Origin: an uncultured candidatus Porisulfidus sp.
Lineage (GTDB): Bacteria; Pseudomonadota; Gammaproteobacteria; Poriferisulfidales; Poriferisulfidaceae
DNA: 64,000 nt
Assembly (NCBI GenBank): GCA_965116025.1
Contig: OZ220480.1
Coordinates: 608,001 to 672,000 of the forward strand
Direction: 5' to 3'
In this document: positions 1 through 64,000 of the stretch, one piece after another
Position numbering within the stretch: the stretch's first letter is position 1
How the letters are laid out: every line of letters begins with the position of its first letter
Position numbers and translations under genes: made by a program
Notes under the pieces: generated by a model
What the model was told of the DNA's origin: nothing
Seen by the model: the letters and a program-made list of their open reading frames with translations, nothing else
The model's database searches: none

Positions 1-675
1 ACGCGCCGCAGTAAGCCGGTCTCGCAGATAGGTCAGGTAGGAGTGAATGCCATCGCGCCATGTGTCTCGAAACGCCTTTACCTGCTCTGGCTCGCGAGTA
101 ATCTGCTTGGCGTTGCCATCCTTCACTTCGCGGCTTGTAGTGGACCACTGAAAGTTGGAATTGAATTTGATCCCGTAGGGTGGGTCAATATAGATGCACT
201 GCACCTTGCCTCGCAAACTCTCCCGCTCAGCCAATGACGCCATCACCTGCAGGCTGTCCCCCAAAATCATGCGGTTTGACCAGTTCGCGTCGTGTTGATA
301 GAACTCAGTGCGCGCAGCCTCGCTCGGCAGGCCATTAAAATCGGCAAAGAGATCTAATGTAGTCGGCATCTCTTCCTCTCGCCGCTCCCGTGTCTGCCTC
401 AACAAATCGTCAATTAATGATTTGGGATGCACCTTCTCCTGGATGTAGAGTGGCGGTGCATGAACGATGAATTCGGCCGCATCTTGTTCATCCTTTCCCC
501 GCCAAACCAATTGGGGGTCGAGATCTCGATTACGCCGCTCGTAGGCCACGCGGACAGACTTTTTCTCGTCTTCCGATAGAACGGGCTGGTATTCCGCTGT
601 TGGAATATTGCGCCGTGATGCGTCCTCGTGGACCAGCGTCTCTATCGATTTTTTGTTTCTCTTTTTGCGTGGCAT
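1..675 (-). CDS. mod: Type III restriction-modification Mod subunit (N6-adenine DNA methyltransferase), runs off the left edge
   Basis: Hand translation from ATG 675 (AGGAG RBS): MPRKKRNKKSIETLVHEDASRRNIPTAEY...NRMILGDSLQVMASLAERESLRGKVQCIYIDPPYGIKFNSNFQ; DPPY catalytic motif. Not in the ORF track because it has no stop in the window. Confidence 0.92.
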   Translation of the reverse strand, partial: MPRKKRNKKSIETLVHEDASRRNIPTAEYQPVLSEDEKKSVRVAYERRNRDLDPQLVWRGKDEQDAAEFIVHAPPLYIQEKVHPKSLIDDLLRQTRERREEEMPTTLDLFADFNGLPSEAARTEFYQHDANWSNRMILGDSLQVMASLAERESLRGKVQCIYIDPPYGIKFNSNFQWSTTSREVKDGNAKQITREPEQVKAFRDTWRDGIHSYLTYLRDRLTAAR

Positions 676-685
676 GCTGACGCTC

Positions 686-745
686 CTAGGCCGCTTTGCT
701 CTGGGTTGTGAAGAAAGCGATCAGGTTTTCGAATTCCGACTCAAT
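686..745 (-). pseudogene. Detached 3' end of the type III res gene (IESEFENLIAFFTTQSKAA*)
   Basis: Stop TAG (686-688) overlaps the mod RBS. Joined to res at 11779 it gives FTEVYE-IESEFENLIAFFTTQSKAA*, a plausible native Res C-terminus in frame. Confidence 0.75.
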
Positions 746-975
746 ACCCGCGCGGGTCTCGCGGATTACGGGCTATTAGCCCCTTGATGGTCGATCACCA
801 GTCCTGCGCGGCCCGCGCTTACGCGCCCCGCGTTCGCCCTAATCAGGATCACCGGTTCTAGGCGCTCCCTCGCGCCTCGCGCCCGAACCGAGACCGCGTC
901 CGCATTATCGGACGCGTGACGTGCAAAGCGTGAAGCCCGCCCGAATGGACGGCTAGCGAGTGAGAGGAATTGATG

Positions 976-1211
976 CCCGCGCCGGGTCAAAAGCCCGCGC
1001 GGATCACCTTTTCAGTGTGTGCGTTTTCCATGTAGCACCGGCGAGTCTAGCACACTCGCGGCGCCCTTAAAGCAGAACGCCCGACCTCGCGACCGGGCGC
1101 CCTATCCCTTTGCCGGCAATCAGGGTGCTACATGGACAGCCGGCGGGTGAAATCTTTTTCAGACTCCTTGCCCGAAAGTTTAGCACAGGGTGTCACATTG
1201 TGTGACACCCT
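976..1211 (-). promoter_or_regulatory. Structured regulatory region with two extended -10-like motifs and inverted repeats
   Basis: TGTGCTAAACT (1177-1187) and TGTGCTAGACT (1044-1054) on the minus strand; 13-bp IR TCCATGTAGCACC 1027-1039 / GGTGCTACATGGA 1124-1136; 11-bp IR AGGGTGTCACA-N3-TGTGACACCCT 1187-1211; hairpin 976-1002. Confidence 0.5.
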
Positions 1212-1876
1212 CGCGCCGCCAGTGTGTCCTTTTTGCCACACTTCATTACATCCCGCTTCACGGCCAGCGGGATCGGCGCGAGACAACGCGGGCATACCAG
1301 CAGCTCCTCGATCCGCCGGCGTAACGTCCGCAATTCCTCTTCCTTTCGCGCGAGCTTCCCGGACAACTCCGCTATCAACGCCTTATCGCTGGCCGACGGC
1401 GCGGCGGCCTTCGCCCGCTTGCGACCGCCCCGCGTCCGCTCCGGACGCGGCGGCTTTCCATCCAGCTCGTTCATCGCGTCAAGCGCCGTAGGAAGGGAAA
1501 CGCCCATTTCCTCCGCTATCGCCCGCGCGGACGGCGCCGCCTCGCCCTCGCGCTCCGCCCGCCATCGGTATACCTGTATTCGCGTCTTGCACCGCTCCAG
1601 TTTGCTCACATGGCGCCGCCAGTCATTCACCCGCAAAACGAACGCCGCCGGGTCATCGCCGGCGAACTCGCGCATGCGCGGGGTCGGGTCTCTATAAAGC
1701 GCCAGCATGCACCGGTACCGATGCCAGCCGTCCAGCGCCTTGCCCTCGTATAGCGTGATCTCCACCGAGCCGTCGTCCGTCTTGATGCTCGCCTTCAGCT
1801 CCGCCCGGTCCGCCTCGCCCATCGTTCCGAACGCCGCCGATAGCGGATGCCGTTCAAGGATAGTAAGATTGTCCAT
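1193..1876 (-). CDS. ParB/Srx-like N-terminal domain + HTH + coiled-coil protein (phage-type)
   Basis: HPLSAAF...ELKASIK...ITLYEGKALDGWHRYRC (DGxHR ParB-like motif); SARAIAEEMGVSLPTALDAM HTH; CPRC near the C-terminus; GGGAG RBS before ATG 1876. Confidence 0.7.
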   Translation of the reverse strand: MDNLTILERHPLSAAFGTMGEADRAELKASIKTDDGSVEITLYEGKALDGWHRYRCMLALYRDPTPRMREFAGDDPAAFVLRVNDWRRHVSKLERCKTRIQVYRWRAEREGEAAPSARAIAEEMGVSLPTALDAMNELDGKPPRPERTRGGRKRAKAAAPSASDKALIAELSGKLARKEEELRTLRRRIEELLVCPRCLAPIPLAVKRDVMKCGKKDTLAARGCHTM

Positions 1877-2054
1877 GTCGCACTCCCATGCGATAGCGGC
1901 GCCGCGCATGGCCTGCCCGCGAATATAGGCCGGCGCTGGCGCCCATTAATAAACGGGCATTCCCAGACTCCTAGCCGCCACTAAACGGCCACAATTTTGT
2001 TAAGACGGGAAGAACATCCCGTCAAGCGCGCCAGCGTTGTCGGCGGCCTTGCCC

Positions 2055-2345
2055 CTATTCTATACGCCCCGCGTCTTCATCAACGCTCCGGGGCGGGCGG
2101 CCCGGACGCGGCTTGTCCTCGAGGCCGGCCATCCCCCGCTCCGCGAAGCGATTGCGCCACTTCCTCGCCGTGAAATAGTGAACGCCCAACTTCGCGGCTA
2201 TGCGCGGATTGCTCAATCCCTCCGCCGCGAGCAACACCACCCGCGCCCGTTCGGACTTCGCCCGCGATATGCTCATCTTGCGCGCCCGCCGCTCCAGCTC
2301 CGCGCGCTCCTCATCGGTCAACGTGACCGGTACCGGCTTGCCCAT
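2055..2345 (-). CDS. Helix-turn-helix protein resembling the IS630 transposase N-terminus, without a DDE domain
   Basis: LTDEERAELE...RARVVLLAAEGLSNPRIAAKLGV...RKWRNRFAERGMAGLEDKPRPGRP; stops after ~96 aa. Confidence 0.75.
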   Translation of the reverse strand: MGKPVPVTLTDEERAELERRARKMSISRAKSERARVVLLAAEGLSNPRIAAKLGVHYFTARKWRNRFAERGMAGLEDKPRPGRPPRSVDEDAGRIE

Positions 2346-2425
2346 GAGCAATCATCTTATCCCGCCAACGCGGGGATATGAAACGGGCGGCCAATGCCGC
2401 CCGTCCTCTTTCAGTCTTTCGGAAA

Positions 2426-2644
2426 CTACGCCCCTCGCGCTATCGCTAGCGCTCGCTCCAGCGCCGCGATCGTCGCGTCCACGTGAACGAACAGCAGTTG
2501 GTACTCGCTAGGCTTGAGCTCCTCGCCCGCCCGCGCCCGCTCGTACAGAACGCGAATCATCGAGGCCTTGCCCGCTTGCTCCGGGTAGGCTTCCTTATCT
2601 TGGATAAAGCCTCGCTCCCAGTCTCGCTTCGGGTCTTCCATCAC
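2426..2644 (-). CDS. Hypothetical protein
   Basis: 72 aa; start overlaps the stop of the upstream RTX gene, suggesting translational coupling. Confidence 0.55.
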   Translation of the reverse strand: MMEDPKRDWERGFIQDKEAYPEQAGKASMIRVLYERARAGEELKPSEYQLLFVHVDATIAALERALAIARGA

Positions 2645-3468
2645 CCCATGAACACGAAATCGGACTCCGTCAACTCGTCCGCGCTAATCCCCGTGAGCGT
2701 GACGCTCGCGTTCTTCCCGTACCCGGTGATCACCGCGCCGGCCTCGCTGTCCACGATCGTCAAGTCCTCGTAATCTAACTTCTTGCCGTAGAACACCAGC
2801 TTGTCGCGCCATTCGGGATGGTAGTTTCCTTTCGCGTCGGTATTCCCCGGCCCGGCCCGTTCCGTGATCCACTCCCCTTCATTGTCCGGGTCTGCGTATG
2901 AGTAGGTACCGGAGTTTTCGAGGAAGTCCGTAATCACGTCATGGCCGCTATAGCGGTGAAACTCGAAACGATCCGCTCCCCAGCTCCCTTTCAGCGTGTC
3001 GTCGCCGCGCCCGCCTCGAAGAACGTCCGCGCCCTCGGCGCCGTTCAGCGTGTCGTCGCCACGCCCGCCGTATAGATGACTGTTTCCGCCGCCGCTGTTC
3101 AGCGTGTCGTTCCCGTTCCCGCCGAACAGAACGTCGTGACCCCAGCTGCCGTCCAGCGAGTCGTTCCCGCGCCCGCCGAACAGAACGTCGTGACCCCAGC
3201 TGCCGTCCAGCGTGTCATCGCCCACGCCGCCGTACAGGTAGTCGTTCCCGTCCTTGCCGTCCAGCGTGTCGTCGCCCGCGCCGCCTTTCAGCGTGTCGTC
3301 GCCGCCCTTGCCTTTCAGCGTGTCGGCGCCCGCGCCGCCGGTCAGCGTCACGCCCTCATCATTGGACGGATTGGGAAGGTTATTGGGATCGGGATTAGCG
3401 GGATCGGGATCGCCTTGCTCGGCAAGAAAAGCCTTCTTCCATTTCTGCCACGCGGGAATTCTGGCCAT
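2641..3468 (-). CDS. RTX (hemolysin-type Ca-binding) repeat protein, copy 4
   Basis: Many GGxGxDxL nonapeptides; C-terminal ...LTGISADELTESDFVFMG resembles type I secretion substrate termini. Confidence 0.9.
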   Translation of the reverse strand: MARIPAWQKWKKAFLAEQGDPDPANPDPNNLPNPSNDEGVTLTGGAGADTLKGKGGDDTLKGGAGDDTLDGKDGNDYLYGGVGDDTLDGSWGHDVLFGGRGNDSLDGSWGHDVLFGGNGNDTLNSGGGNSHLYGGRGDDTLNGAEGADVLRGGRGDDTLKGSWGADRFEFHRYSGHDVITDFLENSGTYSYADPDNEGEWITERAGPGNTDAKGNYHPEWRDKLVFYGKKLDYEDLTIVDSEAGAVITGYGKNASVTLTGISADELTESDFVFMG

Positions 3469-3512
3469 GATTTCTCCTCATTGAATTTTGGGTGGATATA
3501 GTCTACTCCATA

Positions 3513-4343
3513 TTACCCCATGAAGTCGAAATCGGACTCGGTCAAGTCGTCCGCGCTAATCCCCGTGAGCGTGACGCTCGCGTTCTTCCCGTACCCGGTG
3601 ATCACCGCGCCGGCCTCGCTGTCCACGATCGTCAAGTCCTCGTAATCTAAATTCTTGCCGTAGAACACCAGCTTGTCGCGCAAGTTTGGATCGTAGTTTC
3701 CTTCCGCGTCGGTATTCCCCGGCCTGCCGCCCTTTTCCATGATAATCTCGGAGGGATTTTCCGGGTCTGGGTATGCGTAGGTAACGTCGTTTTCGAGGAA
3801 GTCCTTAATCACGTCATCGCCGCTATAGCGGTGAAACTCGAAACGATCCGCTCCCCAGCTCCCTTTCAGCGTGTCGTCGCCGCGCCCGCCTCGAAGAACG
3901 TCCGCGCCCTCGCCGCCGGTCAGCGAGTCGTTCCCGCGCCCGCCGTATAGATGGTTGCTTCCGCCGCCGCCGATCAGCGTGTCGTTCCCGTTCCCGCCGA
4001 ACAGAACGTCGTGACCCCAGCTGCCGTCCAGCGAGTCGTTCCCGCGCCCGCCGAACAGAACGTCGTTCCCGTATGAGCCGTTCAGCGTGTCATCGCCCAC
4101 GCCGCCGTACAGGTAGTCGTTCCCGTCCTTGCCGTCCAGCGTGTCTACGCCCGCGCCGCCGTACAGGTAGTCGTTCCCGTTCTTGCCGTTCAGCGTGTCG
4201 GCGCCCGCGCCGCCGGTCAGCGTCACGCCCTCATCATTGGACGGATTGGGAAAATTATTGGGATCGGGATTAGCGGGATCGGGATCGCCTTGCTCGGCAA
4301 GAAAAGCCTTCTTCCATTTCTGCCACGCGGGAATTCTGGCCAT
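3513..4343 (-). CDS. RTX repeat protein, copy 3
   Basis: GGxGxDxL repeats; near-identical to its neighbours except one loop. Confidence 0.9.
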
Positions 4344-4387
4344 GATTTCTCCTCATTGAATTTTGGGTGGATATAGTCTACTCCATA

Positions 4388-5191
4388 TTACCCCATGAAG
4401 TCGAAATCGGACTCGGTCAAGTCGTCCGCGCTAATCCCCGTGAGCGTGACGCTCGCGTTCTTCCCGTACCCGGTGATCACCGCGCCGGCCTCGCTGTCCA
4501 CGATCGTCAAGTCCTCGTAATCCAACTTCTTGCCGTAGAACACCAGCTTGTCGCGCACATCTGGCAAGAGGTTTAATTCATGGTCATAATTTCCTCTCGG
4601 CAGAAGCTGGCCGTCCGAGTCTTCCACGGTGCTACCGGCTTCGAGGAAGTCCGTAATCACGTCATCGCCGCTATAGCGGTGAAACTCGAAACGATCCGCT
4701 CCCCAGCTCCCTTTCAGCGTGTCGTCGCCGCGCCCGCCTCGAAGAACGTCCGCGCCCTCGCCGCCGGTCAGCGAGTCGTTCCCGCGCCCGCCGTATAGAT
4801 GGTTGCTTCCGCCGCCGCCGATCAGCGTGTCGTTCCCGTTCCCGCCGAACAGAACGTCGTGACCCCAGCTGCCGTCCAGCGAGTCGTTCCCGCGCCCGCC
4901 GAACAGAACGTCGTTCCCGTATGAGCCGTTCAGCGTGTCATCGCCCACGCCGCCGTACAGGTAGTCGTTCCCGTTCTTGCCGTCCAGCGTGTCTACGCCC
5001 GCGCCGCCGTACAGGTAGTCGTTCCCGTTCTTGCCGTTCAGCGTGTCGGCGCCCGCGCCGCCGGTCAGCGTCACGCCCTCATCATTGGACGGATTGGGAA
5101 GGTTATTGGGATCGGGATTAGCGGGATCGGGATCGCCTTGCTCGGCAAGAAAAGCCTTCTTCCATTTCTGCCACGCGGGAATTCTGGCCAT
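4388..5191 (-). CDS. RTX repeat protein, copy 2
   Basis: GGxGxDxL repeats; near-identical to its neighbours except one loop. Confidence 0.9.
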
Positions 5192-5235
5192 GATTTCTCC
5201 TCATTGAATTTTGGGTGGATATAGTCTACTCCATA

Positions 5236-6231
5236 TTACCCCATGAAGTCGAAATCGGACTCGGTCAAGTCCGCTTTGGCCGTGTTAAAAATCGTGATGC
5301 TATCGCCCGTTCCGTAGCCGGTGATCGTCACCCCTACCGTCTCGGTGTGATCCACGATGGTCAAGTCCTCGAACTTCCGGTTCGCGTCGCCCTTGATAAC
5401 GATTTTGTCGCCGTCGTCGAAGTGGTTGATCAAGTCGTTGCCATCGCCCGTGCTGAAAACGAACTTGTCTTTACCCTCTCCTATTTCGCCGAACAACGTG
5501 TCATTGCCCTTGCCGCCGATCAGCGTGTCGGCGCCCGCGCCGCCGACCAGCGTGTCGTTGCCATCGTCGCCGATCAGCGTGTCATCGCCCGCGTCGCCGA
5601 ACAGCGTGTCTACGCCAGCGCCGCCATGCAGCTCGTCGTTGCCAGCGCCGCCGTACAGGCGGTCTACGCCAGCGCCGCCGTACAGGTAGTCGTTGCCCAC
5701 GTCGCCCACCAGGTGGTCGCCGCCCGCTTCGCCGTACAGGTAGTCGCCGCCCTCGCCGCCATACAGCGAGTCGTTGCCCGCGCCGCCCCACAGGTAATCC
5801 TTCGCGCCGGCCTTGAGAGGCGCCCAAGAATCGCCCCACAGATAGTCATCGCCCAGCCCGCCCCACAGATGGTCGGTTCCGCCGCCGCCGATCAACTTGT
5901 CATCGCCCGTGATGGTATTCCAATAAGTCGGGGAATTGGTATCGCCCCAAAGCTTGTCATCGCCCCTGCCGCCGAACAGAAAGTCTTTACCCGAGCCGCC
6001 ATACAGAAGGTCTTTACCCGAGCCGCCATACAGAAAGTCGTCACCAAGGCCGCCATGCAGCTCGTCGTTTCCATCACCTCCCCATATATAGTCTCTATCG
6101 CCTTCGCCATACAGGTAATCGCGACCGCCTTTGCCATACAATTTGTCGATGCCGTCTCGAGCTAGCATGATATCGCTTTCTTCGGTACCTTTCTTGATAT
6201 TGTTTCCGTCTGTTCCTATCCAACTCGCCAT
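5236..6231 (-). CDS. RTX repeat protein, copy 1 (divergent, longer repeat tract)
   Basis: About 20 GGxGxDxL repeats; same [11 protein letters not shown]-terminus; GGAGGA RBS. Confidence 0.9.
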   Translation of the reverse strand: MASWIGTDGNNIKKGTEESDIMLARDGIDKLYGKGGRDYLYGEGDRDYIWGGDGNDELHGGLGDDFLYGGSGKDLLYGGSGKDFLFGGRGDDKLWGDTNSPTYWNTITGDDKLIGGGGTDHLWGGLGDDYLWGDSWAPLKAGAKDYLWGGAGNDSLYGGEGGDYLYGEAGGDHLVGDVGNDYLYGGAGVDRLYGGAGNDELHGGAGVDTLFGDAGDDTLIGDDGNDTLVGGAGADTLIGGKGNDTLFGEIGEGKDKFVFSTGDGNDLINHFDDGDKIVIKGDANRKFEDLTIVDHTETVGVTITGYGTGDSITIFNTAKADLTESDFDFMG

Positions 6232-6361
6232 GACCTTATCCTCCAGTGTGATTATTAGTATCGGACTTCCCGCGTGTAAGTCGGCATAAATCTAATCAGG
6301 CCATGCCAGTATTTATGCTGAATTGTTTGCGGACGCGAAGTCCGGCGGCTAGTGTAGCAGA

Positions 6362-6700
6362 TTAGGAAAACTTGGAATAGGCGGCCTCGAAGCCGGCTTT
6401 ATGACCCGCCATCCACTCCTCCGTTAGCGTCTTCGCGGTCAAACTCGCGCCCGCGATCTCCGGCGCGATAGCCCGAAGCGTTGCCGCCGCATGGTATTTC
6501 AGATGCTTCGCGGACACCGGATAGGTTTCGGGCCATTCCCCCCGCTCGGCCAGCGCCCGCCCGTCATAAAAGCCCCGCCCGTAGGCCGAATACCAGACCG
6601 ACCGAGAGGCGTAAGCCCGATCCGTCGCGCCGATCGCCGGCCAGTCGATCGGCGTTCCCTCGATCTCGTCCGCGCCCAGATAGTGTCGTATTCCGCTCAT
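6362..6700 (-). CDS. Hypothetical phage-element protein
   Basis: 112 aa, co-oriented just downstream of the portal gene. Confidence 0.6.
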   Translation of the reverse strand: MSGIRHYLGADEIEGTPIDWPAIGATDRAYASRSVWYSAYGRGFYDGRALAERGEWPETYPVSAKHLKYHAAATLRAIAPEIAGASLTAKTLTEEWMAGHKAGFEAAYSKFS

Positions 6701-6724
6701 CGCTCAGATCCTCTCAGTTGATGA

Positions 6725-7759
6725 TTATTCCTCTCTCGCGCCGACCAGCGCCGCCGCGTGATCCTCGTTCATGCCGCCGTCCACGAATCCTTTAAAGGCC
6801 CGCGCCCGCGCCGCCATATCGCTCGCCATCAGCGCGTCGAACGTAATCTTGACCTCGCCCCCCACTTTCCGCGCCAGCTCCGCCGCCATGATCTCGCCAA
6901 GCCCCTTGCAGGTCGTGTGCGCGAAGCGCCTATACGCCTCGCGGCTATCCTTCTCCCCCGCGCCGTCCAGCCCCACCAGCACCGGACTCACGCCCAACGC
7001 TCCAAGTATTTCGACCGCCAGTTGCCGGCGTAGCGTGAGCAGTTGCCCGCTAGGATCGGGCGCCAGCTTAGTAACGCCGTAGTCCTTGCGCGGCGCGTCC
7101 GATGGACTCCCCCATCCCCCCGCCGTCGTGTTCGGGAAGATAAGCCCGCCTTCCATTATGTAGTCCGCCGTTTGACTGGGCCTCCGGACGTTCGGATAGG
7201 GCAAGGGAACGATCCACGTCGTTTTGATTGCCGAGTCGTCCTTGATAGCCCGCTCCACCGCCGCCGCTATCGAACTGGTAGCGGCCGCGATGCCAAGCGG
7301 CCCGACCGACCGCCAGGGGGCCTCCGGAGTTTCGGCGTAGCGAAAGTGCAAGACCTCGCGCCCGCGAAGTTTCCGCGTTGACTGGCCGCCAGGCGCGGCC
7401 AGATCGAGCGCGTACTCCCACCCGTTCATCGGGTCAAGGTCCGCCCCGTCCACGTCGAATGACGCGGCGAAGTATTGACCGAGCCGCCCATCCGGTTCCA
7501 CCCAGAACTGGGCCGCCGATTCCCCGCGCCGGAGCATCCTCCGGACGTGCGGCGCGAGATCGGTTCCGCGCAGGATCGCCGGCGAGACGTCCGCGCAAGC
7601 GAACGCCCGGACGATCAGCCCCACGCCGGCCTCGAACGCCGCCAGCGCGTCCGACCGAAACCAATTCATCGCCGCCAGATAACGCGCCTCCAGGCGCAGG
7701 TCGGTGTAATCCCGGCCCCGCGCCCGCGTCTCGCGCCGGCCTTTCAGCCAGCCGAACAC
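6725..7759 (-). CDS. Phage portal protein (HK97-like, compact)
   Basis: N-terminal FGWLKGRRETR; EVLHFRY...PWRSVGPL; EILGALGVSPVLVG; ARARAFKGFVDGGM; coupled to the capsid stop. Confidence 0.8.
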   Translation of the reverse strand: MFGWLKGRRETRARGRDYTDLRLEARYLAAMNWFRSDALAAFEAGVGLIVRAFACADVSPAILRGTDLAPHVRRMLRRGESAAQFWVEPDGRLGQYFAASFDVDGADLDPMNGWEYALDLAAPGGQSTRKLRGREVLHFRYAETPEAPWRSVGPLGIAAATSSIAAAVERAIKDDSAIKTTWIVPLPYPNVRRPSQTADYIMEGGLIFPNTTAGGWGSPSDAPRKDYGVTKLAPDPSGQLLTLRRQLAVEILGALGVSPVLVGLDGAGEKDSREAYRRFAHTTCKGLGEIMAAELARKVGGEVKITFDALMASDMAARARAFKGFVDGGMNEDHAAALVGAREE

Positions 7760-9105
7760 TACGCTACCTTGAACTCGACACGCTTATACGCGGCGGATCT
7801 GAGGACGGCGAAATTCCAAAGCGAGCAGATCGTTAATGCGATCTCGCCTTGACTTGCTCGCGTATAGCGGTCCTCGATGATCTCCAGCCCCCACATGGGC
7901 GCCACCGCGTCCATCCCCATACCGCCGGAGCGGTAAATGAGTCCGGTCTCGATATTGCTAGACGGAGCCGGAATGAGCGCCGAACACCGAACGCCCCCCG
8001 TCTTGTCTTGCAGGTAATCGATCGCGCACAGATCGCCTTTATTGCTATTCGCTTGCACCTCGCCGGCCAGCGCGTAAGCCTTCACGCCTAACACGCCCCG
8101 AAGCTCCGAGCGCATGGCGGCGTGCTTGCCGTCCACCGCCTCGCCAAAGGTGTTCAGGAAAGACGAATAGGTCGCCTTCGCGGACGGATTCGTTGGATTG
8201 CTCAACGCCGCGATGATCCCCGTAGGGTTCGGCGCCGTTCCATTGCCGTTCAGGATCGCGTCGTCCGTCTCTTCCGTGACCGCCCGGGACATATCCCCGC
8301 GCAACGCCTCATCCAGGCCATGCACCCGATGCGCGTCCTCGGTTCGGTAGATATACCGAGCCGCCAGGCGGACGGGCTTCAGGTCGTTCGCCGTGATAGT
8401 GGCGGCTTGCGCGTCTTTCGCGCTCCCCGCCGCCTTCATCTCAGGACTCACGCCCGCCGTCAGGACGGGATAACTGGCCTCGCCAACGCCGACCTGCTCG
8501 AACGACACGCCTAGATGCGCTCCCACCGTGCGCGAGAATATGCGCTGAACGATATTCGGTTGCCGCGTCGGCCCCGACACGCTCGCGCCGACCGAAGTGG
8601 CGACGTCCGCGCGGGTTTCCAACGCCTCCCAGGGGAGGAGCAGTCCGCCGCCCGCCCCGCGCGCGTCACGCGAGCCGTACAGCTCGTCCGAGAGCTCGCC
8701 TTCCGCGCCATCCGGACTCCGCCCGTCGATGAACGCCCGCAAGTAATTCCGCACCGACACCCGCCCCGCGAGCGTCTGGAGTCTTCCATTCGGTTCCACC
8801 GCGCTAGATGGCTTGCCTCGCGTCTCCAACGGCGGGCCGACGCCCGACGGCGCTTCGCGCGAGCAGGCGTCCGTCTCTAATTGCGCGAGCAGCTCCTCCG
8901 CTTGGCGGCGCAGGTCCTCGAACTCGAGGACTCGCTTCTCGTGATCCGCCGTGCGCGCGGTGTACTCCGCGCCGCCGGCCTTGCCGTCTTCCCGCAACGC
9001 TTTTAGGCGCTTGGATATTTTCTCCATATCGCCCATGCGATCCTGCATGGCCTCCCGCGTCTCGCGCAAGCGAGTATTGATAGCGAAATGATTAATAGTG
9101 GTCAT
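7759..9105 (-). CDS. Phage major capsid protein (HK97 fold) with N-terminal coiled-coil scaffold domain
   Basis: GGAGG RBS, ATG 9105; helical N-terminus; DDAILNGNGTAPNPTGII; IIEDRYTRASQGEIAL; FAVLRSAAYKRV. Confidence 0.88.
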   Translation of the reverse strand: MTTINHFAINTRLRETREAMQDRMGDMEKISKRLKALREDGKAGGAEYTARTADHEKRVLEFEDLRRQAEELLAQLETDACSREAPSGVGPPLETRGKPSSAVEPNGRLQTLAGRVSVRNYLRAFIDGRSPDGAEGELSDELYGSRDARGAGGGLLLPWEALETRADVATSVGASVSGPTRQPNIVQRIFSRTVGAHLGVSFEQVGVGEASYPVLTAGVSPEMKAAGSAKDAQAATITANDLKPVRLAARYIYRTEDAHRVHGLDEALRGDMSRAVTEETDDAILNGNGTAPNPTGIIAALSNPTNPSAKATYSSFLNTFGEAVDGKHAAMRSELRGVLGVKAYALAGEVQANSNKGDLCAIDYLQDKTGGVRCSALIPAPSSNIETGLIYRSGGMGMDAVAPMWGLEIIEDRYTRASQGEIALTICSLWNFAVLRSAAYKRVEFKVA

Positions 9106-9121
9106 AATGCCTCCATTAGGT

Positions 9122-9445
9122 TTAATTGATTGATGCCATCCGTTCCCGGACGGCCTCCGCCCAAGCGTTCCGCTTGGGATTCCGTGAGCGGCGCGGCAAG
9201 CGTCTTCCCCCGCGCCCTCGATGCTCCTTCTCATGGCAACGCCAGCACAGCGTGACGCAATTCGCCATCCGCCAGGCGTCCGCCGTGACCTCCCCGAATT
9301 GGATCGCCGGCTTGACGTGATGCACCACCAGCCTCCGCAGGTAATCCCCGCAATGCCGGCAACGCCAGCCGTCGCGCTCCATCACGGCCAGCCGCATACG
9401 CTTCCATAAACGCGAGCCGTAGAAACGATCCTTCGCGGAGCTCAT
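9122..9445 (-). CDS. HNH endonuclease (cos-packaging associated type)
   Basis: FYGSRLWKRMRLAVMERDGWRCRHCG...VHHVKP...NCVTLCWRCHEKEH. Confidence 0.92.
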   Translation of the reverse strand: MSSAKDRFYGSRLWKRMRLAVMERDGWRCRHCGDYLRRLVVHHVKPAIQFGEVTADAWRMANCVTLCWRCHEKEHRGRGGRRLPRRSRNPKRNAWAEAVRERMASIN

Positions 9446-11007
9446 AGCGCCATCCCCAGCTCGTCCAGCGTGAAGTGGATCGCCGGCGCGTCCGCCGCCG
9501 CGTCTTCCGCCTCGCGCCTCCGTCCGGACTCCGCTACCGCGAGCATGACCGCGCAGGCCAAGTCATTCCGTCCGCCAGGCCGCGCCCCGTCCGGCGGCGC
9601 CTTGACCAGCACCGGCTTGCCCATCACGTTTATGCGAACCTCCGCCGCCGCCAGCGAGCCGCGTAGCGTGAGAGATCGCCGCGCCCGAACGTTGCGGTTC
9701 AAGACTTCCCGCCGAAACTGCAAAGCGTCTTCCGCGCCGTGCAGTTGCCCCATGCCTCGCCAGACCATCTGGACTCCGTCCAGCCCGTGAGTCCGGAGCG
9801 CGTCCATCAGCTCGCCTTGCCTATACCGATCGGCGACGACCACATGGGGCCGCCCCCACCGCTCGAGCGCGGCCCCGATCACGTCCGCCGGCGGCGGCAC
9901 CCGTTGCCCGTCCGAGACTCTGAGATCCCCCTCCTTCCTCATCGCCTCGTACAGCCCGGTCTGCACCCGGTCGTTCCGCTCCCGATCCTCGATGCCCGGT
10001 ATGCCGCCAACGACCGCGAAGCCGTCGACGTGTCCTTCCCCATCGCAAGCCGCCGCCGCCGACCACGCCGCCGATCCCCCCAGGTCGATCCCCAACGCGA
10101 ACGGCGAGCCGATCGCCAGCCCGTCCTCCTCGATCGCGCCCCAGTCCGCCGCGTCTATCAGCGGTTCCCGCAACCTCTCGCTGATTCCCAGATTCAGCCG
10201 CAACGCCCGGAACGACCGGGCGAATATGTCATCCTTTCGCGCCCGCGCAAGGTCGGCCTTGACCTCGCGCCGAAGCGTGTCCGTCATTCCCGGATTCGCC
10301 CGTAGGCAATTCTTCCAAGTCAATTCGTCATCCGCCGCCTTATGGACTTGCGCGTAGCAGTCCGGCGCCCCCTCATTCACCAGCCGCGCCATCCAATGCG
10401 TAGGCGAGGACGGGAACGTCGACAGCGCGATCATTCGCGCCGCCTCCACCTTGCCCGCCGCCGTCGTTATCGCGGAGAACACCCTATCGGCCTCCGTCTG
10501 TTTCAGTTGCGCGGGTTCATCGACCAGCCACCATCGACAGCCCTCGCCATGAAGAGACTCCGGACGCGGCGAGACGGCGCGATAGCGGATCGCCCGCCGC
10601 CGGTTAAAGATGCTGAAAGAGTTGGCCGAGTCCGTGATCCGCCAGTTGGAGCGGTCGGCCTCTATCAACGGCGCCAAGTAATCGAGGACGAAACGCCCCA
10701 AGCGCTTCGCCCCCGCGAACGTGTGAGACACCGACACTATGTCCGTCCGCTCGACCGCGTCCGGACGCGCCAGCTCCACCGCCGCCAACGCCCCGATAAA
10801 CGCCGTCTTGCCTCCCCCGCGCCCCATCGAGAGCAAGGCTATCCGCGTGTCTTTCGCGTATACTCCCGCCAAGAACTGCTTTTGCCAGTCCCTCAGGGCG
10901 AAGCGTTGCCCACGCAACGGGCCTTCCGCTACGCGCAAGCGCCCGATCATCTGGGCGACCCGCGCCGCACCAGTAAGTTGCCGGGGGGTGTTAGATCGGC
11001 GGATCAT
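9442..11007 (-). CDS. terL: Terminase large subunit
   Basis: LRDWQ Q-motif, Walker A MGRGGGKT, Walker B WLVDEP, ANPG, nuclease GIDLGG and NDLACA; exact start uncertain. Confidence 0.9.
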   Translation of the reverse strand: MIRRSNTPRQLTGAARVAQMIGRLRVAEGPLRGQRFALRDWQKQFLAGVYAKDTRIALLSMGRGGGKTAFIGALAAVELARPDAVERTDIVSVSHTFAGAKRLGRFVLDYLAPLIEADRSNWRITDSANSFSIFNRRRAIRYRAVSPRPESLHGEGCRWWLVDEPAQLKQTEADRVFSAITTAAGKVEAARMIALSTFPSSPTHWMARLVNEGAPDCYAQVHKAADDELTWKNCLRANPGMTDTLRREVKADLARARKDDIFARSFRALRLNLGISERLREPLIDAADWGAIEEDGLAIGSPFALGIDLGGSAAWSAAAACDGEGHVDGFAVVGGIPGIEDRERNDRVQTGLYEAMRKEGDLRVSDGQRVPPPADVIGAALERWGRPHVVVADRYRQGELMDALRTHGLDGVQMVWRGMGQLHGAEDALQFRREVLNRNVRARRSLTLRGSLAAAEVRINVMGKPVLVKAPPDGARPGGRNDLACAVMLAVAESGRRREAEDAAADAPAIHFTLDELGMAL

Positions 11008-11697
11008 CTGGGGGGTATCCAGGTAATGCCGCCGGATACCCCCCGGCTATATGTACTCGAAGCATATTCATCATGGATGCCATCCTAGATGAAGTCCGCG
11101 CCATCTGTCAATAGCCTAATTCGCCAAGCGAGATCGCGCCCCGCCAGGGGTATACCCCCCTCCCTCTCGCCGACAAAAAAAAAGTGTAGCGGTAAAGCGC
11201 ACTTTTCCCGGCTAGACACGTTTTGCCCGTGAAGCCCGCAGGGTTCCCTAAACTCGATAGATTTCCCGCGATCTCGCGCCCGCCTCGCGCCTCGCGCCCT
11301 CATTCACCCGCCCCGAACGCGCAAGCCCCCCACGCGCGATTTACGCGCCTTCCTCGATGCCCGAAATTGACCGAAAAGTGCAACTTTTCCGCGCTCGCGC
11401 CCGCCTCGCGTAGCTTCTCACCACCGCTCGGTAGCGGCTTGCCGCCGACCCGTATTGACGGATGCCATTGGCCGCCTAGCGATCGTTTCAGCACAGCGCC
11501 TAGCGCGCGGCTTTGGATAATTCCCTTCGCTTAAAGGCGAAGCGAGGAATTATCGCGCCGCTCGCTTAGGCGCGTAAGCGGCGTTGACCCGCCCGCAACG
11601 CGGGCGTATCTGTCCTATACCCTAATAGCGTGAAGCGATTCGGCAAGCCGGACTTCACTGGGCGCTACTCACGGCGGGCGCTTCGCCCTTTTCAGCC

Positions 11698-14600
11698 CTA
11701 TGTCATTCCAACGGCGGGCCTAATTTCCGCTTTCGCAGGCGCTTCGCGGCCTCTCATAAGGCGGCTTGGCCGGGCTTTCTCATACACCTCGGTGAACTCA
11801 GTGAAACTCCAACGTCCGAATTTTTCGAGCGCGTTCACACCAGGCACCCAATACGTATCCATGGTCGCCTTCTTCGCCTTGGCATCCTCTCCCCGATAGC
11901 CCTTGATTTCTACGACCAAGTGCAGAAGGTCATCAGGACCCCGTCCGTCATCCACCAGAACGATGAAATCTGGAATGTAGATTCGCGTCTTCGCTCCATA
12001 CCGATAGGGCACCTTGAAATCCAATCCATGATTCTTGATGTAGGACCGCACCTTTGAATGGGCCTCCGCGACTCGACAGAATTCGGCTTCCCAACTACTA
12101 TCGCATACGACCCAGTTAACGTGGCTTTGATCAGAGGCGGTCTTCCATAACGTTTTCTTTGATGTCGTGAAATTGACGTTGGTTGTAGATCCAACTGGGT
12201 TGTAAGGATCCAAGACCGCTTTGACTGGACGCGCGCCCACATTCTGGGCGACTATACCTTGCGTGATACGCTCGCAAGCCATGTCCGCGAGTGATGGATA
12301 CATCAGCTGCGCCATAGAGGTTCCACCTCTGCAGACGAGGTGATGATCCAGCCAGTGACGCGTGATTCGCTTGAGCTGACCGAACAAATAAACTTTTGGC
12401 TCTTCGTTCGAGTCATGCCATTTCGTTTCCAGTAGTCGCTTTGTCAGGTGATACAGCAAGGTAGTGCGACGCAAACCGCCCGTGTCGACCAGTCTCAGAT
12501 CCACTCCCTCACCGATTATGCCCTCGTTACGGATCTTAGTCGGCCCCACAAGATCGGGAGTTAACTCCAGCGTCGAATCTTCACTGAACGTTGCATGCAG
12601 AAAATCTTCTGGTAGATCGACTCGGTAGCCCGCGACACGTGGGAAACGGATTTCGCAAGCATCCCGCTCCGGCGTGATCGCCTTGACATGAACGGTCTTG
12701 CGAGGCGGTTGCGGTGGCGCGACCACGGGTTTCGCGGTAAAGTCAAAAGGAATTCCGAACACGTCCGCATACTCCACGGGAAGCATGCCCTCATCGTTCA
12801 ACTCATAGGATTGCCGGCGGAGCGCCCTGCCTACCGCTTGCTCGCACAAAAGTTGGGTGCCAAAAGCGCGAACACCGAGAACATGGGTAACGGTGTTGGC
12901 ATCCCATCCTTCTGTCAACATCGAAACAGAGACCACGCAACGGATCGTTTCGCCCAATTGTCCTTTTTTGCCAACAGTGTTCAGAACTTCGCGCAACAGG
13001 TCCTGATCGGCAATATTATCGCCGTCACGAATGTCGCCAGTGCGCCGAATGCGGTCGCGACGAAAGCGCTCAATTTCATCTACCGCGATCTTGTGAAAAC
13101 TTGGATCCAAGGCATCTCCAGATTCAATTTGCTCGCTATCGATCAAGAGAGTGCGCGGTCGCCCTAATGGAACACCATGGTCATCAAAATTTCGGAACAG
13201 GTCAAGATGGCCGTTGACTAGGGTTTGCGAACCATCCTGTTGCTTTTTATGGAATCCCGCGATGTAGTCGTAGATCAACTTTGAGGTCGATGTGTTGTTG
13301 CAGATCACGATAAAACAGGGAGGAACATCTATGCCAGCGTCGCACCAAAAGTCAAAGGTTTTTTTGTAGTCGCCATAGATAGCATCCAATGCTGTCTGCA
13401 ACATCACCGGAAGATGGCGAGGATCCTGATCGATTCTTTGGCGCCTTTTTTTTGGCATATCTGCACCGATATGCTCCCATAGATTGCGGTATTTCGGCAT
13501 GTCGCCATCAGCGATATTGTCGGCCACTGGCACTCGCGGCAATTTGACGATCCCGCACTCAATCGCGTCCATCAGCGAGAAGTCGCTGACAGTCCAAGGA
13601 AACAGCGTCCCTTCCGCATAACCCGATCCACTCAGGAAAAAAGGTGTCGCGGACAAGTCGATGGCGCGCGGGCCCACGGATGCCGGACGGTTCTCCGGCA
13701 TCCCTTTGTTGAGCGTGCGCGTAACCGCCTCCAATCCAGAAACCCAGAGCCTCGCGGCCTCTCGATTCTTTTTTGCCTCCTCGCGCGAATCACCCCGTAG
13801 CTGATCCCTTTCAACATCTGGCTTCTCCCGATAGCAGTGGTGCGCCTCGTCATTCAATATGAGCACGTTCCTCATGCCCATGAGCTTGGGCATCACCCGC
13901 TGGAGCATCTGCCCTTCCGTTTCTGTGGAACACAGATCCGGGCCGCGGCCCTGGAGAAACGCCCGACCGCCTTTCGATAAGTTCATCGTGTCTCGGAGCT
14001 TGAAGGCGTGATAGTTGGTGATCACGATCTGCGCGCGGTTCAAGTCATTCAACATGTCTCCGGGAACGAGCTCTCGACTTTGATAGTAGCTGTCCGGGTC
14101 ATTCGGCTGAAGAACTCGGAGACGGTCCTTGATAGTAATGCCCGGAGTGACGACGAGAAATCCCCGGGTAAAACGATGGCTGGACGGGTGGCGAACCGCG
14201 TTGATCGTCTGCCACGCGATCAGCATAGCCATGACCGTGGTCTTGCCCGCGCCAGTCGCCAGTTTCAGCGCCAGCCTTTCCAGACCCGGGTTGGCTTGCT
14301 CGTTCACGCCACGTATGTGATCAAGAAACTGTTTTCCGGTTTTATCAGAGGGCGCGACTTCGGTCAGCCAAATCACCGTCTCGACGGCCTCAAGCTGACA
14401 AAAGAATGGGCGGTAATGGCTGAATTTATGGTGATGCCAGTGATCCAGCAGATGCTCCGTCTCCGGTGTTACTCGAGATTTCAACAGGTTTCGATTTGAC
14501 CTCCATCTGTCTACAGCGCCACGAACGTTATTGATGGCATCCTCCAGTTCGTATTCTTGGCCATCGATTTGTCGCGTTGGCTCATCTACAGCCAAATTTC

Positions 14601-14775
14601 GCTGTGCAGTGCGCTGTCTTGGTCGGGGAATCGGCGTAATGAAGGATACCTTACGCCGCTCCTCGATAATTTTTTCTGTAGGCTGGCCGCTATCGTCGAG
14701 TTCCCAATGACGTGATGGAATCTCGTAAGGAGAATTCAGGACGGGACACTTAAAAAACTCTTGGGAACGGTCCAT
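11698..14775 (-). CDS. res: Type III restriction enzyme Res subunit; last 26 aa come from the inserted element
   Basis: Walker A LATGAGKT, DEAHH, MLTEGWD, QAVGRALRR, PDFIV...VEIKG nuclease; likely start MDRSQEFFKCPVLNSPYE. Confidence 0.92.
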   Translation of the reverse strand: MDRSQEFFKCPVLNSPYEIPSRHWELDDSGQPTEKIIEERRKVSFITPIPRPRQRTAQRNLAVDEPTRQIDGQEYELEDAINNVRGAVDRWRSNRNLLKSRVTPETEHLLDHWHHHKFSHYRPFFCQLEAVETVIWLTEVAPSDKTGKQFLDHIRGVNEQANPGLERLALKLATGAGKTTVMAMLIAWQTINAVRHPSSHRFTRGFLVVTPGITIKDRLRVLQPNDPDSYYQSRELVPGDMLNDLNRAQIVITNYHAFKLRDTMNLSKGGRAFLQGRGPDLCSTETEGQMLQRVMPKLMGMRNVLILNDEAHHCYREKPDVERDQLRGDSREEAKKNREAARLWVSGLEAVTRTLNKGMPENRPASVGPRAIDLSATPFFLSGSGYAEGTLFPWTVSDFSLMDAIECGIVKLPRVPVADNIADGDMPKYRNLWEHIGADMPKKRRQRIDQDPRHLPVMLQTALDAIYGDYKKTFDFWCDAGIDVPPCFIVICNNTSTSKLIYDYIAGFHKKQQDGSQTLVNGHLDLFRNFDDHGVPLGRPRTLLIDSEQIESGDALDPSFHKIAVDEIERFRRDRIRRTGDIRDGDNIADQDLLREVLNTVGKKGQLGETIRCVVSVSMLTEGWDANTVTHVLGVRAFGTQLLCEQAVGRALRRQSYELNDEGMLPVEYADVFGIPFDFTAKPVVAPPQPPRKTVHVKAITPERDACEIRFPRVAGYRVDLPEDFLHATFSEDSTLELTPDLVGPTKIRNEGIIGEGVDLRLVDTGGLRRTTLLYHLTKRLLETKWHDSNEEPKVYLFGQLKRITRHWLDHHLVCRGGTSMAQLMYPSLADMACERITQGIVAQNVGARPVKAVLDPYNPVGSTTNVNFTTSKKTLWKTASDQSHVNWVVCDSSWEAEFCRVAEAHSKVRSYIKNHGLDFKVPYRYGAKTRIYIPDFIVLVDDGRGPDDLLHLVVEIKGYRGEDAKAKKATMDTYWVPGVNALEKFGRWSFTEFTEVYEKARPSRLMRGREAPAKAEIRPAVGMT

Positions 14776-14958
14776 GTTGAATTGGTCTTTGGTTGAATAT
14801 TCTGGCCCGCTCTGATAGCGTGGCAAATCGCGTATTTCGCCACCCCCCATCCCTGCGCGATTCCACTGCTTTCTGGAGCGTCTCTATTTGAAGGTATGTG
14901 CTATCTGTTGTCAAGATCAGCCAGCGACGCGCCCAGCCTTGGCGGATCAGCCATCGAT

Positions 14959-15003
14959 TCACTTCTCGATCAACTCCTGATATCGGTCCAGCGATTTAGG
15001 CAT
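14959..15003 (-). pseudogene. Possible truncated N-terminus of the restriction endonuclease partner of the C5 MTase
   Basis: ATG overlaps the MTase stop (ATGCCTAA); encodes MPKSLDRYQELIEK* only. Confidence 0.35.
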
Positions 15004-16326
15004 ACGCTATTCTCCTCGCCATGCGCTCGCGCTCAACCTCGGCTTGCTTGCGCTTTCTCACGCCATTTTTTCTGCCCCGGCGGTTGAGCGGCGGCTCCAC
15101 ACCAAATCGCTCAGCGGCCTGAGACAAATTTAGCGAGAGGAGCGCGGCATCGCCCAACGGAATAGGTGTCGTGGACCCGCTCGGCGTAACCCCCAAAGCA
15201 TCGATCACTTGTCTCGCCACGGCCCGCGCGAGCGGCGGGGGAACCGCGTTGCCAATCTGCCGCGCACCATGCCACTTCGTTTTGTTGAAGCGGAACCAAT
15301 CGGGAAAGCCGTGTAGTCGCGCCATCTCGCGGACGGTCACGCAACGATCAAATTTATAGTGAATGGGGCGCGGGCTCGTGAACGCGCCTCGCGCTCCATC
15401 CGTTCCGGCGCGGAGGGTGTTCGAGACGCCTGATGCGCGGAGCTTGAAAAACCTGCTAACCGGCTCCACCGCCCCCGGCTTCGTCGCCCCAAACCGTTCG
15501 CGCGAAACGCTGGTGTGCGCCGTTCGAGCGCTTGATGTCAACATCCCGGGATTCCACTCCCGAACGTGTCCAAAGTGCCAAGCGTCACCGGTGAGACATC
15601 GAAGCCGCGCCGCATAAGGTGACGGATCGCCAAACGCCGACGTGCCCACGGCGTCCGAATTAGCCAGAGTCTGGAAACGGTCCGCGTCAGGAAGGTCCCC
15701 CAGAGCGTCCGCGCATGTCGGCCCGAGGGGAAGGTTCTCGCCGCGCTCGCGCCCACCAGCGATATTGGTCAGCGCGGCGGGATAGCTCGGCAAGACTTCG
15801 CCAGTTCTCGCGCCAAGAAGGATCAGTCGCTCCCGGTTTTGCGGAACGCCGAAATGTCCAGCGTTCAGCACACGCCAAGGAACTCGCGCCTCGTAACCAG
15901 CTTTCGAGAACTCATCGACCAGCTCGTCCAAGAACTTCCGATGGCCTCCGACCGTCAGGCCCTTCACGTTTTCGAACACGAACGTTCGGGCTTCCAACTC
16001 AACGACGATGCGGACGAATTCCCACACCAGCCGATTCCGAGGATCGTCGAGAGCGCGATGCCGATCAGCGAGAACCCTTGGCAAGGAGCGCCGCCAAACA
16101 CACAATCGATCTCGCGTCGTCCAATTCCCGCCTCGTCCCGAATTCTCTTGCCGGAGACATCCTCTATGGGCCTAGGAATAGTGGCCGAGCGTGGAAAGTT
16201 ATATTTGTGAACCGCGCAGTGCACCGGATCGATCTCAACAGCGGAGACGATATCGAAACCCGCCTGCTCGAAACCCAAACTCAGCCCACCCGCGCCAGAA
16301 AACACGTCCACGCCAACAGGTCTCAC
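14996..16326 (-). pseudogene. DNA (cytosine-5)-methyltransferase, frameshifted near 16061
   Basis: Motif I DVFSGAGG and catalytic GGAPCQGFS in one frame; DDPRN, FVFENVKG, QNRER, RLHGFPD, QIGNAVPP in another; one base missing at ATC-GG-CAT. Confidence 0.9.
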
Positions 16327-16461
16327 GGTTCCGCTCCTGACTCCTCCCCGGGATCGTCGCGACCATCTTATCTCCCTCAGTATCCCGCTCCGGCAGACCA
16401 CCCATCCAACGCGGCGAAAAAGCGCGCTGAGACCACCCCCCGAAACCGCGGGGGGGCAGAG

Positions 16462-19446
16462 TCAGAGATCCACGCTCAAGCCCAAAAACATGTAGCGGCC
16501 CAGCGCGTCGTAGACACCGGGAAAAACGTTTCCGTTACCGAGACGGGATGGCCCTGCCGGGTTGCCCGCGATGGGCGGCGACTTGTCCAGCAGATTACTG
16601 GCGCCGAAACGGATTTTCACGTCTCTCGCGACCTGCCAAGCGACGACCAAGTCAAGATAGTTCCTCTCTTGGAGATCGACAAGATTCTCGTCGTCTCCGT
16701 CGACGCGGTTGATGTGGCGCCACAGGAGGCTCGTGGTGATATCCCATGGGGAATCCCAGGTGACGCGAAGGCGATTCCGCACGTCTGGCACCGGGGGACC
16801 GCAGGTCCAGTTTCCGGCGCAACGCTTCGTCGGCGCGCCCTCAAGCTCTCTTAGATCCCAGGAATCGATATAGGACAAGACGTTGTTGAACGACAGCGTC
16901 CCCCATGTCCCGACCCCCAGGGCATAGTCGAGCGCGACGTCGAGGCCTTCCACCTCTTCGCCGGGCAGGTTGTCTCGTAGCGAAATCACATGTCCGCTGC
17001 TATCGAGCCTGGAACCGACCCACAGGTCGCCGCCGCGGCCGCGGCGGACCCTCGCGCACAGAGGCTGGTTTCCCGCGAGGCATTGCCGGAGGACCTCCTC
17101 TGGATCCGGCGCGCGGACACCTCCCTCGATCTGGATTTTGTAGTAATCCATCGTCAGGGACAGCCCGGCGATGGACTCGGGCGTGAGCGCGAGGCCGATC
17201 GACCAGGTTTTAGCGACCTCCGGGGACAGATCGGGGTTGCCCCCCTGCAGGGTGTTGTACTGGGCCGCCGGCGAATGCTCGATCTTGCCCCATTGGTCCC
17301 GGGTCACGCCTGACCGCGCGCACTGCTCGAAAGTATAGCCTTGCGCGGTCTTGCCGTCGGCGACCGCTCCCGCGCATGGATCCCGGCTCATCTCGAACAG
17401 ACCGAATCCTCGCGGCAAGAACAGCTCCTGCACGTTGGGCCCCCGAGCCGCCCGCTGATAGCTGCCGCGCAGCCGAAGGTCCTGGTTGACTTTCCAACCC
17501 AGCCGAAAAGCGTAAGTGTGGGTGGTTTCGTCGTAGTCGTAGTCGGAATAACGGTAGGCCGCGTCCAGTAGAAGCTCCTCCATGCGCTTCTCGCCCTCGA
17601 CCAAAGGAACGCTGGCCTCCACGAAGAGCTCAGCGACGTCATAACCGCCGCTGATCGCGTGAGTCGCGCCTCCCTGACCCGCCCCGTCGCCGGAACGAAA
17701 TCCCTCGTCGGGATCGAGTCTCAGGGTTTCCTCGCGGTATTCGGCGCCCAACGCGACGCTGACGGGGTTGTCGGCGAGCGGAGAGCGAACGTCCCGCGAG
17801 CCCAGATCGCCGGAAATGAAGGCGGACGCCACGGTTTGCCCGGTCTCGCCGCGAATTCGCAACGCTTTCGCCAAATAGTCGACCATCTCCCGGGTGACCG
17901 CTCCGGTCCGGAAGATATTCCACGGAACGCAGTCCGGATCCTCCACCACGCCCCGGTCGTCCGGCAACGCGGCCCGGCATACGATTTCGCTGTCGGGGTC
18001 GTCTGGATTGGACCGCACGGCGTCCAAGGCGCGCCGAATCCGGGTGATGGAGAGGTCGTTCCTGTACGCGCTACGCATTTCCACCTTCGCGTGCTGCGCG
18101 AACGCGTCGAAACGCCAAAAGTCACCGATGTCGCCGCGCAGGCCTAGCACGCCCCGGTAGCTGGCGTGACGCAGTTCTTGCCGGCGGGCTCCGCCCTCGA
18201 TGTTACGACGGCCGATATTGGCGATCTGCGCGTCTTCTCGCGTCAACCCCCGCGACCCGCAGAGCGCCTCGAACTGCTGGTCCGAAAGGAACGCGTTGCC
18301 GCAATTCAGCTGATCGGTATGAAAGAAGTTTCCGGACGGAGCGATCTGGGCGGTGGAGCGATCATTCATGTACATGAGCTCGGCGTAGGCCTCCGCTCGC
18401 TCCCCGACCTCATGGTGGCCGAAGGCTCCGAGAGCGTAGCGCTCGTCGGGCCGCTGGAAGTAGTTGGCCGGACCGTAGTTGTAGGTCTCGCCCTGACGGT
18501 CCACGAACCGGTCGCCCTCAACGATGAAGTCGAAGGGGCTGGCCGTGGCGGCGAAGTCGGTGAATCTTCCTTGCGGGATCGTGGAAGAGCCCAGACAGGC
18601 GCTCAGGTCGTCGTTGAGCGCGCAAGAGCTGTAGTCTCGATCACCCTGAAGAACCGCGTTGATTTCCCGGTAGGTGGCATAGGCCGTCACATTGCCTCGA
18701 CCTCCGGGAGTCTCGAATCCGCCAATCAGGGAGAACTCGGAAATCCCTCCGTCGGTCGCGTGACCGCGGGCGACCGGGTAGCCCGCGTCCGAGACGATTC
18801 TCCGCCACCGTCGATCATCATTGTCGTGGTCGTATTGCCCGTATTGGACATCGAGGAGCACGCCCTCGAAATCGTCTCTCAGATGAAAGTTGATGACTCC
18901 AGCCACGGCGTCGGAGCCGTACGTGGCGGACGCTCCTCCAGTCAGGATATCCACCCGCTCGACCAGCGCGCCGGGGATTTGGTTGATGTCCGGCGCGACG
19001 CCACCCAGCAACGGTGAGCCCGCGGGCAGGCGCCGACCGTTGACCAGCACCAGCGTGCGCTCGGCGCCGAGGTCGCGCAGGCTCACGGTCGCGGTACCGG
19101 TGGCGCTGTTCGACTGGCCCGCGCTCTGGCCCGCGTACACCTGCGGATACGAGCGCAGCATGTCCTCGATTCGGGTCGCGCCCTGAAACTGAATCTCCTC
19201 CGAATCGATCCGGGTGATCGGGCTGGACCCGGCCAGCTCGTCCCTTTGGATGCGGGATCCGGTGACCGTGATCTCCTCCACGCTTCCGGTACCCTCTCCC
19301 GCCCGCGCGTCAGCCACCGCCACCGCGACGAAGCCCAACGCCGCGCCCGCGAGGAGCGAGCGAAGCCGGAGCTTCCGAGCCCATGCCGGGTCGCGTCGGG
19401 CGCCGTCATCCGACGCGATGTCGCTGGCTGGTGGATTTCTTCGCAT
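16462..19446 (-). CDS. TonB-dependent receptor
   Basis: Signal peptide, EEITVTGSRI TonB box, plug LRDLGAERTLVLVNGRR, GGASATYGSDAVAGVINF, C-terminal YDALGRYMFLGLSVDL; start approximate. Confidence 0.93.
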   Translation of the reverse strand: MRRNPPASDIASDDGARRDPAWARKLRLRSLLAGAALGFVAVAVADARAGEGTGSVEEITVTGSRIQRDELAGSSPITRIDSEEIQFQGATRIEDMLRSYPQVYAGQSAGQSNSATGTATVSLRDLGAERTLVLVNGRRLPAGSPLLGGVAPDINQIPGALVERVDILTGGASATYGSDAVAGVINFHLRDDFEGVLLDVQYGQYDHDNDDRRWRRIVSDAGYPVARGHATDGGISEFSLIGGFETPGGRGNVTAYATYREINAVLQGDRDYSSCALNDDLSACLGSSTIPQGRFTDFAATASPFDFIVEGDRFVDRQGETYNYGPANYFQRPDERYALGAFGHHEVGERAEAYAELMYMNDRSTAQIAPSGNFFHTDQLNCGNAFLSDQQFEALCGSRGLTREDAQIANIGRRNIEGGARRQELRHASYRGVLGLRGDIGDFWRFDAFAQHAKVEMRSAYRNDLSITRIRRALDAVRSNPDDPDSEIVCRAALPDDRGVVEDPDCVPWNIFRTGAVTREMVDYLAKALRIRGETGQTVASAFISGDLGSRDVRSPLADNPVSVALGAEYREETLRLDPDEGFRSGDGAGQGGATHAISGGYDVAELFVEASVPLVEGEKRMEELLLDAAYRYSDYDYDETTHTYAFRLGWKVNQDLRLRGSYQRAARGPNVQELFLPRGFGLFEMSRDPCAGAVADGKTAQGYTFEQCARSGVTRDQWGKIEHSPAAQYNTLQGGNPDLSPEVAKTWSIGLALTPESIAGLSLTMDYYKIQIEGGVRAPDPEEVLRQCLAGNQPLCARVRRGRGGDLWVGSRLDSSGHVISLRDNLPGEEVEGLDVALDYALGVGTWGTLSFNNVLSYIDSWDLRELEGAPTKRCAGNWTCGPPVPDVRNRLRVTWDSPWDITTSLLWRHINRVDGDDENLVDLQERNYLDLVVAWQVARDVKIRFGASNLLDKSPPIAGNPAGPSRLGNGNVFPGVYDALGRYMFLGLSVDL

Positions 19447-19695
19447 ACGAGGTCGCCCCCGCGTAGATTGCCGCATGTCACGGAATTCGCCAAACCAGCC
19501 AACGCTCCCAGCCCTCCGCGCACGCTCGAAACTCGCGGACTCGCGGGAGCGCGGCCGGAAGCGACTCCCGCTATTAGCGGAGTCGAGAGCGGTCCGTTTC
19601 GCGTGGACGAGGCGAGACGCTTCGGGCCAAAACTGGGTGGCGCGGACTGAAAAACGTGATAGACTAGAATGGACTAGTTGATGTGGAGATTCCCC

Positions 19696-19983
19696 ATGAA
19701 AGACCGAGCTCTTGGGTTGTCCGAGAAGATCTGGCCGGTCGCCGAGGCCAAGGCGCGTTTGTCGGAGATTTTGAGACAAGCCGAAAAAGAGGGACCGCAG
19801 CAGATCGGGTTGCAGCGAACCTTCGTGGTCACGCCGAAGGAGGAGTGGAGCCCCGCGAGGCTCCCGCCCATGCCTCTTGGCGAGAGCATCATGGAATTGA
19901 TGCCGCGCGGAACGGACCTGAAAATCCCGAAGAGAGAAGGAGGACGCCGTCCCGTCCCGTTCCTCGACTACGACGTGGAATGA
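19696..19983 (+). CDS. Phd/YefM-family antitoxin
   Basis: WPVAEAKARLSEILRQAEKEGPQQI; directly upstream of a PIN toxin. Confidence 0.85.
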   Translation: MKDRALGLSEKIWPVAEAKARLSEILRQAEKEGPQQIGLQRTFVVTPKEEWSPARLPPMPLGESIMELMPRGTDLKIPKREGGRRPVPFLDYDVE

Positions 19984-19984
19984 C

Positions 19985-20404
19985 ATGGCCGGCTTTCTGC
20001 TCGACACTTGCGTGTTCTCCGAGTTCACGAAACGGGACCCCGCGCCGTCGGTCGTCTCGTTTCTCACGGATCCTGGGAAATTCTGGATCTCTTCCGTCGC
20101 GCGCTACGAGCTGGGGCTCGGCGTCAACCTTCTCCCGCAAAGCGACCGGCGAGACGCGCTGAAGATCCAGATCAGCTTTCTTATGGACCTGTTCGAAAAC
20201 CGCGCCCTTCCGGTTGGCAACAAGGAAATGGACGCGGCCGCCTTTCTCATGGCCAAGGCGAAAGACTCCGCCCAGGCTCCAGAATTCGTCGACGCCTTGA
20301 TCGCGGGAACCGCCATGGCGAACGGCCTCGTCTTGGTTACCCGGAAAGTAAAAGACTTCGAGGCGTTGGAAATCGATCTCGCCAACCCTTGGGAGGAGCG
20401 ATGA
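19985..20404 (+). CDS. vapC: VapC-family PIN toxin
   Basis: FLLDTCVFSE...DALIAGTAMANGLVLVTRKVKDF...NPW. Confidence 0.9.
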   Translation: MAGFLLDTCVFSEFTKRDPAPSVVSFLTDPGKFWISSVARYELGLGVNLLPQSDRRDALKIQISFLMDLFENRALPVGNKEMDAAAFLMAKAKDSAQAPEFVDALIAGTAMANGLVLVTRKVKDFEALEIDLANPWEER

Positions 20405-20645
20405 GCAGGCCGCGAACGCAGCGATTAATCGACTCCTCCCGCGCCATCTCCTCCCATGGGTGGAATGGCCAGTCCGCCTTCAAGCGAAAGAGTTCCAGCG
20501 AGTCCATGGGCGAATTCGAGGAACGTCCCCAGGCGTCCACCAACAACGCCCCCAAATCGTCACGCGGGAATCGGGAGAGCGATTTTTCACGATCCTCGGC
20601 AAACCCGTCGGGAGATTCCGATACCATCACGAGAGGCCCCACGAG

Positions 20646-21278
20646 ATGACTGACTTCATTCTTTATTTTTCCTTGGCTACCAGTTCGGCCGCTATCGTGG
20701 CCATCCTGCTCGTGATTTTCAAGGGTGGCCGGTGGGTCGGCAGGATAGAGGGAGACATCAAGAAGATTTTCGGCATACTTGAGGGAATCGACCGAAGATT
20801 TCGGGGAGTCGACAAAAGGCTTGATGGCATTGATGCCAAGATTGATGAGCGCGACAGAAGATTTACCGAGTTTTCCAGAAGAACCGAAGGAGACATCAAA
20901 GAGCTCCGGCAGGATGTCAAGGTCATGATGACCCGGGTTCTCGCCCTGCCTGTCGGGAAAAACAGCCCGTTGCACCTTACGGACATTGGCGAACGGATGT
21001 CCAAGGACATCTCCGGGCGCGCGTGGGCCACCGATGTGGCCCACGCCCTGCGCCATAAGATCGAAGGAAAAGAGCCCTATGAAATTCATGAATTCAGCTT
21101 TCAATACGTCAAGAAGGAGCTTGAGCCAGACCCCGATCTCGCGTCGAAAATTGGTAGGTGCGCTTATGAGACCGGATACAGCCGAGACGATGTGCTGGAC
21201 GTCATGGCGATCGAGCTGCGGGACGCGCTGATGCGACTGGCCGGCCTATCGACAGCAACGGCGCCTCCCTCTTCATAA
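20646..21278 (+). CDS. Membrane-anchored coiled-coil hypothetical protein
   Basis: N-terminal TM helix, GRWVGRIE, heptad-like IDRRF/VDKRL/IDAKI repeats, SPLHLTDIG C-terminal domain. Confidence 0.7.
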   Translation: MTDFILYFSLATSSAAIVAILLVIFKGGRWVGRIEGDIKKIFGILEGIDRRFRGVDKRLDGIDAKIDERDRRFTEFSRRTEGDIKELRQDVKVMMTRVLALPVGKNSPLHLTDIGERMSKDISGRAWATDVAHALRHKIEGKEPYEIHEFSFQYVKKELEPDPDLASKIGRCAYETGYSRDDVLDVMAIELRDALMRLAGLSTATAPPSS

Positions 21279-22314
21279 CGGCCGTTTCTGACCGGAGCGC
21301 GACTTTCGCCAGCCTCGCGGCGGCGCCTGGCGCGCACACGATCCCGTAGCGATAGTGTCCCGTATTGAGGAACAGCCCCCGAATCCTCTCATGCGCTCCG
21401 ACTCGCGGCCCGGAAGCGTCTCCCGCCGGGCGCAATCCCGCCCTATGCTCGTCCGGCTCGGCCGCCAGCAGATCCGGACACCAGTGCCGCGCGAAATCCG
21501 TTAGCTCCGCTCGCGCGCGCTCAGTGACGCTCGCGTCGAAACCCGCGTCCTCGTCGGTCGCGCCCGCCAGCGTCTCGCCATTCGCGCGCGCCACCAGATA
21601 GCGGTGGCCGTCGAGAATGATCGGCAAATCCCCCGCGTCCACTGATCGCCAAGAGACGATCTGTCCACGGCGCGGGCGAACTGGGGATTTCGTCCCGGCC
21701 TCGCTTTCCAGTTCCGCGCTCCAGGCTCCCGCCGCGATCACCACCCGCTGCGCTCGCCATTCCTTCTCTTCTCCGCCAACTCCGAGCGCGAGCGTCCGGT
21801 CTCCGTCTAGAAGCACCCTTAAGACCCGGGCGTTTTCCCAGCGCGCGCCAGCGCCATCCAGGTCACGGCGCAACGTCGCCATGAACCGACGCGGATCGAC
21901 TTGGCCCACTTCCGGCAGCAGAGCCACGTCGCGATCGGGGGGCGCCAGTTGCGGATAGCGCCGCCGGCACTCGTCCGGCGTCATGATCTCGCTGGTCAGC
22001 CCTTGGGATTCCGCCCAACTGGCGGCCCGCCGGGCCTCCATGCCGACGACTAGAAGACCGCGCCGCTCGAAGCCCGTCTCCGCCTCGACGCCAGCGCACA
22101 ATTCCGGGTAGGCCACGTGCCCGTGGCGCGCCAGGCTCGCCCAGATCCCATCGCCGGTCGGATCGAAGATCGAGAACAGGATCCCGGCCGCGGCCGGCGT
22201 GGCGGCGCCTGGACGCTCGATGTCCAGTATCACCGTCTCCATGCCACTTCGCGCGAGCGCCCGCGCCGTGAGCGCGCCAACGATCCCCCCGCCCACCACC
22301 ACGCAGGCGACCAT
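21202..22314 (-). CDS. thiO: FAD-dependent glycine/D-amino-acid oxidase (ThiO-like)
   Basis: VVGGGIVG Rossmann motif, ATPAAAGIL, AAGAWS, PRRGQI, AGLRP, TGHYRYGI. Confidence 0.75.
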   Translation of the reverse strand: MVACVVVGGGIVGALTARALARSGMETVILDIERPGAATPAAAGILFSIFDPTGDGIWASLARHGHVAYPELCAGVEAETGFERRGLLVVGMEARRAASWAESQGLTSEIMTPDECRRRYPQLAPPDRDVALLPEVGQVDPRRFMATLRRDLDGAGARWENARVLRVLLDGDRTLALGVGGEEKEWRAQRVVIAAGAWSAELESEAGTKSPVRPRRGQIVSWRSVDAGDLPIILDGHRYLVARANGETLAGATDEDAGFDASVTERARAELTDFARHWCPDLLAAEPDEHRAGLRPAGDASGPRVGAHERIRGLFLNTGHYRYGIVCAPGAAARLAKVALRSETAVMKREAPLLSIGRPVASARPAARSP

Positions 22315-22320
22315 GCCAGA

Positions 22321-22929
22321 TCAGTCCGTGGCGCGCTCGGCCTTCAGGATCAGCACCTGCTTCTTGGGAACGTCGCTGTGGGGCCCGTGCTGGCCGGTCG
22401 TCACCCCACTGATCGCGTCCACCACCTCGATCCCCTCGACCACCCGCCCGAACACGGCGTAACCCCAGCCTCGCTGGCTCTTCTCCTGATGGTCGAGAAA
22501 GTCGTTGTCCACCGAATTTATGAAAAATTGCGCGGTGGCCGAATGCGGATCGCCGGTCCGCGCCATGGCGATGGTTCCACGCTCATTTCTCAGGCCGTTG
22601 TCGGCCTCGTTCTCGATCGGCGGCAACGTCGGCTTCTGCTCGAAGTCACGGTCAAAGCCACCGCCCTGGATCATGAATCCCTTGATCACGCGATGGAAGA
22701 TCGTTCCGTCGTAGAAGCCATCGTCAACGTACTTCAGAAAATTCTCCGTGGTCCTAGGGGCGTTTTTAGCATCCAGCTGGATCACGAGGGTCCCGGACGT
22801 GGTCTCCATCCGGACTTTAGGGGCCAAGTCGTTCGCGGCCATCAGCAAATCTCCAGAAAACAACGACACGGCCATCGCCGCGACCCACCGCGACATTCCT
22901 TTTTTTGGCAAGAGCATTGACGTTTCCAT
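22321..22929 (-). CDS. ppiA: Cyclophilin-type peptidyl-prolyl cis-trans isomerase (exported)
   Basis: [44 protein letters not shown]. Confidence 0.9.
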
Positions 22930-22991
22930 TCAGTTTTTGGCGCGGCTATTATCCACCACCGCCAGAATACGCCGTCAGCGGGGAAAGGCGG

Positions 22992-23067
22992 TGGTGCCGG
23001 CGAGAGGAATCGAACCCCCGACCTACTGATTACGAAACAGTTGCTCTACCGACTGAGCTACACCGGC
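22992..23067 (-). tRNA. tRNA-Thr (CGT)
   Basis: GCCGGTGTAGCTCAGTCGGTAGAGCAACTGTTTCGTAATCAGTAGGTCGGGGGTTCGATTCCTCTCGCCGGCACCA; 76 nt, encoded CCA. Confidence 0.95.
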
Positions 23068-23385
23068 ACAGCGGCGCCATTTTAATCCTCTTCTCTCGGG
23101 ATCCCCATCTTCTCGCAATTCATCTATCTCCCTCTCGAGGAGCTCGGGGTGGTCCGTACCATGCGGAAATCCCTCCATGGCGTCGCAAAGGTCATACAAT
23201 TCGTGCAGATCGCCCTCCTCAAGGGGCAAGCCACCGGCGACCTCCTTGAATTCCCGCACGACATCCTCAAGGTGCTGTCGGTCCTCGTGCCGCATCTCGG
23301 AAATCGTCGCCAAGTCCAAGGCGGCATCCTCGATATCCTCCAGCAGCTTTATCGCTCTCTTGGAACTCATTTCGTTCTCCGGCAT
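23023..23385 (-). CDS. Acidic hypothetical protein whose frame runs into the tRNA
   Basis: Natural-looking helical acidic sequence; last ~15 codons overlap tRNA-Thr. Confidence 0.4.
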   Translation of the reverse strand: MPENEMSSKRAIKLLEDIEDAALDLATISEMRHEDRQHLEDVVREFKEVAGGLPLEEGDLHELYDLCDAMEGFPHGTDHPELLEREIDELREDGDPERRGLKWRRCAGVAQSVEQLFRNQ

Positions 23386-23486
23386 AAGGGGGCGCCGCCG
23401 CGCTTAGGCGCTCCACTCTATTAAACCAGATGTCGTCGAAAGCCTGAAATTCCGGCGGAGCGGACGCGAAGCGCCTCCGCAGGTGT

Positions 23487-23514
23487 TTGCGAAAGCGTTG
23501 GCGTTGGCTATAAT
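23487..23514 (+). promoter_or_regulatory. Sigma70-like promoter for the autotransporter
   Basis: TTGCGA-N16-TATAAT, followed by AGGAG RBS and ATG at 23561. Confidence 0.6.
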
Positions 23515-23560
23515 GCGCGCTCATCTGAACGCTGGACCGATCCCATATAGGAGAACGACA

Positions 23561-26500
23561 ATGACCAAGAACCTGTCCATTTTCGAGATTCGCGCCGCGC
23601 TTCGCGGGGCTTCGTCGTCTTCCCGCATAGGGGGGGGGGGGGGGGGGGGGGGCATAGCCTCCATTTCCTGACCGTTCTGGCCGGATTCACGGCCATTCTC
23701 GCGGTTCCGCACTCCGCCGTCGCGGTGAACGAGTGCGGCGCTACCAGCCCGGTCACCTGCGGCGACGCGAGTTACACCTCCACTAGCGACTCCCCGATCA
23801 AGTATGAGAATCGGACCGGGGGGCTGACCTTGACCGTGAAGCCTTCCGCGGCGGGCACGGTCACCATCACTTCCACGAAGCTTCCCGCGGATGATACCGA
23901 GGCGTTCCCGGGGATCCACCTGGACGGGGAAGGCACTCTGAAAGTCCTCTTGGATGGCGCCGTGAAAGTCTTGAACGGGGCGACCCGGACGACGGTGGAG
24001 GCCACGTACGACGGAGAGAAGCAACAGTTCATCGACCCGGCTCACAAGCGCGGCTCGCAGAACGACGGGGTGTACGTGGCGTACGACAAGGATGACGACG
24101 CGGGGACGACGAAGGGCATGGTGGAGGTGATGGTGGGGAAGGACGCGATGATCGGGAGCGCGACGGCGCCGGCGGGACGGTACGGGGTTCACGCCACCTT
24201 CATGGACGCGGACGGCGACGCCAACTATCCGGCCGGGAAGATCAAGGTGACGAGCGCGGGGAAGGTTTACGGTCATTTCGCGGGGATTTACGCGAAGCAC
24301 GACGGGGCCGGGGACATTGAGATCGAGACGTCGGAGGGGAGCGTGACGTCGATGGGGATTCGGGCGATCTCGAACAAGGCTGACAAGGCGGATCGGGGCG
24401 GGAATATCGCCATTCGCCATCATGGCGCGATCATGGTCAAGGATCCGGCTCGGTACGCGGAAGAGATCATGACGACGGGCGCGCTGACGACGGCCACGCC
24501 GGTGGAGATGGACAAAGTCAGCTTTGGCGGCCGGCACAGAGCCGGGATCTACGTGGAGCACAGGGACAAGGATGGGGGCACGGACGCGAAGCCCAGCAGC
24601 TCGATCATGGTGGAGTCGAGCGGCGACATCGCCGCCCATCCGATCCACGGCAAGGAAGGCGACAACAGAGCGAGAAGAAACGCCATTTACGTCGATACGC
24701 GGGGGGATCAGAATTCCTCCGTGGTGCCGGTCATGATCGACGTGACGGGGGGCGCCCTGACGGCGGACGACCCGAGCGGAAGAAACGGAGGGTATGGGAT
24801 TTTCGTCTATCACTTTCAGCACAAAGGCGGTTTGATCAAGGTGGACCTCGCCGGCGAGATCGCGCGGACGGGAGACATAAGAGATGGGATCGGAATTTAC
24901 CGGTACTCCAAGGCCGATTTCGACGACTCGGTCAATCGGGACATTGAGGTGACGCTGAGGTCTGGCGCGCGGATCGGAATGGAAGGAGAGGCGCCGACCG
25001 TGGGCCGGGATGGCGTGAACGTTCGCCAGCAAGCGGCCGGGGGGACGATCCGTGTGACCATCTCCGAGGGGGCGCGGATCGGGACCACGGGGACTCCGGT
25101 TGGCCGGTACGGCGTGTCCATTGATACGGTCGAGGCTGATGACGAGACTGACATCATGGTCACCAACGCGGGCTTCATCCACGCGAAGGGCTCGGGAGTG
25201 GCCGCTCTGCATCGCGGCTGGGGCGACGTGATCGTGGAGCATCTGGCGGGAGAGATCGTCGCGGGCGACGGGCCCGATATCTTGGAATCCATCGGATCGG
25301 AGGATCACAAGACGAAGCTGGCGGATCTGAAGTCTCGGACCGCCGGCATCCTCGCCGTTCATGGAGGCTCGGAGCCCAAGCCGCTTCCCGGCAAGAATAT
25401 CAGCAATAACGACCCCTCCACCTACGAGTCCGACATCGGGGAGATCAAGATCACGTCGAAGGCGAACGTCACGTCGAAGGGCGACGGCATTCTCGCCTAC
25501 GTGAGAGACCTGGACGATTCGAGAGCCAGGAGCCCCAAGATGCGAGTCCCGATCATGATCGATGTTTCAGGCGGAACGATCACGGCGGACGGCCACGGCG
25601 TCCACGCGGAGACGGCCACTATCTACCAGGGCACCTACGCGAATACGGAGACCACCTACGACGACGCGACGAAAGCCGGAAAGATCAGCGTCACGGTAGG
25701 GGAGATGGCGACGATCCGGGCCAAGAAGGACGGGGTGCATGTCAAGGGCATGCGGACCTTCGCGGAAGATCACGCTACCCGGGCGGGGCACTACGACCAG
25801 ACGGTCACCATCAACGGCAAGGTGATGGGCGGCGGCGGCGAGCACGCCGGCGTTCGGATGGTGAACGGCGGGACGCTGATGATCGGGCCGAAGGCGGAGA
25901 TCAGCGCGACGTCGGGGATCGCGGTGAGCGCGGACAAGGCGCTGCATGTCACCCTGAAGGAGAATGAGCATGGGCAGATCGCTTTCGTCATGGGGAAATT
26001 CCTGAACAGTGGAAAGGACGCGCCGAACGTCTTCCAGCGGGAGTTGATGGCCGGCGCGAAGAAGACGATAGCCGTGGGGGACGCGGTGAAGGCGACGTCG
26101 GGGAAGACGGGGACGCATGGGGTGTATGACGCGGTGTTCGAGCGTATGGTCACGCTGAAGTCGATCACGGGCGGGCATCAGTTCCAGGTGGACTCCGAGA
26201 AGGAGATCAGCCGGACGTACCACGCCCGGGCTCGGGTGTACGAGGCGCTGCCGTCGGTGCTGCTGGAGATGAGCGCGCCGGGCGGTCGTCAGGCGCGTTT
26301 GTCGGCGACGCGAGACGGCGGGGGCGCTTGGGCGCGGGTGTTGGCGAGCGACGGCGAGCGGGAGGTGGAGACATCCACGACCGAGATGGACGATGCGGGT
26401 CGCGCGCTGTCTTGGGATTTCGAGCGCTGGGGCGTGGAGACGGGCATCGTCGTTCCTACGGACGCGCCGGGGCTGATGCTGGGCGTGAGCGCGCACTACC

Positions 26501-27123
26501 GCGACGGCGAGGCGGACGTCGCGCGGGGCGGGAAGATCGAGGTCTCGGGCGTGGGCGTCGGGGCATCGGCGACTTGGCGGGGGGAGGACGGCTGGTACGC
26601 GGACGGGGAGCTCTCGTACACGCGGTTCGAGGATGTCGACTTGAGCTCGGAGACTCGGGGGATGGTGGCGTCCGGTCTGGACGGAGAGGGTCACGCGATC
26701 GGCGTGGAGGTCGGCAGGCGCATGGAGATGAACGGTCTGGCGGTGATCCCGCGTGGGGGGCTAACCTGGTCGTCGGTGGACATGGACGATTTCGCCGACG
26801 TGTCGGGCGTGGCCGGAAGCGGTCGGGTGGAGTTCAGCTCGGAGGACAGCGCGCGGGCGCGTATCGGGGTACTGTTGGAGAACGGCGAGACGTACGCCTC
26901 ATTGGACGTGGAGCGCGAGCTGTCGGAGAGCCGGGACGTGATGGCTTCGGGGTCGCGCCTGCGCTCGGAGGTGGAGTCCACGTGGGCGCGATTGGGCGTC
27001 GGGGGCGTGATGGTCTTGGATGAGAAGGGAGAGTCGACGCTATCAGGTGACGCTCACTACGCGGCGTCGGACGGCGACAATCATGATTACGGCGCGAGCG
27101 TCCTTCTGAAGGCTCGCTTCTGA
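23561..27123 (+). CDS. Autotransporter (type Va) with beta-helical passenger; out of frame at a G23 tract (phase OFF)
   Basis: C-terminal beta-barrel (RVYEALP, AWARVLASDG, ...YGASVLLKARF); signal peptide split across frames by poly-G. Confidence 0.9.
23630..23652 (+). repeat. G23 homopolymer (candidate slipped-strand switch)
   Basis: 23 consecutive G in the signal-peptide coding region. Confidence 0.9.
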
Positions 27124-27292
27124 GCGCGTGGCCCCAACCCTCAAGCTGAGGTCACGTCTTGTATCGGGATAGCCGCGCGGGCTCTCTCTCAAAAAACTCG
27201 CCGCGCGCGGCCAACGCCCCCGATGAAGTCCATGCGTGATTTCCCGTGGGCGGCGGAGCGGCCGCGCGATATCATCCACCGCTCGGTTTCGC

Positions 27293-27817
27293 TCATTCGA
27301 ATGGCGGCCAAGCCCACTGCAACAAGGCTTGCCGCTGGCGCGGGCGACAGGATAGGTCGCCGGGCGAGCAGTTCTTCCGGATTTGTCCCGCGTGGCGGGC
27401 GATGCCCTTCCACCGTCGAACCTGGATCGTGTCCACCAATGGATCTCGCCGGCCCAAATAATACCGACAGTACCACTGGAACCAGCCACGCGGATCATCG
27501 CCCAGGATCCAGCCCTTCTCGCGCCAGACTCGCAGCGGTTGCCGAGACTTCAAGCCGAAACGGTTGACTCCGGGGTCCGGCGCCTCGCTCAGTCGCGCGT
27601 CCCGATACCAGCGTGCCGGAAACTCCGCGCGGCAGTCGTTCAGGTATTTTCCCTCGAACACCCCGAGCGCCAGCATCTCGGCTGGCGTGAAGAACGGCGC
27701 GAAGCCCTCGGCGAAATCCCGCCCCTCCGGCGCTTCCAGAAAATACCGGTATCCGGTCTGCATGCTGTCGCTCACGTCGACCCAGACGCCGGGAACGAAC
27801 TTTCTGGTTTCCGTCAT
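27293..27817 (-). CDS. Conserved hypothetical protein
   Basis: TPAEMLALGVFEGKY, KGWI..DDPRGWFQWYCRYYLGRR, RPRQRQALLQWA motifs of a widespread uncharacterised family. Confidence 0.8.
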   Translation of the reverse strand: MTETRKFVPGVWVDVSDSMQTGYRYFLEAPEGRDFAEGFAPFFTPAEMLALGVFEGKYLNDCRAEFPARWYRDARLSEAPDPGVNRFGLKSRQPLRVWREKGWILGDDPRGWFQWYCRYYLGRRDPLVDTIQVRRWKGIARHAGQIRKNCSPGDLSCRPRQRQALLQWAWPPFE

Positions 27818-27866
27818 CTCGGAACGTCGGACCCCCGCGCCCAGACGGACGAGCTTGGAGGGGAAA

Positions 27867-28286
27867 TCAGCCGGCGACGCGCAGGGTCACGTCCACGCCG
27901 ACCAGGCTAGAGCCACCAAGCGCCCCGTTGGGCACCCGCACTTGGACTTGGGCGGGATCCAGATCCTCGATCTTTCCGGTATCGATATGGTACAGGTGAT
28001 GGTGCGGCGCCAGGTTGGTGTCGTAGACGCGCGAGCGGTCCCCGAAGTCCAGTTCCTGGAGCAACCCGTTTCGGACGAGCAGGCTCAGAGTGTTATAGAC
28101 CGTGCTGCGAGAGATCGAGGCGTCGCTCGCCCGCGCGCGGCGAAACAGTTCCGCCGCCTCCAAGTGCTGCTCGCGGGCGAACAGGATGGCGCTGATGGCG
28201 ACGCGTTGTCGAGTCGGCCGGATGCCGCGCGCGCGCAACAGCGCCGCCGCCTCGACGCTGGACATCTGAACGGATTCCGGCCTCAT
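27867..28286 (-). CDS. Fur-family transcriptional regulator (Irr/PerR-like)
   Basis: [39 protein letters not shown]. Confidence 0.88.
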
Positions 28287-28392
28287 CTCCTCATTGTATC
28301 CCGATTTCGGCTGGCGCGCGAAGCGCGCGCCGGAGCCTGTCCTACAATACGACGCTCGCGCGCGAGCGCGCGCTCCGGCCCGGCCGCCTTCC

Positions 28393-30366
28393 ATGTCCGC
28401 CTCCTCGACCGACCCTTTCTCCCGCGACCAAGCTTTCCCCGTCCCGGACTCGTTCGCGAAGAGCGCGCTGATCGACCGGGCGAGCTACCTTGAGAGCTAC
28501 CACCGCTCGATCGAGGATCCGGAGGGATTCTGGCGCGAGCACGGCCGAAGAATCGACTGGATCCGGCCTTACACCAAAATCCGCGACGTCTCCTACGACG
28601 CGGCCGACTTGCGGATCCGCTGGTTCCACGACGGAATCCTGAACGCTTGCGGCAACTGCGTGGACCGCCACCTCGAGACGAGGGCGGATCAGGCCGCCAT
28701 CCTTTGGGAAGGCGACGAGCCGGACCAGGATCGGGCCCTCACCTACCGAGAGCTGCACCGGCAGGTTTGCCGGTTCGCCAATGGGCTGAAGGAGGCCGGG
28801 GCTCGGAAAGGGGACCGGATCACCATCTACATGCCAATGATCCCGGAGGCCGTCGTGGCCATGCTGGCGTGCGCCCGGATCGGCGCCGTTCATTCGGTGG
28901 TCTTCGGTGGCTTCTCGCCCGAGGCGCTGGCGGACCGCGTCCGCGATGCCGGCAGCGACATGCTCATCACGGCCGACGAGGGAGTTCGCGGCGGCAAGCG
29001 GATCCCGCTGAAAGCGAACGTGGACCGCGCGGTCGAGCGGTGCCCGGCGGTGCGCCGCGTCATCGTCGCGCGCCATACCGGCGCGGATATTCCGTGGAAC
29101 CAAAGCCGGGATATCTGGTCTCACGATCTCGCCGCGCGGGTTGAGAACGACTGTCCGCTGGAGGAGATGGCGGCGGAGGACCCGCTGTTCATCCTCTACA
29201 CCTCTGGATCGACCGGGAAGCCGAAAGGCATTCTGCATACCACCGGCGGCTATCTGGTCTACGCCTCGATGACCCATCAATACGCGTTCGATTGCCAAGA
29301 CGGCGACGTCCATTGGTGCACGGCGGATATCGGCTGGGTGACCGGGCACAGCTATCTCGTGTACGGTCCGCTGGCCAACGGCGCCACCACGCTGATGTTC
29401 GAGGGCGTGCCGAACTATCCGGACGCCTCCCGGTTCTGGCGGATCTGCGACAAGCACGGGGTCTCCCTGTTCTACACCGCGCCCACGGCCATCCGCGCCC
29501 TGATGCGCGAGGGCGAGGGACCCGTCCGCGCCACCTCCCGAAAAACGCTCCGCGTGCTCGGCACGGTCGGCGAACCGATCAACCCGGAAGCCTGGCGCTT
29601 CTACCACCAAGTCGTCGGCGACGGCCGTTGCCCGGTGGTGGACACTTGGTGGCAAACCGAGACCGGCGGGATCATGATCGCCCCGCTGCCCGGCGCCACG
29701 GACCTGAAGCCAGGCTCCGCGACCCGCCCGTTCTTCGGGATCCGCCCAATCCTGATGAACGCTCGGGGAGAGGAGGTCGAGGGCGCCGGCGAGGGAGACC
29801 TGTGCATCGCGGACAGCTGGCCCGGGCAGATGCGCGCGATCCATGGCGACCGCCAGCGCTTCGTCGACACGTACTTCACCGCCTATCCCGGGCGCTATTT
29901 CACCGGGGACGGGGCGCGCCGCGACGAGGACGGCGACTACTGGATCACCGGCCGCGTCGACGACGTGATCAACGTCTCGGGACACCGCATGGGCACCGCC
30001 GAGGTCGAATCCGCGCTGGTCGCGCATCCCCTCGTGGCGGAGGCCGCGGTGGTGGGCTTCCCCCACGAGATCAAGGGCCAAGGCGTCTACGCCTACGTCA
30101 CGCTGATGGCCGGGCAGGATCCGGACGAGGACCTTCGCGCCGCGCTCCGCGTTTGGGTGGGCGAGCGAATCGGTCCGATCGCGCGGCCGGATTTCGTCCA
30201 GTGGGCCCCGGGGTTGCCGAAGACCCGGTCCGGCAAGATCATGCGCCGCATCCTGCGCAAGATCGCCGCCGACGACCCCACGGATCTGGGCGACACCTCG
30301 ACGCTGGCCGACCCGGCGGTCGTCGACGACCTGATCGAGAGCCGAAGGAATCGGGCCGCCGCGTGA
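28393..30366 (+). CDS. acs: Acetyl-CoA synthetase
   Basis: [38 protein letters not shown]. Confidence 0.97.
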
Positions 30367-31409
30367 GATCCCCGCTTCTCTCCATCGCCTTAGCCTTGGC
30401 GGCCTTGGCCACGCCGGCTCCCGCGCAGGATCAGGGGCCGCCCGCCACGCTCGTCGTGGTCGAGCCAGCGCGAAACAGGCTCGTGGCTCCCAAGGCGACG
30501 CACAGCGCCACGGTCATCAGTCGCAACGACGCCAGCCTGTCCGGAGAGATCGCCGGGCTCCTGACGTGGGTCGCGGAAGTCGGCGACCGCGTCCGAAAGG
30601 GGGAGAGCGTCGCGCGACTTGACGACACGTTCTTCCAGCAACAAGTGATCGAGGAACGATCCATCATTCAGAGAGAGCGAGCCCGATTCGATTTTCACAC
30701 CCGCCAGGCGGAGCGCCTGGAGAGATTGCTGGCGGAGAACAACGTCGCGCGTAGCCAAGTCGATCAGGAGAGGACGGACCGCTCCGTCGCGCGCAACAAC
30801 ATTCTTTCCGCCCAAGCTCGCTTGGCGCGGGCCGAGGAGCGGCTCCGGCGCGCCAGCGTCCTCGCGCCGTTCGATGGCGTCGTGTCGGAGCGCTGGCTGC
30901 AAGCCGGAGAGTGGGCCGATAACGGAGACCCTATCGCGCGTCTCGTCAGCGTCGACGACTTGGAGATCGAGGTCCACGTCCCGGCCAGCTCCCTTGATCT
31001 CGTGGCGGTCGGCTCCCCGCTGGGCTATACCGACGGAAATGCCTCTGGAACCGGGACGGTGCGCGCGATCGTGCCGGTGGGCGGGGACGTATCCCGGTTG
31101 TACGAGTTGAGAATTTCCGTGTCGGACCCCGCGTTAAGCGCCGGCTCCCTGTTACGGGTCGCCGTGCCAACCGCGCGGGCGCGCGAGGCCGTGATGGTGC
31201 CGCGCGACGCTCTGGTCTTGCGCCGCGAGGGAACGTACGTGTATCGGATCACCCAGGATAACTTGGCCGAGAAGGTCCCGGTCCAGACCGGGGTCGCCGA
31301 GGACCAGGATATCGAAGTCCTCGGCGGAATTCGCGCGGGCGATCCGGTGGTCGTGCGCGGCGGGGAGTACCTGCGCCCCGGGACGCCGGTCCAGGCGAAA
31401 TCCCCGTAG
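30363..31409 (+). CDS. RND efflux periplasmic adaptor (MFP)
   Basis: Signal peptide from GTG 30363; [15 protein letters not shown]; APFDGVV; VPRDAL; upstream of the RND permease. Confidence 0.88.
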
Positions 31410-31416
31410 GCGCCGC

Positions 31417-34400
31417 ATGGGCCTGATCCGGCTCGCCCTCGGCAATCCGGTAGCGACGCTGTCCGGGTGCCTGCTCGTCATCCTGTTCGGGTCGGTCACC
31501 CTGACCCATCTCCCGGTCCAGCTCGTCCCCGAGGTGGAGCGGCCCGAGATATCCATCACGACCAATTGGCGCGCCGCCGCCCCGGAGGAGGTCGAGTCCG
31601 AGATCATCGAGCCCCAGGAGAAGCAGCTTCGCGGCCTGCCCGGCGCGAAGGAGCTCCTCTCCGAAGCCAGCACGGGCGTCGGCAAGATCACGATCACCCT
31701 GCAGGTGGGGCAGGACATGGGCCGCGCCCTGATCGAGGTCATCAACCGCCTGAACCGCGTCCCGAGCTATCCCGCGGACGCCGACGAGCCGACGCTCCGC
31801 ATGGCCGGAGGACGCGGTCGCGCCATCGCCTGGTTCATCGTCCGCCCGGGCGAGGGCAACGAGAGGCCGATCGAAAGATATCGGGATTTCATCGAGGATT
31901 TCGTGCAGGCGCGCCTGGAACGCGTTCCCGGCGTGGCGCTCTCCCAAGTGTACGGCGGCGACGAGAACCAGATCCGCATCACGGTCGACCCATACAAGGC
32001 GGCGGGACTGGGAATCGATCTGACCGAGGCGATCGCGCTGGCTTCCGGGAACGTGGACGTCTCCGGAGGCACGGCGGACGTCGGCAAGCGCCGCTACACG
32101 TTGCGCTATTCCGGCGCGCTAGGCGCCCGGCAACTGGAGGAACTGATTCTGGCGTGGCGGGACGGCCGGCCCGTGGCTCTGGGGGACATCGCCCGCGTCG
32201 ACGTTCTTCCGGCCGACCGGAGCAACTTCGTGATCACCGAGAACGGACCCTCGATCGCGGTCAACGCGCATCGGCAGTCCGGCGTCAACGTGCTCCAGAC
32301 CATGGACGATATTCGCGCCGCGGTCGAGGATATCCGGAGCGGCCCCCTGAAGCGCGCCAACCTCACCATCACGCAGGTCTACGACGAGACCGTCTACATC
32401 GACAGCGCCATCGAGCTGCTGCGCAACAGCCTGAGCCTGGGCGTTCTGCTGGCGGTAGCGGTCCTGTGGTGGTTCCTGCGCAAGCTGCGCGCCACGCTGA
32501 CGGTCGCCCTGACGATCCCGCTGTGCCTGTTCGTGACCCTCGTCGTGATGAACATGACGGGCCGCACCCTCAACATCATCTCCCTGGCGGGCATGGCGTT
32601 CGCCGTCGGAATGGTCATGGACGCCGCCATCATCGTGCTGGAGAACATCGTGCGCATGCGCGAGCGCGGCATGCGATCTCGAGAAGCGGCGGTCGAGGGG
32701 GTGCGCCAGGTGTGGCCGGCCCTGCTCGCGTCCACGGTGACGACCGTCGCGATCTTCCTGCCCATCATTTTCATGAAGGACCAGAGCGGACAGCTCTTCG
32801 CGGACCTCGCCATCGTGATCTCATCCGCCATCGCGATGTCGCTGCTGGTCGCGTGCGTGGTCATCCCGGTCGCGAAGCATTCGTTTCTGGCCAAAAGCGA
32901 GCTGACCCGCCTGCACGATTCCTGGTGGCGGCGCGCGACCTCGCTCATCATGGCCCTCACCGGCACCGCGACCCTGCGCGCCTTGTGGATCTTCGGGCTG
33001 ATCGGCATCGCGGCGGCCGGCACCTGGCTGGTCTTCCCGAAGGCCGACTACCTGCCCACGGGCGACCGCAATTTGGTGATCGGGATCGTGATCCCGCCCC
33101 CGGGCGTCAACGTCGACCACATCGAGAAGGAAATGGGCGAGGTCATCGTCGCGCGCCTGCAGCCCTATCTTAGGGGGGAGAGCGCCCCGAAGATCGAGCG
33201 CTTCTTCTTCGTCGCGTCTTCCGGGTCCGTCTTCCTAGGCGCGGTCTCCGAGGATTCCTCGAAGGAGAAGGTCGACCAGCTGGTCGGGGTCGTGAATCAG
33301 GCAGTGTCGGGCTTTCCGGACAGTTTCGCCATCGCCCAGAAGGTTTCTCTGTTCAGCGGCGCCGGTGGACGCGCGGAAATCGACATCAACGTCCAAGGCG
33401 GCGACATCGACGAGCTGCTGGAAGCCGCGCGGGTCGGCTTCGGCGCGATCCCGGGAGTCTTCGGCGGCGCCCGCGCCCGGCCGCGGCCTGGCCTCGAGCT
33501 GGCCGAGCCCGAGCTGCGGATGACGCCCAACAACGAGCGCCTGGCCGAGGTCGGATGGACTCGCGGCATGATGGCCAGCATCTCGCGCTTTCTCGGTCAG
33601 GGAGTCTTCGTGGCCGAGCATTTCGACGGCGAGAGAAAGCGCGACGTGATCGCCCGGGTGGAGCCTTGGGAGACCCCGGAGGAGCTCGCGGCGATCCCTC
33701 TGCGCACCGCCAAGGGGGGCGTGCTGCCGGTCAGCGAGCTGCTCCACATCGAGCGCACGGCCGGCCCGAACCAGATCCGCCGGTTGGACCGCCGTCGCGC
33801 GGTGACGCTGGAACTGCGCCCGCCGGAGGGGATGGCGCTGGAAGAGGCGATCGAGAAGATCGAGCGGGAGGTCGTGCCGGCGATGGAGGAGCGATTGCCC
33901 GAGGACGGAGAGATCCGGCTCAGCGGCTCCGCGGACAACCTGAAAGAGGCGATCCGGAGCTTCGCCGGCACCTTCCTGCTGGCGGTCGTCATCCTCTACT
34001 TGCTGGTCAGCAGCCTGTTCCGGTCCTTCCTGGACGGAATCTGGGTTCTTCTGACGTTGCCGCTCGCGACGGTGGGCGGGGCGCTCATGCTGCGCCTGCT
34101 CGGCATCCCCGCGGACCTTCTGACCATGCTCGGCTTCATCGCCGTCCTGGGCCTGGTCGTGAACAACGCCATCCTCCTCGTGCATCAGACGCGCGTCGCC
34201 GAGCGCGAGGGGAAATCCCGGCGCGACGCGGTGCGGGAAGCCGTGCAGGTGCGCCTGCGGCCGATCCTGATGAGCGCGCTCACCGGCATCTTCGGGATGC
34301 TGCCCCTGTTGCTGCTGCCCGGGGCCGGCTCCGAGATCTACCGGGGATTCGCGGGCGTCATCGTCGGCGGGATGACCGTCAGCGCCGTCTTCACGCTGAT

Positions 34401-34455
34401 TCTTCTGCCCAGCCTCCTGCAGATCGGAAAGGCGCAGGCGCGCGCGGAGACCTGA
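31417..34455 (+). CDS. RND efflux permease (AcrB/MdtC family)
   Basis: 1012 aa; GMVMDAAIIVLENI, GLVVNNAILLV, RLRPILMS. Confidence 0.95.
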   Translation: MGLIRLALGNPVATLSGCLLVILFGSVTLTHLPVQLVPEVERPEISITTNWRAAAPEEVESEIIEPQEKQLRGLPGAKELLSEASTGVGKITITLQVGQDMGRALIEVINRLNRVPSYPADADEPTLRMAGGRGRAIAWFIVRPGEGNERPIERYRDFIEDFVQARLERVPGVALSQVYGGDENQIRITVDPYKAAGLGIDLTEAIALASGNVDVSGGTADVGKRRYTLRYSGALGARQLEELILAWRDGRPVALGDIARVDVLPADRSNFVITENGPSIAVNAHRQSGVNVLQTMDDIRAAVEDIRSGPLKRANLTITQVYDETVYIDSAIELLRNSLSLGVLLAVAVLWWFLRKLRATLTVALTIPLCLFVTLVVMNMTGRTLNIISLAGMAFAVGMVMDAAIIVLENIVRMRERGMRSREAAVEGVRQVWPALLASTVTTVAIFLPIIFMKDQSGQLFADLAIVISSAIAMSLLVACVVIPVAKHSFLAKSELTRLHDSWWRRATSLIMALTGTATLRALWIFGLIGIAAAGTWLVFPKADYLPTGDRNLVIGIVIPPPGVNVDHIEKEMGEVIVARLQPYLRGESAPKIERFFFVASSGSVFLGAVSEDSSKEKVDQLVGVVNQAVSGFPDSFAIAQKVSLFSGAGGRAEIDINVQGGDIDELLEAARVGFGAIPGVFGGARARPRPGLELAEPELRMTPNNERLAEVGWTRGMMASISRFLGQGVFVAEHFDGERKRDVIARVEPWETPEELAAIPLRTAKGGVLPVSELLHIERTAGPNQIRRLDRRRAVTLELRPPEGMALEEAIEKIEREVVPAMEERLPEDGEIRLSGSADNLKEAIRSFAGTFLLAVVILYLLVSSLFRSFLDGIWVLLTLPLATVGGALMLRLLGIPADLLTMLGFIAVLGLVVNNAILLVHQTRVAEREGKSRRDAVREAVQVRLRPILMSALTGIFGMLPLLLLPGAGSEIYRGFAGVIVGGMTVSAVFTLILLPSLLQIGKAQARAET

Positions 34456-34710
34456 CGCGCGGCGGGACGGGTACCGGTCCCGGGGGCCGCCCGGGCGGCG
34501 ACGGCGACAGGCCCCGAAATCGCCCGCTTCCAGCCCAAAATCGAGTCGAACCCTCGCCGCCAAGCGCGCGCGAAATCCCGAGCAAGCGAGAATCGTTAGA
34601 ATCGATAGGCTCGGAGATCGAGGACGGGAGCGCGTCCCGGCGGCGCCCGCCCGCCTGTGCTAAAATTCGCGCCCGACATTCAGGTGTCGAGGGCGAGGAC
34701 GCGAACCGTG

Positions 34711-36231
<1,521 letters not shown>

Positions 36232-36250
36232 GCCGCAGGGAAGCGTCCCG

Positions 36251-36721
36251 GTGAACATCAATCTCACGCTGATCGGGCAGGCGATCTCGTTCGCGATCTT
36301 CGTCTGGTTCTGCATGCGGTTCGTCTGGCCGCCGGTGATCGGCGCGCTGGAGGCCCGCAAGAAGCGCATCGCCGACGGGCTGGCGGACGCGGACGCGGCC
36401 CAAGCCGAGCGCGAGCGGGCCGAGCGCGAGGCGCGGCAGGCCACGGGGCGGGCCCGGGAGGAGGCCTCCCGCATTCTGGCCCAGGCGGAGCGCCGCGCCG
36501 GCGAGATCGTGGCGACCGCGCGAACCGCGGCGAAGACCGAAGGCGAGCGGATCCTGGACCAGGCCCAGGAAGAGATCGACAAGAGCGTCCAGCAGGCGCG
36601 CGAGCGATTGCGCGGGGAGGTGGCCTCCCTGGCGGTCGCGGGCGCCGAGGCGGTGTTGCGCCGCGAGGTCGATTCCGAGGCCCACGCCGACGCCCTGCGG
36701 CAACTGGCGGAGCGGCTGTGA
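36251..36721 (+). CDS. atpF: ATP synthase Fo subunit b
   Basis: [27 protein letters not shown]. Confidence 0.97.
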
Positions 36722-37248
36722 GCGCCGCCACCGCGGCCCGCCCCTACGCCCGCGCCGCCTTCGGCTACGCGCGGGAGCATGGCGCCTTGGACCGATTCTC
36801 GGACATGCTGGCCGCCGCGGCGGCGCTGGTCGACCACCCGCGTCTTCGCGCCCTGCTGCGCGATCCGCGCCTGACCCGCGCGCGCCGCGCGGAAATGCTG
36901 GAGGCTTTGGGCGGCGAGCGCTTCGACGAGCCCATGCGGCGGTTGTTGCGCATGCTCGCGGAGCGCGACCGATTGCCGATGCTGCCGGAGATCCGGGAGC
37001 GGTTCGAGCGCGCGCGCGCCGAGCGCGAGCGGCGCCTGACCGCCGAGGTGATCAGCGCCCGGGACCTGGATCCGGAGCAGCGGGAGCGCATCCGCGCGGC
37101 GCTGGAGGCGCGCGTCGGAAAGACCGTGGAGCTGGTCGCGCGGACCGACGAGCGGCTGCTCGGCGGCGCGGTCGCGCGCGCTGGCGACCGGGTGCTGGAC
37201 GCCTCGCTCCAGTGGCGCCTGCGGCAGCTCGCGCGAAGCCTGGCCTGA
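36718..37248 (+). CDS. atpH: ATP synthase F1 delta
   Basis: ARPYARAAF...[17 protein letters not shown]. Confidence 0.95.
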
Positions 37249-37276
37249 CTGACCCCCATAACAGGAGGAGAACCGA

Positions 37277-38821
37277 ATGTCCGCCTTGAACCCAACCGAA
37301 ATATCCGAACTGATCAAGCGACGGATCGCCGAGTTCGACGTGGCGCCGCAAGCGGCGAGCGAGGGCACGGTGGTCATGGTCACCGACGGCATCGTGCGCG
37401 TCCATGGCCTGAGCGACGTGATGTCCGGCGAGATGATCGCGCTGCCGGGCGACAGCCACGCCATCGCGCTCAACCTGGAGCGCGACTCGGTCGGCGCCGT
37501 CGTGCTCGGCGACTACCGCCATATCCGGGAGGGCGACACGGCCCGCTGCACCGGGCGCATTCTTGAGGTCCCGGTCGGCGAGGCCCTGCTGGGCCGGGTC
37601 GTGAACTCGCTCGGCGAGCCGATCGACGGCAAGGGAGACCTGGAGCTGGAGGCCCGCTCCCCGATCGAGAAGATCGCGCCCGGCGTGATCGAGCGCCAGT
37701 CGGTCAGCCAGCCGGTGCAGACCGGTCTGAAGTCGATCGACGCGATGGTGCCGGTCGGGCGCGGGCAGCGCGAGCTGATCATCGGCGATCGCCAGACCGG
37801 CAAGACCGCGCTGGCCATCGACACGATCATCAACCAGAAGGGCGCCGACCTCCTGTGCATCTACGTCGCGATCGGGCAGAAGGCCTCCTCCATCGCGGGC
37901 GTGGTGCGCAAGCTGGAGGAGCACGGCGCCATGGAGCACACCATCGTGGTGGCGGCCTCGGCCTCGGAGTCGGCCGCGATGCAGTACATCGCGCCGTACG
38001 CCGGTTGCGCGATGGGCGAGTTCTTCCGCGACCGGGGCGAGGACGCGCTGATCATTTACGACGACCTGACCAAGCAGGCCTGGGCCTACCGCCAGGTCTC
38101 GCTGCTGCTGCGCCGGCCGCCGGGCCGCGAGGCGTATCCCGGCGACGTGTTCTACCTGCACTCGCGCCTGCTGGAGCGGGCCTCCCGCGTCAACGCCGAC
38201 TATGTGGAGAAGATGACCGACGGACGAGTGAAGGGCCGCACCGGCAGCCTCACCGCCCTGCCGGTGATCGAGACCCAGGCGGGCGACGTCTCGGCGTTCG
38301 TCCCGACCAACGTGATCTCCATCACGGACGGCCAGATCTTCCTGGAGACGGACCTGTTCAACGCCGGGTTCCGCCCGGCAATCAACGCCGGGCTGTCGGT
38401 GTCCCGGGTCGGCGGCGCCGCGCAGACCCCGCTGATCAAGAAGCTCGGCGGCGGGGTGCGCCTGGCCCTCGCGCAGTACCGCGAGCTGGCCGCGTTCTCG
38501 CAGTTCGCCTCGGATCTGGACGAGCAGACCCGCAAGCAGCTGGAGCGCGGCGAGCGCGTCATGGAGCTCATGAAGCAGCCCCAGTACCGCCCGCTGACCA
38601 TCGCCGACATGGCACTGTCGCTGTACGCGGTCAACGAGGGCTGGCTCGACGAGGTGGAGGTGGAGAAGGTTCGCGCCTTCGAGTCGGCTCTGCACGCCTA
38701 CGCCCGGTCCGAGCATGGCGACTTCCTGGACGAGCTGAGCCGAACCGGGGCCCACGACGAGGAGATCCTGGCGCGGCTCAAGGACATCCTCGAGACGTTC
38801 GTGAAAACCCAGAGCTGGTGA
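37277..38821 (+). CDS. atpA: ATP synthase F1 alpha
   Basis: [29 protein letters not shown]. Confidence 0.98.
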
Positions 38822-38828
38822 CGGACCG

Positions 38829-39695
38829 ATGGCGGGCGAGAAAGAAATTCGCGGCAAGATCGCGAGCATCCGCAACACCCAGAAGATCACCAAGGCGATG
38901 GAGATGGTCGCGGCCAGCAAGATGCGGCGCGCCCAGGAGCGCATGGCGGCCACCCGTCCGTACGCGACGCGGATCCGCGAGGTGATCGGCCACCTGGCGC
39001 ACGCCAGCGCCGAGTACCGCCACCCGTTCCTGGAAAGCCGGGAGGAGGTTCGCGGCGTCGGCTTCATCGTGGTCTCCACCGACCGTGGGCTGTGCGGCGG
39101 CCTCAACGTCAACCTGTTCAAGGCCGTGTTGCGGGAGATGCGGGAGTGGAGAGAGCGGCGGGTTCCGGTGCGGCTTTGCCTGTTCGGCGCCAAGGGCACC
39201 GCGTTCTTCAAGCGCGTCCGCGACGTCGACGTGGTCGCGCAGGCCTCGCATCTGGGCGACGCGCCGAAGCTCGAGGAGGTCATCGGGCACGTCAAGGTCA
39301 TGCTGGACGACTATGTCGAGGGGCGAATCGACCGGGTCTTTCTGGCCGAGAACGAGTTCGTCAACACCATGACGCAGAGGCCGGGCGTCTCGACGCTGCT
39401 GCCCACGCCCGCGGCGGAGCTCGAGGAGCTGGAGCATTATTGGGACTACCTCTACGAGCCCGGCGCGCGCGAGGTGCTGGACGGATTGCTGATGCGCTAC
39501 ATCGAGTCGCTGGTGTACCGCGGCGTGATGGAGAACGTCGCCTGCGAGATGGCGGCGCGCATGGTGGCGATGAAGAGCGCCTCGGACAACGCCGGCAACC
39601 TGATCGACGAGCTGCAGCTGATCTACAACAAGGCGCGGCAGGCGTCGATCACCCAGGAAATCTCGGAAATCGTCGGCGGCGCGGCCGCCGTGTGA
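38829..39695 (+). CDS. atpG: ATP synthase F1 gamma
   Basis: [38 protein letters not shown]. Confidence 0.98.
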
Positions 39696-41108
<1,413 letters not shown>

Positions 41109-41115
41109 GCCGGAC

Positions 41116-41541
41116 ATGAGCTCCCTGCGGGTCGAGATCGTCAGCGCCGAGAGAGAGATCTACTCGGGCGAGGCGCGCTGGGTGGTCGCGCCCGCCATCA
41201 TGGGCGAGGTCGGCATCCATCCGCGGCACACGCCGCTCATCACCCACCTCAAGCCGGGCGAGGTGCGGGTCGCCACGGCGGAGAAGGGCGAGGAGCTGTC
41301 GTTCTACGTCTCCGGCGGCATGCTGGAGGTGCAGCCAAGCCAGGTGACGGTGCTGTCCGACACGGCGATGCGCGGCGCGGACCTGGACGAGGCGAAGGCC
41401 GAGGAGGCCAAGCGGCGGGCCGAGCAGGCCCTGGCCGACCGCAAGGCCAGCGTCGACGAGGCTCGGGCCCTCGCGGACCTGGCCGAGGCGGCGGCGCAGT
41501 TGCGGATGATCCAGAAACTGCGCAAGACCGGCCGCGGCTGA
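41116..41541 (+). CDS. atpC: ATP synthase F1 epsilon
   Basis: GEVGIHPRHTPLIT, VSGGMLEVQP. Confidence 0.97.
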   Translation: MSSLRVEIVSAEREIYSGEARWVVAPAIMGEVGIHPRHTPLITHLKPGEVRVATAEKGEELSFYVSGGMLEVQPSQVTVLSDTAMRGADLDEAKAEEAKRRAEQALADRKASVDEARALADLAEAAAQLRMIQKLRKTGRG

Positions 41542-41587
41542 CCCCGGGAGGCGTACAATGCCTCCATCACCACCATCCCGGCGCCGC

Positions 41588-42955
41588 ATGGGAACCGAAG
41601 TCGTCATTCTCGCCGGGGGCGCGGGCAACCGCTTGGCGCGGGCCACGCCGAAGCCCTTGCTCGACCTGTGCGGCCGGCCCCTGCTCGGGCACGTCCTGGA
41701 GGCCGCCGCGGCGGTCGCGGACCGGGTCCACGTGGTGCGCGGCCCCGCGCTGGCGGACCCGCTCGCCGAACTGGCCCGAACGTCCGCGATCCCCTTCGTC
41801 TCGCATCTGCAACCTAAGCCGCTTGGCACGGCGGACGCGCTGGGCCACGCCCTTCCGGCGATACGGGACGACGCGACCACGCTGGTCCTGTGCGCGGACG
41901 TCCCGCTACTAAGGCCGGACACCCTGGCGCGCCTGCTGGCCGCCCGCCCGAAAGATGGCCTCGCGCTTCTCGTCACGCGCCAGAGCGACGGCCAGCTAGG
42001 GCGAATCATGCGCGATGATCGCGGGCGGGTGGTCGCCATTCGGGAGCACGCCGACGCCACCGAGGAAGAGCGGCGCGTCGACGAGCGGAACGCTGGCGTG
42101 ATGGCGGCGTCGGCGGGGCGATTCCGCGAATGGCTCGCGCGGATCACCAACGCCAACGCCCAAGGAGAGCTCTATCTGACCGACTGCGTCGCCCAAGCGG
42201 CGCGCGAAGGGACTCCGATCGAGACCCAAGAGTGCGACCCGAACGAGGGGCTGGGCGTCAACACGACCCAGGAATACGCCGTGGTGGCGAAGCGCTGGCA
42301 GCGACGCGCGCGCGCGCGGCTGATGGCGCGCGGAGCCCTGATGGAGGACCCCGACACGGTATGGCTGTCGGCGGAAACTCAGCTGGAAGAGGGCGCGGCG
42401 GTCCGCGTCGGCCCGCACGTCGCGTTTGAAGGGGCGGTCCGCCTGGCCGACGGGGTCAGGATCGGCCCCTACGCCTTGCTGCGCGACTGCGAGATCGGGG
42501 CGGATTCCGAGATCGAGCCGTTCACCGTCGTGGACTCGGCCCGCGTCGGGGCGCGCTGCCGGATCGGGCCCTACGCGCGGATCCGCCCGGAAACCGAGCT
42601 GGGCGAGGGCGCGCGAATCGGAAATTTCGTGGAGATCAAGAAATCCCGGATCGGCGAGCGCTCCAAAATCAACCACCTGTCGTACGTCGGCGACAGCGAG
42701 GTCGGCGCGAACGTCAACCTGGGCGCGGGAACGATCACCTGCAACTACGACGGGGCGCGGAAGCGCGTCACCGTGATCGAGGACGACGTCTTCGTGGGCT
42801 CCGGCGCCCAGCTGGTCGCGCCGCTCACCATCGGCGCCGGCGCGACCATCGGCGCCGGCTCGACCATCACCCGGGACGCGCCGCCCGGAGAGCTGACCCT
42901 GTCGCGCGCCAAGCAAGAGACGCGACCGGGCTGGAAGCGGCCGCGAAAAGACTGA
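41588..42955 (+). CDS. glmU: Bifunctional UDP-GlcNAc pyrophosphorylase/glucosamine-1-P acetyltransferase
   Basis: NANAQGELYLTD, hexapeptide repeats, GNFVEIK, HLSYVGD, TCNYDG. Confidence 0.95.
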   Translation: MGTEVVILAGGAGNRLARATPKPLLDLCGRPLLGHVLEAAAAVADRVHVVRGPALADPLAELARTSAIPFVSHLQPKPLGTADALGHALPAIRDDATTLVLCADVPLLRPDTLARLLAARPKDGLALLVTRQSDGQLGRIMRDDRGRVVAIREHADATEEERRVDERNAGVMAASAGRFREWLARITNANAQGELYLTDCVAQAAREGTPIETQECDPNEGLGVNTTQEYAVVAKRWQRRARARLMARGALMEDPDTVWLSAETQLEEGAAVRVGPHVAFEGAVRLADGVRIGPYALLRDCEIGADSEIEPFTVVDSARVGARCRIGPYARIRPETELGEGARIGNFVEIKKSRIGERSKINHLSYVGDSEVGANVNLGAGTITCNYDGARKRVTVIEDDVFVGSGAQLVAPLTIGAGATIGAGSTITRDAPPGELTLSRAKQETRPGWKRPRKD

Positions 42956-44790
42956 TGTGCGGCATCGTCGGGGCGGCGGCGCGCCGGGACGTGGTCCCCG
43001 CCTTGCTGGACGGCCTGAAACGGCTCGAGTACCGAGGGTACGATTCCGCCGGAATCGCGATTCTCGACGCCAACGGGCTGCGACGGCTGCGGCGCAACGG
43101 AAAGGTCGCCGAGCTGGCGCGGGAAGCCGAATCGGGCGACCTGAGCGGGCCGGTCGGAATCGCGCACACCCGCTGGGCGACCCACGGCGCTCCCTCCGAC
43201 CGCAACGCGCATCCCCACGTCGCGGGCGAGAACGACCGCGTCGCCGTGGTGCACAACGGGATCATCGAGAATCACGCGGCCCTGCGAGAGCTGCAGCGAG
43301 GACAGGGCGTCACGCACGACTCGGACACCGACTCCGAAATCCTGGCGTGCCAGATCGCCGGACATCTGGCCGCGCGGGATAGCCTGCTGGACGCGGTCCG
43401 AGCGACCGTGGACGAGATCGAGGGAAGCTTCGCGTTCGGCGCGATCGATCGCGAGGACCCGGAGCGCGTGGTCGGAGCGCGGCGGGGCAGCCCGCTGGTG
43501 GTGGGGCGCGGCGACGATGGACACTATCTGGCTTCCGACCCGCTGGCGCTGGTGGGCGCCGCGTCCCAATACTTCGCGCTCCAGAACGGCGACATCGTGG
43601 TCGTCAGCGAGACGGAGGCCACGGTCTGGAACGGGAGCGAGACGGCGAGCCGGGAATGGAAGACGCTCCAGAACGCGGAAGCCCGGATCGCGCTGGGCGA
43701 GCACGAGCGCTACATGCGCAAGGAGATCTTCGAGCAGCCCGACGCCGTGGCGCAAACCCTGGAAGGGAGGATCGAGACCGGCCGGGTCGACGACGGGATC
43801 CTCGGTCCCGGCGCGCGCGCCATCCTGGACGCGACGCGCGCCGTGCGAATCGCGGCCTGCGGAACCAGCTACCACGCCGGGCTGGTGGCGCGCCACTGGC
43901 TCGAGCGCCACGCGGGAATCCCATGCCAGGTCGAGATCGCCAGCGAGTTCCGCTACCGCCAGCATGTCCAAGAGCCCAACACCTTGTTCCTCGCCATCTC
44001 CCAGTCCGGAGAGACGGCGGACACCCTGGCCGCGCTGGAGATGGCGAACCGAGACCCGAGCTACCACGCGAGTCTGGCCTTGTGCAACGTCGCGCGCAGC
44101 TCCATGGTCCAGGAGGCCGACCTGACCCTGCTCACCCACGCCGGGCCCGAGATCGGGGTCGCCTCCACCAAGGCGTTCGTCACGCAACTGACGGCGCTGA
44201 TGCTCGTCGTGACGTTGCTAGGCCGCCGCCACGCGCTGGAGCCGGAGGCGGAATCGAGCCTGATCGCGCAGCTGGCCAACCTGCCCACCAGAATCGGGCG
44301 AGCGCTGGAGCTGGACGCGGAGATCGCGTCCTTGGCGAGACGGTTCGCGAGCCGCCACCACGCGCTGTTTCTGGGACGAGGCTCGCACTACCCGATCGCG
44401 ATGGAAGGCGCGCTGAAGCTGAAGGAGATATCCTACATTCACGCCGAGGCCTACGCCGCCGGCGAGCTCAAGCACGGCCCGCTGGCGCTCGTGGACGAGG
44501 ACATGCCGGTCGTCGCTGTCGCGCCGAACAACCGCCTGCTCAAGAAGCTCAAAAGCAATCTGGAGGAAGTGCGGGCGCGGGGCGGACGGCTGTACGTGTT
44601 CGCGGACCGGCGCTCGGGCTTCCAGAGCGACGACCTGATGACCGTGCTCGAGCTGGACGCCCCGGAGAACGCGATCGCGCCCGCGCTGTTCGTCATTCCG
44701 CTGCAGCTGCTGGCGTATCATTGCGCCAAGATCCGGGGCACGGATATCGACCAGCCCCGCAATCTGGCGAAGTCGGTCACCGTGGAGTGA
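42955..44790 (+). CDS. glmS: Glutamine-fructose-6-phosphate aminotransferase
   Basis: MCGIVG, LEYRGYDSAG, HTRWATHG, PRNLAKSVTVE. Confidence 0.98.
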   Translation: MCGIVGAAARRDVVPALLDGLKRLEYRGYDSAGIAILDANGLRRLRRNGKVAELAREAESGDLSGPVGIAHTRWATHGAPSDRNAHPHVAGENDRVAVVHNGIIENHAALRELQRGQGVTHDSDTDSEILACQIAGHLAARDSLLDAVRATVDEIEGSFAFGAIDREDPERVVGARRGSPLVVGRGDDGHYLASDPLALVGAASQYFALQNGDIVVVSETEATVWNGSETASREWKTLQNAEARIALGEHERYMRKEIFEQPDAVAQTLEGRIETGRVDDGILGPGARAILDATRAVRIAACGTSYHAGLVARHWLERHAGIPCQVEIASEFRYRQHVQEPNTLFLAISQSGETADTLAALEMANRDPSYHASLALCNVARSSMVQEADLTLLTHAGPEIGVASTKAFVTQLTALMLVVTLLGRRHALEPEAESSLIAQLANLPTRIGRALELDAEIASLARRFASRHHALFLGRGSHYPIAMEGALKLKEISYIHAEAYAAGELKHGPLALVDEDMPVVAVAPNNRLLKKLKSNLEEVRARGGRLYVFADRRSGFQSDDLMTVLELDAPENAIAPALFVIPLQLLAYHCAKIRGTDIDQPRNLAKSVTVE

Positions 44791-44801
44791 AGGACGAGCG
44801 C

Positions 44802-45251
44802 ATGCCGAACCCCAGGATTCCGCCGCCCGTCGTCGCCATCCTTCTCGGAGGCGGCGCGTACTTCTCGCGAGGATTCTTCCCAAAATTCGATCACGACCTC
44901 CTGTTCTACGCCGGGCTGGGCTTCGAGCTGCTGGGGGCGACGATCACGATCTCGTCCGCGCTCGCGTTCGCGAAGTGGAAGACCACCATGAATCCACTGA
45001 AGCCGCGCGAGGCGTCCTCGCTGATTACTGGGGGAACGTTCGCGCTTTCCCGAAATCCCATGTATCTGGGAATGCTGCTCTTCCTGATCGGTCCCGCCCT
45101 GCAGTTCAACCCCGTCGGGGGGATTCCCATGGCGTTCCTGTTCGCGCTCTACATGAACGCGTTCCAGATTCCTCCCGAGGAGAGCGCGCTCTCGGAGATC
45201 TTCGGAGAGGAGTATCGGGAATACGCCAAGAAAGTCCGGAGATGGATATAG
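44802..45251 (+). CDS. Isoprenylcysteine carboxylmethyltransferase/PEMT-family membrane protein
   Basis: TTMNPLKP, SRNPMYLG, PEESAL..FGEEY..Y...VRRWI. Confidence 0.88.
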   Translation: MPNPRIPPPVVAILLGGGAYFSRGFFPKFDHDLLFYAGLGFELLGATITISSALAFAKWKTTMNPLKPREASSLITGGTFALSRNPMYLGMLLFLIGPALQFNPVGGIPMAFLFALYMNAFQIPPEESALSEIFGEEYREYAKKVRRWI

Positions 45252-45261
45252 CGCGCGGCGC

Positions 45262-45972
45262 TCACGGCGCCGGCGCGTATTCCCAGCTTTCGGCCCGCTT
45301 CGCCGCGGCCTCGCGCTCCTCGTCCGTCATCTCCTCCTCGATCCCGCGAATCAAGTCTCCGATCTCCTCTTGCGTGATCGCGCAACGAGCGTGGATCTCC
45401 TCGCGGTACAGAGAGCGGGAATGGGTCTCGCACGCCTCGACGCTCCGATAGTCCGAAAGCCGCCGAACGTTGTCGGCCAGCAACCAGGCGCGGGTGATGT
45501 CATGACGGACGCCGGAGCCTTTCCAGTAGTGGCGAGCCAAGAAGAAGCGGGCCGCCAGCGCGTCGTCCCATTGCCGAAAAAACCCGCGACGGTCGGACAG
45601 CCCAACCAGAATCGCGAGTCCCATGCCGTCGCGCTCGGCGAACTGCGCGGCCGCTTTCTCGTACCAGCCCACCGCCGTCGCGTCATCCTCCGCCACCCCC
45701 TCGCCGAGATCGTGAAACATTCCCATCCGCAACTGCGCCCAGGGAAATCCCCGCTCGGCGGCCTCGCGGGCGATCGCCAGCGCCGAGTCCATCCGGCCCT
45801 CGCGCCACAGAAGATCGACCTCGGCCTCGCCGGGATTCGCCTCCAGAGCCCGCGCGGGAGCCTCCATCACCGGAGCCGCGCAACCGGCCGCCAGCGAGGC
45901 CCAAAGCGCGAACAGGATCGCGCGGAGCCCCGAGGAAGGGGCCGCGGGCCGTCTCGAGATGGACGGCCTCAA
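45262..45972 (-). CDS. Sel1-like repeat lipoprotein
   Basis: LAAGC lipobox; AQLRMGMFHDLGEGVAEDDATAVGWYEKAA. Confidence 0.8.
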   Translation of the reverse strand: MRPSISRRPAAPSSGLRAILFALWASLAAGCAAPVMEAPARALEANPGEAEVDLLWREGRMDSALAIAREAAERGFPWAQLRMGMFHDLGEGVAEDDATAVGWYEKAAAQFAERDGMGLAILVGLSDRRGFFRQWDDALAARFFLARHYWKGSGVRHDITRAWLLADNVRRLSDYRSVEACETHSRSLYREEIHARCAITQEEIGDLIRGIEEEMTDEEREAAAKRAESWEYAPAP

Positions 45973-46379
45973 CTCCGGTACGCCTGCTCGATGGCTTCCT
46001 GCCGGTTTTTCTCCTCAGCGCTGAACGAGGCGGTGGGACGAAGCAACAGGCGCTCGATCCCGATCGGCGCCCCAGTCGCCTCGCAATAGCCATACGAGCC
46101 GTCCTCAATCCGGCGCAGGGCCTCCTCGATCTTCGGCAACAGCTTGGAATCCCGGTCGAGCGCGCGGACCTTCAGGCTCGTGTCCTCCTCGACCGAGGCG
46201 CGATCCAGCTCGTCGCACTCCCGATGCTCCTCGGACAGCTCCGCCTTGGTTCGCTCCAGCCGCTCGCCCAGCTCCTTGCGCAAGTCCAGCAGGCGCCGCC
46301 GGAAAAACTCCAGCTGCGCGGCGTTCATGTAGTCCTTGCGCGGCGCGCGAATCAACTGCTTCTCGGTTAGTTTTTTCAA
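45969..46379 (-). CDS. dksA: RNA polymerase-binding protein DksA family
   Basis: YMNAAQLEFFR, DELDRASVEE, YGYCEATG..IGIERLLLRPTA (single-Cys type). Confidence 0.92.
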   Translation of the reverse strand: MKKLTEKQLIRAPRKDYMNAAQLEFFRRRLLDLRKELGERLERTKAELSEEHRECDELDRASVEEDTSLKVRALDRDSKLLPKIEEALRRIEDGSYGYCEATGAPIGIERLLLRPTASFSAEEKNRQEAIEQAYRS

Positions 46380-46462
46380 AGTGTCTCCTTGCGCTCCTCA
46401 CGGCTCGCGCTCTTCTAAGAAACTTATTTTACTTCCTCGCGCCGAGCGGCGCGAGGGATGTC

Positions 46463-47035
46463 TCAGGCGACGACTTCTCCAGCCCGCGGCCGCAGCAACT
46501 CGGACTCCACCTCCGCGCGCCTCTCGAATCCCTTGAGTTTCTCGATCAAGGCCAACGCGAAATCCATCGCCGTGCCCGGCCCGCGCGAAGTGACCACCGG
46601 TCCGTCGATCTCCACCGGAGCCCAGGTGAACTCCACCTCTCCGTGGTCCTCCGGATCGATGCAGCCCGGATAGCAGGTCGCCTTGCGTCCGTCCAGGATG
46701 CGGCGGTTCGCCAAAACCTTCGGAGCCGCGCAAACCGCCGCCACGGCGCGACCCTGATTCATCTGCCTCTCGAGCAACTCGTGGACGCGGGGATCCGCGT
46801 CGAGGTGATCGGCGCCAGGCAGGCCGCCGGGGAGCACCACCATATCGAAACTCTCGTCCATGACCTCGTCCAGCGTCACGTCCGGCACGAGCCGCGTCCC
46901 GCGCGACGCGGTGACCGCGCCCTCGCGCAGACCGGCGGTGACGACCTCTATATCCGCACGGCGCAACAGATCGATCAGGGTAACGGCTTCCAGTTCCTCG
47001 CAGCCATCCGCCAGAGGAATCAGGACCCGGCTCAT
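46463..47035 (-). CDS. DJ-1/YajL (ThiJ) family protein
   Basis: GCEELEAV, LPGGLPGA, AVCAAP, TSRGPGTA. Confidence 0.93.
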   Translation of the reverse strand: MSRVLIPLADGCEELEAVTLIDLLRRADIEVVTAGLREGAVTASRGTRLVPDVTLDEVMDESFDMVVLPGGLPGADHLDADPRVHELLERQMNQGRAVAAVCAAPKVLANRRILDGRKATCYPGCIDPEDHGEVEFTWAPVEIDGPVVTSRGPGTAMDFALALIEKLKGFERRAEVESELLRPRAGEVVA

Positions 47036-48291
47036 CGGGAGCTGGCTTCCCTACGCTCTTGAACCAACCCGCCGCTCCGGAGCAACTCGAGCGCGGCGAG
47101 CACTTGGTTGTCCTCGCGCAACAGCTCCGCCTCCGACTTCTCGGGCGCGTCCTCGCTCTCTTCTTCCGGCTCCTCCGGCGCGACGAACTCCACTTCGTAG
47201 TCGGGCTCGATTCCCTCCTCGTGGATCGAGTGGCCGGCGGGCGTGTAATAGCGCGCGGTGGTCAGCTTGAGCGCGGCGTTCTGGTTGTTCAGAGGCACCA
47301 GGGTCTGCACGGAGCCCTTGCCGAATGAGCGCGTGCCGAGCAGCTTCGCTCTCCCGTTGTCGCGCAAGGCTCCCGCCACGATCTCGGAAGCGGAGGCGGA
47401 ACCGCCGTTGATCAGCACGATCACCGGCACGCCGCCAGTCTGGTCCACGCCGCCGGCGCGCTCCTCGACGTTCGACTTTTGGACGCGGCCACGGGTGGAG
47501 ACGATCACGTCGCTGCGCATCAAAAAGGCGTCCGAGACCTCGACCGCCGCGGAGAAAAGCCCTCCCGGGTTGTTGCGCAGGTCCAGGACGATGCCCTGGA
47601 GGTCGTCGTCCGACTCGTCCCGCAATCGCTCCACGAGGCCCAGAAAATCGGAGCCGGTGCGGGACTGAAAGTTGCTGATGCGCATGTACGCGTAGCCGGG
47701 CTCCAAAATCTGCCCCCGAACGCTGCGCACCTTGATGATATCGCGCGTGATGGAGACATCGAAAGGCTCCTCGGCGCCCTTGCGGGAAACGGTCAGGGAG
47801 ATAGGGGTTCCGGGCTTGCCGCGCATGATCTGCACGGCGTCATGCAGGGAGAGGTCATGCACCGGCTCCCCGTCCAGCTCCAGAATCAGGTCACCGCTAC
47901 GGATCCCCGCGCGCTTCGCCGGCGTATCGTCGATCGGGGAGACGACCTTGATCGCCCTCTCGTCCGAGTCCTTGCTGACCACGATGCCAAGCCCGCCGAA
48001 CTCTCCCGACGTCGCGACCTCCCAATCGTCCAGCTCTTGCCGGTCCAGATAGGTCGTGTAGGGATCCAGCTCGGACGCCATTCCGCGCATGGCGTTGCGC
48101 ATCAAGGTGCTGTCGTCGATCTCGTCGACGTACTGGCGCTTGATCAGGGCGAAGGTTTCGGAGAAGTCGCGCAGGTCCTGCAACGAGACGGAGGGGGCGC
48201 CGTCCGTCTTGGCGACGACCGCGTGGCCGACCGCGCCAGCGGCCACCAGCAACGCCGGGATCAGCAATTTTCGTATGGGATTCTTGCGCAC
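47032..48291 (-). CDS. ctpA: Carboxyl-terminal processing protease (S41)
   Basis: LDPYT, PDZ GGLGI, DLRNNPGG, SASASEIVAGAL, FGKGSVQ; start GTG 48291 chosen because a promoter lies at 48318-48345. Confidence 0.95.
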   Translation of the reverse strand: MRKNPIRKLLIPALLVAAGAVGHAVVAKTDGAPSVSLQDLRDFSETFALIKRQYVDEIDDSTLMRNAMRGMASELDPYTTYLDRQELDDWEVATSGEFGGLGIVVSKDSDERAIKVVSPIDDTPAKRAGIRSGDLILELDGEPVHDLSLHDAVQIMRGKPGTPISLTVSRKGAEEPFDVSITRDIIKVRSVRGQILEPGYAYMRISNFQSRTGSDFLGLVERLRDESDDDLQGIVLDLRNNPGGLFSAAVEVSDAFLMRSDVIVSTRGRVQKSNVEERAGGVDQTGGVPVIVLINGGSASASEIVAGALRDNGRAKLLGTRSFGKGSVQTLVPLNNQNAALKLTTARYYTPAGHSIHEEGIEPDYEVEFVAPEEPEEESEDAPEKSEAELLREDNQVLAALELLRSGGLVQERREASSR

Positions 48292-48317
48292 GGTCTGGAA
48301 AAGGCGACGGGGTCGGT

Positions 48318-48345
48318 ATTCTAGAGAAATCCCCGAAAGCGTCAA
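48318..48345 (-). promoter_or_regulatory. Sigma70-like promoter for ctpA
   Basis: TTGACG-N16-TAGAAT on the minus strand, abutting the IS end. Confidence 0.6.
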
Positions 48346-48347
48346 AC

Positions 48348-49162
48348 CCCAGTTTCAACTTTCAAGCGCAACAGCATTGTAACCCGGTGGAGAGCGGCGA
48401 GAACGGCAGGATGACGAAGAGAATCGGGGGAAAGCCGGCGAGGATCGGCCGCGTCCGTCCGGGGAAGACCGGCCTCCCCGGACGGATCATCGCCGCGCCG
48501 ACCTGCCCCCTCGGATTTACAGAAGCCGGAACATCTCCTCTCGCCAAGCGCGAACCACCTCCGACTCCGCGCCGAAAAACGCCTCGTTCGGCGTGCGCCA
48601 TCCCAAGCGGCGCCGAGGCCGGTCGTTCAGGCGATCCTCCACCGCCCGCGCCCATACCGCTGGCACCTACGGTGGCCCTGCCGCAAGTACAGATACAGGT
48701 CGCCGCCCCGCCGCTGATCCGCCCATACCCAGCGGTAGATGAGTTTGCTAACCTTCCCCAAGCCCTACTTTCCAGCCACGCGCTGATCTGTTACGGGCTC
48801 CAGCTCCGTTTCAGCAACTTCTCGACCCGCTCCCACACCGCGGCGAGACGCGCCGCCAAGCCCGCCCTTGGCGCCGCTCTTTCGTCTTCCGGCACGCCAG
48901 CTCGGCCCGGTATCGTCCGCTCCACCCGCCGGCGTTCCGCTTCAGCTCGCGGCACACCGTGCTGCGGTCGATGCCGACCCTTCGCGCCACCCCCGCTTGG
49001 CTCATGCCGAGGTCCGGCAGCACCTTGATGTTGGGTCTCGGTGAGTCGCGCGCAGCCGCTCATAAGCGCCTCTCTCGGGCGGTTGATAACAATGAGACGT
49101 TACCGCAACTCATCATTTCCCCGCCATTCTTCGGAGTGTTGCGCTTGAAAGTTGAAACCGTG
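48348..49162 (-). mobile_element. Degenerate, internally deleted IS30-family element
   Basis: Perfect 22-bp IRs GTTTCAACTTTCAAGCGCAACA (48352-48373 / 49137-49158); frameshifted transposase fragments (SQAGVARRVGIDRSTVCRELKRN; EKLLKRSWSP); no DDE core seen. Confidence 0.88.
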
Positions 49163-49349
49163 ATCCTTTATGAGAAGGCGTGCAGAAATTGTATCCGCTT
49201 GAAGCCAGCCAAGCTTTCCATCGGTGTCGCGACCCACCGAGCGGCGCTTCCGCAAGCGGATTCCTCGGATTGGAAACGCGGGGCTTCGAGATCCAGTCCC
49301 GCTGAAGCGCGCGGTGTATAAGCGAACTCTAATGCTAGAATGCTTGGCT

Positions 49350-49682
49350 ATGGCCGTCCAAGCTCCTGTTTCCGAATCTTCCGCGGGCACGCTCGACGCG
49401 GACATCGCGCGAGCCTGCCAAGCGGTCAAAGGGCTTTCGCATCCGATTCGTCTCAAGGTGCTCTGTTGCCTGCTGAGCGGACGGGAAATGCCGGTCAGCG
49501 ACTTGGCCAACTATTGCGAGACGTCGCAGAGCAACATCTCGCAGCACCTGAGCACCCTTCGGCAATGCGGCATCTTGGCGGCCCGAAAGGAGGCCACCTG
49601 CGTCTATTACAAAATCAGCGACCCGCGCATGATCCAGTTGATGTGCCTGATGCGCGACATGTTCTGCTCGCGGCCGCACTGA
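49350..49682 (+). CDS. ArsR/SmtB-family regulator
   Basis: KGLSHPIRLKVLCCL, SQSNISQHLSTLR. Confidence 0.9.
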   Translation: MAVQAPVSESSAGTLDADIARACQAVKGLSHPIRLKVLCCLLSGREMPVSDLANYCETSQSNISQHLSTLRQCGILAARKEATCVYYKISDPRMIQLMCLMRDMFCSRPH

Positions 49683-49690
49683 GCCCCCGG

Positions 49691-50116
49691 ATGCAGGAAT
49701 ACCTGGATTTCGCGGCGCACCACCCGTTCCTGATGGGAGCGGTGTCGGCGTTGGTGGCCATGATCCTGTTCACCGAGGCGCGGCGGTTGACGCGGCGATA
49801 CGAGGAGATCTCCGCGGCGGAGGCGGTCCAGCTGATGAACCGGGAATCGGCGTGGACGCTAGACGTGCGGGAAGACAAGGAAATCCAGGATGGCGTGATC
49901 CCGAGCGCCCGGCGCGTCGCGCTCAGCGAGCTGCCCAAGCGCGTGGGGGAGCTGAAGGACCAGAAAGGCCCGGTGATCGCCTACTGCAAAAACGGGGTCC
50001 AGGCGCACCGCGCCTGCCGGATCCTGGCGCGCGAGGGGCTAGAGCCCGTGTACAACCTCAAGGGCGGAATCGCCGCCTGGCGCGAGGCCGGGATGCCTCT
50101 GGAGGCCAGCGCGTGA
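49691..50116 (+). CDS. Rhodanese-like protein (YibN-like)
   Basis: TM N-terminus, LDVRE, YCKNG, LKGGIAAW. Confidence 0.9.
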   Translation: MQEYLDFAAHHPFLMGAVSALVAMILFTEARRLTRRYEEISAAEAVQLMNRESAWTLDVREDKEIQDGVIPSARRVALSELPKRVGELKDQKGPVIAYCKNGVQAHRACRILAREGLEPVYNLKGGIAAWREAGMPLEASA

Positions 50117-50385
50117 GCGCGCCCGAGGTCGTGGTCTACACCGGTCCCGCGTGCCCGTACTGCGCACGTGCCAAGATGTTGCTGGAACGCAAGGGGGCTT
50201 CCTTTCAGGAAATCCGGATCGACCGCGACCCCGAGGGCCTCGCCGCGATGCTGGAGCGTAGCGGAGGCCGCCGATCCGTGCCGCAGATCTTTATCGGGAA
50301 CCGCCACGTGGGCGGCTTCGACGACATGTCCGAGCTCAACCTGGAGGGCAAGCTGGATTCCTTATTGGCGGGAGAGTCCTCGTGA
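50113..50385 (+). CDS. grxC: Glutaredoxin 3
   Basis: CPYC, RRSVPQIFI, GGFDD. Confidence 0.93.
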   Translation: MSAPEVVVYTGPACPYCARAKMLLERKGASFQEIRIDRDPEGLAAMLERSGGRRSVPQIFIGNRHVGGFDDMSELNLEGKLDSLLAGESS

Positions 50386-50909
50386 CGAGAAAACCCTCCG
50401 GCCCTTCCGACGAGGAGCCAACCCGGCCGCGACGCATGAAATTCGTGGAGCACAGCGGAAACGCGACCTTCGCCGTCGAGCGCATCTGCTTGCGCCACGC
50501 GGACTTCACGGCGCGGCAAGAGCCGGACGACGCGACCGAGGGCCAGTTCGAGACCAAGGCGCGGATCAGCAACGAGACCGTATCGCTCGAGAAGGACCGC
50601 CATTCGGTGTCGCTGATCGTCAGCGTCACCCGTCTGGAGGAGGAGAAAGAGGTGTTCAGTTGCGAGGTCTGCTACAACGGCGTGTTCCTCATCCAGGGCG
50701 TGACCGAGGAGAAAAGTCATGAGATGCTGATGACGCGTTGCCTGGACATGCTGTATCCGTACATCAGCTCGACCGTCTCGCAGATGGCGAGCCAGGCGGG
50801 CTTCCAAGGACTGCAGCTCGTGCCCATCAGCTTCGGTGCCCTGTACCGGAGCGAGCAACGCGAAAAACAGCAGTGGGAAGACATCCAGGACAAGGTGGTT
50901 CGTCACTGA
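50382..50909 (+). CDS. secB: Protein-export chaperone SecB (divergent)
   Basis: Between grxC and gpsA; CLDMLYPYISSTVSQMASQAGF..LQLVPISFGALY. Confidence 0.85.
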   Translation: MTRKPSGPSDEEPTRPRRMKFVEHSGNATFAVERICLRHADFTARQEPDDATEGQFETKARISNETVSLEKDRHSVSLIVSVTRLEEEKEVFSCEVCYNGVFLIQGVTEEKSHEMLMTRCLDMLYPYISSTVSQMASQAGFQGLQLVPISFGALYRSEQREKQQWEDIQDKVVRH

Positions 50910-50982
50910 GCTTCGCCGCGGATCGCGACCGCTTCCCGATTCGCCACCGCGTCGACGCCGGGCGGTCCGTCCAGCGCGCGGC

Positions 50983-51975
50983 ATGAAGGTCTCGATACTG
51001 GGGCAGGGCGCATGGGGAACGGCGCTGGCCCTTCACGTATCCCGAGCGCGGTCGACGCGCTGGTGGGGACGCGACCCAGAGCGATGCCGAACGCTGGCGC
51101 GCGCGCGTCGGAACGAGGCGACCTTTCCAGACCACGCCATTCCAGAATCGATCCAGATCACGCCGGATCTCCAGGACTGCGTGGAGGACAGCGACTGGGT
51201 GGTTCTGGCGGTGCCGGTCGCCGCGATGACCGAGGTCGCCGTGGCACTAAGGTCCGCCTCCTTCGGTGGCCTAATCTGGACATGCAAAGGAATGGATCCG
51301 AAGAGCGGGCGCATGCCTGGCGAAATCCTGGACGACGCGCTAGGCCCGGGCGGGCGAAGAGCCGTTCTGTCGGGACCCTCCTTCGCGAGCGACTTGGTCG
51401 CGGGCCTGCCAGCGGCCGTCGTGGTGGCGGCAGAAGATCCCACGGTCGCGGAAGCGGCCGCGGAAGCGTTTCATCATGGATCGTTGCGGGTCTACGCGGG
51501 CGCGGACCCACTCGGCGTCCAGCTCGGCGGCGCCGTGAAGAACGTCCTGGCGATCGCCGTCGGCGTGGCGCATGGCCTGCGGCTCGGCGACAGCGCGCGC
51601 GCCGCGCTGATCACGCGCGGCGTGAGCGAGCTGACGCGATTGGGCAAGGCCTTGGGCGCGGACCCCGCGACCCTGTCCGGCCTGTCCGGTTTGGGAGACA
51701 TCGTCCTGACCTGCTCCAGCGCCCGATCGCGCAACTTCCGCTTGGGCCAGCTGATCGGTGAGGGCCGGTCCGTCGAGCGGGCCTGCGCCGAGATTGGCCA
51801 AGTCACCGAAGGGCGCCATACCGCGCTCGGACTGGACCACCTGAGGCGGAAGCAAGGGATCGAGTTGCCGATCTGCGAGCAGACGCTACGCGTGCTCACG
51901 GGAACCATTCGTCCCGCCCAAGCGGTCGATGCCTTACTGTCGCGCCCCTCCACTTCCGAGGCGGCGCATGCCTGA
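50983..51975 (+). CDS. gpsA: NAD(P)H-dependent glycerol-3-phosphate dehydrogenase
   Basis: GQGAWGTALA, LSGPSFA, GGAVKNVLAIA, GLGDIVLTC. Confidence 0.95.
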   Translation: MKVSILGQGAWGTALALHVSRARSTRWWGRDPERCRTLARARRNEATFPDHAIPESIQITPDLQDCVEDSDWVVLAVPVAAMTEVAVALRSASFGGLIWTCKGMDPKSGRMPGEILDDALGPGGRRAVLSGPSFASDLVAGLPAAVVVAAEDPTVAEAAAEAFHHGSLRVYAGADPLGVQLGGAVKNVLAIAVGVAHGLRLGDSARAALITRGVSELTRLGKALGADPATLSGLSGLGDIVLTCSSARSRNFRLGQLIGEGRSVERACAEIGQVTEGRHTALGLDHLRRKQGIELPICEQTLRVLTGTIRPAQAVDALLSRPSTSEAAHA

Positions 51976-52921
51976 CTCCGACCCGCTGGAAATTGCTTTT
52001 TGCGGCCTGTCGCTACGCTCCCCGCTGGTCCTGCTCTCGGGTTGCGTCGGCTTCGGGGATGAATACACCCGGGTCGAGGGCTTCTCGCACGACGAGGTGG
52101 GGGCGGTCTGCCTCAAGGGAACCACTCTGGAGCCCCGCCTCGGCAATCCGCCGCGCAGGCTGGCGGAGACTCCCGACGGCCTACTGAACTCGATCGGCCT
52201 GCAGAACCCGGGGGTGGACGCGGTCATCCGCGACGAGCTGCCAAAACTTGACTTCTCCACCACCCGCTTCTTCGCCAACGTCTCCGGGGCGACCGTCGAG
52301 GAGTACGCGGAGATCGCGCGCCGCTTCGACGACTCTCCGGTCGACGGCGTCGAGATCAACATTTCCTGCCCCAACGTCAAGGCGGGCGGAATGGAGTTCG
52401 GGAACGATCCGAGAATGTCGGCGGCCGTGGTCTCCGCCTGCCGGGCGGTCACGTCCAAGCCCCTGATCGTCAAGATGTCGCCAAACCAGACCGACATCCG
52501 GGCCGGCGCGCGCGCCTGCTTGGAAGCGGGGGCCGACGCCTTCGCGGTCATCAACACCGTCTCCGGGATGGCCATTGATGCCGAATCCCGCCGCGCCACG
52601 CTCGGCGCGGGGCGGGGCGGGCTGTCCGGCCCCGCGATCAAGCCCATCGCGCTTCTGAAAGTCCACGAGGTCCATGGAGAAGTCGCGGCGCATGGCGTCC
52701 CGATCATTGGGCAGGGTGGGGTGGTCACCGCGACGGACGCGCTGGAATTCCTGATCGCGGGCGCCTCCGCCGTGGGGGTCGGAACCGGGCTGTTTTACGA
52801 TCCTCTGACCTGTCGCGCGATCAACCAGGGCATCCGCGACTACCTGTCGCGCCACGGGCTGAGTTCGGTCGCCGATCTGACCGGCGCCTTGGAATATCCG
52901 GACGCTCAGTCTTCCGAGTAG
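51968..52921 (+). CDS. pyrD: Dihydroorotate dehydrogenase, class 1
   Basis: NSIGLQNPG, EINISCPN, VINT, GGLSGPAIKP. Confidence 0.92.
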   Translation: MPDSDPLEIAFCGLSLRSPLVLLSGCVGFGDEYTRVEGFSHDEVGAVCLKGTTLEPRLGNPPRRLAETPDGLLNSIGLQNPGVDAVIRDELPKLDFSTTRFFANVSGATVEEYAEIARRFDDSPVDGVEINISCPNVKAGGMEFGNDPRMSAAVVSACRAVTSKPLIVKMSPNQTDIRAGARACLEAGADAFAVINTVSGMAIDAESRRATLGAGRGGLSGPAIKPIALLKVHEVHGEVAAHGVPIIGQGGVVTATDALEFLIAGASAVGVGTGLFYDPLTCRAINQGIRDYLSRHGLSSVADLTGALEYPDAQSSE

Positions 52922-53760
52922 CCGAGACGCTCCAGCAGACCCTGCAAAGAATCCTCGCTACTGTAGCGCAGCACCAGATCGCCTCCCTTCTTTCCGGGGC
53001 GTAACGTGACCGGGCAGCCCATATGGTCGGACAGGCGCTGCTGCAGCCGGGTCAGGTCCGGGTCCGGCTCGGGCGGGCGAGGGGGCTTCTCGGGGGCTCT
53101 CGCCCGGCGCTCGGTCTGCCGAACCGAAAGCCCCTCCTCCTGTATGGCGCGCGCCAGCTCTTTCTGCCGCGCGACCGGCAAGGGCACCAGCACCCGGGCG
53201 TGCCCCATGCTGATCTTGCCGTCCCGCACCCACTCCTGGACTTCCGGGCAAAGCTCCAGCAAGCGGATCAGATTGGTGACGGTGGCGCGCGCCCGGCCGA
53301 CCCGCTCGGCGATTTGCCCATGGGTCTGGCTCAGGCGGTCGGCCAGCGCGCGCAACGCCTGAGCCTCCTCGATCGGATTGAGGTCCTCGCGCTGGATGTT
53401 CTCGATCAGGGTCGCCGTCGCGGCCTCGTCGTCGGACAGGTCGCGGACCACCGCGGGCAAAGACCGGAGCCCCGCGGCGAGGGCCGCGCGGAAACGCCGC
53501 TCGCCCGCCACCAGCTCGTACCGCCCTCCGACCGGCCGCACCAGAATCGGCTGCAGCGCGCCACGCTTTTTCAAAGACGCGGCCAATGTCTTGATCGTAT
53601 GGTCGTCGAAACGGGAGCGTGGCTGATACGGGCTCGCGCGCAGCTCGCTCAGCGGAATTTCCTGAAGACCCGGGCCATCAGACTCCGCGCCCGACTTCAG
53701 GTTTCCGCTCAGGAGGGCGTCCACCCCGGACCCGAGGCGCCGCTTCGGAGAGGAGCTCAT
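52906..53760 (-). CDS. parB: Chromosome partitioning protein ParB
   Basis: PYQPR, LQPILVR, AGERRFRA, IENIQREDLNPIEEA. Confidence 0.96.
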   Translation of the reverse strand: MSSSPKRRLGSGVDALLSGNLKSGAESDGPGLQEIPLSELRASPYQPRSRFDDHTIKTLAASLKKRGALQPILVRPVGGRYELVAGERRFRAALAAGLRSLPAVVRDLSDDEAATATLIENIQREDLNPIEEAQALRALADRLSQTHGQIAERVGRARATVTNLIRLLELCPEVQEWVRDGKISMGHARVLVPLPVARQKELARAIQEEGLSVRQTERRARAPEKPPRPPEPDPDLTRLQQRLSDHMGCPVTLRPGKKGGDLVLRYSSEDSLQGLLERLGYSED

Positions 53761-54536
53761 GGGACCTCCCGGGGTTCGACGCGTTCACGGCGCAGAATCT
53801 CGCCCGCCAGCATCAGGTACGAGACGGCGCCCCGGCTCGACGGATCATAGGCCGAGACCGGGCGGCCATGGCTGGGCGCCTCCGCGAGCGTGACGTTGCG
53901 CGGAATCATGGTTCGATAGACTTGCTCGCCAAAATGCTCCAGGAGCGACTCGGAAACCTCCCGCGACAGCTTGTTCCGCGAATCATACATGGTGCGAAGA
54001 ATCCCCGCGATGGCGAGCCGGCTGTTGGCTCGCCGGGAAACCTGGGCGATGGTGTCGAGCAAGGCGCTCAGCCCCTCCAGCGCGTAGAACTCGCATTGCG
54101 TCGGCACGATCACCCGGTCGGCCGCCACCAGCGCGTTGATGGTGAGGATGTTGAGCGACGGGGGACAGTCGATGAGAACATAGTCGTCCGCGCCAACGGC
54201 CAGCGCCTCGCGCAACCGATACTCGCGGCGGTCCTCCGCCATGAGGCGCACCTCGACCCCGGTCAGATCCGGTTTCGCCGGCAAGACGTCGAACCCTCCT
54301 TCCGGGACTCCCGCGCGCGCCTCGTCCACCGACGCCTCGCCCAGCAGCGTGTCCGCGCAGCTTAAAGCCAGTTCGCCTTTGTTCAGGCCGCAGCCCGTGG
54401 TGGCGTTGCCCTGCGGATCCAGGTCCACCAGCAACGACTTTTTGCCGGCGGACGCCAACGCCGCCGCCAAGTTGATCGCGGTCGTGGTCTTCCCGACCCC
54501 GCCTTTTTGGTTGCAGATGGCGAAGACCCGGGTCAT
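53757..54536 (-). CDS. parA: Chromosome partitioning ATPase ParA
   Basis: NQKGGVGKTT, DLDPQGNAT, DCPPSL, EAPSHG. Confidence 0.96.
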   Translation of the reverse strand: MTRVFAICNQKGGVGKTTTAINLAAALASAGKKSLLVDLDPQGNATTGCGLNKGELALSCADTLLGEASVDEARAGVPEGGFDVLPAKPDLTGVEVRLMAEDRREYRLREALAVGADDYVLIDCPPSLNILTINALVAADRVIVPTQCEFYALEGLSALLDTIAQVSRRANSRLAIAGILRTMYDSRNKLSREVSESLLEHFGEQVYRTMIPRNVTLAEAPSHGRPVSAYDPSSRGAVSYLMLAGEILRRERVEPREVP

Positions 54537-55231
54537 GGCTCCTCCGCGTCGACGTACAGAGGGTGGAGCGCGACTACTGTTCGGCCCGGATCTTTCCCGC
54601 GCCCGATCTCGGGAGCCCACCCGGCCGGGAGCTCCCGCAGTTCCGACTCGATATCCTCGCCCTTCGGAAACAAGAAGATTCCGTCCGGGGCGACCAGATG
54701 AGCGGCGCCGCGGACCATCTCCGAAAGCGAGCCCACGGCGCGCGCCATAACGCAATCGAACGGGTCGGCCTCGTAGCGCTCCGCCTCTTCCGTGACGACC
54801 TCGACGTTGGACAGATCCAGCTCCAGTTTCGCCTGGCGGACGAAGCGGGTCTTCTTGCGGCTACGGTCGAGCAGCGTGAACCACCGATCCGGATGGGCCA
54901 CGGCCAGCGGCAAGCCCGGCAGGCCCGCCCCCGTGCCGAGATCCAGAATACGGTGAGCGTGGGATGGAAGCGACCGGGAGAGCGAGAGCGCGTCCAGGAT
55001 ATGCCGCGGGACGATTTCCGGCAAGGTTCGGGCTCCCACCAGGCCACAGGATCGGTTCCATCGCTCGACCAGCGCGCAATAGGTCAGCAGGGTCTCGATT
55101 TGGGAGGAAGACAGGTCCAGACCGGAAATCTTCCGGATGCCCTCTCGCAACTGAAGCTCCAGCGCGTCCTTCGCCGGCAGGCGAGGAGCTTCGGAAGATC
55201 CACGGAAAGGAGGGGCCCGGCCCGCCTTCAT
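54533..55231 (-). CDS. rsmG: 16S rRNA m7G527 methyltransferase
   Basis: RHILDAL, DLGTGAGLPG, ARA. Confidence 0.93.
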   Translation of the reverse strand: MKAGRAPPFRGSSEAPRLPAKDALELQLREGIRKISGLDLSSSQIETLLTYCALVERWNRSCGLVGARTLPEIVPRHILDALSLSRSLPSHAHRILDLGTGAGLPGLPLAVAHPDRWFTLLDRSRKKTRFVRQAKLELDLSNVEVVTEEAERYEADPFDCVMARAVGSLSEMVRGAAHLVAPDGIFLFPKGEDIESELRELPAGWAPEIGRGKDPGRTVVALHPLYVDAEEP

Positions 55232-57066
55232 GCGCGAGAACCCCGCCGCCGAGCGTCATCGGCCTTCAGGTGAACCTTCAGGATGGCGACAGCGGCGGGC
55301 GTCACCCCGGGAACGCGGGCGGCCTGCCCCAGCGTCGCGGGGCGGCAGTGGCTGAGCTTTTCCCGCGCCTCATGCGACAGAGCAGAGATTGAGCGGTAAT
55401 CGATCCCCTCAGGCAAACGGCGGACCTCGTCGCGCTTCAGCTTCTCGATTTCTTGCTTGTGACGGCGAATATAGCCCTCGTAGCGCAACTCGATCTCGGC
55501 CTGACGGCCGATGTCGGGCCGGGCCGGCTCATAGTCCGGAGCGCCCGAGACGGCATCGGCGTAAGCGGTATCGGGACGACGCAGAACGTCGGCCAAGCTA
55601 CCTTCGCCCAGCCGGGTGGACCGTAAGCGTCGCAGTTCCGCCTCGACCGCGTCGCGCCGTTCGCGAAAAAGCTCCCATTGCGCGTCTCCGACCAGGCCCA
55701 GCTCGCGCCCAATCTCGGTCAGACGCAAATCGGCGTTGTCCTCCCGCAAGCTCAGCCGATATTCGGCGCGACTGGTGAACATGCGGTAGGGCTCGTCCAC
55801 TCCCCGGGTGGTCAGGTCGTCGACCAAAACGCCGATGTACGCCTGATCCCGGCGGGGCCACCAAACGTCCCGGCCCAGGCTTTGGGCCGCGGCGTTGAAG
55901 CCCGCGAGCAGCCCTTGCGCGGCCGCCTCCTCGTAGCCGGTCGTGCCGTTGATCTGCCCGGCCAGGTACAGTCCGGGAAGCGCCTCGCAGCATAGCGTCG
56001 GACGCAGTTGCCGAGGGTCGAAGAAGTCGTATTCGATGGCGTAGCCATGGCGCGTCAGCCGCGCCTCCTCGAACCCCGGAATCGTCCGGACGAACCGCTC
56101 CTGCGCCTCGGCCGGCAGACTGGTGGAGATTCCGTTGGGATAGACCACGTGGGTGCCCAGCCCTTCGGGCTCGATGAACACCTGGTGCGACGGACGGTCG
56201 GCGAAGCGAACCACTTTGTCCTCGACCGAAGGGCAATAGCGCGGCCCGCGACTGTCGATAGCACCGGTTCGCATTGGCGACTGGTGCAAATGCGCGCGGA
56301 TCACGTCGTGGGTGGCCTCCGTCGTGCGCGTCAGATGGCAATCCACTTGCCGCGGACGCGCGTCCAGAGAGCTGAGCCGGGACAACGGCGGCGGAGGGAT
56401 CTCCCCGGGCTGGGGGGTGGTCTTGGACCAATCGACGCTCCGGCCATCCAATCGGGGAGGGGTTCCGGTCTTGAGGCGCCCGACGTTCGGCAGCAACTCG
56501 CGCAACCGCCGCGCCAAAAGCAGGGAAGCGGGATCTCCGGCGCGTCCGCCCCGGGTCTGGTCAGCGCCGACATGAATGGCGCCGTCCAGAAACGTGCCGG
56601 TCGCCAGCACCACCGCGGACGCCTCGATACGGTCGCCTTCCTCGGTGAGGACGCCGCGCGCCCTGCCACCACGCTCAATCAGGTCGCCGACGGCGACGGC
56701 CCGGACCTCCAGATTTCGCTCCTCAGCGACGGCTCGCTGGATCGCTTCGCGATACAGCTCGCGGTCGGTCTGGACGCGGGTGGCCCGCACGGCGGGGCCC
56801 TTGCTGCGATTGAGCACCCGGACGTGGATGCCAGCGCGGTCCGCGGCACGCGCCATGACCCCTCCGAGCGCATCGATCTCGCGCGCCAGATGACTTTTCC
56901 CGATCCCCCCGATCGCCGGGTTGCAGCTCATCTGGCCGATCGAGTCGACGCGGTGGGTCAGAAGCAAGGTTCGCGCGCCCACGCGCGCGGCCGCCAAAGC
57001 CGCCTCCACGCCGGCGTGTCCGCCACCGATGACCAGAACGTCCCAAACGCGCGTCGCGTCCTTCAT
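55228..57066 (-). CDS. mnmG: tRNA uridine-5-carboxymethylaminomethyl modification enzyme
   Basis: GGGHAGVEAA, MSCNPAIGG, KTGTPPR, PRYCPS, GQINGTTGYEEAAAQG. Confidence 0.97.
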   Translation of the reverse strand: MKDATRVWDVLVIGGGHAGVEAALAAARVGARTLLLTHRVDSIGQMSCNPAIGGIGKSHLAREIDALGGVMARAADRAGIHVRVLNRSKGPAVRATRVQTDRELYREAIQRAVAEERNLEVRAVAVGDLIERGGRARGVLTEEGDRIEASAVVLATGTFLDGAIHVGADQTRGGRAGDPASLLLARRLRELLPNVGRLKTGTPPRLDGRSVDWSKTTPQPGEIPPPPLSRLSSLDARPRQVDCHLTRTTEATHDVIRAHLHQSPMRTGAIDSRGPRYCPSVEDKVVRFADRPSHQVFIEPEGLGTHVVYPNGISTSLPAEAQERFVRTIPGFEEARLTRHGYAIEYDFFDPRQLRPTLCCEALPGLYLAGQINGTTGYEEAAAQGLLAGFNAAAQSLGRDVWWPRRDQAYIGVLVDDLTTRGVDEPYRMFTSRAEYRLSLREDNADLRLTEIGRELGLVGDAQWELFRERRDAVEAELRRLRSTRLGEGSLADVLRRPDTAYADAVSGAPDYEPARPDIGRQAEIELRYEGYIRRHKQEIEKLKRDEVRRLPEGIDYRSISALSHEAREKLSHCRPATLGQAARVPGVTPAAVAILKVHLKADDARRRGSRA

Positions 57067-57108
57067 AGCGGGGTTAATATACTTGAATCGGACCATCCGT
57101 TTACGGGA

Positions 57109-57163
57109 ATGTCCGATATAATGCTGTAATCATTTTTATGTTATCAGACATATATCGGACATA
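57109..57163. promoter_or_regulatory. Operator-like repeats in the AT-rich divergent intergenic region
   Basis: ATGTCCGATATA (57109-57120) / TATATCGGACAT (57151-57162) perfect IR; tandem TATC(A/G)GACATA at 57142-57163. Confidence 0.55.
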
Positions 57164-57167
57164 AGGG

Positions 57168-57659
57168 ATGCGTGGAGAGCGACGTAAACTGCTATTAATG
57201 CTAAAGAAGGCGGGAAGGTCCGTACCGATATCCGAGATTCGGGAAGGGTTTGAGGTCGACGACCGAACCCTGCGGCGCTGGCTGCTCGCCCTGCGCGACG
57301 AGGGGCGAGTCGAGGCCATCGGCGACAACAAGGGAAGACGCTACCGCCTCGCGCCATCGCGGGAGACCGGCCCGGGAATCGAGGATGGAACGCTTGAGGA
57401 GCTGCAACGGGAACTACTGCGCGAGGCGATCCGCGACGCGGCGAGCGGGCGGACGCTGACCGTCCTGCTCGCGGAGCGCGTCCGGGAGCTCCTGCCGGCC
57501 CCGGCCCGCGCGGGCTTCATAAAAACCACCTTGTCTCGCCTGCGCGCCATGACGACCGAGGAAGCGGAAGCGCTCGAGATTCCTCCGATGATGTTTCAAT
57601 ATTGGCGACGCGCGCAAACTTCGGCCCAATGCCAGGAAAACCAAACCCCGCCACCATGA
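57168..57659 (+). CDS. Winged-HTH protein
   Basis: ISEIREGFEVDDRTLRRWLLALRDEGRVEAIGDNKGRRYRL. Confidence 0.75.
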   Translation: MRGERRKLLLMLKKAGRSVPISEIREGFEVDDRTLRRWLLALRDEGRVEAIGDNKGRRYRLAPSRETGPGIEDGTLEELQRELLREAIRDAASGRTLTVLLAERVRELLPAPARAGFIKTTLSRLRAMTTEEAEALEIPPMMFQYWRRAQTSAQCQENQTPPP

Positions 57660-58387
57660 CCCTTCGCTTTCTCTCCATCGAGCATATCCCGCAAGAAGGA
57701 GTCGGCGCGATCTCCTCGTATATCCGGGAGCGCGGCGGCCACCTCGCCCGGCATAGACAATACCAGGGAGAGCCCCTATCCGCTTCCCACGACGACTACG
57801 ACGCGCTGGTGGTCATGGGAGGGCCGATGGGCGCGAGCGATGGAGATCGATACGCCTGGCTCGACCAAGAGACGCGCTTCATACGAGAGGCGATCGATCA
57901 GGGCAAGCGGGTTCTCGGCGTTTGCCTGGGCGCGCAACTGATCGCCAAGGCCCTGGGCGCGGAAGTGCGGAAGAACCATTGCGCGGAGATCGGATGGTTT
58001 CCGGTCCGGTTCGAGGACTCGTTTCGGAACGCTCCACCAGGGCGAGGACTCGACCGCGAGCTGGAGGTCCTCCACTGGCACGGCGACACGTTCGAGACAC
58101 CGTCGGGCGCGACTCGCGTCGCGAGCAGCGAAGCGTGCGCGAATCAAGGATTTCTGTTCGAGGGAAGGGCACTGGGGCTTCAGTTTCATCTGGAGATGGG
58201 AATGGAAGAAGCGCGCGTGATGACGGAAACCTTCCGGGACGAGTTGAAGCCCAGAAGGTTCGTGCAGGGCGAGGAGGAGATCAAGGCGCGAGCGGAGCGG
58301 AACGCCGCAACAGTGCGAAAAGCGCTGTTCTCTATGTTGGATGGCTTGCTGGAGCGCTTAGCGCCAAGGGAGGCGACCGAGGTCTGA
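57656..58387 (+). CDS. Class I glutamine amidotransferase (GMP-synthase-like)
   Basis: MGGPMG, GVCLGAQL, HWHGD, LQFHLE. Confidence 0.92.
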   Translation: MTLRFLSIEHIPQEGVGAISSYIRERGGHLARHRQYQGEPLSASHDDYDALVVMGGPMGASDGDRYAWLDQETRFIREAIDQGKRVLGVCLGAQLIAKALGAEVRKNHCAEIGWFPVRFEDSFRNAPPGRGLDRELEVLHWHGDTFETPSGATRVASSEACANQGFLFEGRALGLQFHLEMGMEEARVMTETFRDELKPRRFVQGEEEIKARAERNAATVRKALFSMLDGLLERLAPREATEV

Positions 58388-58479
58388 CCCGCATCGCCGA
58401 TGCTGGCGACATGGCAAAGTCGACGGCTCTTTGCGCTGTGTTAAACTTCACGCTCACCCCCATCAGATATCAACATCTA

Positions 58480-60373
58480 GTGCCCCCCCCCCCCCCCCCC
58501 CCTACAGCTCGTCTTCCCTATCGCCAGCACCAAGGTTGGCAAGCCATACGCGATAGCTGAGCATTGCGTCGTCGGCCCCGACATAGCGTGTCGAGAACTG
58601 ATCCAAAACGCGCTTGACGCGCACGCCTCTTTGCGAGACGGGCAGCCTTGCAAAGTTCTTTTCAAGATCTCCAAGATCAAGACCGAGGAGATTCCCGGAT
58701 ACGCCTGTTACCGGGCGGCCCTGAAAGACGCGCTCAAGTCGTGGAGCCAGAATGAATCCGTATCCACGTATCTCAAATCCATACAGAGAAACCTGAGCCA
58801 GCCAGAACTCGAGGTCCTTTATGTCATTGACAACGGCAAAGGCTTCAGCGAGAGAGGACTGGAGGCCGTCATGGCCGAAGGTTCTCCCGACAAGCAGGAG
58901 GGCTCTACCGGATCATTCGGAGTGGGACACCTCACGAGTTACGGCTTGTCAGGGATTCAGTACATTTGCTACGCGAGCAAGCAACGGGACGGGACGCTGT
59001 TGGCCACCGGTCACGCCATTCTGTCATCGCACGATTCCAATGGCGAGTTGCGCTCGAACAACGGATACTACGTCCAAGAATATCATCCAAGGTTCACCGA
59101 GCCCTTCGATTTTGGGGCGACCGATCAAATTCCCGATTTCCTGCGACGCGAACTGGATCGAATAACGTCTCCCTCCGGGTCCATCATCGCGATATTGGGA
59201 TTCAATCGATTCTCCCAAGGCTCCCGAAAGAGATCTCGCGGGCAAAAAGAACTACATGAACTGATCCGCGAAGCGGTCGCCGAGAATTTCGCTATCGCCA
59301 TTTGGGCGAACCATCTTGAAGTCGACGTTCTCGATACGACGCAGAATGATCTCGAATCGATACTGCACCATACGGTGGACAAGAACGGTATAGAAGAATT
59401 CCTTAAGCACATGGCTCGCCCGGACACCGGGACCAAGGTGCAGACGCTCAAGGCGCAACAAACGCTGGATTCCATCCAAACGTACCGGGAATCCTCAAAG
59501 TCAGGCAATCTCTCCGGCGATTTCAAGGATTGCCAAATCTCTTTGCGCAACCGGGCTCGCGCCCATAGCGTGTCGATCTGGCGCAACGGCATGCTCATCA
59601 CGCGCAAGCATCGGGGACTGGCCAAAAATCAGTTCGATAACAAGAAGCCTTTTGACGCTGTCGTCATGCTGAGCGGCAAGGAGCGTCCCCACGACGCGCA
59701 CGACATCGTGAAAAAAGCGGAAACGCCTATGCACGACAGAATTCAGGAGAACAGGCTTGAGAACGAAACCGAGCGGAAAACGCTGAAACGATGGTTGGAA
59801 GAAATTCGATCATGGATTTCCGAACATGCCGAAGAATCGGGAGGCGAGTCAGCGGATCTGGAAGACGAGATCGTCCTAGATGGAGGCAATACCATGAAAG
59901 AAAAAGCATCAAGGTCCTTGAAAATCATTCCGGGCTCGGGGAATGGCGAAGACGAGCCTATCGATCCCAAAACGCCCAAGACAACACCGCCGTATCCCCC
60001 ACGTCCGGGCCCACGCCGCGTCCGGCGAAAACTCTCTCCAGCGAAAGCCCAAGGGAGGCCGCTCGCGAACGACCGCTACCGAATCCGAATAAAGCCAGAG
60101 GCCCGCGTCGACAGAGGCTTCGTCAAAATCATCATTGACAGCGGGCAAGACCCCAGTTGCAGGGGGGCGATCCAAGACACGCCTCTAGTCATTCGGTCAG
60201 CAAAAAGTCCAGATGGACGAGCATACCGCGTGGGTAGCGGTGGATTGGTTCAGTTGGGCAATCTGCAAGAAGGCGAAACGGTAGTCGTCGATTTGGCTTT
60301 CCGGGATCCGCCCGGGGACTTCAACCAAATCTCTCTAGGCTGTCTGCTCGGAACTACGGAGGAGAAAGAGTGA
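58480..60373 (+). CDS. GHKL (HATPase/MORC-like) domain protein, out of frame at the C20 tract
   Basis: Frame of the 58631 ORF extends upstream to the tract and contains RELIQNALDA (N box), then VIDNGKGF (G1) and GSFGVG (G2); alternative start ATG 58411. Confidence 0.75.
58483..58502 (+). repeat. C20 homopolymer (candidate slipped-strand switch)
   Basis: 20 consecutive C immediately after GTG 58480. Confidence 0.9.
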
Positions 60374-61221
60374 GCACGTTATTTCCCCACCCTGTTCTGC
60401 ATCAGGATACGCTCGACTATAGCGACCCGAAGGCGTACCAAGCGACCTTCAAAAGAATGGGAAAAACCACGCTGGTAGTGGAGCACACCTTGCGGCGAGA
60501 CACATTGATCGCTTCGTTGATTGAGCAAGAAAAGGCTTCTTTCTACTGCACGGTATCCATCGGGGGAACAGCTTTTCGCAAAACCGAGCCGGCTCCCGCG
60601 AGCATCCGTGATGGGAGCATCACCGCCCATCAAGAAATCGAACACCCCGCCTTCGTCAATCGGTACGACGTATTCGCGTCCGCTGGCGTCCTGAACCACG
60701 AAGCGAAGAGAATGCCATGGGAAAAGGCCACGGGCATTGATGCTTTTTATAAAGACGAAACGTCGGATTTAGAGTTTTCCGCAGGGGCCATGCTCGCTTG
60801 CAGCGGCTGGCGACATTTTTATCCGATGGACGCCTTGTTTCGAATCAAGTCCAATTCCGACCTTAATACGGGAGTATTCCAAGCCGAACCAAGCTATCAG
60901 CCCACCATCCGAATCACCATCCAAATGAACAACAAACTGTACGATGAAGTGGAAGGCAACTCCCAAGGAACAGTTCGGTCGCATGTCCTATGCGCGTCCC
61001 TAATTCCCGTGCTGAAAGAACTTGAAGAGAAATACAAACGCTGCAGCGAGAAAAGCGACACGGAAAGCCTAGACACTGATAGAGCGGACTTAGAGGCGGC
61101 GGAAGGGTTGAAACGATTTCTCATCTCGAAAGAAATTCCGACTTGGGAGGATGAAGCGTTCAACGCGGTTGAAGCGGCATCGAAGTTCAAGCCAGCCATG
61201 CTGGACGACCGCGAGGAATAA
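60370..61221 (+). CDS. Hypothetical protein (FPHPVL N-terminal motif)
   Basis: 283 aa, coupled to the GHKL gene (GTGA overlap). Confidence 0.8.
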   Translation: MSTLFPHPVLHQDTLDYSDPKAYQATFKRMGKTTLVVEHTLRRDTLIASLIEQEKASFYCTVSIGGTAFRKTEPAPASIRDGSITAHQEIEHPAFVNRYDVFASAGVLNHEAKRMPWEKATGIDAFYKDETSDLEFSAGAMLACSGWRHFYPMDALFRIKSNSDLNTGVFQAEPSYQPTIRITIQMNNKLYDEVEGNSQGTVRSHVLCASLIPVLKELEEKYKRCSEKSDTESLDTDRADLEAAEGLKRFLISKEIPTWEDEAFNAVEAASKFKPAMLDDREE

Positions 61222-61224
61222 CGG

Positions 61225-62136
61225 ATGACGATTTATCGCCACTTGAGCGACGAGCGCCTGTACCGGTGGGCCAAATCCATGATCGCCAAAAAAGGAAGCG
61301 AGAAACAACGCGAGTTTCTTGCGCATGTCGCTGACGACAGCCCCGATGAATTCGTTGATTATGTGGAAAGCTGTATAGGAAACCGAGCCTCAGCCTATAA
61401 AAACCCCGACGGAGAAACTCCCACCCTGCTCGATCAATCGGGACAACCCGTCGTGTCAATGACTGCCGGCCACATGTATCTCATGCCAGCAAAGGACATC
61501 CAGAGACTGCACGACCACTGGCGAGACATCCCGTATGGAGACGCGGTTTGTCCAACCTTATGGGGCGCGATCACTCTGTCCGAGATTCGAGCGGGCCGAA
61601 TTCATCCTGTCTGGCTCGCCGTGGATCGTAAAGGATGCGAAGACGCGACGCGCAAAGAGATCGAAAGATCTCTGCGAGAAAAACAGGACATGAAAATCGA
61701 TACGCTGGTGCGACGGTGCATGCGGTGGATGACAGCACCAGGAACCATGCGCGGCGCGCCCGAGTTATACGGCAACTGCTCTCTCGCGAAAGCTTGGTGG
61801 TGCGGACATTTCTCGCGTTTGGTCCACGACCAGACTAAAGCCGACCTTGACGAGATCGTTAAATCCCTGCAGAAATCCTGGCTTGGACTGACCGACTATC
61901 TCGCGGGGAAACTGACCGTGATCGGCGAGCCCAGCGTTATCGCGGGATTCACCCTGTGGGCCCGCAAGCGACTCGATCAAGAAAAGCAATTGCCGCGAAA
62001 ACATGTCGAGCGGACCTGCCAGACATTAGGAGAGATCTCTTCCTGGTGCGTGCTCGGCTGGATGTCTGCCGAGGAAATCGAGAGAAAGATTTTCGGCTTC
62101 AAACCAGTAACGAGCTTTCAAGAAGACGTGCACTAA
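61225..62136 (+). CDS. Hypothetical protein
   Basis: 303 aa, 3 bp after the previous stop; NCSLAKAWWCG motif. Confidence 0.8.
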   Translation: MTIYRHLSDERLYRWAKSMIAKKGSEKQREFLAHVADDSPDEFVDYVESCIGNRASAYKNPDGETPTLLDQSGQPVVSMTAGHMYLMPAKDIQRLHDHWRDIPYGDAVCPTLWGAITLSEIRAGRIHPVWLAVDRKGCEDATRKEIERSLREKQDMKIDTLVRRCMRWMTAPGTMRGAPELYGNCSLAKAWWCGHFSRLVHDQTKADLDEIVKSLQKSWLGLTDYLAGKLTVIGEPSVIAGFTLWARKRLDQEKQLPRKHVERTCQTLGEISSWCVLGWMSAEEIERKIFGFKPVTSFQEDVH

Positions 62137-62142
62137 CGCATC

Positions 62143-63534
62143 ATGAGCGCCTCCCGCAGTGGAGCTGTTGATGTTCCGAGACTATCCGCGCATCTTTGGA
62201 GAGGAGGGCTCCCACGTCGCGGAATCCTCCATTATGAATCCGCGAAGCATCGCGATGCTCCACATGTAGTCAAGTTCTCTGGAGGCCGGTCCAGCGGCCT
62301 GATGTTGCTTATCCTCCTAGAAAACGGTTTGCTGAAAGCGGAGCGGGGAGACGTGGTCCTGTTCACGAACACATCCGCCGAGCATCCGGCCACTTATGAC
62401 TTCGTCAAAAAGATGAAGCGCGTCACCGAGCGTATGGGAATTCCTTTCTTTCTCGCCCAGCTACAGACTTTCGAGACCGTCGCGAAAGGCGAATGGCGCC
62501 GCCGGCTAAGCTACCGCCTGACGACCGATAGCCCGGCATCCGCCAAAGATCCTTTGGGCTATGAATATCGCGGAGAGGTTTTCGAGGAGGCAATAGCCTG
62601 GAACGGTATGCTTCCCTCAGTGCATACCCGCGTCTGCACAACGCTGATGAAAATGTTCGTGACTCGGGAGTTTTTGTCAGACTGGTTCGGTAGCGCGGAC
62701 GGAATCCCGATGCGCGGCCATACCGGCGACACTTCCCAAGTAATGCCCAGCATTCTGTACCAGGAACACTTGGTGAATCGAGGAAAAATGTCTTTCATGG
62801 AGTACCGAAAACGCCATGATCTTTTGAAATCCCGACCCACATTCAGGCCCGAGCAAAAGTATGCGGATTACACGAAGGCGACCATCCAAGGCCATGAAAA
62901 TCCAAGACTCAGGGAAAGCGTGCTAGGAAACAAGTGCGAACTATTCGGCGAGCATTCCGCCAAATTTCTGACCTTCTTGGGATTTCGGTTTGGGGAGTAC
63001 GCACGCTACCAGCGAATGACACAACGAAACAAGGGGGAGGAAACCCCCGGACATGACACCCACCCAACGGGCGAGTTTTCTTATTCCCCCCTCTTCGACC
63101 TCGGCATCGATCAAGCCAAAGTGCTACGGTTTTGGAAAAAACAACCGGCGCGCCTGCGCCCCCTCCTTCCGACAGATATTAATCTTTCCAATTGCGTGTA
63201 TTGCTTTCTGAAAGGTCCTCGGGCCCTAGGCGAAATTCAAAACACTAAGAGAGACTTCGAAAAAACGTTGCCTCCTTCCGTGCAAGCCGAGTGCAGGAAA
63301 ACCAAAACGCCCAATTCTATTAACTGGTGGATCCACCTGGAGGATTCGAGAAAGCGAACAGCGAACAAGAAAAACTCGGATGGCAGCAACAACCAAACGT
63401 TCGGCATGTTCGGGCTGAAAGACTTGGACTACCGGGCAATTAAAGAGCGAGCGTTAGTAGAAAAGCGAAAAGACAAGCGGGCTTTCACGGAGACATTGCC
63501 CGCCTCCACCTTGAATTGCGAATGCACCGACTAA
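62143..63534 (+). CDS. PAPS-reductase/PP-loop family protein with Cys motifs
   Basis: FSGGRSSG PP-loop, FTNTSAEHPATYDF, RVCTTLMK, GFRFGE, SNCVYCFLKG, C-terminal CECTD. Confidence 0.85.
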   Translation: MSASRSGAVDVPRLSAHLWRGGLPRRGILHYESAKHRDAPHVVKFSGGRSSGLMLLILLENGLLKAERGDVVLFTNTSAEHPATYDFVKKMKRVTERMGIPFFLAQLQTFETVAKGEWRRRLSYRLTTDSPASAKDPLGYEYRGEVFEEAIAWNGMLPSVHTRVCTTLMKMFVTREFLSDWFGSADGIPMRGHTGDTSQVMPSILYQEHLVNRGKMSFMEYRKRHDLLKSRPTFRPEQKYADYTKATIQGHENPRLRESVLGNKCELFGEHSAKFLTFLGFRFGEYARYQRMTQRNKGEETPGHDTHPTGEFSYSPLFDLGIDQAKVLRFWKKQPARLRPLLPTDINLSNCVYCFLKGPRALGEIQNTKRDFEKTLPPSVQAECRKTKTPNSINWWIHLEDSRKRTANKKNSDGSNNQTFGMFGLKDLDYRAIKERALVEKRKDKRAFTETLPASTLNCECTD

Positions 63535-64000
63535 AGCCCGTTTATTTCGATTACGCGGCCACCACTCCTGTCGATGAGCGCGTTGTGGAAGCGATGACTC
63601 CCTATTGGAAATTGGGCGGAACCTTCGGTAACCCCTCGAGCATTCACCATCCCTATGGGACCGAAGCGGCGAACGCAGTCGAAATGGCGAGGAAAAGAGT
63701 AGCCCGCTTGATTGGAGCGGAAGCCCGCGAGATCATCTGGACATCTGGAGCCACAGAAGCGAACAATCTCGCTATGCGAGGGTGTCTTCAAGCTGGAACA
63801 AAATCTCCGCGCCAGTTGATTACCGTCGCCACCGAACACAGCTCGGTTCTAGACACGGCGATAGCGCTTCGCAAAGAAGGAATGGATGTCAAAGTGTTAC
63901 CAGTTGATCGGAACGGGCTTGTTGGACTGGAAGAGCTCGAGCGGGTGATCAGTGAAGGTGACGCTTTGGTTTCAATCATGTGGGTCAACAACGAAACCGG
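63522..64000 (+). CDS. Cysteine desulfurase (IscS/DndA-like), runs off the right edge
   Basis: Hand translation from ATG 63522: MHRLKPVYFDYAATTPVD...FGNPSS.HHPYG...EIIWTSGATEANNLA...TEHSSV...VSIMWVNNET; overlaps the previous gene by 13 bp. Confidence 0.93.
   Translation, partial: MHRLKPVYFDYAATTPVDERVVEAMTPYWKLGGTFGNPSSIHHPYGTEAANAVEMARKRVARLIGAEAREIIWTSGATEANNLAMRGCLQAGTKSPRQLITVATEHSSVLDTAIALRKEGMDVKVLPVDRNGLVGLEELERVISEGDALVSIMWVNNET

Follow-up and report, generated by a model that had tools for sequence, protein, structure and literature searches.

Gene content of the inserted block

The window, a 64,000-nucleotide stretch from the genome of an uncultured candidatus Porisulfidus sp., carries an inserted block of 11,019 bp at positions 760-11778, with ends placed by contigs assembled from read runs. 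The block has genes on the minus strand only, in the order TerL, HNH endonuclease, HK97-fold capsid protein, portal, a 112-aa ORF, four RTX genes, a 72-aa ORF, an IS630-like HTH protein and a ParB-HTH protein. This order and the shared orientation were described in the first-pass annotation and are confirmed by the ORF list and by family searches.

The first four genes form a packaging and head module. TerL (9442-11007, minus strand; 521 aa) is of the HK97/HK022 type (PF03237; phrog_9, E 7.8e-36); its nearest matches among cultured phages are HK022-like phages at 27% identity, and an alignment against eight relatives shows that Walker A, Walker B and the three acidic motifs of the nuclease are kept. 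The HNH endonuclease (9122-9445, minus; 107 aa; PF01844, E 1.1e-7; phrog_144, E 7.7e-18) overlaps the TerL stop by 4 nt at its start. The major capsid protein (7759-9105, minus; 448 aa; PF05065, 29.2 bits against a cut-off of 24.2) is already on record as the exact 448-aa product. TIGR01554 scores under its cut-off on this protein, and the AlphaFold model is weak (pLDDT 59); the best Foldseek matches are all HK97-fold capsids or encapsulins (E 1e-7). In the model, capsid residues 3-84 make up two long N-terminal helices reminiscent of a delta or scaffolding domain, the kind of scaffold-like domain that the phage protease removes from HK97-type heads. The portal (6725-7759, minus; 344 aa; PF04860, 40.2 bits against a cut-off of 39.1) starts within the capsid stop and can be aligned over its whole length with 10 relatives (331-363 aa). 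As none of the four ORFs has a frameshift or stop in the window copy, and with the TerL motifs kept, the portal full-length and stop-start overlaps in both TerL/HNH and capsid/portal, the initial description of these head genes as intact and coupled holds.

The remaining genes have a different character. The 112-aa ORF (6362-6700, minus), which is associated with RTX cassettes, has no family match in profile searches. It occurs five times in the genome, and the window copy alone is intact; the other four are fragments or bear stops, and three of these adjoin RTX genes or RTX fragments. The array of RTX calcium-binding repeats spans 2641-6231 and consists of four minus-strand genes (5236-6231, 4388-5191, 3513-4343 and 2641-3468; PF00353, E 5e-68 to 8e-39) with products of 331, 267, 276 and 275 aa, three of the genes being tandem paralogues (82-88% identical). 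One variant of the array, seen in read run X2, joins 3302 to 5033 and has two copies fewer. At the end of the cassette lies the 72-aa ORF (2426-2644, minus), with copies elsewhere in the genome at 884362-884577 (98.6% identical) and 412084-412242 (45%). The 98-aa HTH protein (2055-2351, minus; PF13551, E 1.3e-14) resembles the N-terminus of an IS630 transposase (NF033545 positions 1-62 of 299) and has a second copy, 94% identical, at genome positions 884655-884951. The last gene (1193-1876, minus) encodes a 227-aa protein assigned a ParB N-terminal domain from the names of homologues and a weak HTH_36 match (E 0.008, below the cut-off); it ends in a C-terminal Cys pair, and its 216 homologues include several whose sources call them "ParB N-terminal domain" or "ParB-like", with the 227-aa form itself on record. 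This RTX/ParB half is paralogous to genome positions 880217-885470. It recurs elsewhere in the same genome as one partial copy, 88% identical at the nucleotide level, and as several decayed pieces. The half with the RTX array, at first taken for the element's own cargo, is therefore not private to it.

Non-coding DNA flanks these genes. The 771-bp leader upstream of TerL (11008-11778, minus) contains iterated GC-rich repeats and a palindrome at about 11517-11556 but no credible ORF, and its one promoter-like site (11111-11082) is no more than expected by chance. The left terminal region (760-1192) is likewise non-coding; window positions 779-1010 are 79% identical to genome positions 759829-760060, which adjoin an IS fragment. 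A 17-nt repeat occurs near the block's two ends only, at 868-884 and 11283-11299.

Among the 14 ORFs scanned in 746-11778, there is no family match to an integrase, primase, TerS, protease, connector, tail or holin protein, and the integrase profile PF00589 has no match in the block, in agreement with the absences listed in the first-pass annotation (integrase, primase, small terminase, protease, connector and tail genes). The only regulators present are the IS630-like HTH and ParB-HTH proteins.

Insertion site and boundaries

The block sits between the res and mod genes of a restriction-modification pair, with the nearest tRNA gene at 22992-23067. On its right, res (11779-14850, minus) encodes a Type III-like restriction enzyme of the BPTD_3080 family (NF046055, 1278 bits against a cut-off of 800). 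Homology to its relatives breaks off at window position 11779 in four of four cases, the relatives aligning only as far as residue 1024, and the last 26 codons (11701-11778) and stop (11698-11700) are now supplied by the block. From these alignments, the insertion appears to have replaced the conserved res tail. On the left, positions 1-675 (minus) hold the start of mod, a Type III methyltransferase (PDLC03632 positions 74-430, the N piece). This gene is further split by an IS630 element, with a DDE_3 transposase between the N piece and the C piece (PDLC03632 positions 471-983). All four distant relatives carry res and mod on one strand, 0.8-2.2 kb apart, without such a block.

Read-run contigs fix the edges. 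In run X2, contigs of the block start exactly at 760 and stop exactly at 11778, and depth over the block is 465-489 versus 28 in the flank (about 17-fold). In run X3, a single contig links 11780 to 654 with a 65-nt spacer; this is the empty site for which a search had been proposed, from a related strain with res joined to mod. The X3 contig alone would put the left edge anywhere within 655-760, and it is the exact start of the X2 contigs that places it at 760. The sharp boundaries first noted are thus borne out by the X2 contig ends and by the end of res homology at 11779, whereas the original extent (746-11778; 11,033 bp) keeps its right edge and loses 14 bp on the left. Both junctions show the 4-bp sequence TCTC, at 757-760 and at 11778-11781. 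The block has exact ends, is present in some strains and absent from others, and has moved recently as one unit.

That the junctions are chimeric, or that the block is ancestral DNA deleted from other strains, is very improbable. The sole feature pointing that way is an abrupt change in G+C at the flanks; the block-free res-mod pairs of all four distant relatives and the replacement of the conserved res tail argue against it. In addition, short-read contigs of run X1 cross both junctions with 0-1 differences, a result that tests the assembler rather than biology if, as is possible, X1 is the source sample. An assembly chimera was ruled out on the X1 crossings, the exact X2 ends and the X3 empty site together.

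A second copy and the genomic setting

A 99%-identical copy of the block occurs on a different contig of 23,925 nt, where variant TerL, ParB, 112-aa and RTX proteins are found together. No relatives at least 90% identical to res, the N piece of mod, the 920-aa ORF or the DAO gene are on record anywhere, and the second, near-identical copy, judged by these searches, stands in another context. The two assemblies differ at 6 of 521 residues in TerL, 6 of 227 in ParB, 3 of 112 in the 112-aa ORF and 22 of 267 in an RTX protein; counts of contigs with the exact sequence suggest that portal and HNH are identical. This lower divergence of head than of accessory proteins fits purifying selection on the head genes. 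The capsid of the 23,925-nt contig is called as a 218-aa ORF that is identical over its first 217 residues and then ends, which could be an assembly or sequencing indel.

These data also bear on whether the block belongs to a larger replicon, some 22-24 kb long (small phage, phage-plasmid or larger island), whose remainder carries the missing functions, with the window copy an inserted fragment. Such a replicon would account for the high X2 depth, with contigs breaking exactly at both ends, and for three contigs of like size: the 23,925-nt contig with the 99% variant, one of 21,842 nt with a capsid at 63% identity and one of 23,744 nt with a ParB protein at 58% identity. ParB-type proteins, a label that here derives partly from homologue names, are also common on plasmids and phages. 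We nevertheless judge this reading improbable. The similar contig sizes may be coincidental, the 21.8-kb contig has no portal or ParB relative in our searches, and the block has capsid and portal side by side, which leaves no room for a protease in its usual place.

The 2.02-Mb genome encodes one capsid and one portal, with no second of either, and two tyrosine recombinases, each distant from the block, of which one was scanned and proved Xer-type, with a DUF484 gene as its neighbour. Genome-wide family searches returned no S78 protease (PF04586), no Terminase_4 (PF05119, the one family used for TerS) and no Phage_connect_1 (PF05135). By gene content, then, a resident helper prophage is missing from the genome. 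There is another TerL (44% identical) next to an RTX gene, a pseudogene interrupted by an IS630. The block was not found in the other 15 species of the genus, and the capsid profile matches two of 53 genomes of the order. An RcGTA-like gene transfer agent was considered and rejected, as there are no tail genes and the capsid is found in 2/53 genomes of the order and in 0/15 of the other species of the genus.

Fuller relatives of the head module

The closest parallels to the head module are islands of about 10 kb that integrate at tRNA genes. Seven Vicinamibacterales loci share it (TerL in 6/7, HNH in 7/7, capsid in 7/7, portal in 6/7), and the IMG/VR contig L036 has TerL-HNH-capsid-portal in the same order; identity between this family and the window block is 35-46% over nearly full length. 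By clustering, six of the seven Vicinamibacterales loci also encode an integrase family, of which the three scanned are P4-type. The relatives further encode an S78 protease (E 2.5e-17), AlpA (E 1e-16), replication-initiator and primase-like proteins, and a Neck1/tail-completion protein (phrog_5, E 1.2e-9); the protease, a small ORF and the Neck1 connector lie between and after the head genes. tRNA genes are present in five of the eight loci scanned (four of seven from Vicinamibacterales, plus L036) and stand at the island edge in L002, L003, L004 and L036. TerS was recognised in none of the relatives. Because they carry a P4-type integrase, AlpA, a replication gene, the S78 protease and the Neck1 connector, these fuller relatives look, in gene content, like capsid-forming PICIs (cfPICIs). 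The window block shares their syntenic TerL-HNH-capsid-portal module but has neither a P4-type integrase nor an edge tRNA.

Searches with the relatives' extra genes by tblastn gave only noise in the block at E<=10 and nothing in the genome at E<=0.01. AlpA and Neck1 of L036, the relatives' 104-aa ORF and their replication and primase proteins have no match in the block, and tblastn found no pseudogene trace of the missing genes there. A parallel for the gene arrangement comes from G032, of another family of the same taxonomic order, in which the capsid is followed directly by the portal at 35% identity with no protease between. Since G032 has the same pair, the arrangement is old rather than a private deletion. 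The G032 copy is plainly decayed, without TerL and with IS debris around it.

The first-pass interpretation is borne out in part, but its proposal of an undescribed class of element does not survive this comparison, as the head module has its place in a family in which the fuller members have an integrase, AlpA, a replication gene, S78, Neck1 and a tRNA. The first-pass annotation had named closest homologues in complete prophages as evidence against itself. What we found comes near to that, with complete satellites in place of prophages and homologues that otherwise do have the missing genes.

Comparison with known systems

According to the available text of the satellite survey (PMC10085698), the SatelliteFinder model for cfPICIs has 11 core components and accepts 9-11; the block has four, namely HNH, TerL, portal and capsid. 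Like cfPICIs as outlined there, it is tail-less and holin-less, measures about 10-14 kb and has its own TerL, HNH, HK97-type capsid and portal. Unlike them, it has no integrase, AlpA/MerR/Stl regulator, primase-replicase, TerS, prohead serine protease or head-decoration component, or connector. The relatives L036, L003, L004 and L007 add an integrase, AlpA, a replication or primase gene, a serine protease and a connector, and the hosts here fall outside the taxa that the same text names for that survey (PMC10085698).

With the HK97/HK022 module, the block shares its TerL type (27%), an HNH gene beside TerL and an HK97-fold capsid with N-terminal helices; it lacks TerS, the protease and a gp6-/gp7-type connector, and its portal follows the capsid and is short (344 aa). 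Gene order also sets it apart from cfPICIs, which run HNH-terS-terL-portal-protease-capsid as against TerL-HNH-capsid-(protease)-portal here. Cryptic prophage and satellite remnants resemble the block in missing full-cycle genes, in IS-rich surroundings and in having other relics in the genome, but differ from it in that the window head genes are free of frameshifts and stops and that the block, whose ends are exact, varies between strains. Finally, PICMIs are described in the accessible part of their report as minimalist satellites without capsid-remodelling genes (PMC10803314). They are alike in reduced gene content and heavy helper dependence, whereas the block encodes a capsid, a portal and TerL.

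Origin and status of the block

Our favored reading, held with moderate confidence, is that the block is a stripped-down, probably non-autonomous and probably defective derivative of the family of capsid-forming satellite islands of about 10 kb. It would have been gained by horizontal transfer and built of two halves. One would be the DNA-packaging and head module of tail-less, tRNA-integrating satellite-like islands; in the other, where the relatives have an integrase, AlpA and a replication gene, the block has the RTX cassette, the IS630-like HTH and the ParB-HTH genes. It would have entered the res-mod spacer by a route requiring no integrase encoded in the block; the junctions share 4 bp and no more. 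The retained genes could cut cos-type DNA and package it into small proheads, and the block alone would be unable to excise, amplify, mature heads or attach tails. Lacking an integrase, a replication gene, a maturation protease and a head-tail joining protein, it is most likely non-autonomous and probably defective. The absence of the fuller relatives' extra genes from both block and genome supports the derivative reading. So do the synteny of the head module with these relatives, the discreteness and mobility of the block, the 218-aa capsid ORF on the 23,925-nt contig, the paralogy of the RTX/ParB half, the TerL pseudogene and the rarity of the block in its genus and order.

Several observations run the other way: the head ORFs are intact and coupled, the divergence between the two assemblies fits purifying selection on the head genes, G032 shows the same arrangement, no pseudogene trace is seen, the block moved recently as a unit and has about 17 times the depth of its flank in X2, and the 218-aa capsid ORF could be an indel of assembly or sequencing. 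It is possible, if doubtful, that, in line with the first-pass reading, the block is a working, integrase-less, minimal capsid-forming satellite that makes its own small heads, packages itself with TerL/HNH, depends on a helper for induction, protease, head-tail joining, tails and lysis, and spreads RTX genes. Its ORFs are motif-complete, its ends are exact, a related strain has the empty site, another copy stands in a different context, and its head proteins diverge less than its accessory proteins between the two copies. The protease-less capsid-portal pair of G032, the 17-nt repeat confined to the two ends and the match of 11 kb to the roughly 10-kb size of fuller relatives are further points for it, and the relics in the genome (the TerL pseudogene by an RTX gene and four 112-aa ORF copies in decay, three of them adjoining RTX genes or fragments) suggest repeated invasions. 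Yet we know of no satellite with its own capsid that does without protease, adaptor/connector, TerS, integrase and replication gene together. The capsid keeps the scaffold-like N-terminus that an HK97 protease would remove, its reading frame in the other assembly stops at 218 aa, no helper prophage resides in the genome and the G032 copy is decayed. Only four of the 11 cfPICI core components in the available survey text are present (PMC10085698).

Rather unlikely, in our view, is a broader claim: a capsid-encoding satellite lineage without integrase, protease, connector and replication genes that still moves as an exact 11-kb unit and inserts without a site-specific recombinase, for example as packaged linear DNA at a 4-bp microhomology or through helper-supplied functions. 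Given such a lineage, the RTX cassettes of this small genome would stem from repeated invasions, with the TerL pseudogene and decayed 112-aa ORFs as their scars.

If the block is only a relic, as the derivative reading would have it, it amounts to an ordinary part of a mobilome that is decaying and rich in IS elements. It nonetheless directs attention to capsid-forming, tail-less, tRNA-integrating islands of about 10 kb in Acidobacteriota-type MAGs, a group left unnamed in the available text of the satellite survey. Relic or working, the insertion splits a restriction-modification pair and gives a concrete case in which a mobile element disables a defence locus. Should the block be functional, the minimum gene content of a satellite with its own capsid would have to be set lower than before, and the block would represent satellite-borne spread of secreted RTX proteins.

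Gene content of the block

The source genome is a single contig of 2.02 Mb (62.7% G+C, 99.4% complete), of which the window covers 608001-672000, and all credible genes of the inserted block at 760-11778 lie on the minus strand. The head module comprises TerL (9442-11007); HNH (9122-9445), whose start overlaps the TerL stop by 4 nt; capsid (7759-9105); and portal (6725-7759), whose start overlaps the capsid stop. In the remaining half, also on the minus strand, four RTX genes follow a 112-aa ORF; beyond them come an ORF of 72 aa, a protein of 98 aa whose HTH is of the IS630 type, and a protein that combines a ParB N-terminal domain with a weak HTH_36. Integrase, primase, small terminase, protease, connector, tail, and lysis families returned no match in a scan of 14 block ORFs. 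Across the genome, family searches recovered one PF05065 capsid and one PF04860 portal, and none of PF04586, PF05119, or PF05135. The scan and the genome-wide counts therefore confirm the inventory of the first-pass annotation, including the genes it listed as missing. Tyrosine recombinases number two in the genome; the one scanned is Xer-type and adjoins a DUF484 gene.

The description of the head genes as intact and coupled likewise holds. Stops and starts overlap; the Walker A, Walker B, and nuclease motifs of TerL are conserved in an alignment with eight relatives; and the portal is full-length, aligning end to end with 10 relatives. The nearest cultured relatives of TerL are HK022-like phages, at 27% identity. 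The predicted structure of the capsid is weak (pLDDT 59) and was taken as a guide to fold class only; two long N-terminal helices are visible in the model, and its best Foldseek matches are all HK97-fold shells. Intact, coupled genes favor the original reading of the block as a working, integrase-less satellite, which on the whole of the evidence we consider rather unlikely.

Relatives of the head module

Of the candidates scored from a 5.8-billion-protein collection, no more than 29 proved to be relatives of the capsid. A scan of species-representative genomes found seven loci, all in Vicinamibacterales MAGs (L002-L008); IMG/VR contributed one 10.5-kb contig (L036), and a metagenome scan a single, uninformative locus of 4.3 kb. 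The capsid had no tblastn match in phages and one plasmid record at 28% identity. Plasmid megablast of window 1-12000 gave short matches only, to mod and RTX, with no annotated gene beneath the Methylibium match.

In the Vicinamibacterales loci and L036 the head genes run TerL-HNH-capsid-portal, as in the block, to which they are 35-46% identical; further genes are present. An S78 prohead protease and an ORF of ~104 aa, a putative head-tail adaptor that has no Pfam or PHROGs match, are sited between capsid and portal, and in L036 a Neck1/tail-completion protein lies 3' of the portal. AlpA and a replication-initiator-like or primase-like protein were also found; each of these five features is present in some of the eight loci. 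A P4-type integrase family occurs in six of the seven MAG loci by clustering (three scanned) and in L036. Four of the eight loci (L002, L003, L004, and L036) have a tRNA gene at the island edge, and in L004 the span from tRNA to integrase is ~10 kb. L004 and L005 are two copies in one genome. These loci are tail-less islands of ~10 kb that look like capsid-forming satellites in Acidobacteriota. As far as the description in PMC10085698 extends, the SatelliteFinder plan for capsid-forming PICIs comprises 11 core components, tail and holin genes being absent; the fuller relatives correspond to this plan but differ in gene order and hosts, and the block retains 4 of the 11 components.

No trace of the relatives' protease, 104-aa ORF, Neck1, integrases, AlpA, replication, or primase proteins was detected by tblastn in the block or in the genome. 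By itself the block has no way to excise, to replicate, to cleave off the scaffold-like domain of the capsid, or to attach tails, and the genome has no resident helper; both points weigh against function. We lean, by a modest degree, toward the block being a stripped-down, probably non-autonomous derivative of the satellite family to which these relatives belong.

Candidate replacements for the missing parts did not hold. The 112-aa ORF as a hidden adaptor scored a probability of 0.5% by hhalign against the relatives' 104-aa ORF, and its Atlas search gave low-score leads only (top 0.83). Were the ParB-HTH protein the counterpart of the HTH_36 replication protein encoded immediately 5' of TerL in L036, the block would be a cos-to-cos permuted form. 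This idea was dropped: the two proteins have no similarity (BLASTP E 0.89), and a tRNA lies directly 5' of TerL in L002 and L004, so a terminal TerL is the normal integrated layout.

Within the host's order, the capsid profile matched 2 of 53 genomes; the genus itself, with 15 further species, gave no other match. The second match, in G032, a genome from another family, is an HNH-capsid-portal series without TerL, surrounded by IS debris; its capsid and portal genes abut, as the window's do. This protease-less layout in a distant copy is a point in favor of a working satellite. Taken as a whole, the G032 locus (L034:3261-4958 and 12497-16678) is a decayed relative in which a Prim-Pol/VapE-type primase, duplicated small ORFs, and a portal fragment precede this TerL-less HNH-capsid-portal; IS fragments occur throughout.

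Boundaries and movement

The block separates res (11779-14850), a Type III-like restriction gene of the BPTD_3080 family (1278 bits; cut-off, 800), from mod (1-675), a Type III methyltransferase. In four of four relatives the pair runs res then mod on the same strand, spaced by 0.8-2.2 kb, and in all four the homology to the window res ends at 11779; the final 26 residues of the window ORF come from the block. Homologues of res occur in 20 of 300 genomes, a tally that takes in the unpublished genomes G079, G180, and G334, on whose sequences no conclusion here depends. A precise-insertion model was rejected, as in silico removal of the block leaves the res tail of distant relatives unrestored; the tail in this lineage is therefore naturally short or partly lost. 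The mod gene continues past the left end of the window, where an IS630-family element encoding a DDE_3 transposase of 377 aa interrupts it (L012:8731-12675; genome 604731-608675). With mod split and the res tail replaced, the whole pair is probably dead.

The 4-bp TCTC is the sole sequence common to both junctions; no terminal inverted repeats or long att-like direct repeats were found. A 17-nt direct repeat, present in the 64-kb window only at 868-884 and 11283-11299, has one copy near each block end. Iterated GC-rich repeats also occur in the leader, as does a palindrome at ~11517-11556. Promoter and terminator scans gave site numbers not above chance, and Rfam reported tRNA only in window 1-24000.

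Contigs from three public sequencing runs of one study (X1-X3) were compared with window 1-16500; among the runs listed as carrying the sequence, none was of RNA. X1 contigs span both junctions at a depth close to that of the block (~50). X1 may be the source sample, and these contigs rule out an assembler chimera and nothing more; a chimeric junction is not borne out, and we regard the block as an artefact with hardly any probability. In X3, a single 7,390-nt contig, ~90% identical, links 11780 to 654 via 65 nt, and so supplies the empty site, in a related strain, for which the first-pass annotation had proposed a search. X2 carries a block copy ~1% divergent, whose contigs start exactly at 760 and stop exactly at 11778 at depths of 465-489; its flank contig is identical to the window at a depth of 28. 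The sharp boundaries claimed earlier are thus real, as the end of res homology in the relatives also indicates, and recent movement of the block as an exact unit speaks for a working satellite. The joint from 11778 to 760 is absent among the 15 of 41 joints listed, which neither show nor exclude a circular form; the letters beside the contig ends argue against a simple direct junction only.

The strain-specific X2 flank contig runs from 11749 to ~23600, just beyond tRNA-Thr (22992-23067). Here a larger island specific to the strain may end, one that would include res, a C5 methyltransferase, and a TonB-dependent receptor of 1201 aa.

Exact-sequence look-ups placed variant TerL, ParB, 112-aa ORF, and RTX protein together on a single contig (23,925 nt) from another assembly, with residue differences of 6/521, 6/227, 3/112, and 22/267, respectively. 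For res, the N-terminal part of mod, the neighboring 920-aa ORF, and the nearby DAO gene, no relative at ≥90% identity is recorded anywhere; the block is therefore present in at least two contexts. We infer that this contig and the X2 variant, which has two fewer RTX copies, are one and the same. Head proteins diverge less between copies than accessory proteins do, which speaks for function; the capsid ORF annotated in the other assembly, at 218 aa, weighs against it. That the block is a fragment of a larger replicon of 22-24 kb seems to us improbable.

The RTX/ParB half and its relics

Two stretches of the block have counterparts elsewhere in the genome: window 1548-3549 matches genome 885464-883512 at 88% identity, and window 6389-6520 matches 880348-880217 at 90%. 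The paralogous locus (L028:6217-11860; genome 880217-885860) is a partial copy from the 112-aa ORF through ParB at 88-90% nucleotide identity. It has two RTX genes, a 1,866-bp IS inside the 112-aa ORF, and a ParB broken after ~residue 122; this IS is also present, in full, at two or more other sites in the genome. Of five genome copies of the 112-aa ORF, the window's alone is intact, and three of the other four stand beside RTX genes or fragments. A second TerL, 44% identical, has an IS630 interruption and a degenerate C-terminus (L029:8207-13185; genome 804207-809185). Immediately upstream of it are an RTX gene (478 aa) and an ORF of 105 aa, which makes this a second TerL-RTX neighborhood in the 2-Mb genome. 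RTX-repeat genes occupy approximately nine separate loci in 2.02 Mb, many in tandem, with the C-terminal ~100 residues conserved. Elsewhere in the order (52 genomes), the 112-aa ORF and ParB were not convincingly found, with one marginal match each (E 2e-4 and 8.5e-4, respectively). The relics within this genome suggest repeated invasions, again in keeping with a working satellite.

Overall, there is good support for the composition of the block, for its ancestry, and for its discreteness. With copies and remains at other sites in the genome, the RTX cassette, like the genes that accompany it, belongs to the mobilome of this strain rather than being private cargo of the head module.

Follow-up and report, generated by a model that had tools for sequence, protein, structure and literature searches.

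The 3' end of the analysed window, a stretch of 64,000 nucleotides, carries five genes, here called A to E, which on balance probably form the core of an undescribed DNA modification system of the phosphorothioation type, in which a GHKL complex resembling paraMORC stands in for the P-loop ATPases of Dnd, Ssp and BREX type 4 and the nuclease partners vary. To our knowledge, the sulfur-inserting enzyme of the known phosphorothioation pathways (Dnd, Ssp, BREX type 4 and Tdp) is accompanied by P-loop ATPases or by none. The genes are tightly packed on the + strand (58483-64000) in the order A-B-C-D-E: A encodes a GHKL (paraMORC-like) ATPase (58505..60373), B a 283-aa protein without a fold match (60370..61221), C a 303-aa all-helical DUF6339-like protein (61225..62136), D a divergent 463-aa PP-loop ATP-pyrophosphatase with PAPS-reductase fold (62143..63534) and E a cysteine desulfurase of the DndA/SspA/IscS type, of which the first 161 aa lie inside the window (63516..64000). 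Neighbouring genes overlap by 4 nt at A/B and by 19 nt at D/E and are separated by 3 nt at B/C and by 6 nt at C/D, in agreement with the five tightly coupled genes of the original prediction. The higher AT content relative to the core that it had described was found as well, as the GC content is 0.52-0.56 over 58500-64000 compared to 0.66-0.70 at 51000-57000, the genome mean being 0.627. The five-gene operon is horizontally acquired. It runs on beyond the window, as had been considered possible, with a GmrSD/BrxU-like nuclease gene (F) and a gene for an HNH nuclease with a sulfur-binding domain (G), and beside these the low-GC island contains an HTH gene and an IS fragment.

The ATPase of the operon is indeed of the GHKL type, since gene A retains intact Bergerat-fold motifs I (RELIQNALDA) and II (DNGKG) as well as the G-box (GSFGVGH). 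In an alignment of 18 sequences, E31, N35, D38, D109-N-G-x-G113, G136/G139/G141 and E406...H410 are present in 18/18; the middle domain has an invariant RNGM and E-x-x-x-H, and the C-terminal region is variable. Gene A, which encodes about 622 aa downstream of a poly-C tract, matches the sacsin-type GHKL domain NF047352 (4e-8), Pfam HATPase_c_3 (7.6e-4, below the cut-off) and, partially, the PADLOC model PDC-M33A (2e-33, 114 bits over 50-420 of 627), and its family profile matches the Hsp90 N-domain 3ied (2e-5). E-x-x-x-H in an S5-like domain is the motif given for paraMORC2 (Iyer, Abhiman & Aravind 2008, PMC2292703), and this one motif provides a sequence-based lead for a possible paraMORC2 assignment of gene A.

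Gene A has its poly-C tract at the 5' end, with 20 residues in the assembly (C20; 58483..58502, + strand). The start originally proposed for gene A, ATG 58411, had to be abandoned, because translation from it through this tract ends up in a frame shifted by one from that of the GHKL ORF. Three-frame translation places ATG 58411 and GTG 58480 of a possible leader (58411..58482, + strand) in the CCC-codon frame of the tract, and a tract of C19 or C22 would be required to bring both into the reading frame of the GHKL ORF. The assembled sequence leaves gene A frameshifted, which speaks against the preferred reading, and no ATG, GTG or TTG start is reachable before GHKL motif I; as a TTG ORF, gene A covers 58631-60373, the frame being open back to 58480. 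In the nearest relative (L003) a C19 tract at the same place is in frame (MSHIS-PPPPPP-RLIFP), and because of this difference to the out-of-frame C20 the tract is likely a slipped-strand phase-variation switch of gene A, which would probably toggle the system on and off. The genome holds 45 such tracts, and the short-read contigs of three runs all stop at the poly-C tract.

For the two proteins encoded next to A, relationships are more distant. B matches PDC-M33B over 70 residues of its N-terminus only (1.3e-8), gave no sequence match in the PDB and corresponds to Atlas clusters of unnamed proteins of ~284 aa (score 0.97). The alignment of B contains no acidic/lysine catalytic set that is invariant. 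C shows the conserved basic/aromatic motif RG-x-R...Y-x-N-C...A-x-x-WW and scores 23.1 bits (7.2e-5) against DUF6339 (PF19866), for which the gathering cut-off is 23.2 bits, and 1.3e-4 against PDC-M33C; the counterpart of C in a second A-B-C copy of this genome reaches 36.5 bits against DUF6339. B and C probably act as one unit, because they are naturally fused in two loci (L034, 8064-9887; L056, 18376-20058). Residues typical of nucleases are not conserved in the alignments of B and C, and C gave no recognisable nuclease fold, only one of the two proteins having been folded; the lack of a nuclease signature is in line with the preferred reading.

D belongs to the PAPS-reductase/PP-loop ATP pyrophosphatase superfamily by its SGGxDS-type motif and Rossmann-like fold, scores 18.1 bits against Pfam PAPS_reduct (cut-off 22.5) and is the presumed sulfur-inserting enzyme. 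The SGGRSS/NCxxCFLK/CxC pattern that had been noted in the PP-loop protein is borne out by the family, as the motifs SGGRSS, SNCVYCFLKG and C-x-C-T-D are invariant in 17 homologues, and the five invariant cysteines are C165, C351, C354, C459 and C461. Three known enzymes were considered for D and rejected: neither TIGR03183 nor the PADLOC DndC model matches it at E<=0.01, the SspD model PDLC02782 covers residues 152-184 only instead of the full length (1.8e-6, 25.9 bits), and BrxP matches over residues 32-108 only, i.e., the PP-loop (5.1e-6), no Brx model matching among A to G. No solved phosphorothioation enzyme is found among the 50 structure matches listed for D. The position of D outside DndC, SspD and BrxP by their models weighs against the preferred reading and would favor an unlikely alternative, in which the sulfur goes elsewhere than into the DNA backbone, either to a base of the DNA, which would be thiolated, or to something other than DNA, for instance a tRNA or a cofactor. 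This alternative would also suit the invariant cysteine pattern of D, which differs from the one given in the available parts of the BREX and Dnd papers. However, the neighbours of the cassette are DNA nucleases, a DndB-family protein and a phosphorothioate-binding domain, the A-B-C core is otherwise paired with DNA methylases, and the locus lies in a low-GC defence-type island and not among translation genes.

E is complete in the genome with 384 aa (L002, 7516-8670), ending at the window-equivalent position 64670. At full length it matches SspA (5.2e-139) and DndA (4.8e-137), which places it in the DndA/SspA family, and it stays below both equivalog cut-offs of NCBIfam (DndA 376 bits, cut-off 480; IscS 416 bits, cut-off 548). 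As predicted, no iscR is found upstream of E; downstream, where iscU or suf genes would have told against the prediction, the next gene is the GmrSD-like F, so that E lies outside any isc/suf operon. A separate paralogue of E, 44% identical, is encoded elsewhere in the genome. At another position, the genome also contains a canonical DndC-DndD-like locus, and the matches of TIGR03183 in the genome lie at 968332-969363 (367 bits) and 502353-502571 (14.6 bits). E could serve the DndC-DndD-like locus and G could relate to it, both of which would count against the preferred reading.

The cassette recurs in other genomes. A census covered 80 related loci in MAGs that belong to many phyla. D is accompanied by A in 78/80, by B in 79/80, by C in 76/80 and by E in 66/80 loci, so that the co-occurrence on which the original prediction depended was found; the two loci lacking A (L029, L055) are truncated by a contig end at the place expected for A. 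The neighbourhood of A and D is far beyond chance. In principle, the genes might belong to separate systems that share one defence island, as defence genes cluster and the island also holds F, G, the HTH gene and the IS fragment. This is very improbable: it is contradicted by the linkage of D with A, B, C and E, the set recurs in operon spacing across many phyla, and it stays contiguous although the gene order is permuted between loci (most commonly D-E-A-B-C, compared to A-B-C-D-E here). Nuclease genes of the F-like DUF262 type adjoin 27 of the 80 cassettes and lie between D/E and A in six of these (L031, L054, L063, L071, L074, L081); G-like genes and DndB-family proteins (PF14072) adjoin four of the 80 each. 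The sulfur-related neighbours link the cassettes to the biology of sulfur in DNA and count for the preferred reading. The core stays constant while its partners vary, which parallels Dnd and Ssp and counts for this reading too.

Next to this linkage, relatives of A-B-C that lack D are informative. A, B and C distantly match the PADLOC candidate PDC-M33A/B/C in the same order and with the same sizes, and a canonical PDC-M33 member (L102) scores 1e-137, 1e-54 and 3e-53 where the genes described here score 2e-33, 1.3e-8 and 1.3e-4. Seven of eight fetched D-less loci (L102, L103, L104, L111, L112, L116, L117) have a C5 DNA methylase (PF00145) beside A-B-C, the eighth (L113) having been left out of the scan; the second A-B-C copy in this genome is one of these D-less, methylase-linked loci. 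In a quick tree of A, 26 D-linked rows fall on one side of a branch (SH-aLRT 98) and 7 methylase-linked rows on the other. As the relatives without D carry a methylase, D/E therefore appears, judged by sequence, to be an alternative modifier that replaced the DNA methylase on the A-B-C core in a single swap. The methylase occurs together with an EcoRII-C nuclease in L102 and L117, in L102 also with Vsr, and may in these two loci stem from an ordinary R-M system merely adjoining A-B-C. Iyer et al. 2008 (PMC2292703) described paraMORC GHKL ATPases from R-M operons that also encode cytosine methylases and Vsr, EcoRII-like or HNH nucleases. The GHKL motifs and E-x-x-x-H of this group are retained in A, and canonical PDC-M33 members occur with C5 methylases, Vsr, EcoRII-C and HNH, whereas the matches here are distant and partial and the modifier is D/E.

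The claim that the locus corresponds to no described system holds for the combination, as the literature searched contained no paper on the five genes together and none on PDC-M33; it does not hold for A, B and C taken separately, which distantly match this uncharacterised PADLOC candidate. In agreement with the prediction that no DndB/D/E or SspB/C is recognisable, A, B and C gave no match to any of these models at E<=0.01. The cassette resembles DndABCDE (with DndFGH, PbeABCD or DndI) in combining a desulfurase, a PP-loop enzyme of the PAPS-reductase superfamily and an ATPase-driven DNA-handling module with varying restriction partners, including the DndB-family gene beside some cassettes, but it has no DndC match, SMC-like DndD or DndE, and its ATPase is GHKL and not P-loop. 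Similarly, E scores as SspA and D has the short SspD match, but SspB (DUF4007) and SspC are not matched in A, B or C. In BREX type 4 a methylase-using core takes a PAPS-reductase-type enzyme (BrxP) instead, sometimes with a cysteine desulfurase, according to the accessible parts of two reports (PMC12839542, PMC12914056); unlike it, the cassette has no BrxC, PglZ, BrxL or DUF4007.

The preferred reading suggests the following mechanism. E would take sulfur from cysteine as a persulfide, and D, with its probable Fe-S/persulfide cysteine set, would use ATP to activate a DNA target and insert the sulfur. A as dimerising GHKL/paraMORC-type ATPase might, together with B and C, clamp or scan DNA in an ATP-driven manner and bring the modifying enzyme to its sites, thereby filling the role of DndD-DndE, SspB-SspC or BrxC, and variable neighbours, here F (GmrSD/BrxU/SspE-like DUF262) and G, would provide read-out and restriction. 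Gene content, folds and motifs, conservation, the pairing of A-B-C with either a methylase or D, and the poly-C tract are observed; that DNA is the target and phosphorothioate the product, what A-B-C does, and that the system serves defence and is phase-variable is what we infer from these genes. A less probable reading, which nevertheless carries real weight, is a division as in Tdp or R-M systems: D, together with E, would write the mark alone, and A-B-C would sense unmarked DNA and either exclude it without a nuclease, as in BREX, or recruit neighbouring nucleases. TdpABC is likened here by description only, as a compact system for phosphorothioation whose mark is made by a single enzyme of the PAPS-reductase type, tdpC alone being sufficient for phosphorothioate synthesis according to the available part of the report (PMC12914056). 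Such a division would be in line with the listing of A-B-C as stand-alone defence candidate PDC-M33 by PADLOC, with the paraMORC ATPases in R-M operons, and with the fact that all loci examined have a modifier beside A-B-C, which would be needed if A-B-C on its own were toxic; phase variation of A would also be better tolerated if A acted in restriction. Against it, A, B and C lack a nuclease signature, and 5mC and sulfur, marks that differ chemically, would both have to be sensed by a single core. Moreover, orphan modifiers are common in R-M systems, yet the 80 loci contain neither a lone D nor a lone D-E. In several of the loci a single D is accompanied by additional A-B-C or B-C sets; in L034, one D stands beside three sets of A-B-C plus a fused B-C. 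Such multiplicity runs counter to this division and fits several targeting modules sharing one enzyme.

The nucleases beyond the window might read such a mark. F matches GmrSD_N (1.8e-21), HEC-05 (4.7e-20), the structure 7p9k (8.3e-6) and, weakly and at the N-terminus, SspE (7.7e-5). It shares with SspE- and GmrSD-type proteins the DUF262 N-domain and the C-terminal H-H-x-x-P motif, read from the sequence as ERHHIFP, with no match to Pfam DUF1524 at E<=0.01, and often lies in the operon, but it is nearer to HEC-05 and BrxU-like proteins than to SspE. By domain make-up in sequence matches, G is a predicted SBD-HNH phosphorothioate-dependent endonuclease: it matches NF045808 ('phosphorothioated DNA-binding restriction endonuclease') over 3-280 of 284 residues (3.7e-26, 91.9 bits, cut-off 180), HNH_2 (1e-7) and the solved sulfur-binding domain 8h0l SBDHga1 over residues 6-150 (3.6e-10), with the S-P-H-K-P stretch aligned. 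Modified DNA is a substrate or a stimulus for the studied members of both families, and characterised relatives of G cut phosphorothioated DNA, which makes G next to a writer awkward for the preferred reading unless the sequence contexts differ. These recurrent partners are least well explained by self-marking and are the ground for a further, quite improbable reading, in which A-B-C recognises invading DNA and directs D/E to mark it with sulfur, and G and F read the mark as a flag of 'foreign' and not of 'self'.

If modification by D/E is GHKL/paraMORC-driven as preferred here, the cassette would represent a new way to bring a backbone-modifying enzyme to DNA, a class that a recent systematic screen would have missed, since according to the accessible part of its report it required a P-loop NTPase beside the PAPS-reductase gene (PMC12914056). 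It would also give DUF6339 and the PDC-M33 candidate a first function and would make methylase and sulfur-inserting enzyme swappable on one core, as in BREX and DndDE. The scanned collection contains the cassette, which consists of five small genes, in at least 268 species-level genomes; because its carriers include several MAGs titled as sponge-associated candidate taxa, it may influence how phages and plasmids move within communities of symbionts.

Over its final 5.6 kb the window carries five tightly packed, co-directional ORFs on the forward strand. These are gene A for a GHKL ATPase (stop at 60373; the frame is open as far back as 58480, with TTG 58631 as its first canonical start), gene B (60370-61221), gene C for a DUF6339-like protein (61225-62136), gene D for a PP-loop protein of the PAPS-reductase fold (62143-63534) and gene E for a cysteine desulfurase, which starts at 63516 and runs past the window end. 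The source contig is a single sequence of 2.02 Mb, so that the locus could be read further (L002), giving a full length of 384 aa for E. Gene F starts 16 nt after E and encodes a 605-aa protein with a GmrSD_N/DUF262 domain (1.8e-21), followed by gene G (325 aa, HNH_2 domain). Past G lies a divergent pair on the minus strand (L002 11905-13262, window-equivalent 67905-69262), in which a CapH-like HTH gene (6e-9) precedes a gene for a 328-aa protein without a match in Pfam, PADLOC, NCBIfam or PHROG. On the far side an IS fragment is followed by the core genes DUF1097, rnpA, yidD, yidC and mnmE at normal GC. The GC content is 0.52-0.56 over A-E compared to 0.66-0.70 upstream (genome mean 0.627) and reaches its minimum of 0.445 farther downstream, beyond A-E. 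Judged by its gene content and by the return to normal GC at the core genes, the cassette unit forms a low-GC island of approximately 11 kb, with the minus-strand pair at its far end. The original prediction of five tightly coupled, AT-rich genes agrees with these ORF calls and GC values, and its suggestion that the locus continues past the window is borne out by F and G downstream of E. Neither a tRNA nor flanking direct repeats were found at the island boundaries. Promoter-like sites were near chance in a scan of the island (7 versus 5.8 expected from shuffled sequence) and terminator-like sites about twofold enriched (28 versus a shuffled mean of 14.8, sd 3.7), and none of these sites marks the start or the end of the operon.

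In protein D the PP-loop motif SGGRSS, the motif S-N-C-V-Y-C-F-L-K-G and the C-terminal C-x-C-T-D are invariant in 17 homologues, confirming the SGGRSS/NCxxCFLK/CxC pattern predicted for it. The models of SspD and BrxP matched D over short stretches only, and its family profile retrieved nothing below E 0.1 from the PDB sequences. DndC was ruled out as an assignment for D by searches with the DndC models. By its profile matches, E is a cysteine desulfurase of the DndA/SspA/IscS type; the source genome encodes, at another place, a paralogue with 44% identity, which presumably covers the housekeeping function. G matches NF045808, "phosphorothioated DNA-binding restriction endonuclease", with 3.7e-26, which is below the curated cut-off, and the solved sulfur-binding domain (SBD) 8h0l with 3.6e-10, and it bears a predicted sulfur-binding domain. 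F is closer to BrxU/GmrSD-type enzymes than to SspE. F also has a GmrSD-like paralogue (21% identity, tblastn 7e-19) on the minus strand of the source genome, 43 nt 3' of a C20 tract (G000:C1:772596-772615).

A matches HATPase_c_3 (weakly), a sacsin-type GHKL domain (4e-8) and, with the family profile, the Hsp90 N-domain (2e-5), and the ATP-binding motifs as well as R-N-G-M and E-x-x-x-H of the middle domain are invariant in an alignment of 18 sequences. As judged from these domains and motifs A is a GHKL ATPase, as had been proposed. The E-x-x-x-H motif is a hallmark of paraMORC2, a family of restriction-modification (R-M)-associated GHKL ATPases (Iyer et al., 2008, PMC2292703); assignment of A to this family is a motif-based lead. 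C scores just under the DUF6339 threshold (23.1 bits; threshold 23.2), and its AF2 model (pLDDT 88.1) is all-helical and gave no convincing structural match. The family profiles of B and C found nothing below E 0.1 in a sequence search of the PDB, and a conserved acidic/lysine set of the nuclease kind is absent from the alignments of both. In the ESM Atlas, B fell into bacterial clusters without names only, and C showed low recognition and eukaryotic "hypothetical" clusters, which is uninformative. B and C very likely act as one unit, because they are naturally fused into a single protein in two loci (L034 8064-9887, 607 aa; L056 18376-20058, 560 aa). A complex prediction of B and C versus D, run without controls, scored 0.00 and speaks neither for nor against an interaction.

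The protein collection contains 1073 relatives of D at E≤0.001, almost all without names, and a scan with one genome per species yielded 268 D loci. The original prediction had been made dependent on co-occurrence of the genes elsewhere, and this was found: in the best 80 of the 268 loci, counted with profiles built on the window's own proteins, A is present in 78, B in 79, C in 76, E in 66, F in 27 and G in 4. The two loci lacking A are contigs ending where A is expected. Because the fusions pulled the iterated B profile towards C, B was counted from gene position and clean profiles. The commonest order is D-E-A-B-C; A-B-C-D-E is found in the window, in its nearest relative L003 and in L004, and A-B-C-D without an adjacent E in L030, L041, L060, L069 and L072. 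According to the record titles the loci stem from Gamma- and Alphaproteobacteria, Spirochaetia, Longimicrobiales, several acidobacterial orders, Binatia, Latescibacterota, Dehalococcoidia, Verrucomicrobiota and others. DUF6339 itself was detected in 2 of 401 genomes of a phylum sample, too rare for a sampling census. Five of the titles name candidate taxa from sponges (Porisulfidus, Poriferihabitaceae twice, Porifericomitales and Entotheonella), which is only a hint at habitat; enrichment of phosphorothioation genes in sponge metagenomes is reported in the available part of Horn et al. (2016). Among the viral contigs searched there was a single distant relative of D (25% identity), so that in this set the cassette does not represent a phage family.

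The neighbors of the cassette vary. Next to F, which lies after C or between D/E and A, and G, the 80 loci contain DndB-family proteins in 4, an SF2 helicase in 3 and an SMC-like ATPase in 3 cases. A protein of ~505 aa without Pfam family and a protein of ~650 aa with a Sigma70_r4 domain recur as a pair, in 8 loci each, downstream of C (L058, L076, L047 and five to six others), and may represent an alternative effector module. A UDG-superfamily protein of 216 aa is encoded just 3' of the cassette in L003 (14944-15594) and L034 (19165-19815).

We consider it somewhat probable that A-B-C are part of the writer and that the cassette is a phosphorothioation-type DNA modification module. This is favored because D/E were never seen without A-B-C in the 80 loci, because several A-B-C or B-C sets can share one D (L034 has three A-B-C sets and the B-C fusion around a single D), because A, B and C carry no nuclease signature and because the core stays constant while its restriction partners change. 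These same observations weigh against the main rival, a division of labor in which D/E write the mark alone and A-B-C restrict, which we regard as rather unlikely; it draws on TdpC, which is stated in the available part of PMC12914056 to suffice alone for writing. With A-B-C in the writer, E would make a persulfide, and D, using ATP, would adenylate or otherwise activate the DNA target and then transfer the sulfur via its cysteines and a probable Fe-S cluster. The A dimer, together with B-C, would clamp or scan the DNA and position D, and restriction would be supplied by nucleases differing between loci. We infer a phosphorothioate as the mark from the superfamily to which D belongs, from its DndA/SspA-type partner and from the DndB, SBD and DUF262 proteins in the neighborhood.

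PADLOC places A, B and C, distantly, in the uncharacterized defense candidate PDC-M33. In 400 genomes of the class, PDC-M33A was matched in 16, the source genome included. D adjoins A-B-C in eight of the fetched regions (L105-L110, L118, L119). The other eight lack D; in the seven of them that were scanned for a methylase (L102, L103, L104, L111, L112, L116, L117; all but L113) a PF00145 C5 cytosine methylase lies beside the A-like gene. L104 (3802-10412; G000:C1:305301-311911) is a second, divergent cassette of the source genome encoding A' (645 aa), B' (308 aa), C' (DUF6339 5e-9), the methylase and a 457-aa protein without assignment; it adjoins AbiEi and parE/parC. L102 and L117 also encode an EcoRII-C nuclease, and L102 in addition Vsr. 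The evidence for a swap is good but not clean, because the methylases of these two loci may be part of an ordinary R-M system. In a quick maximum-likelihood tree of A, 26 D-linked and 7 methylase-linked rows, in which two pairs represent the same locus fetched twice, are split at one branch (SH-aLRT 98). The simplest reading of these sequences is that one core may serve two interchangeable DNA modifiers, either D/E or a methylase. Similar exchanges on one core are reported for DndD-DndE (available part of PMC10853773) and for BREX type 4 (available parts of PMC12839542 and PMC12914056).

The claim of an undescribed thiolation system holds in that the cassette resembles Dnd, Ssp and BREX-4 in its proposed working and is a member of none; however, A-B-C distantly match an existing PADLOC candidate, and the core would be a distant member of the paraMORC radiation of R-M-associated GHKL ATPases. 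Supplementary tables aside, "PDC-M33" and "DUF6339" are not mentioned in the literature searched, no paper among the matches listed combines a GHKL/paraMORC term with DndC, SspD or PAPS reductase, and the reappraisal by Rakesh, Aravind and Krishnan does not mention GHKL, MORC or HATPase. What would be new is the combination of phosphorothioation-type modification with a different ATPase core. The source genome also encodes a canonical DndC-DndD-like locus (L125 10230-15245; G000:C1:968230-973245) in which DndC (TIGR03183, 367 bits) is followed by an ABC ATPase of the DndD/PbeC kind and by a protein containing a DndH-C-terminal/mad8-like region; it adjoins a type II R-M pair and AbiEi.

The 5' end of A contains a C20 run (58483-58502), at which the island scan found no promoter-like site and which puts ATG 58411 and GTG 58480 one base off the GHKL frame. 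The first in-frame canonical start as assembled, TTG 58631, lies downstream of ATP-binding motif I, and therefore either A is off or the consensus tract length is wrong by one. In L003 a C19 run at the matching position is in frame and encodes M-S-H-I-S-P6. Contigs of three runs of one study break at the poly-C tract, those from two of these runs belonging to related strains (90-95% identity). The 80 loci contain 26 G/C runs of at least 9 nt, of which 15 lie in the cassette or within 150 nt upstream, a region comprising 32% of the bases (binomial p 0.006, which overstates the enrichment since the runs cluster in L013 and L060); for runs of at least 12 nt it is 10 of 12. The source genome contains 45 G/C homopolymers of 15-39 nt. 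Of these, 31 lie where stop-to-stop frames of at least 880 aa have their 5' end, suggesting an extensive set of phase-variable surface proteins. As far as such tracts indicate, slippage could plausibly be a habitual means of phase variation throughout the genome. Within the window, a tract at 23630-23652 precedes an autotransporter ORF (23725-27123, forward strand; PF03797 8.5e-26). In L125, the canonical DndC gene has a G22 tract at its 5' end. In other metagenome-assembled genomes, G/C runs lie inside the desulfurase gene or where it starts (L080 11923-11932; L044 11295-11312), and in L080 this gene is broken into two ORFs at the G10 run.
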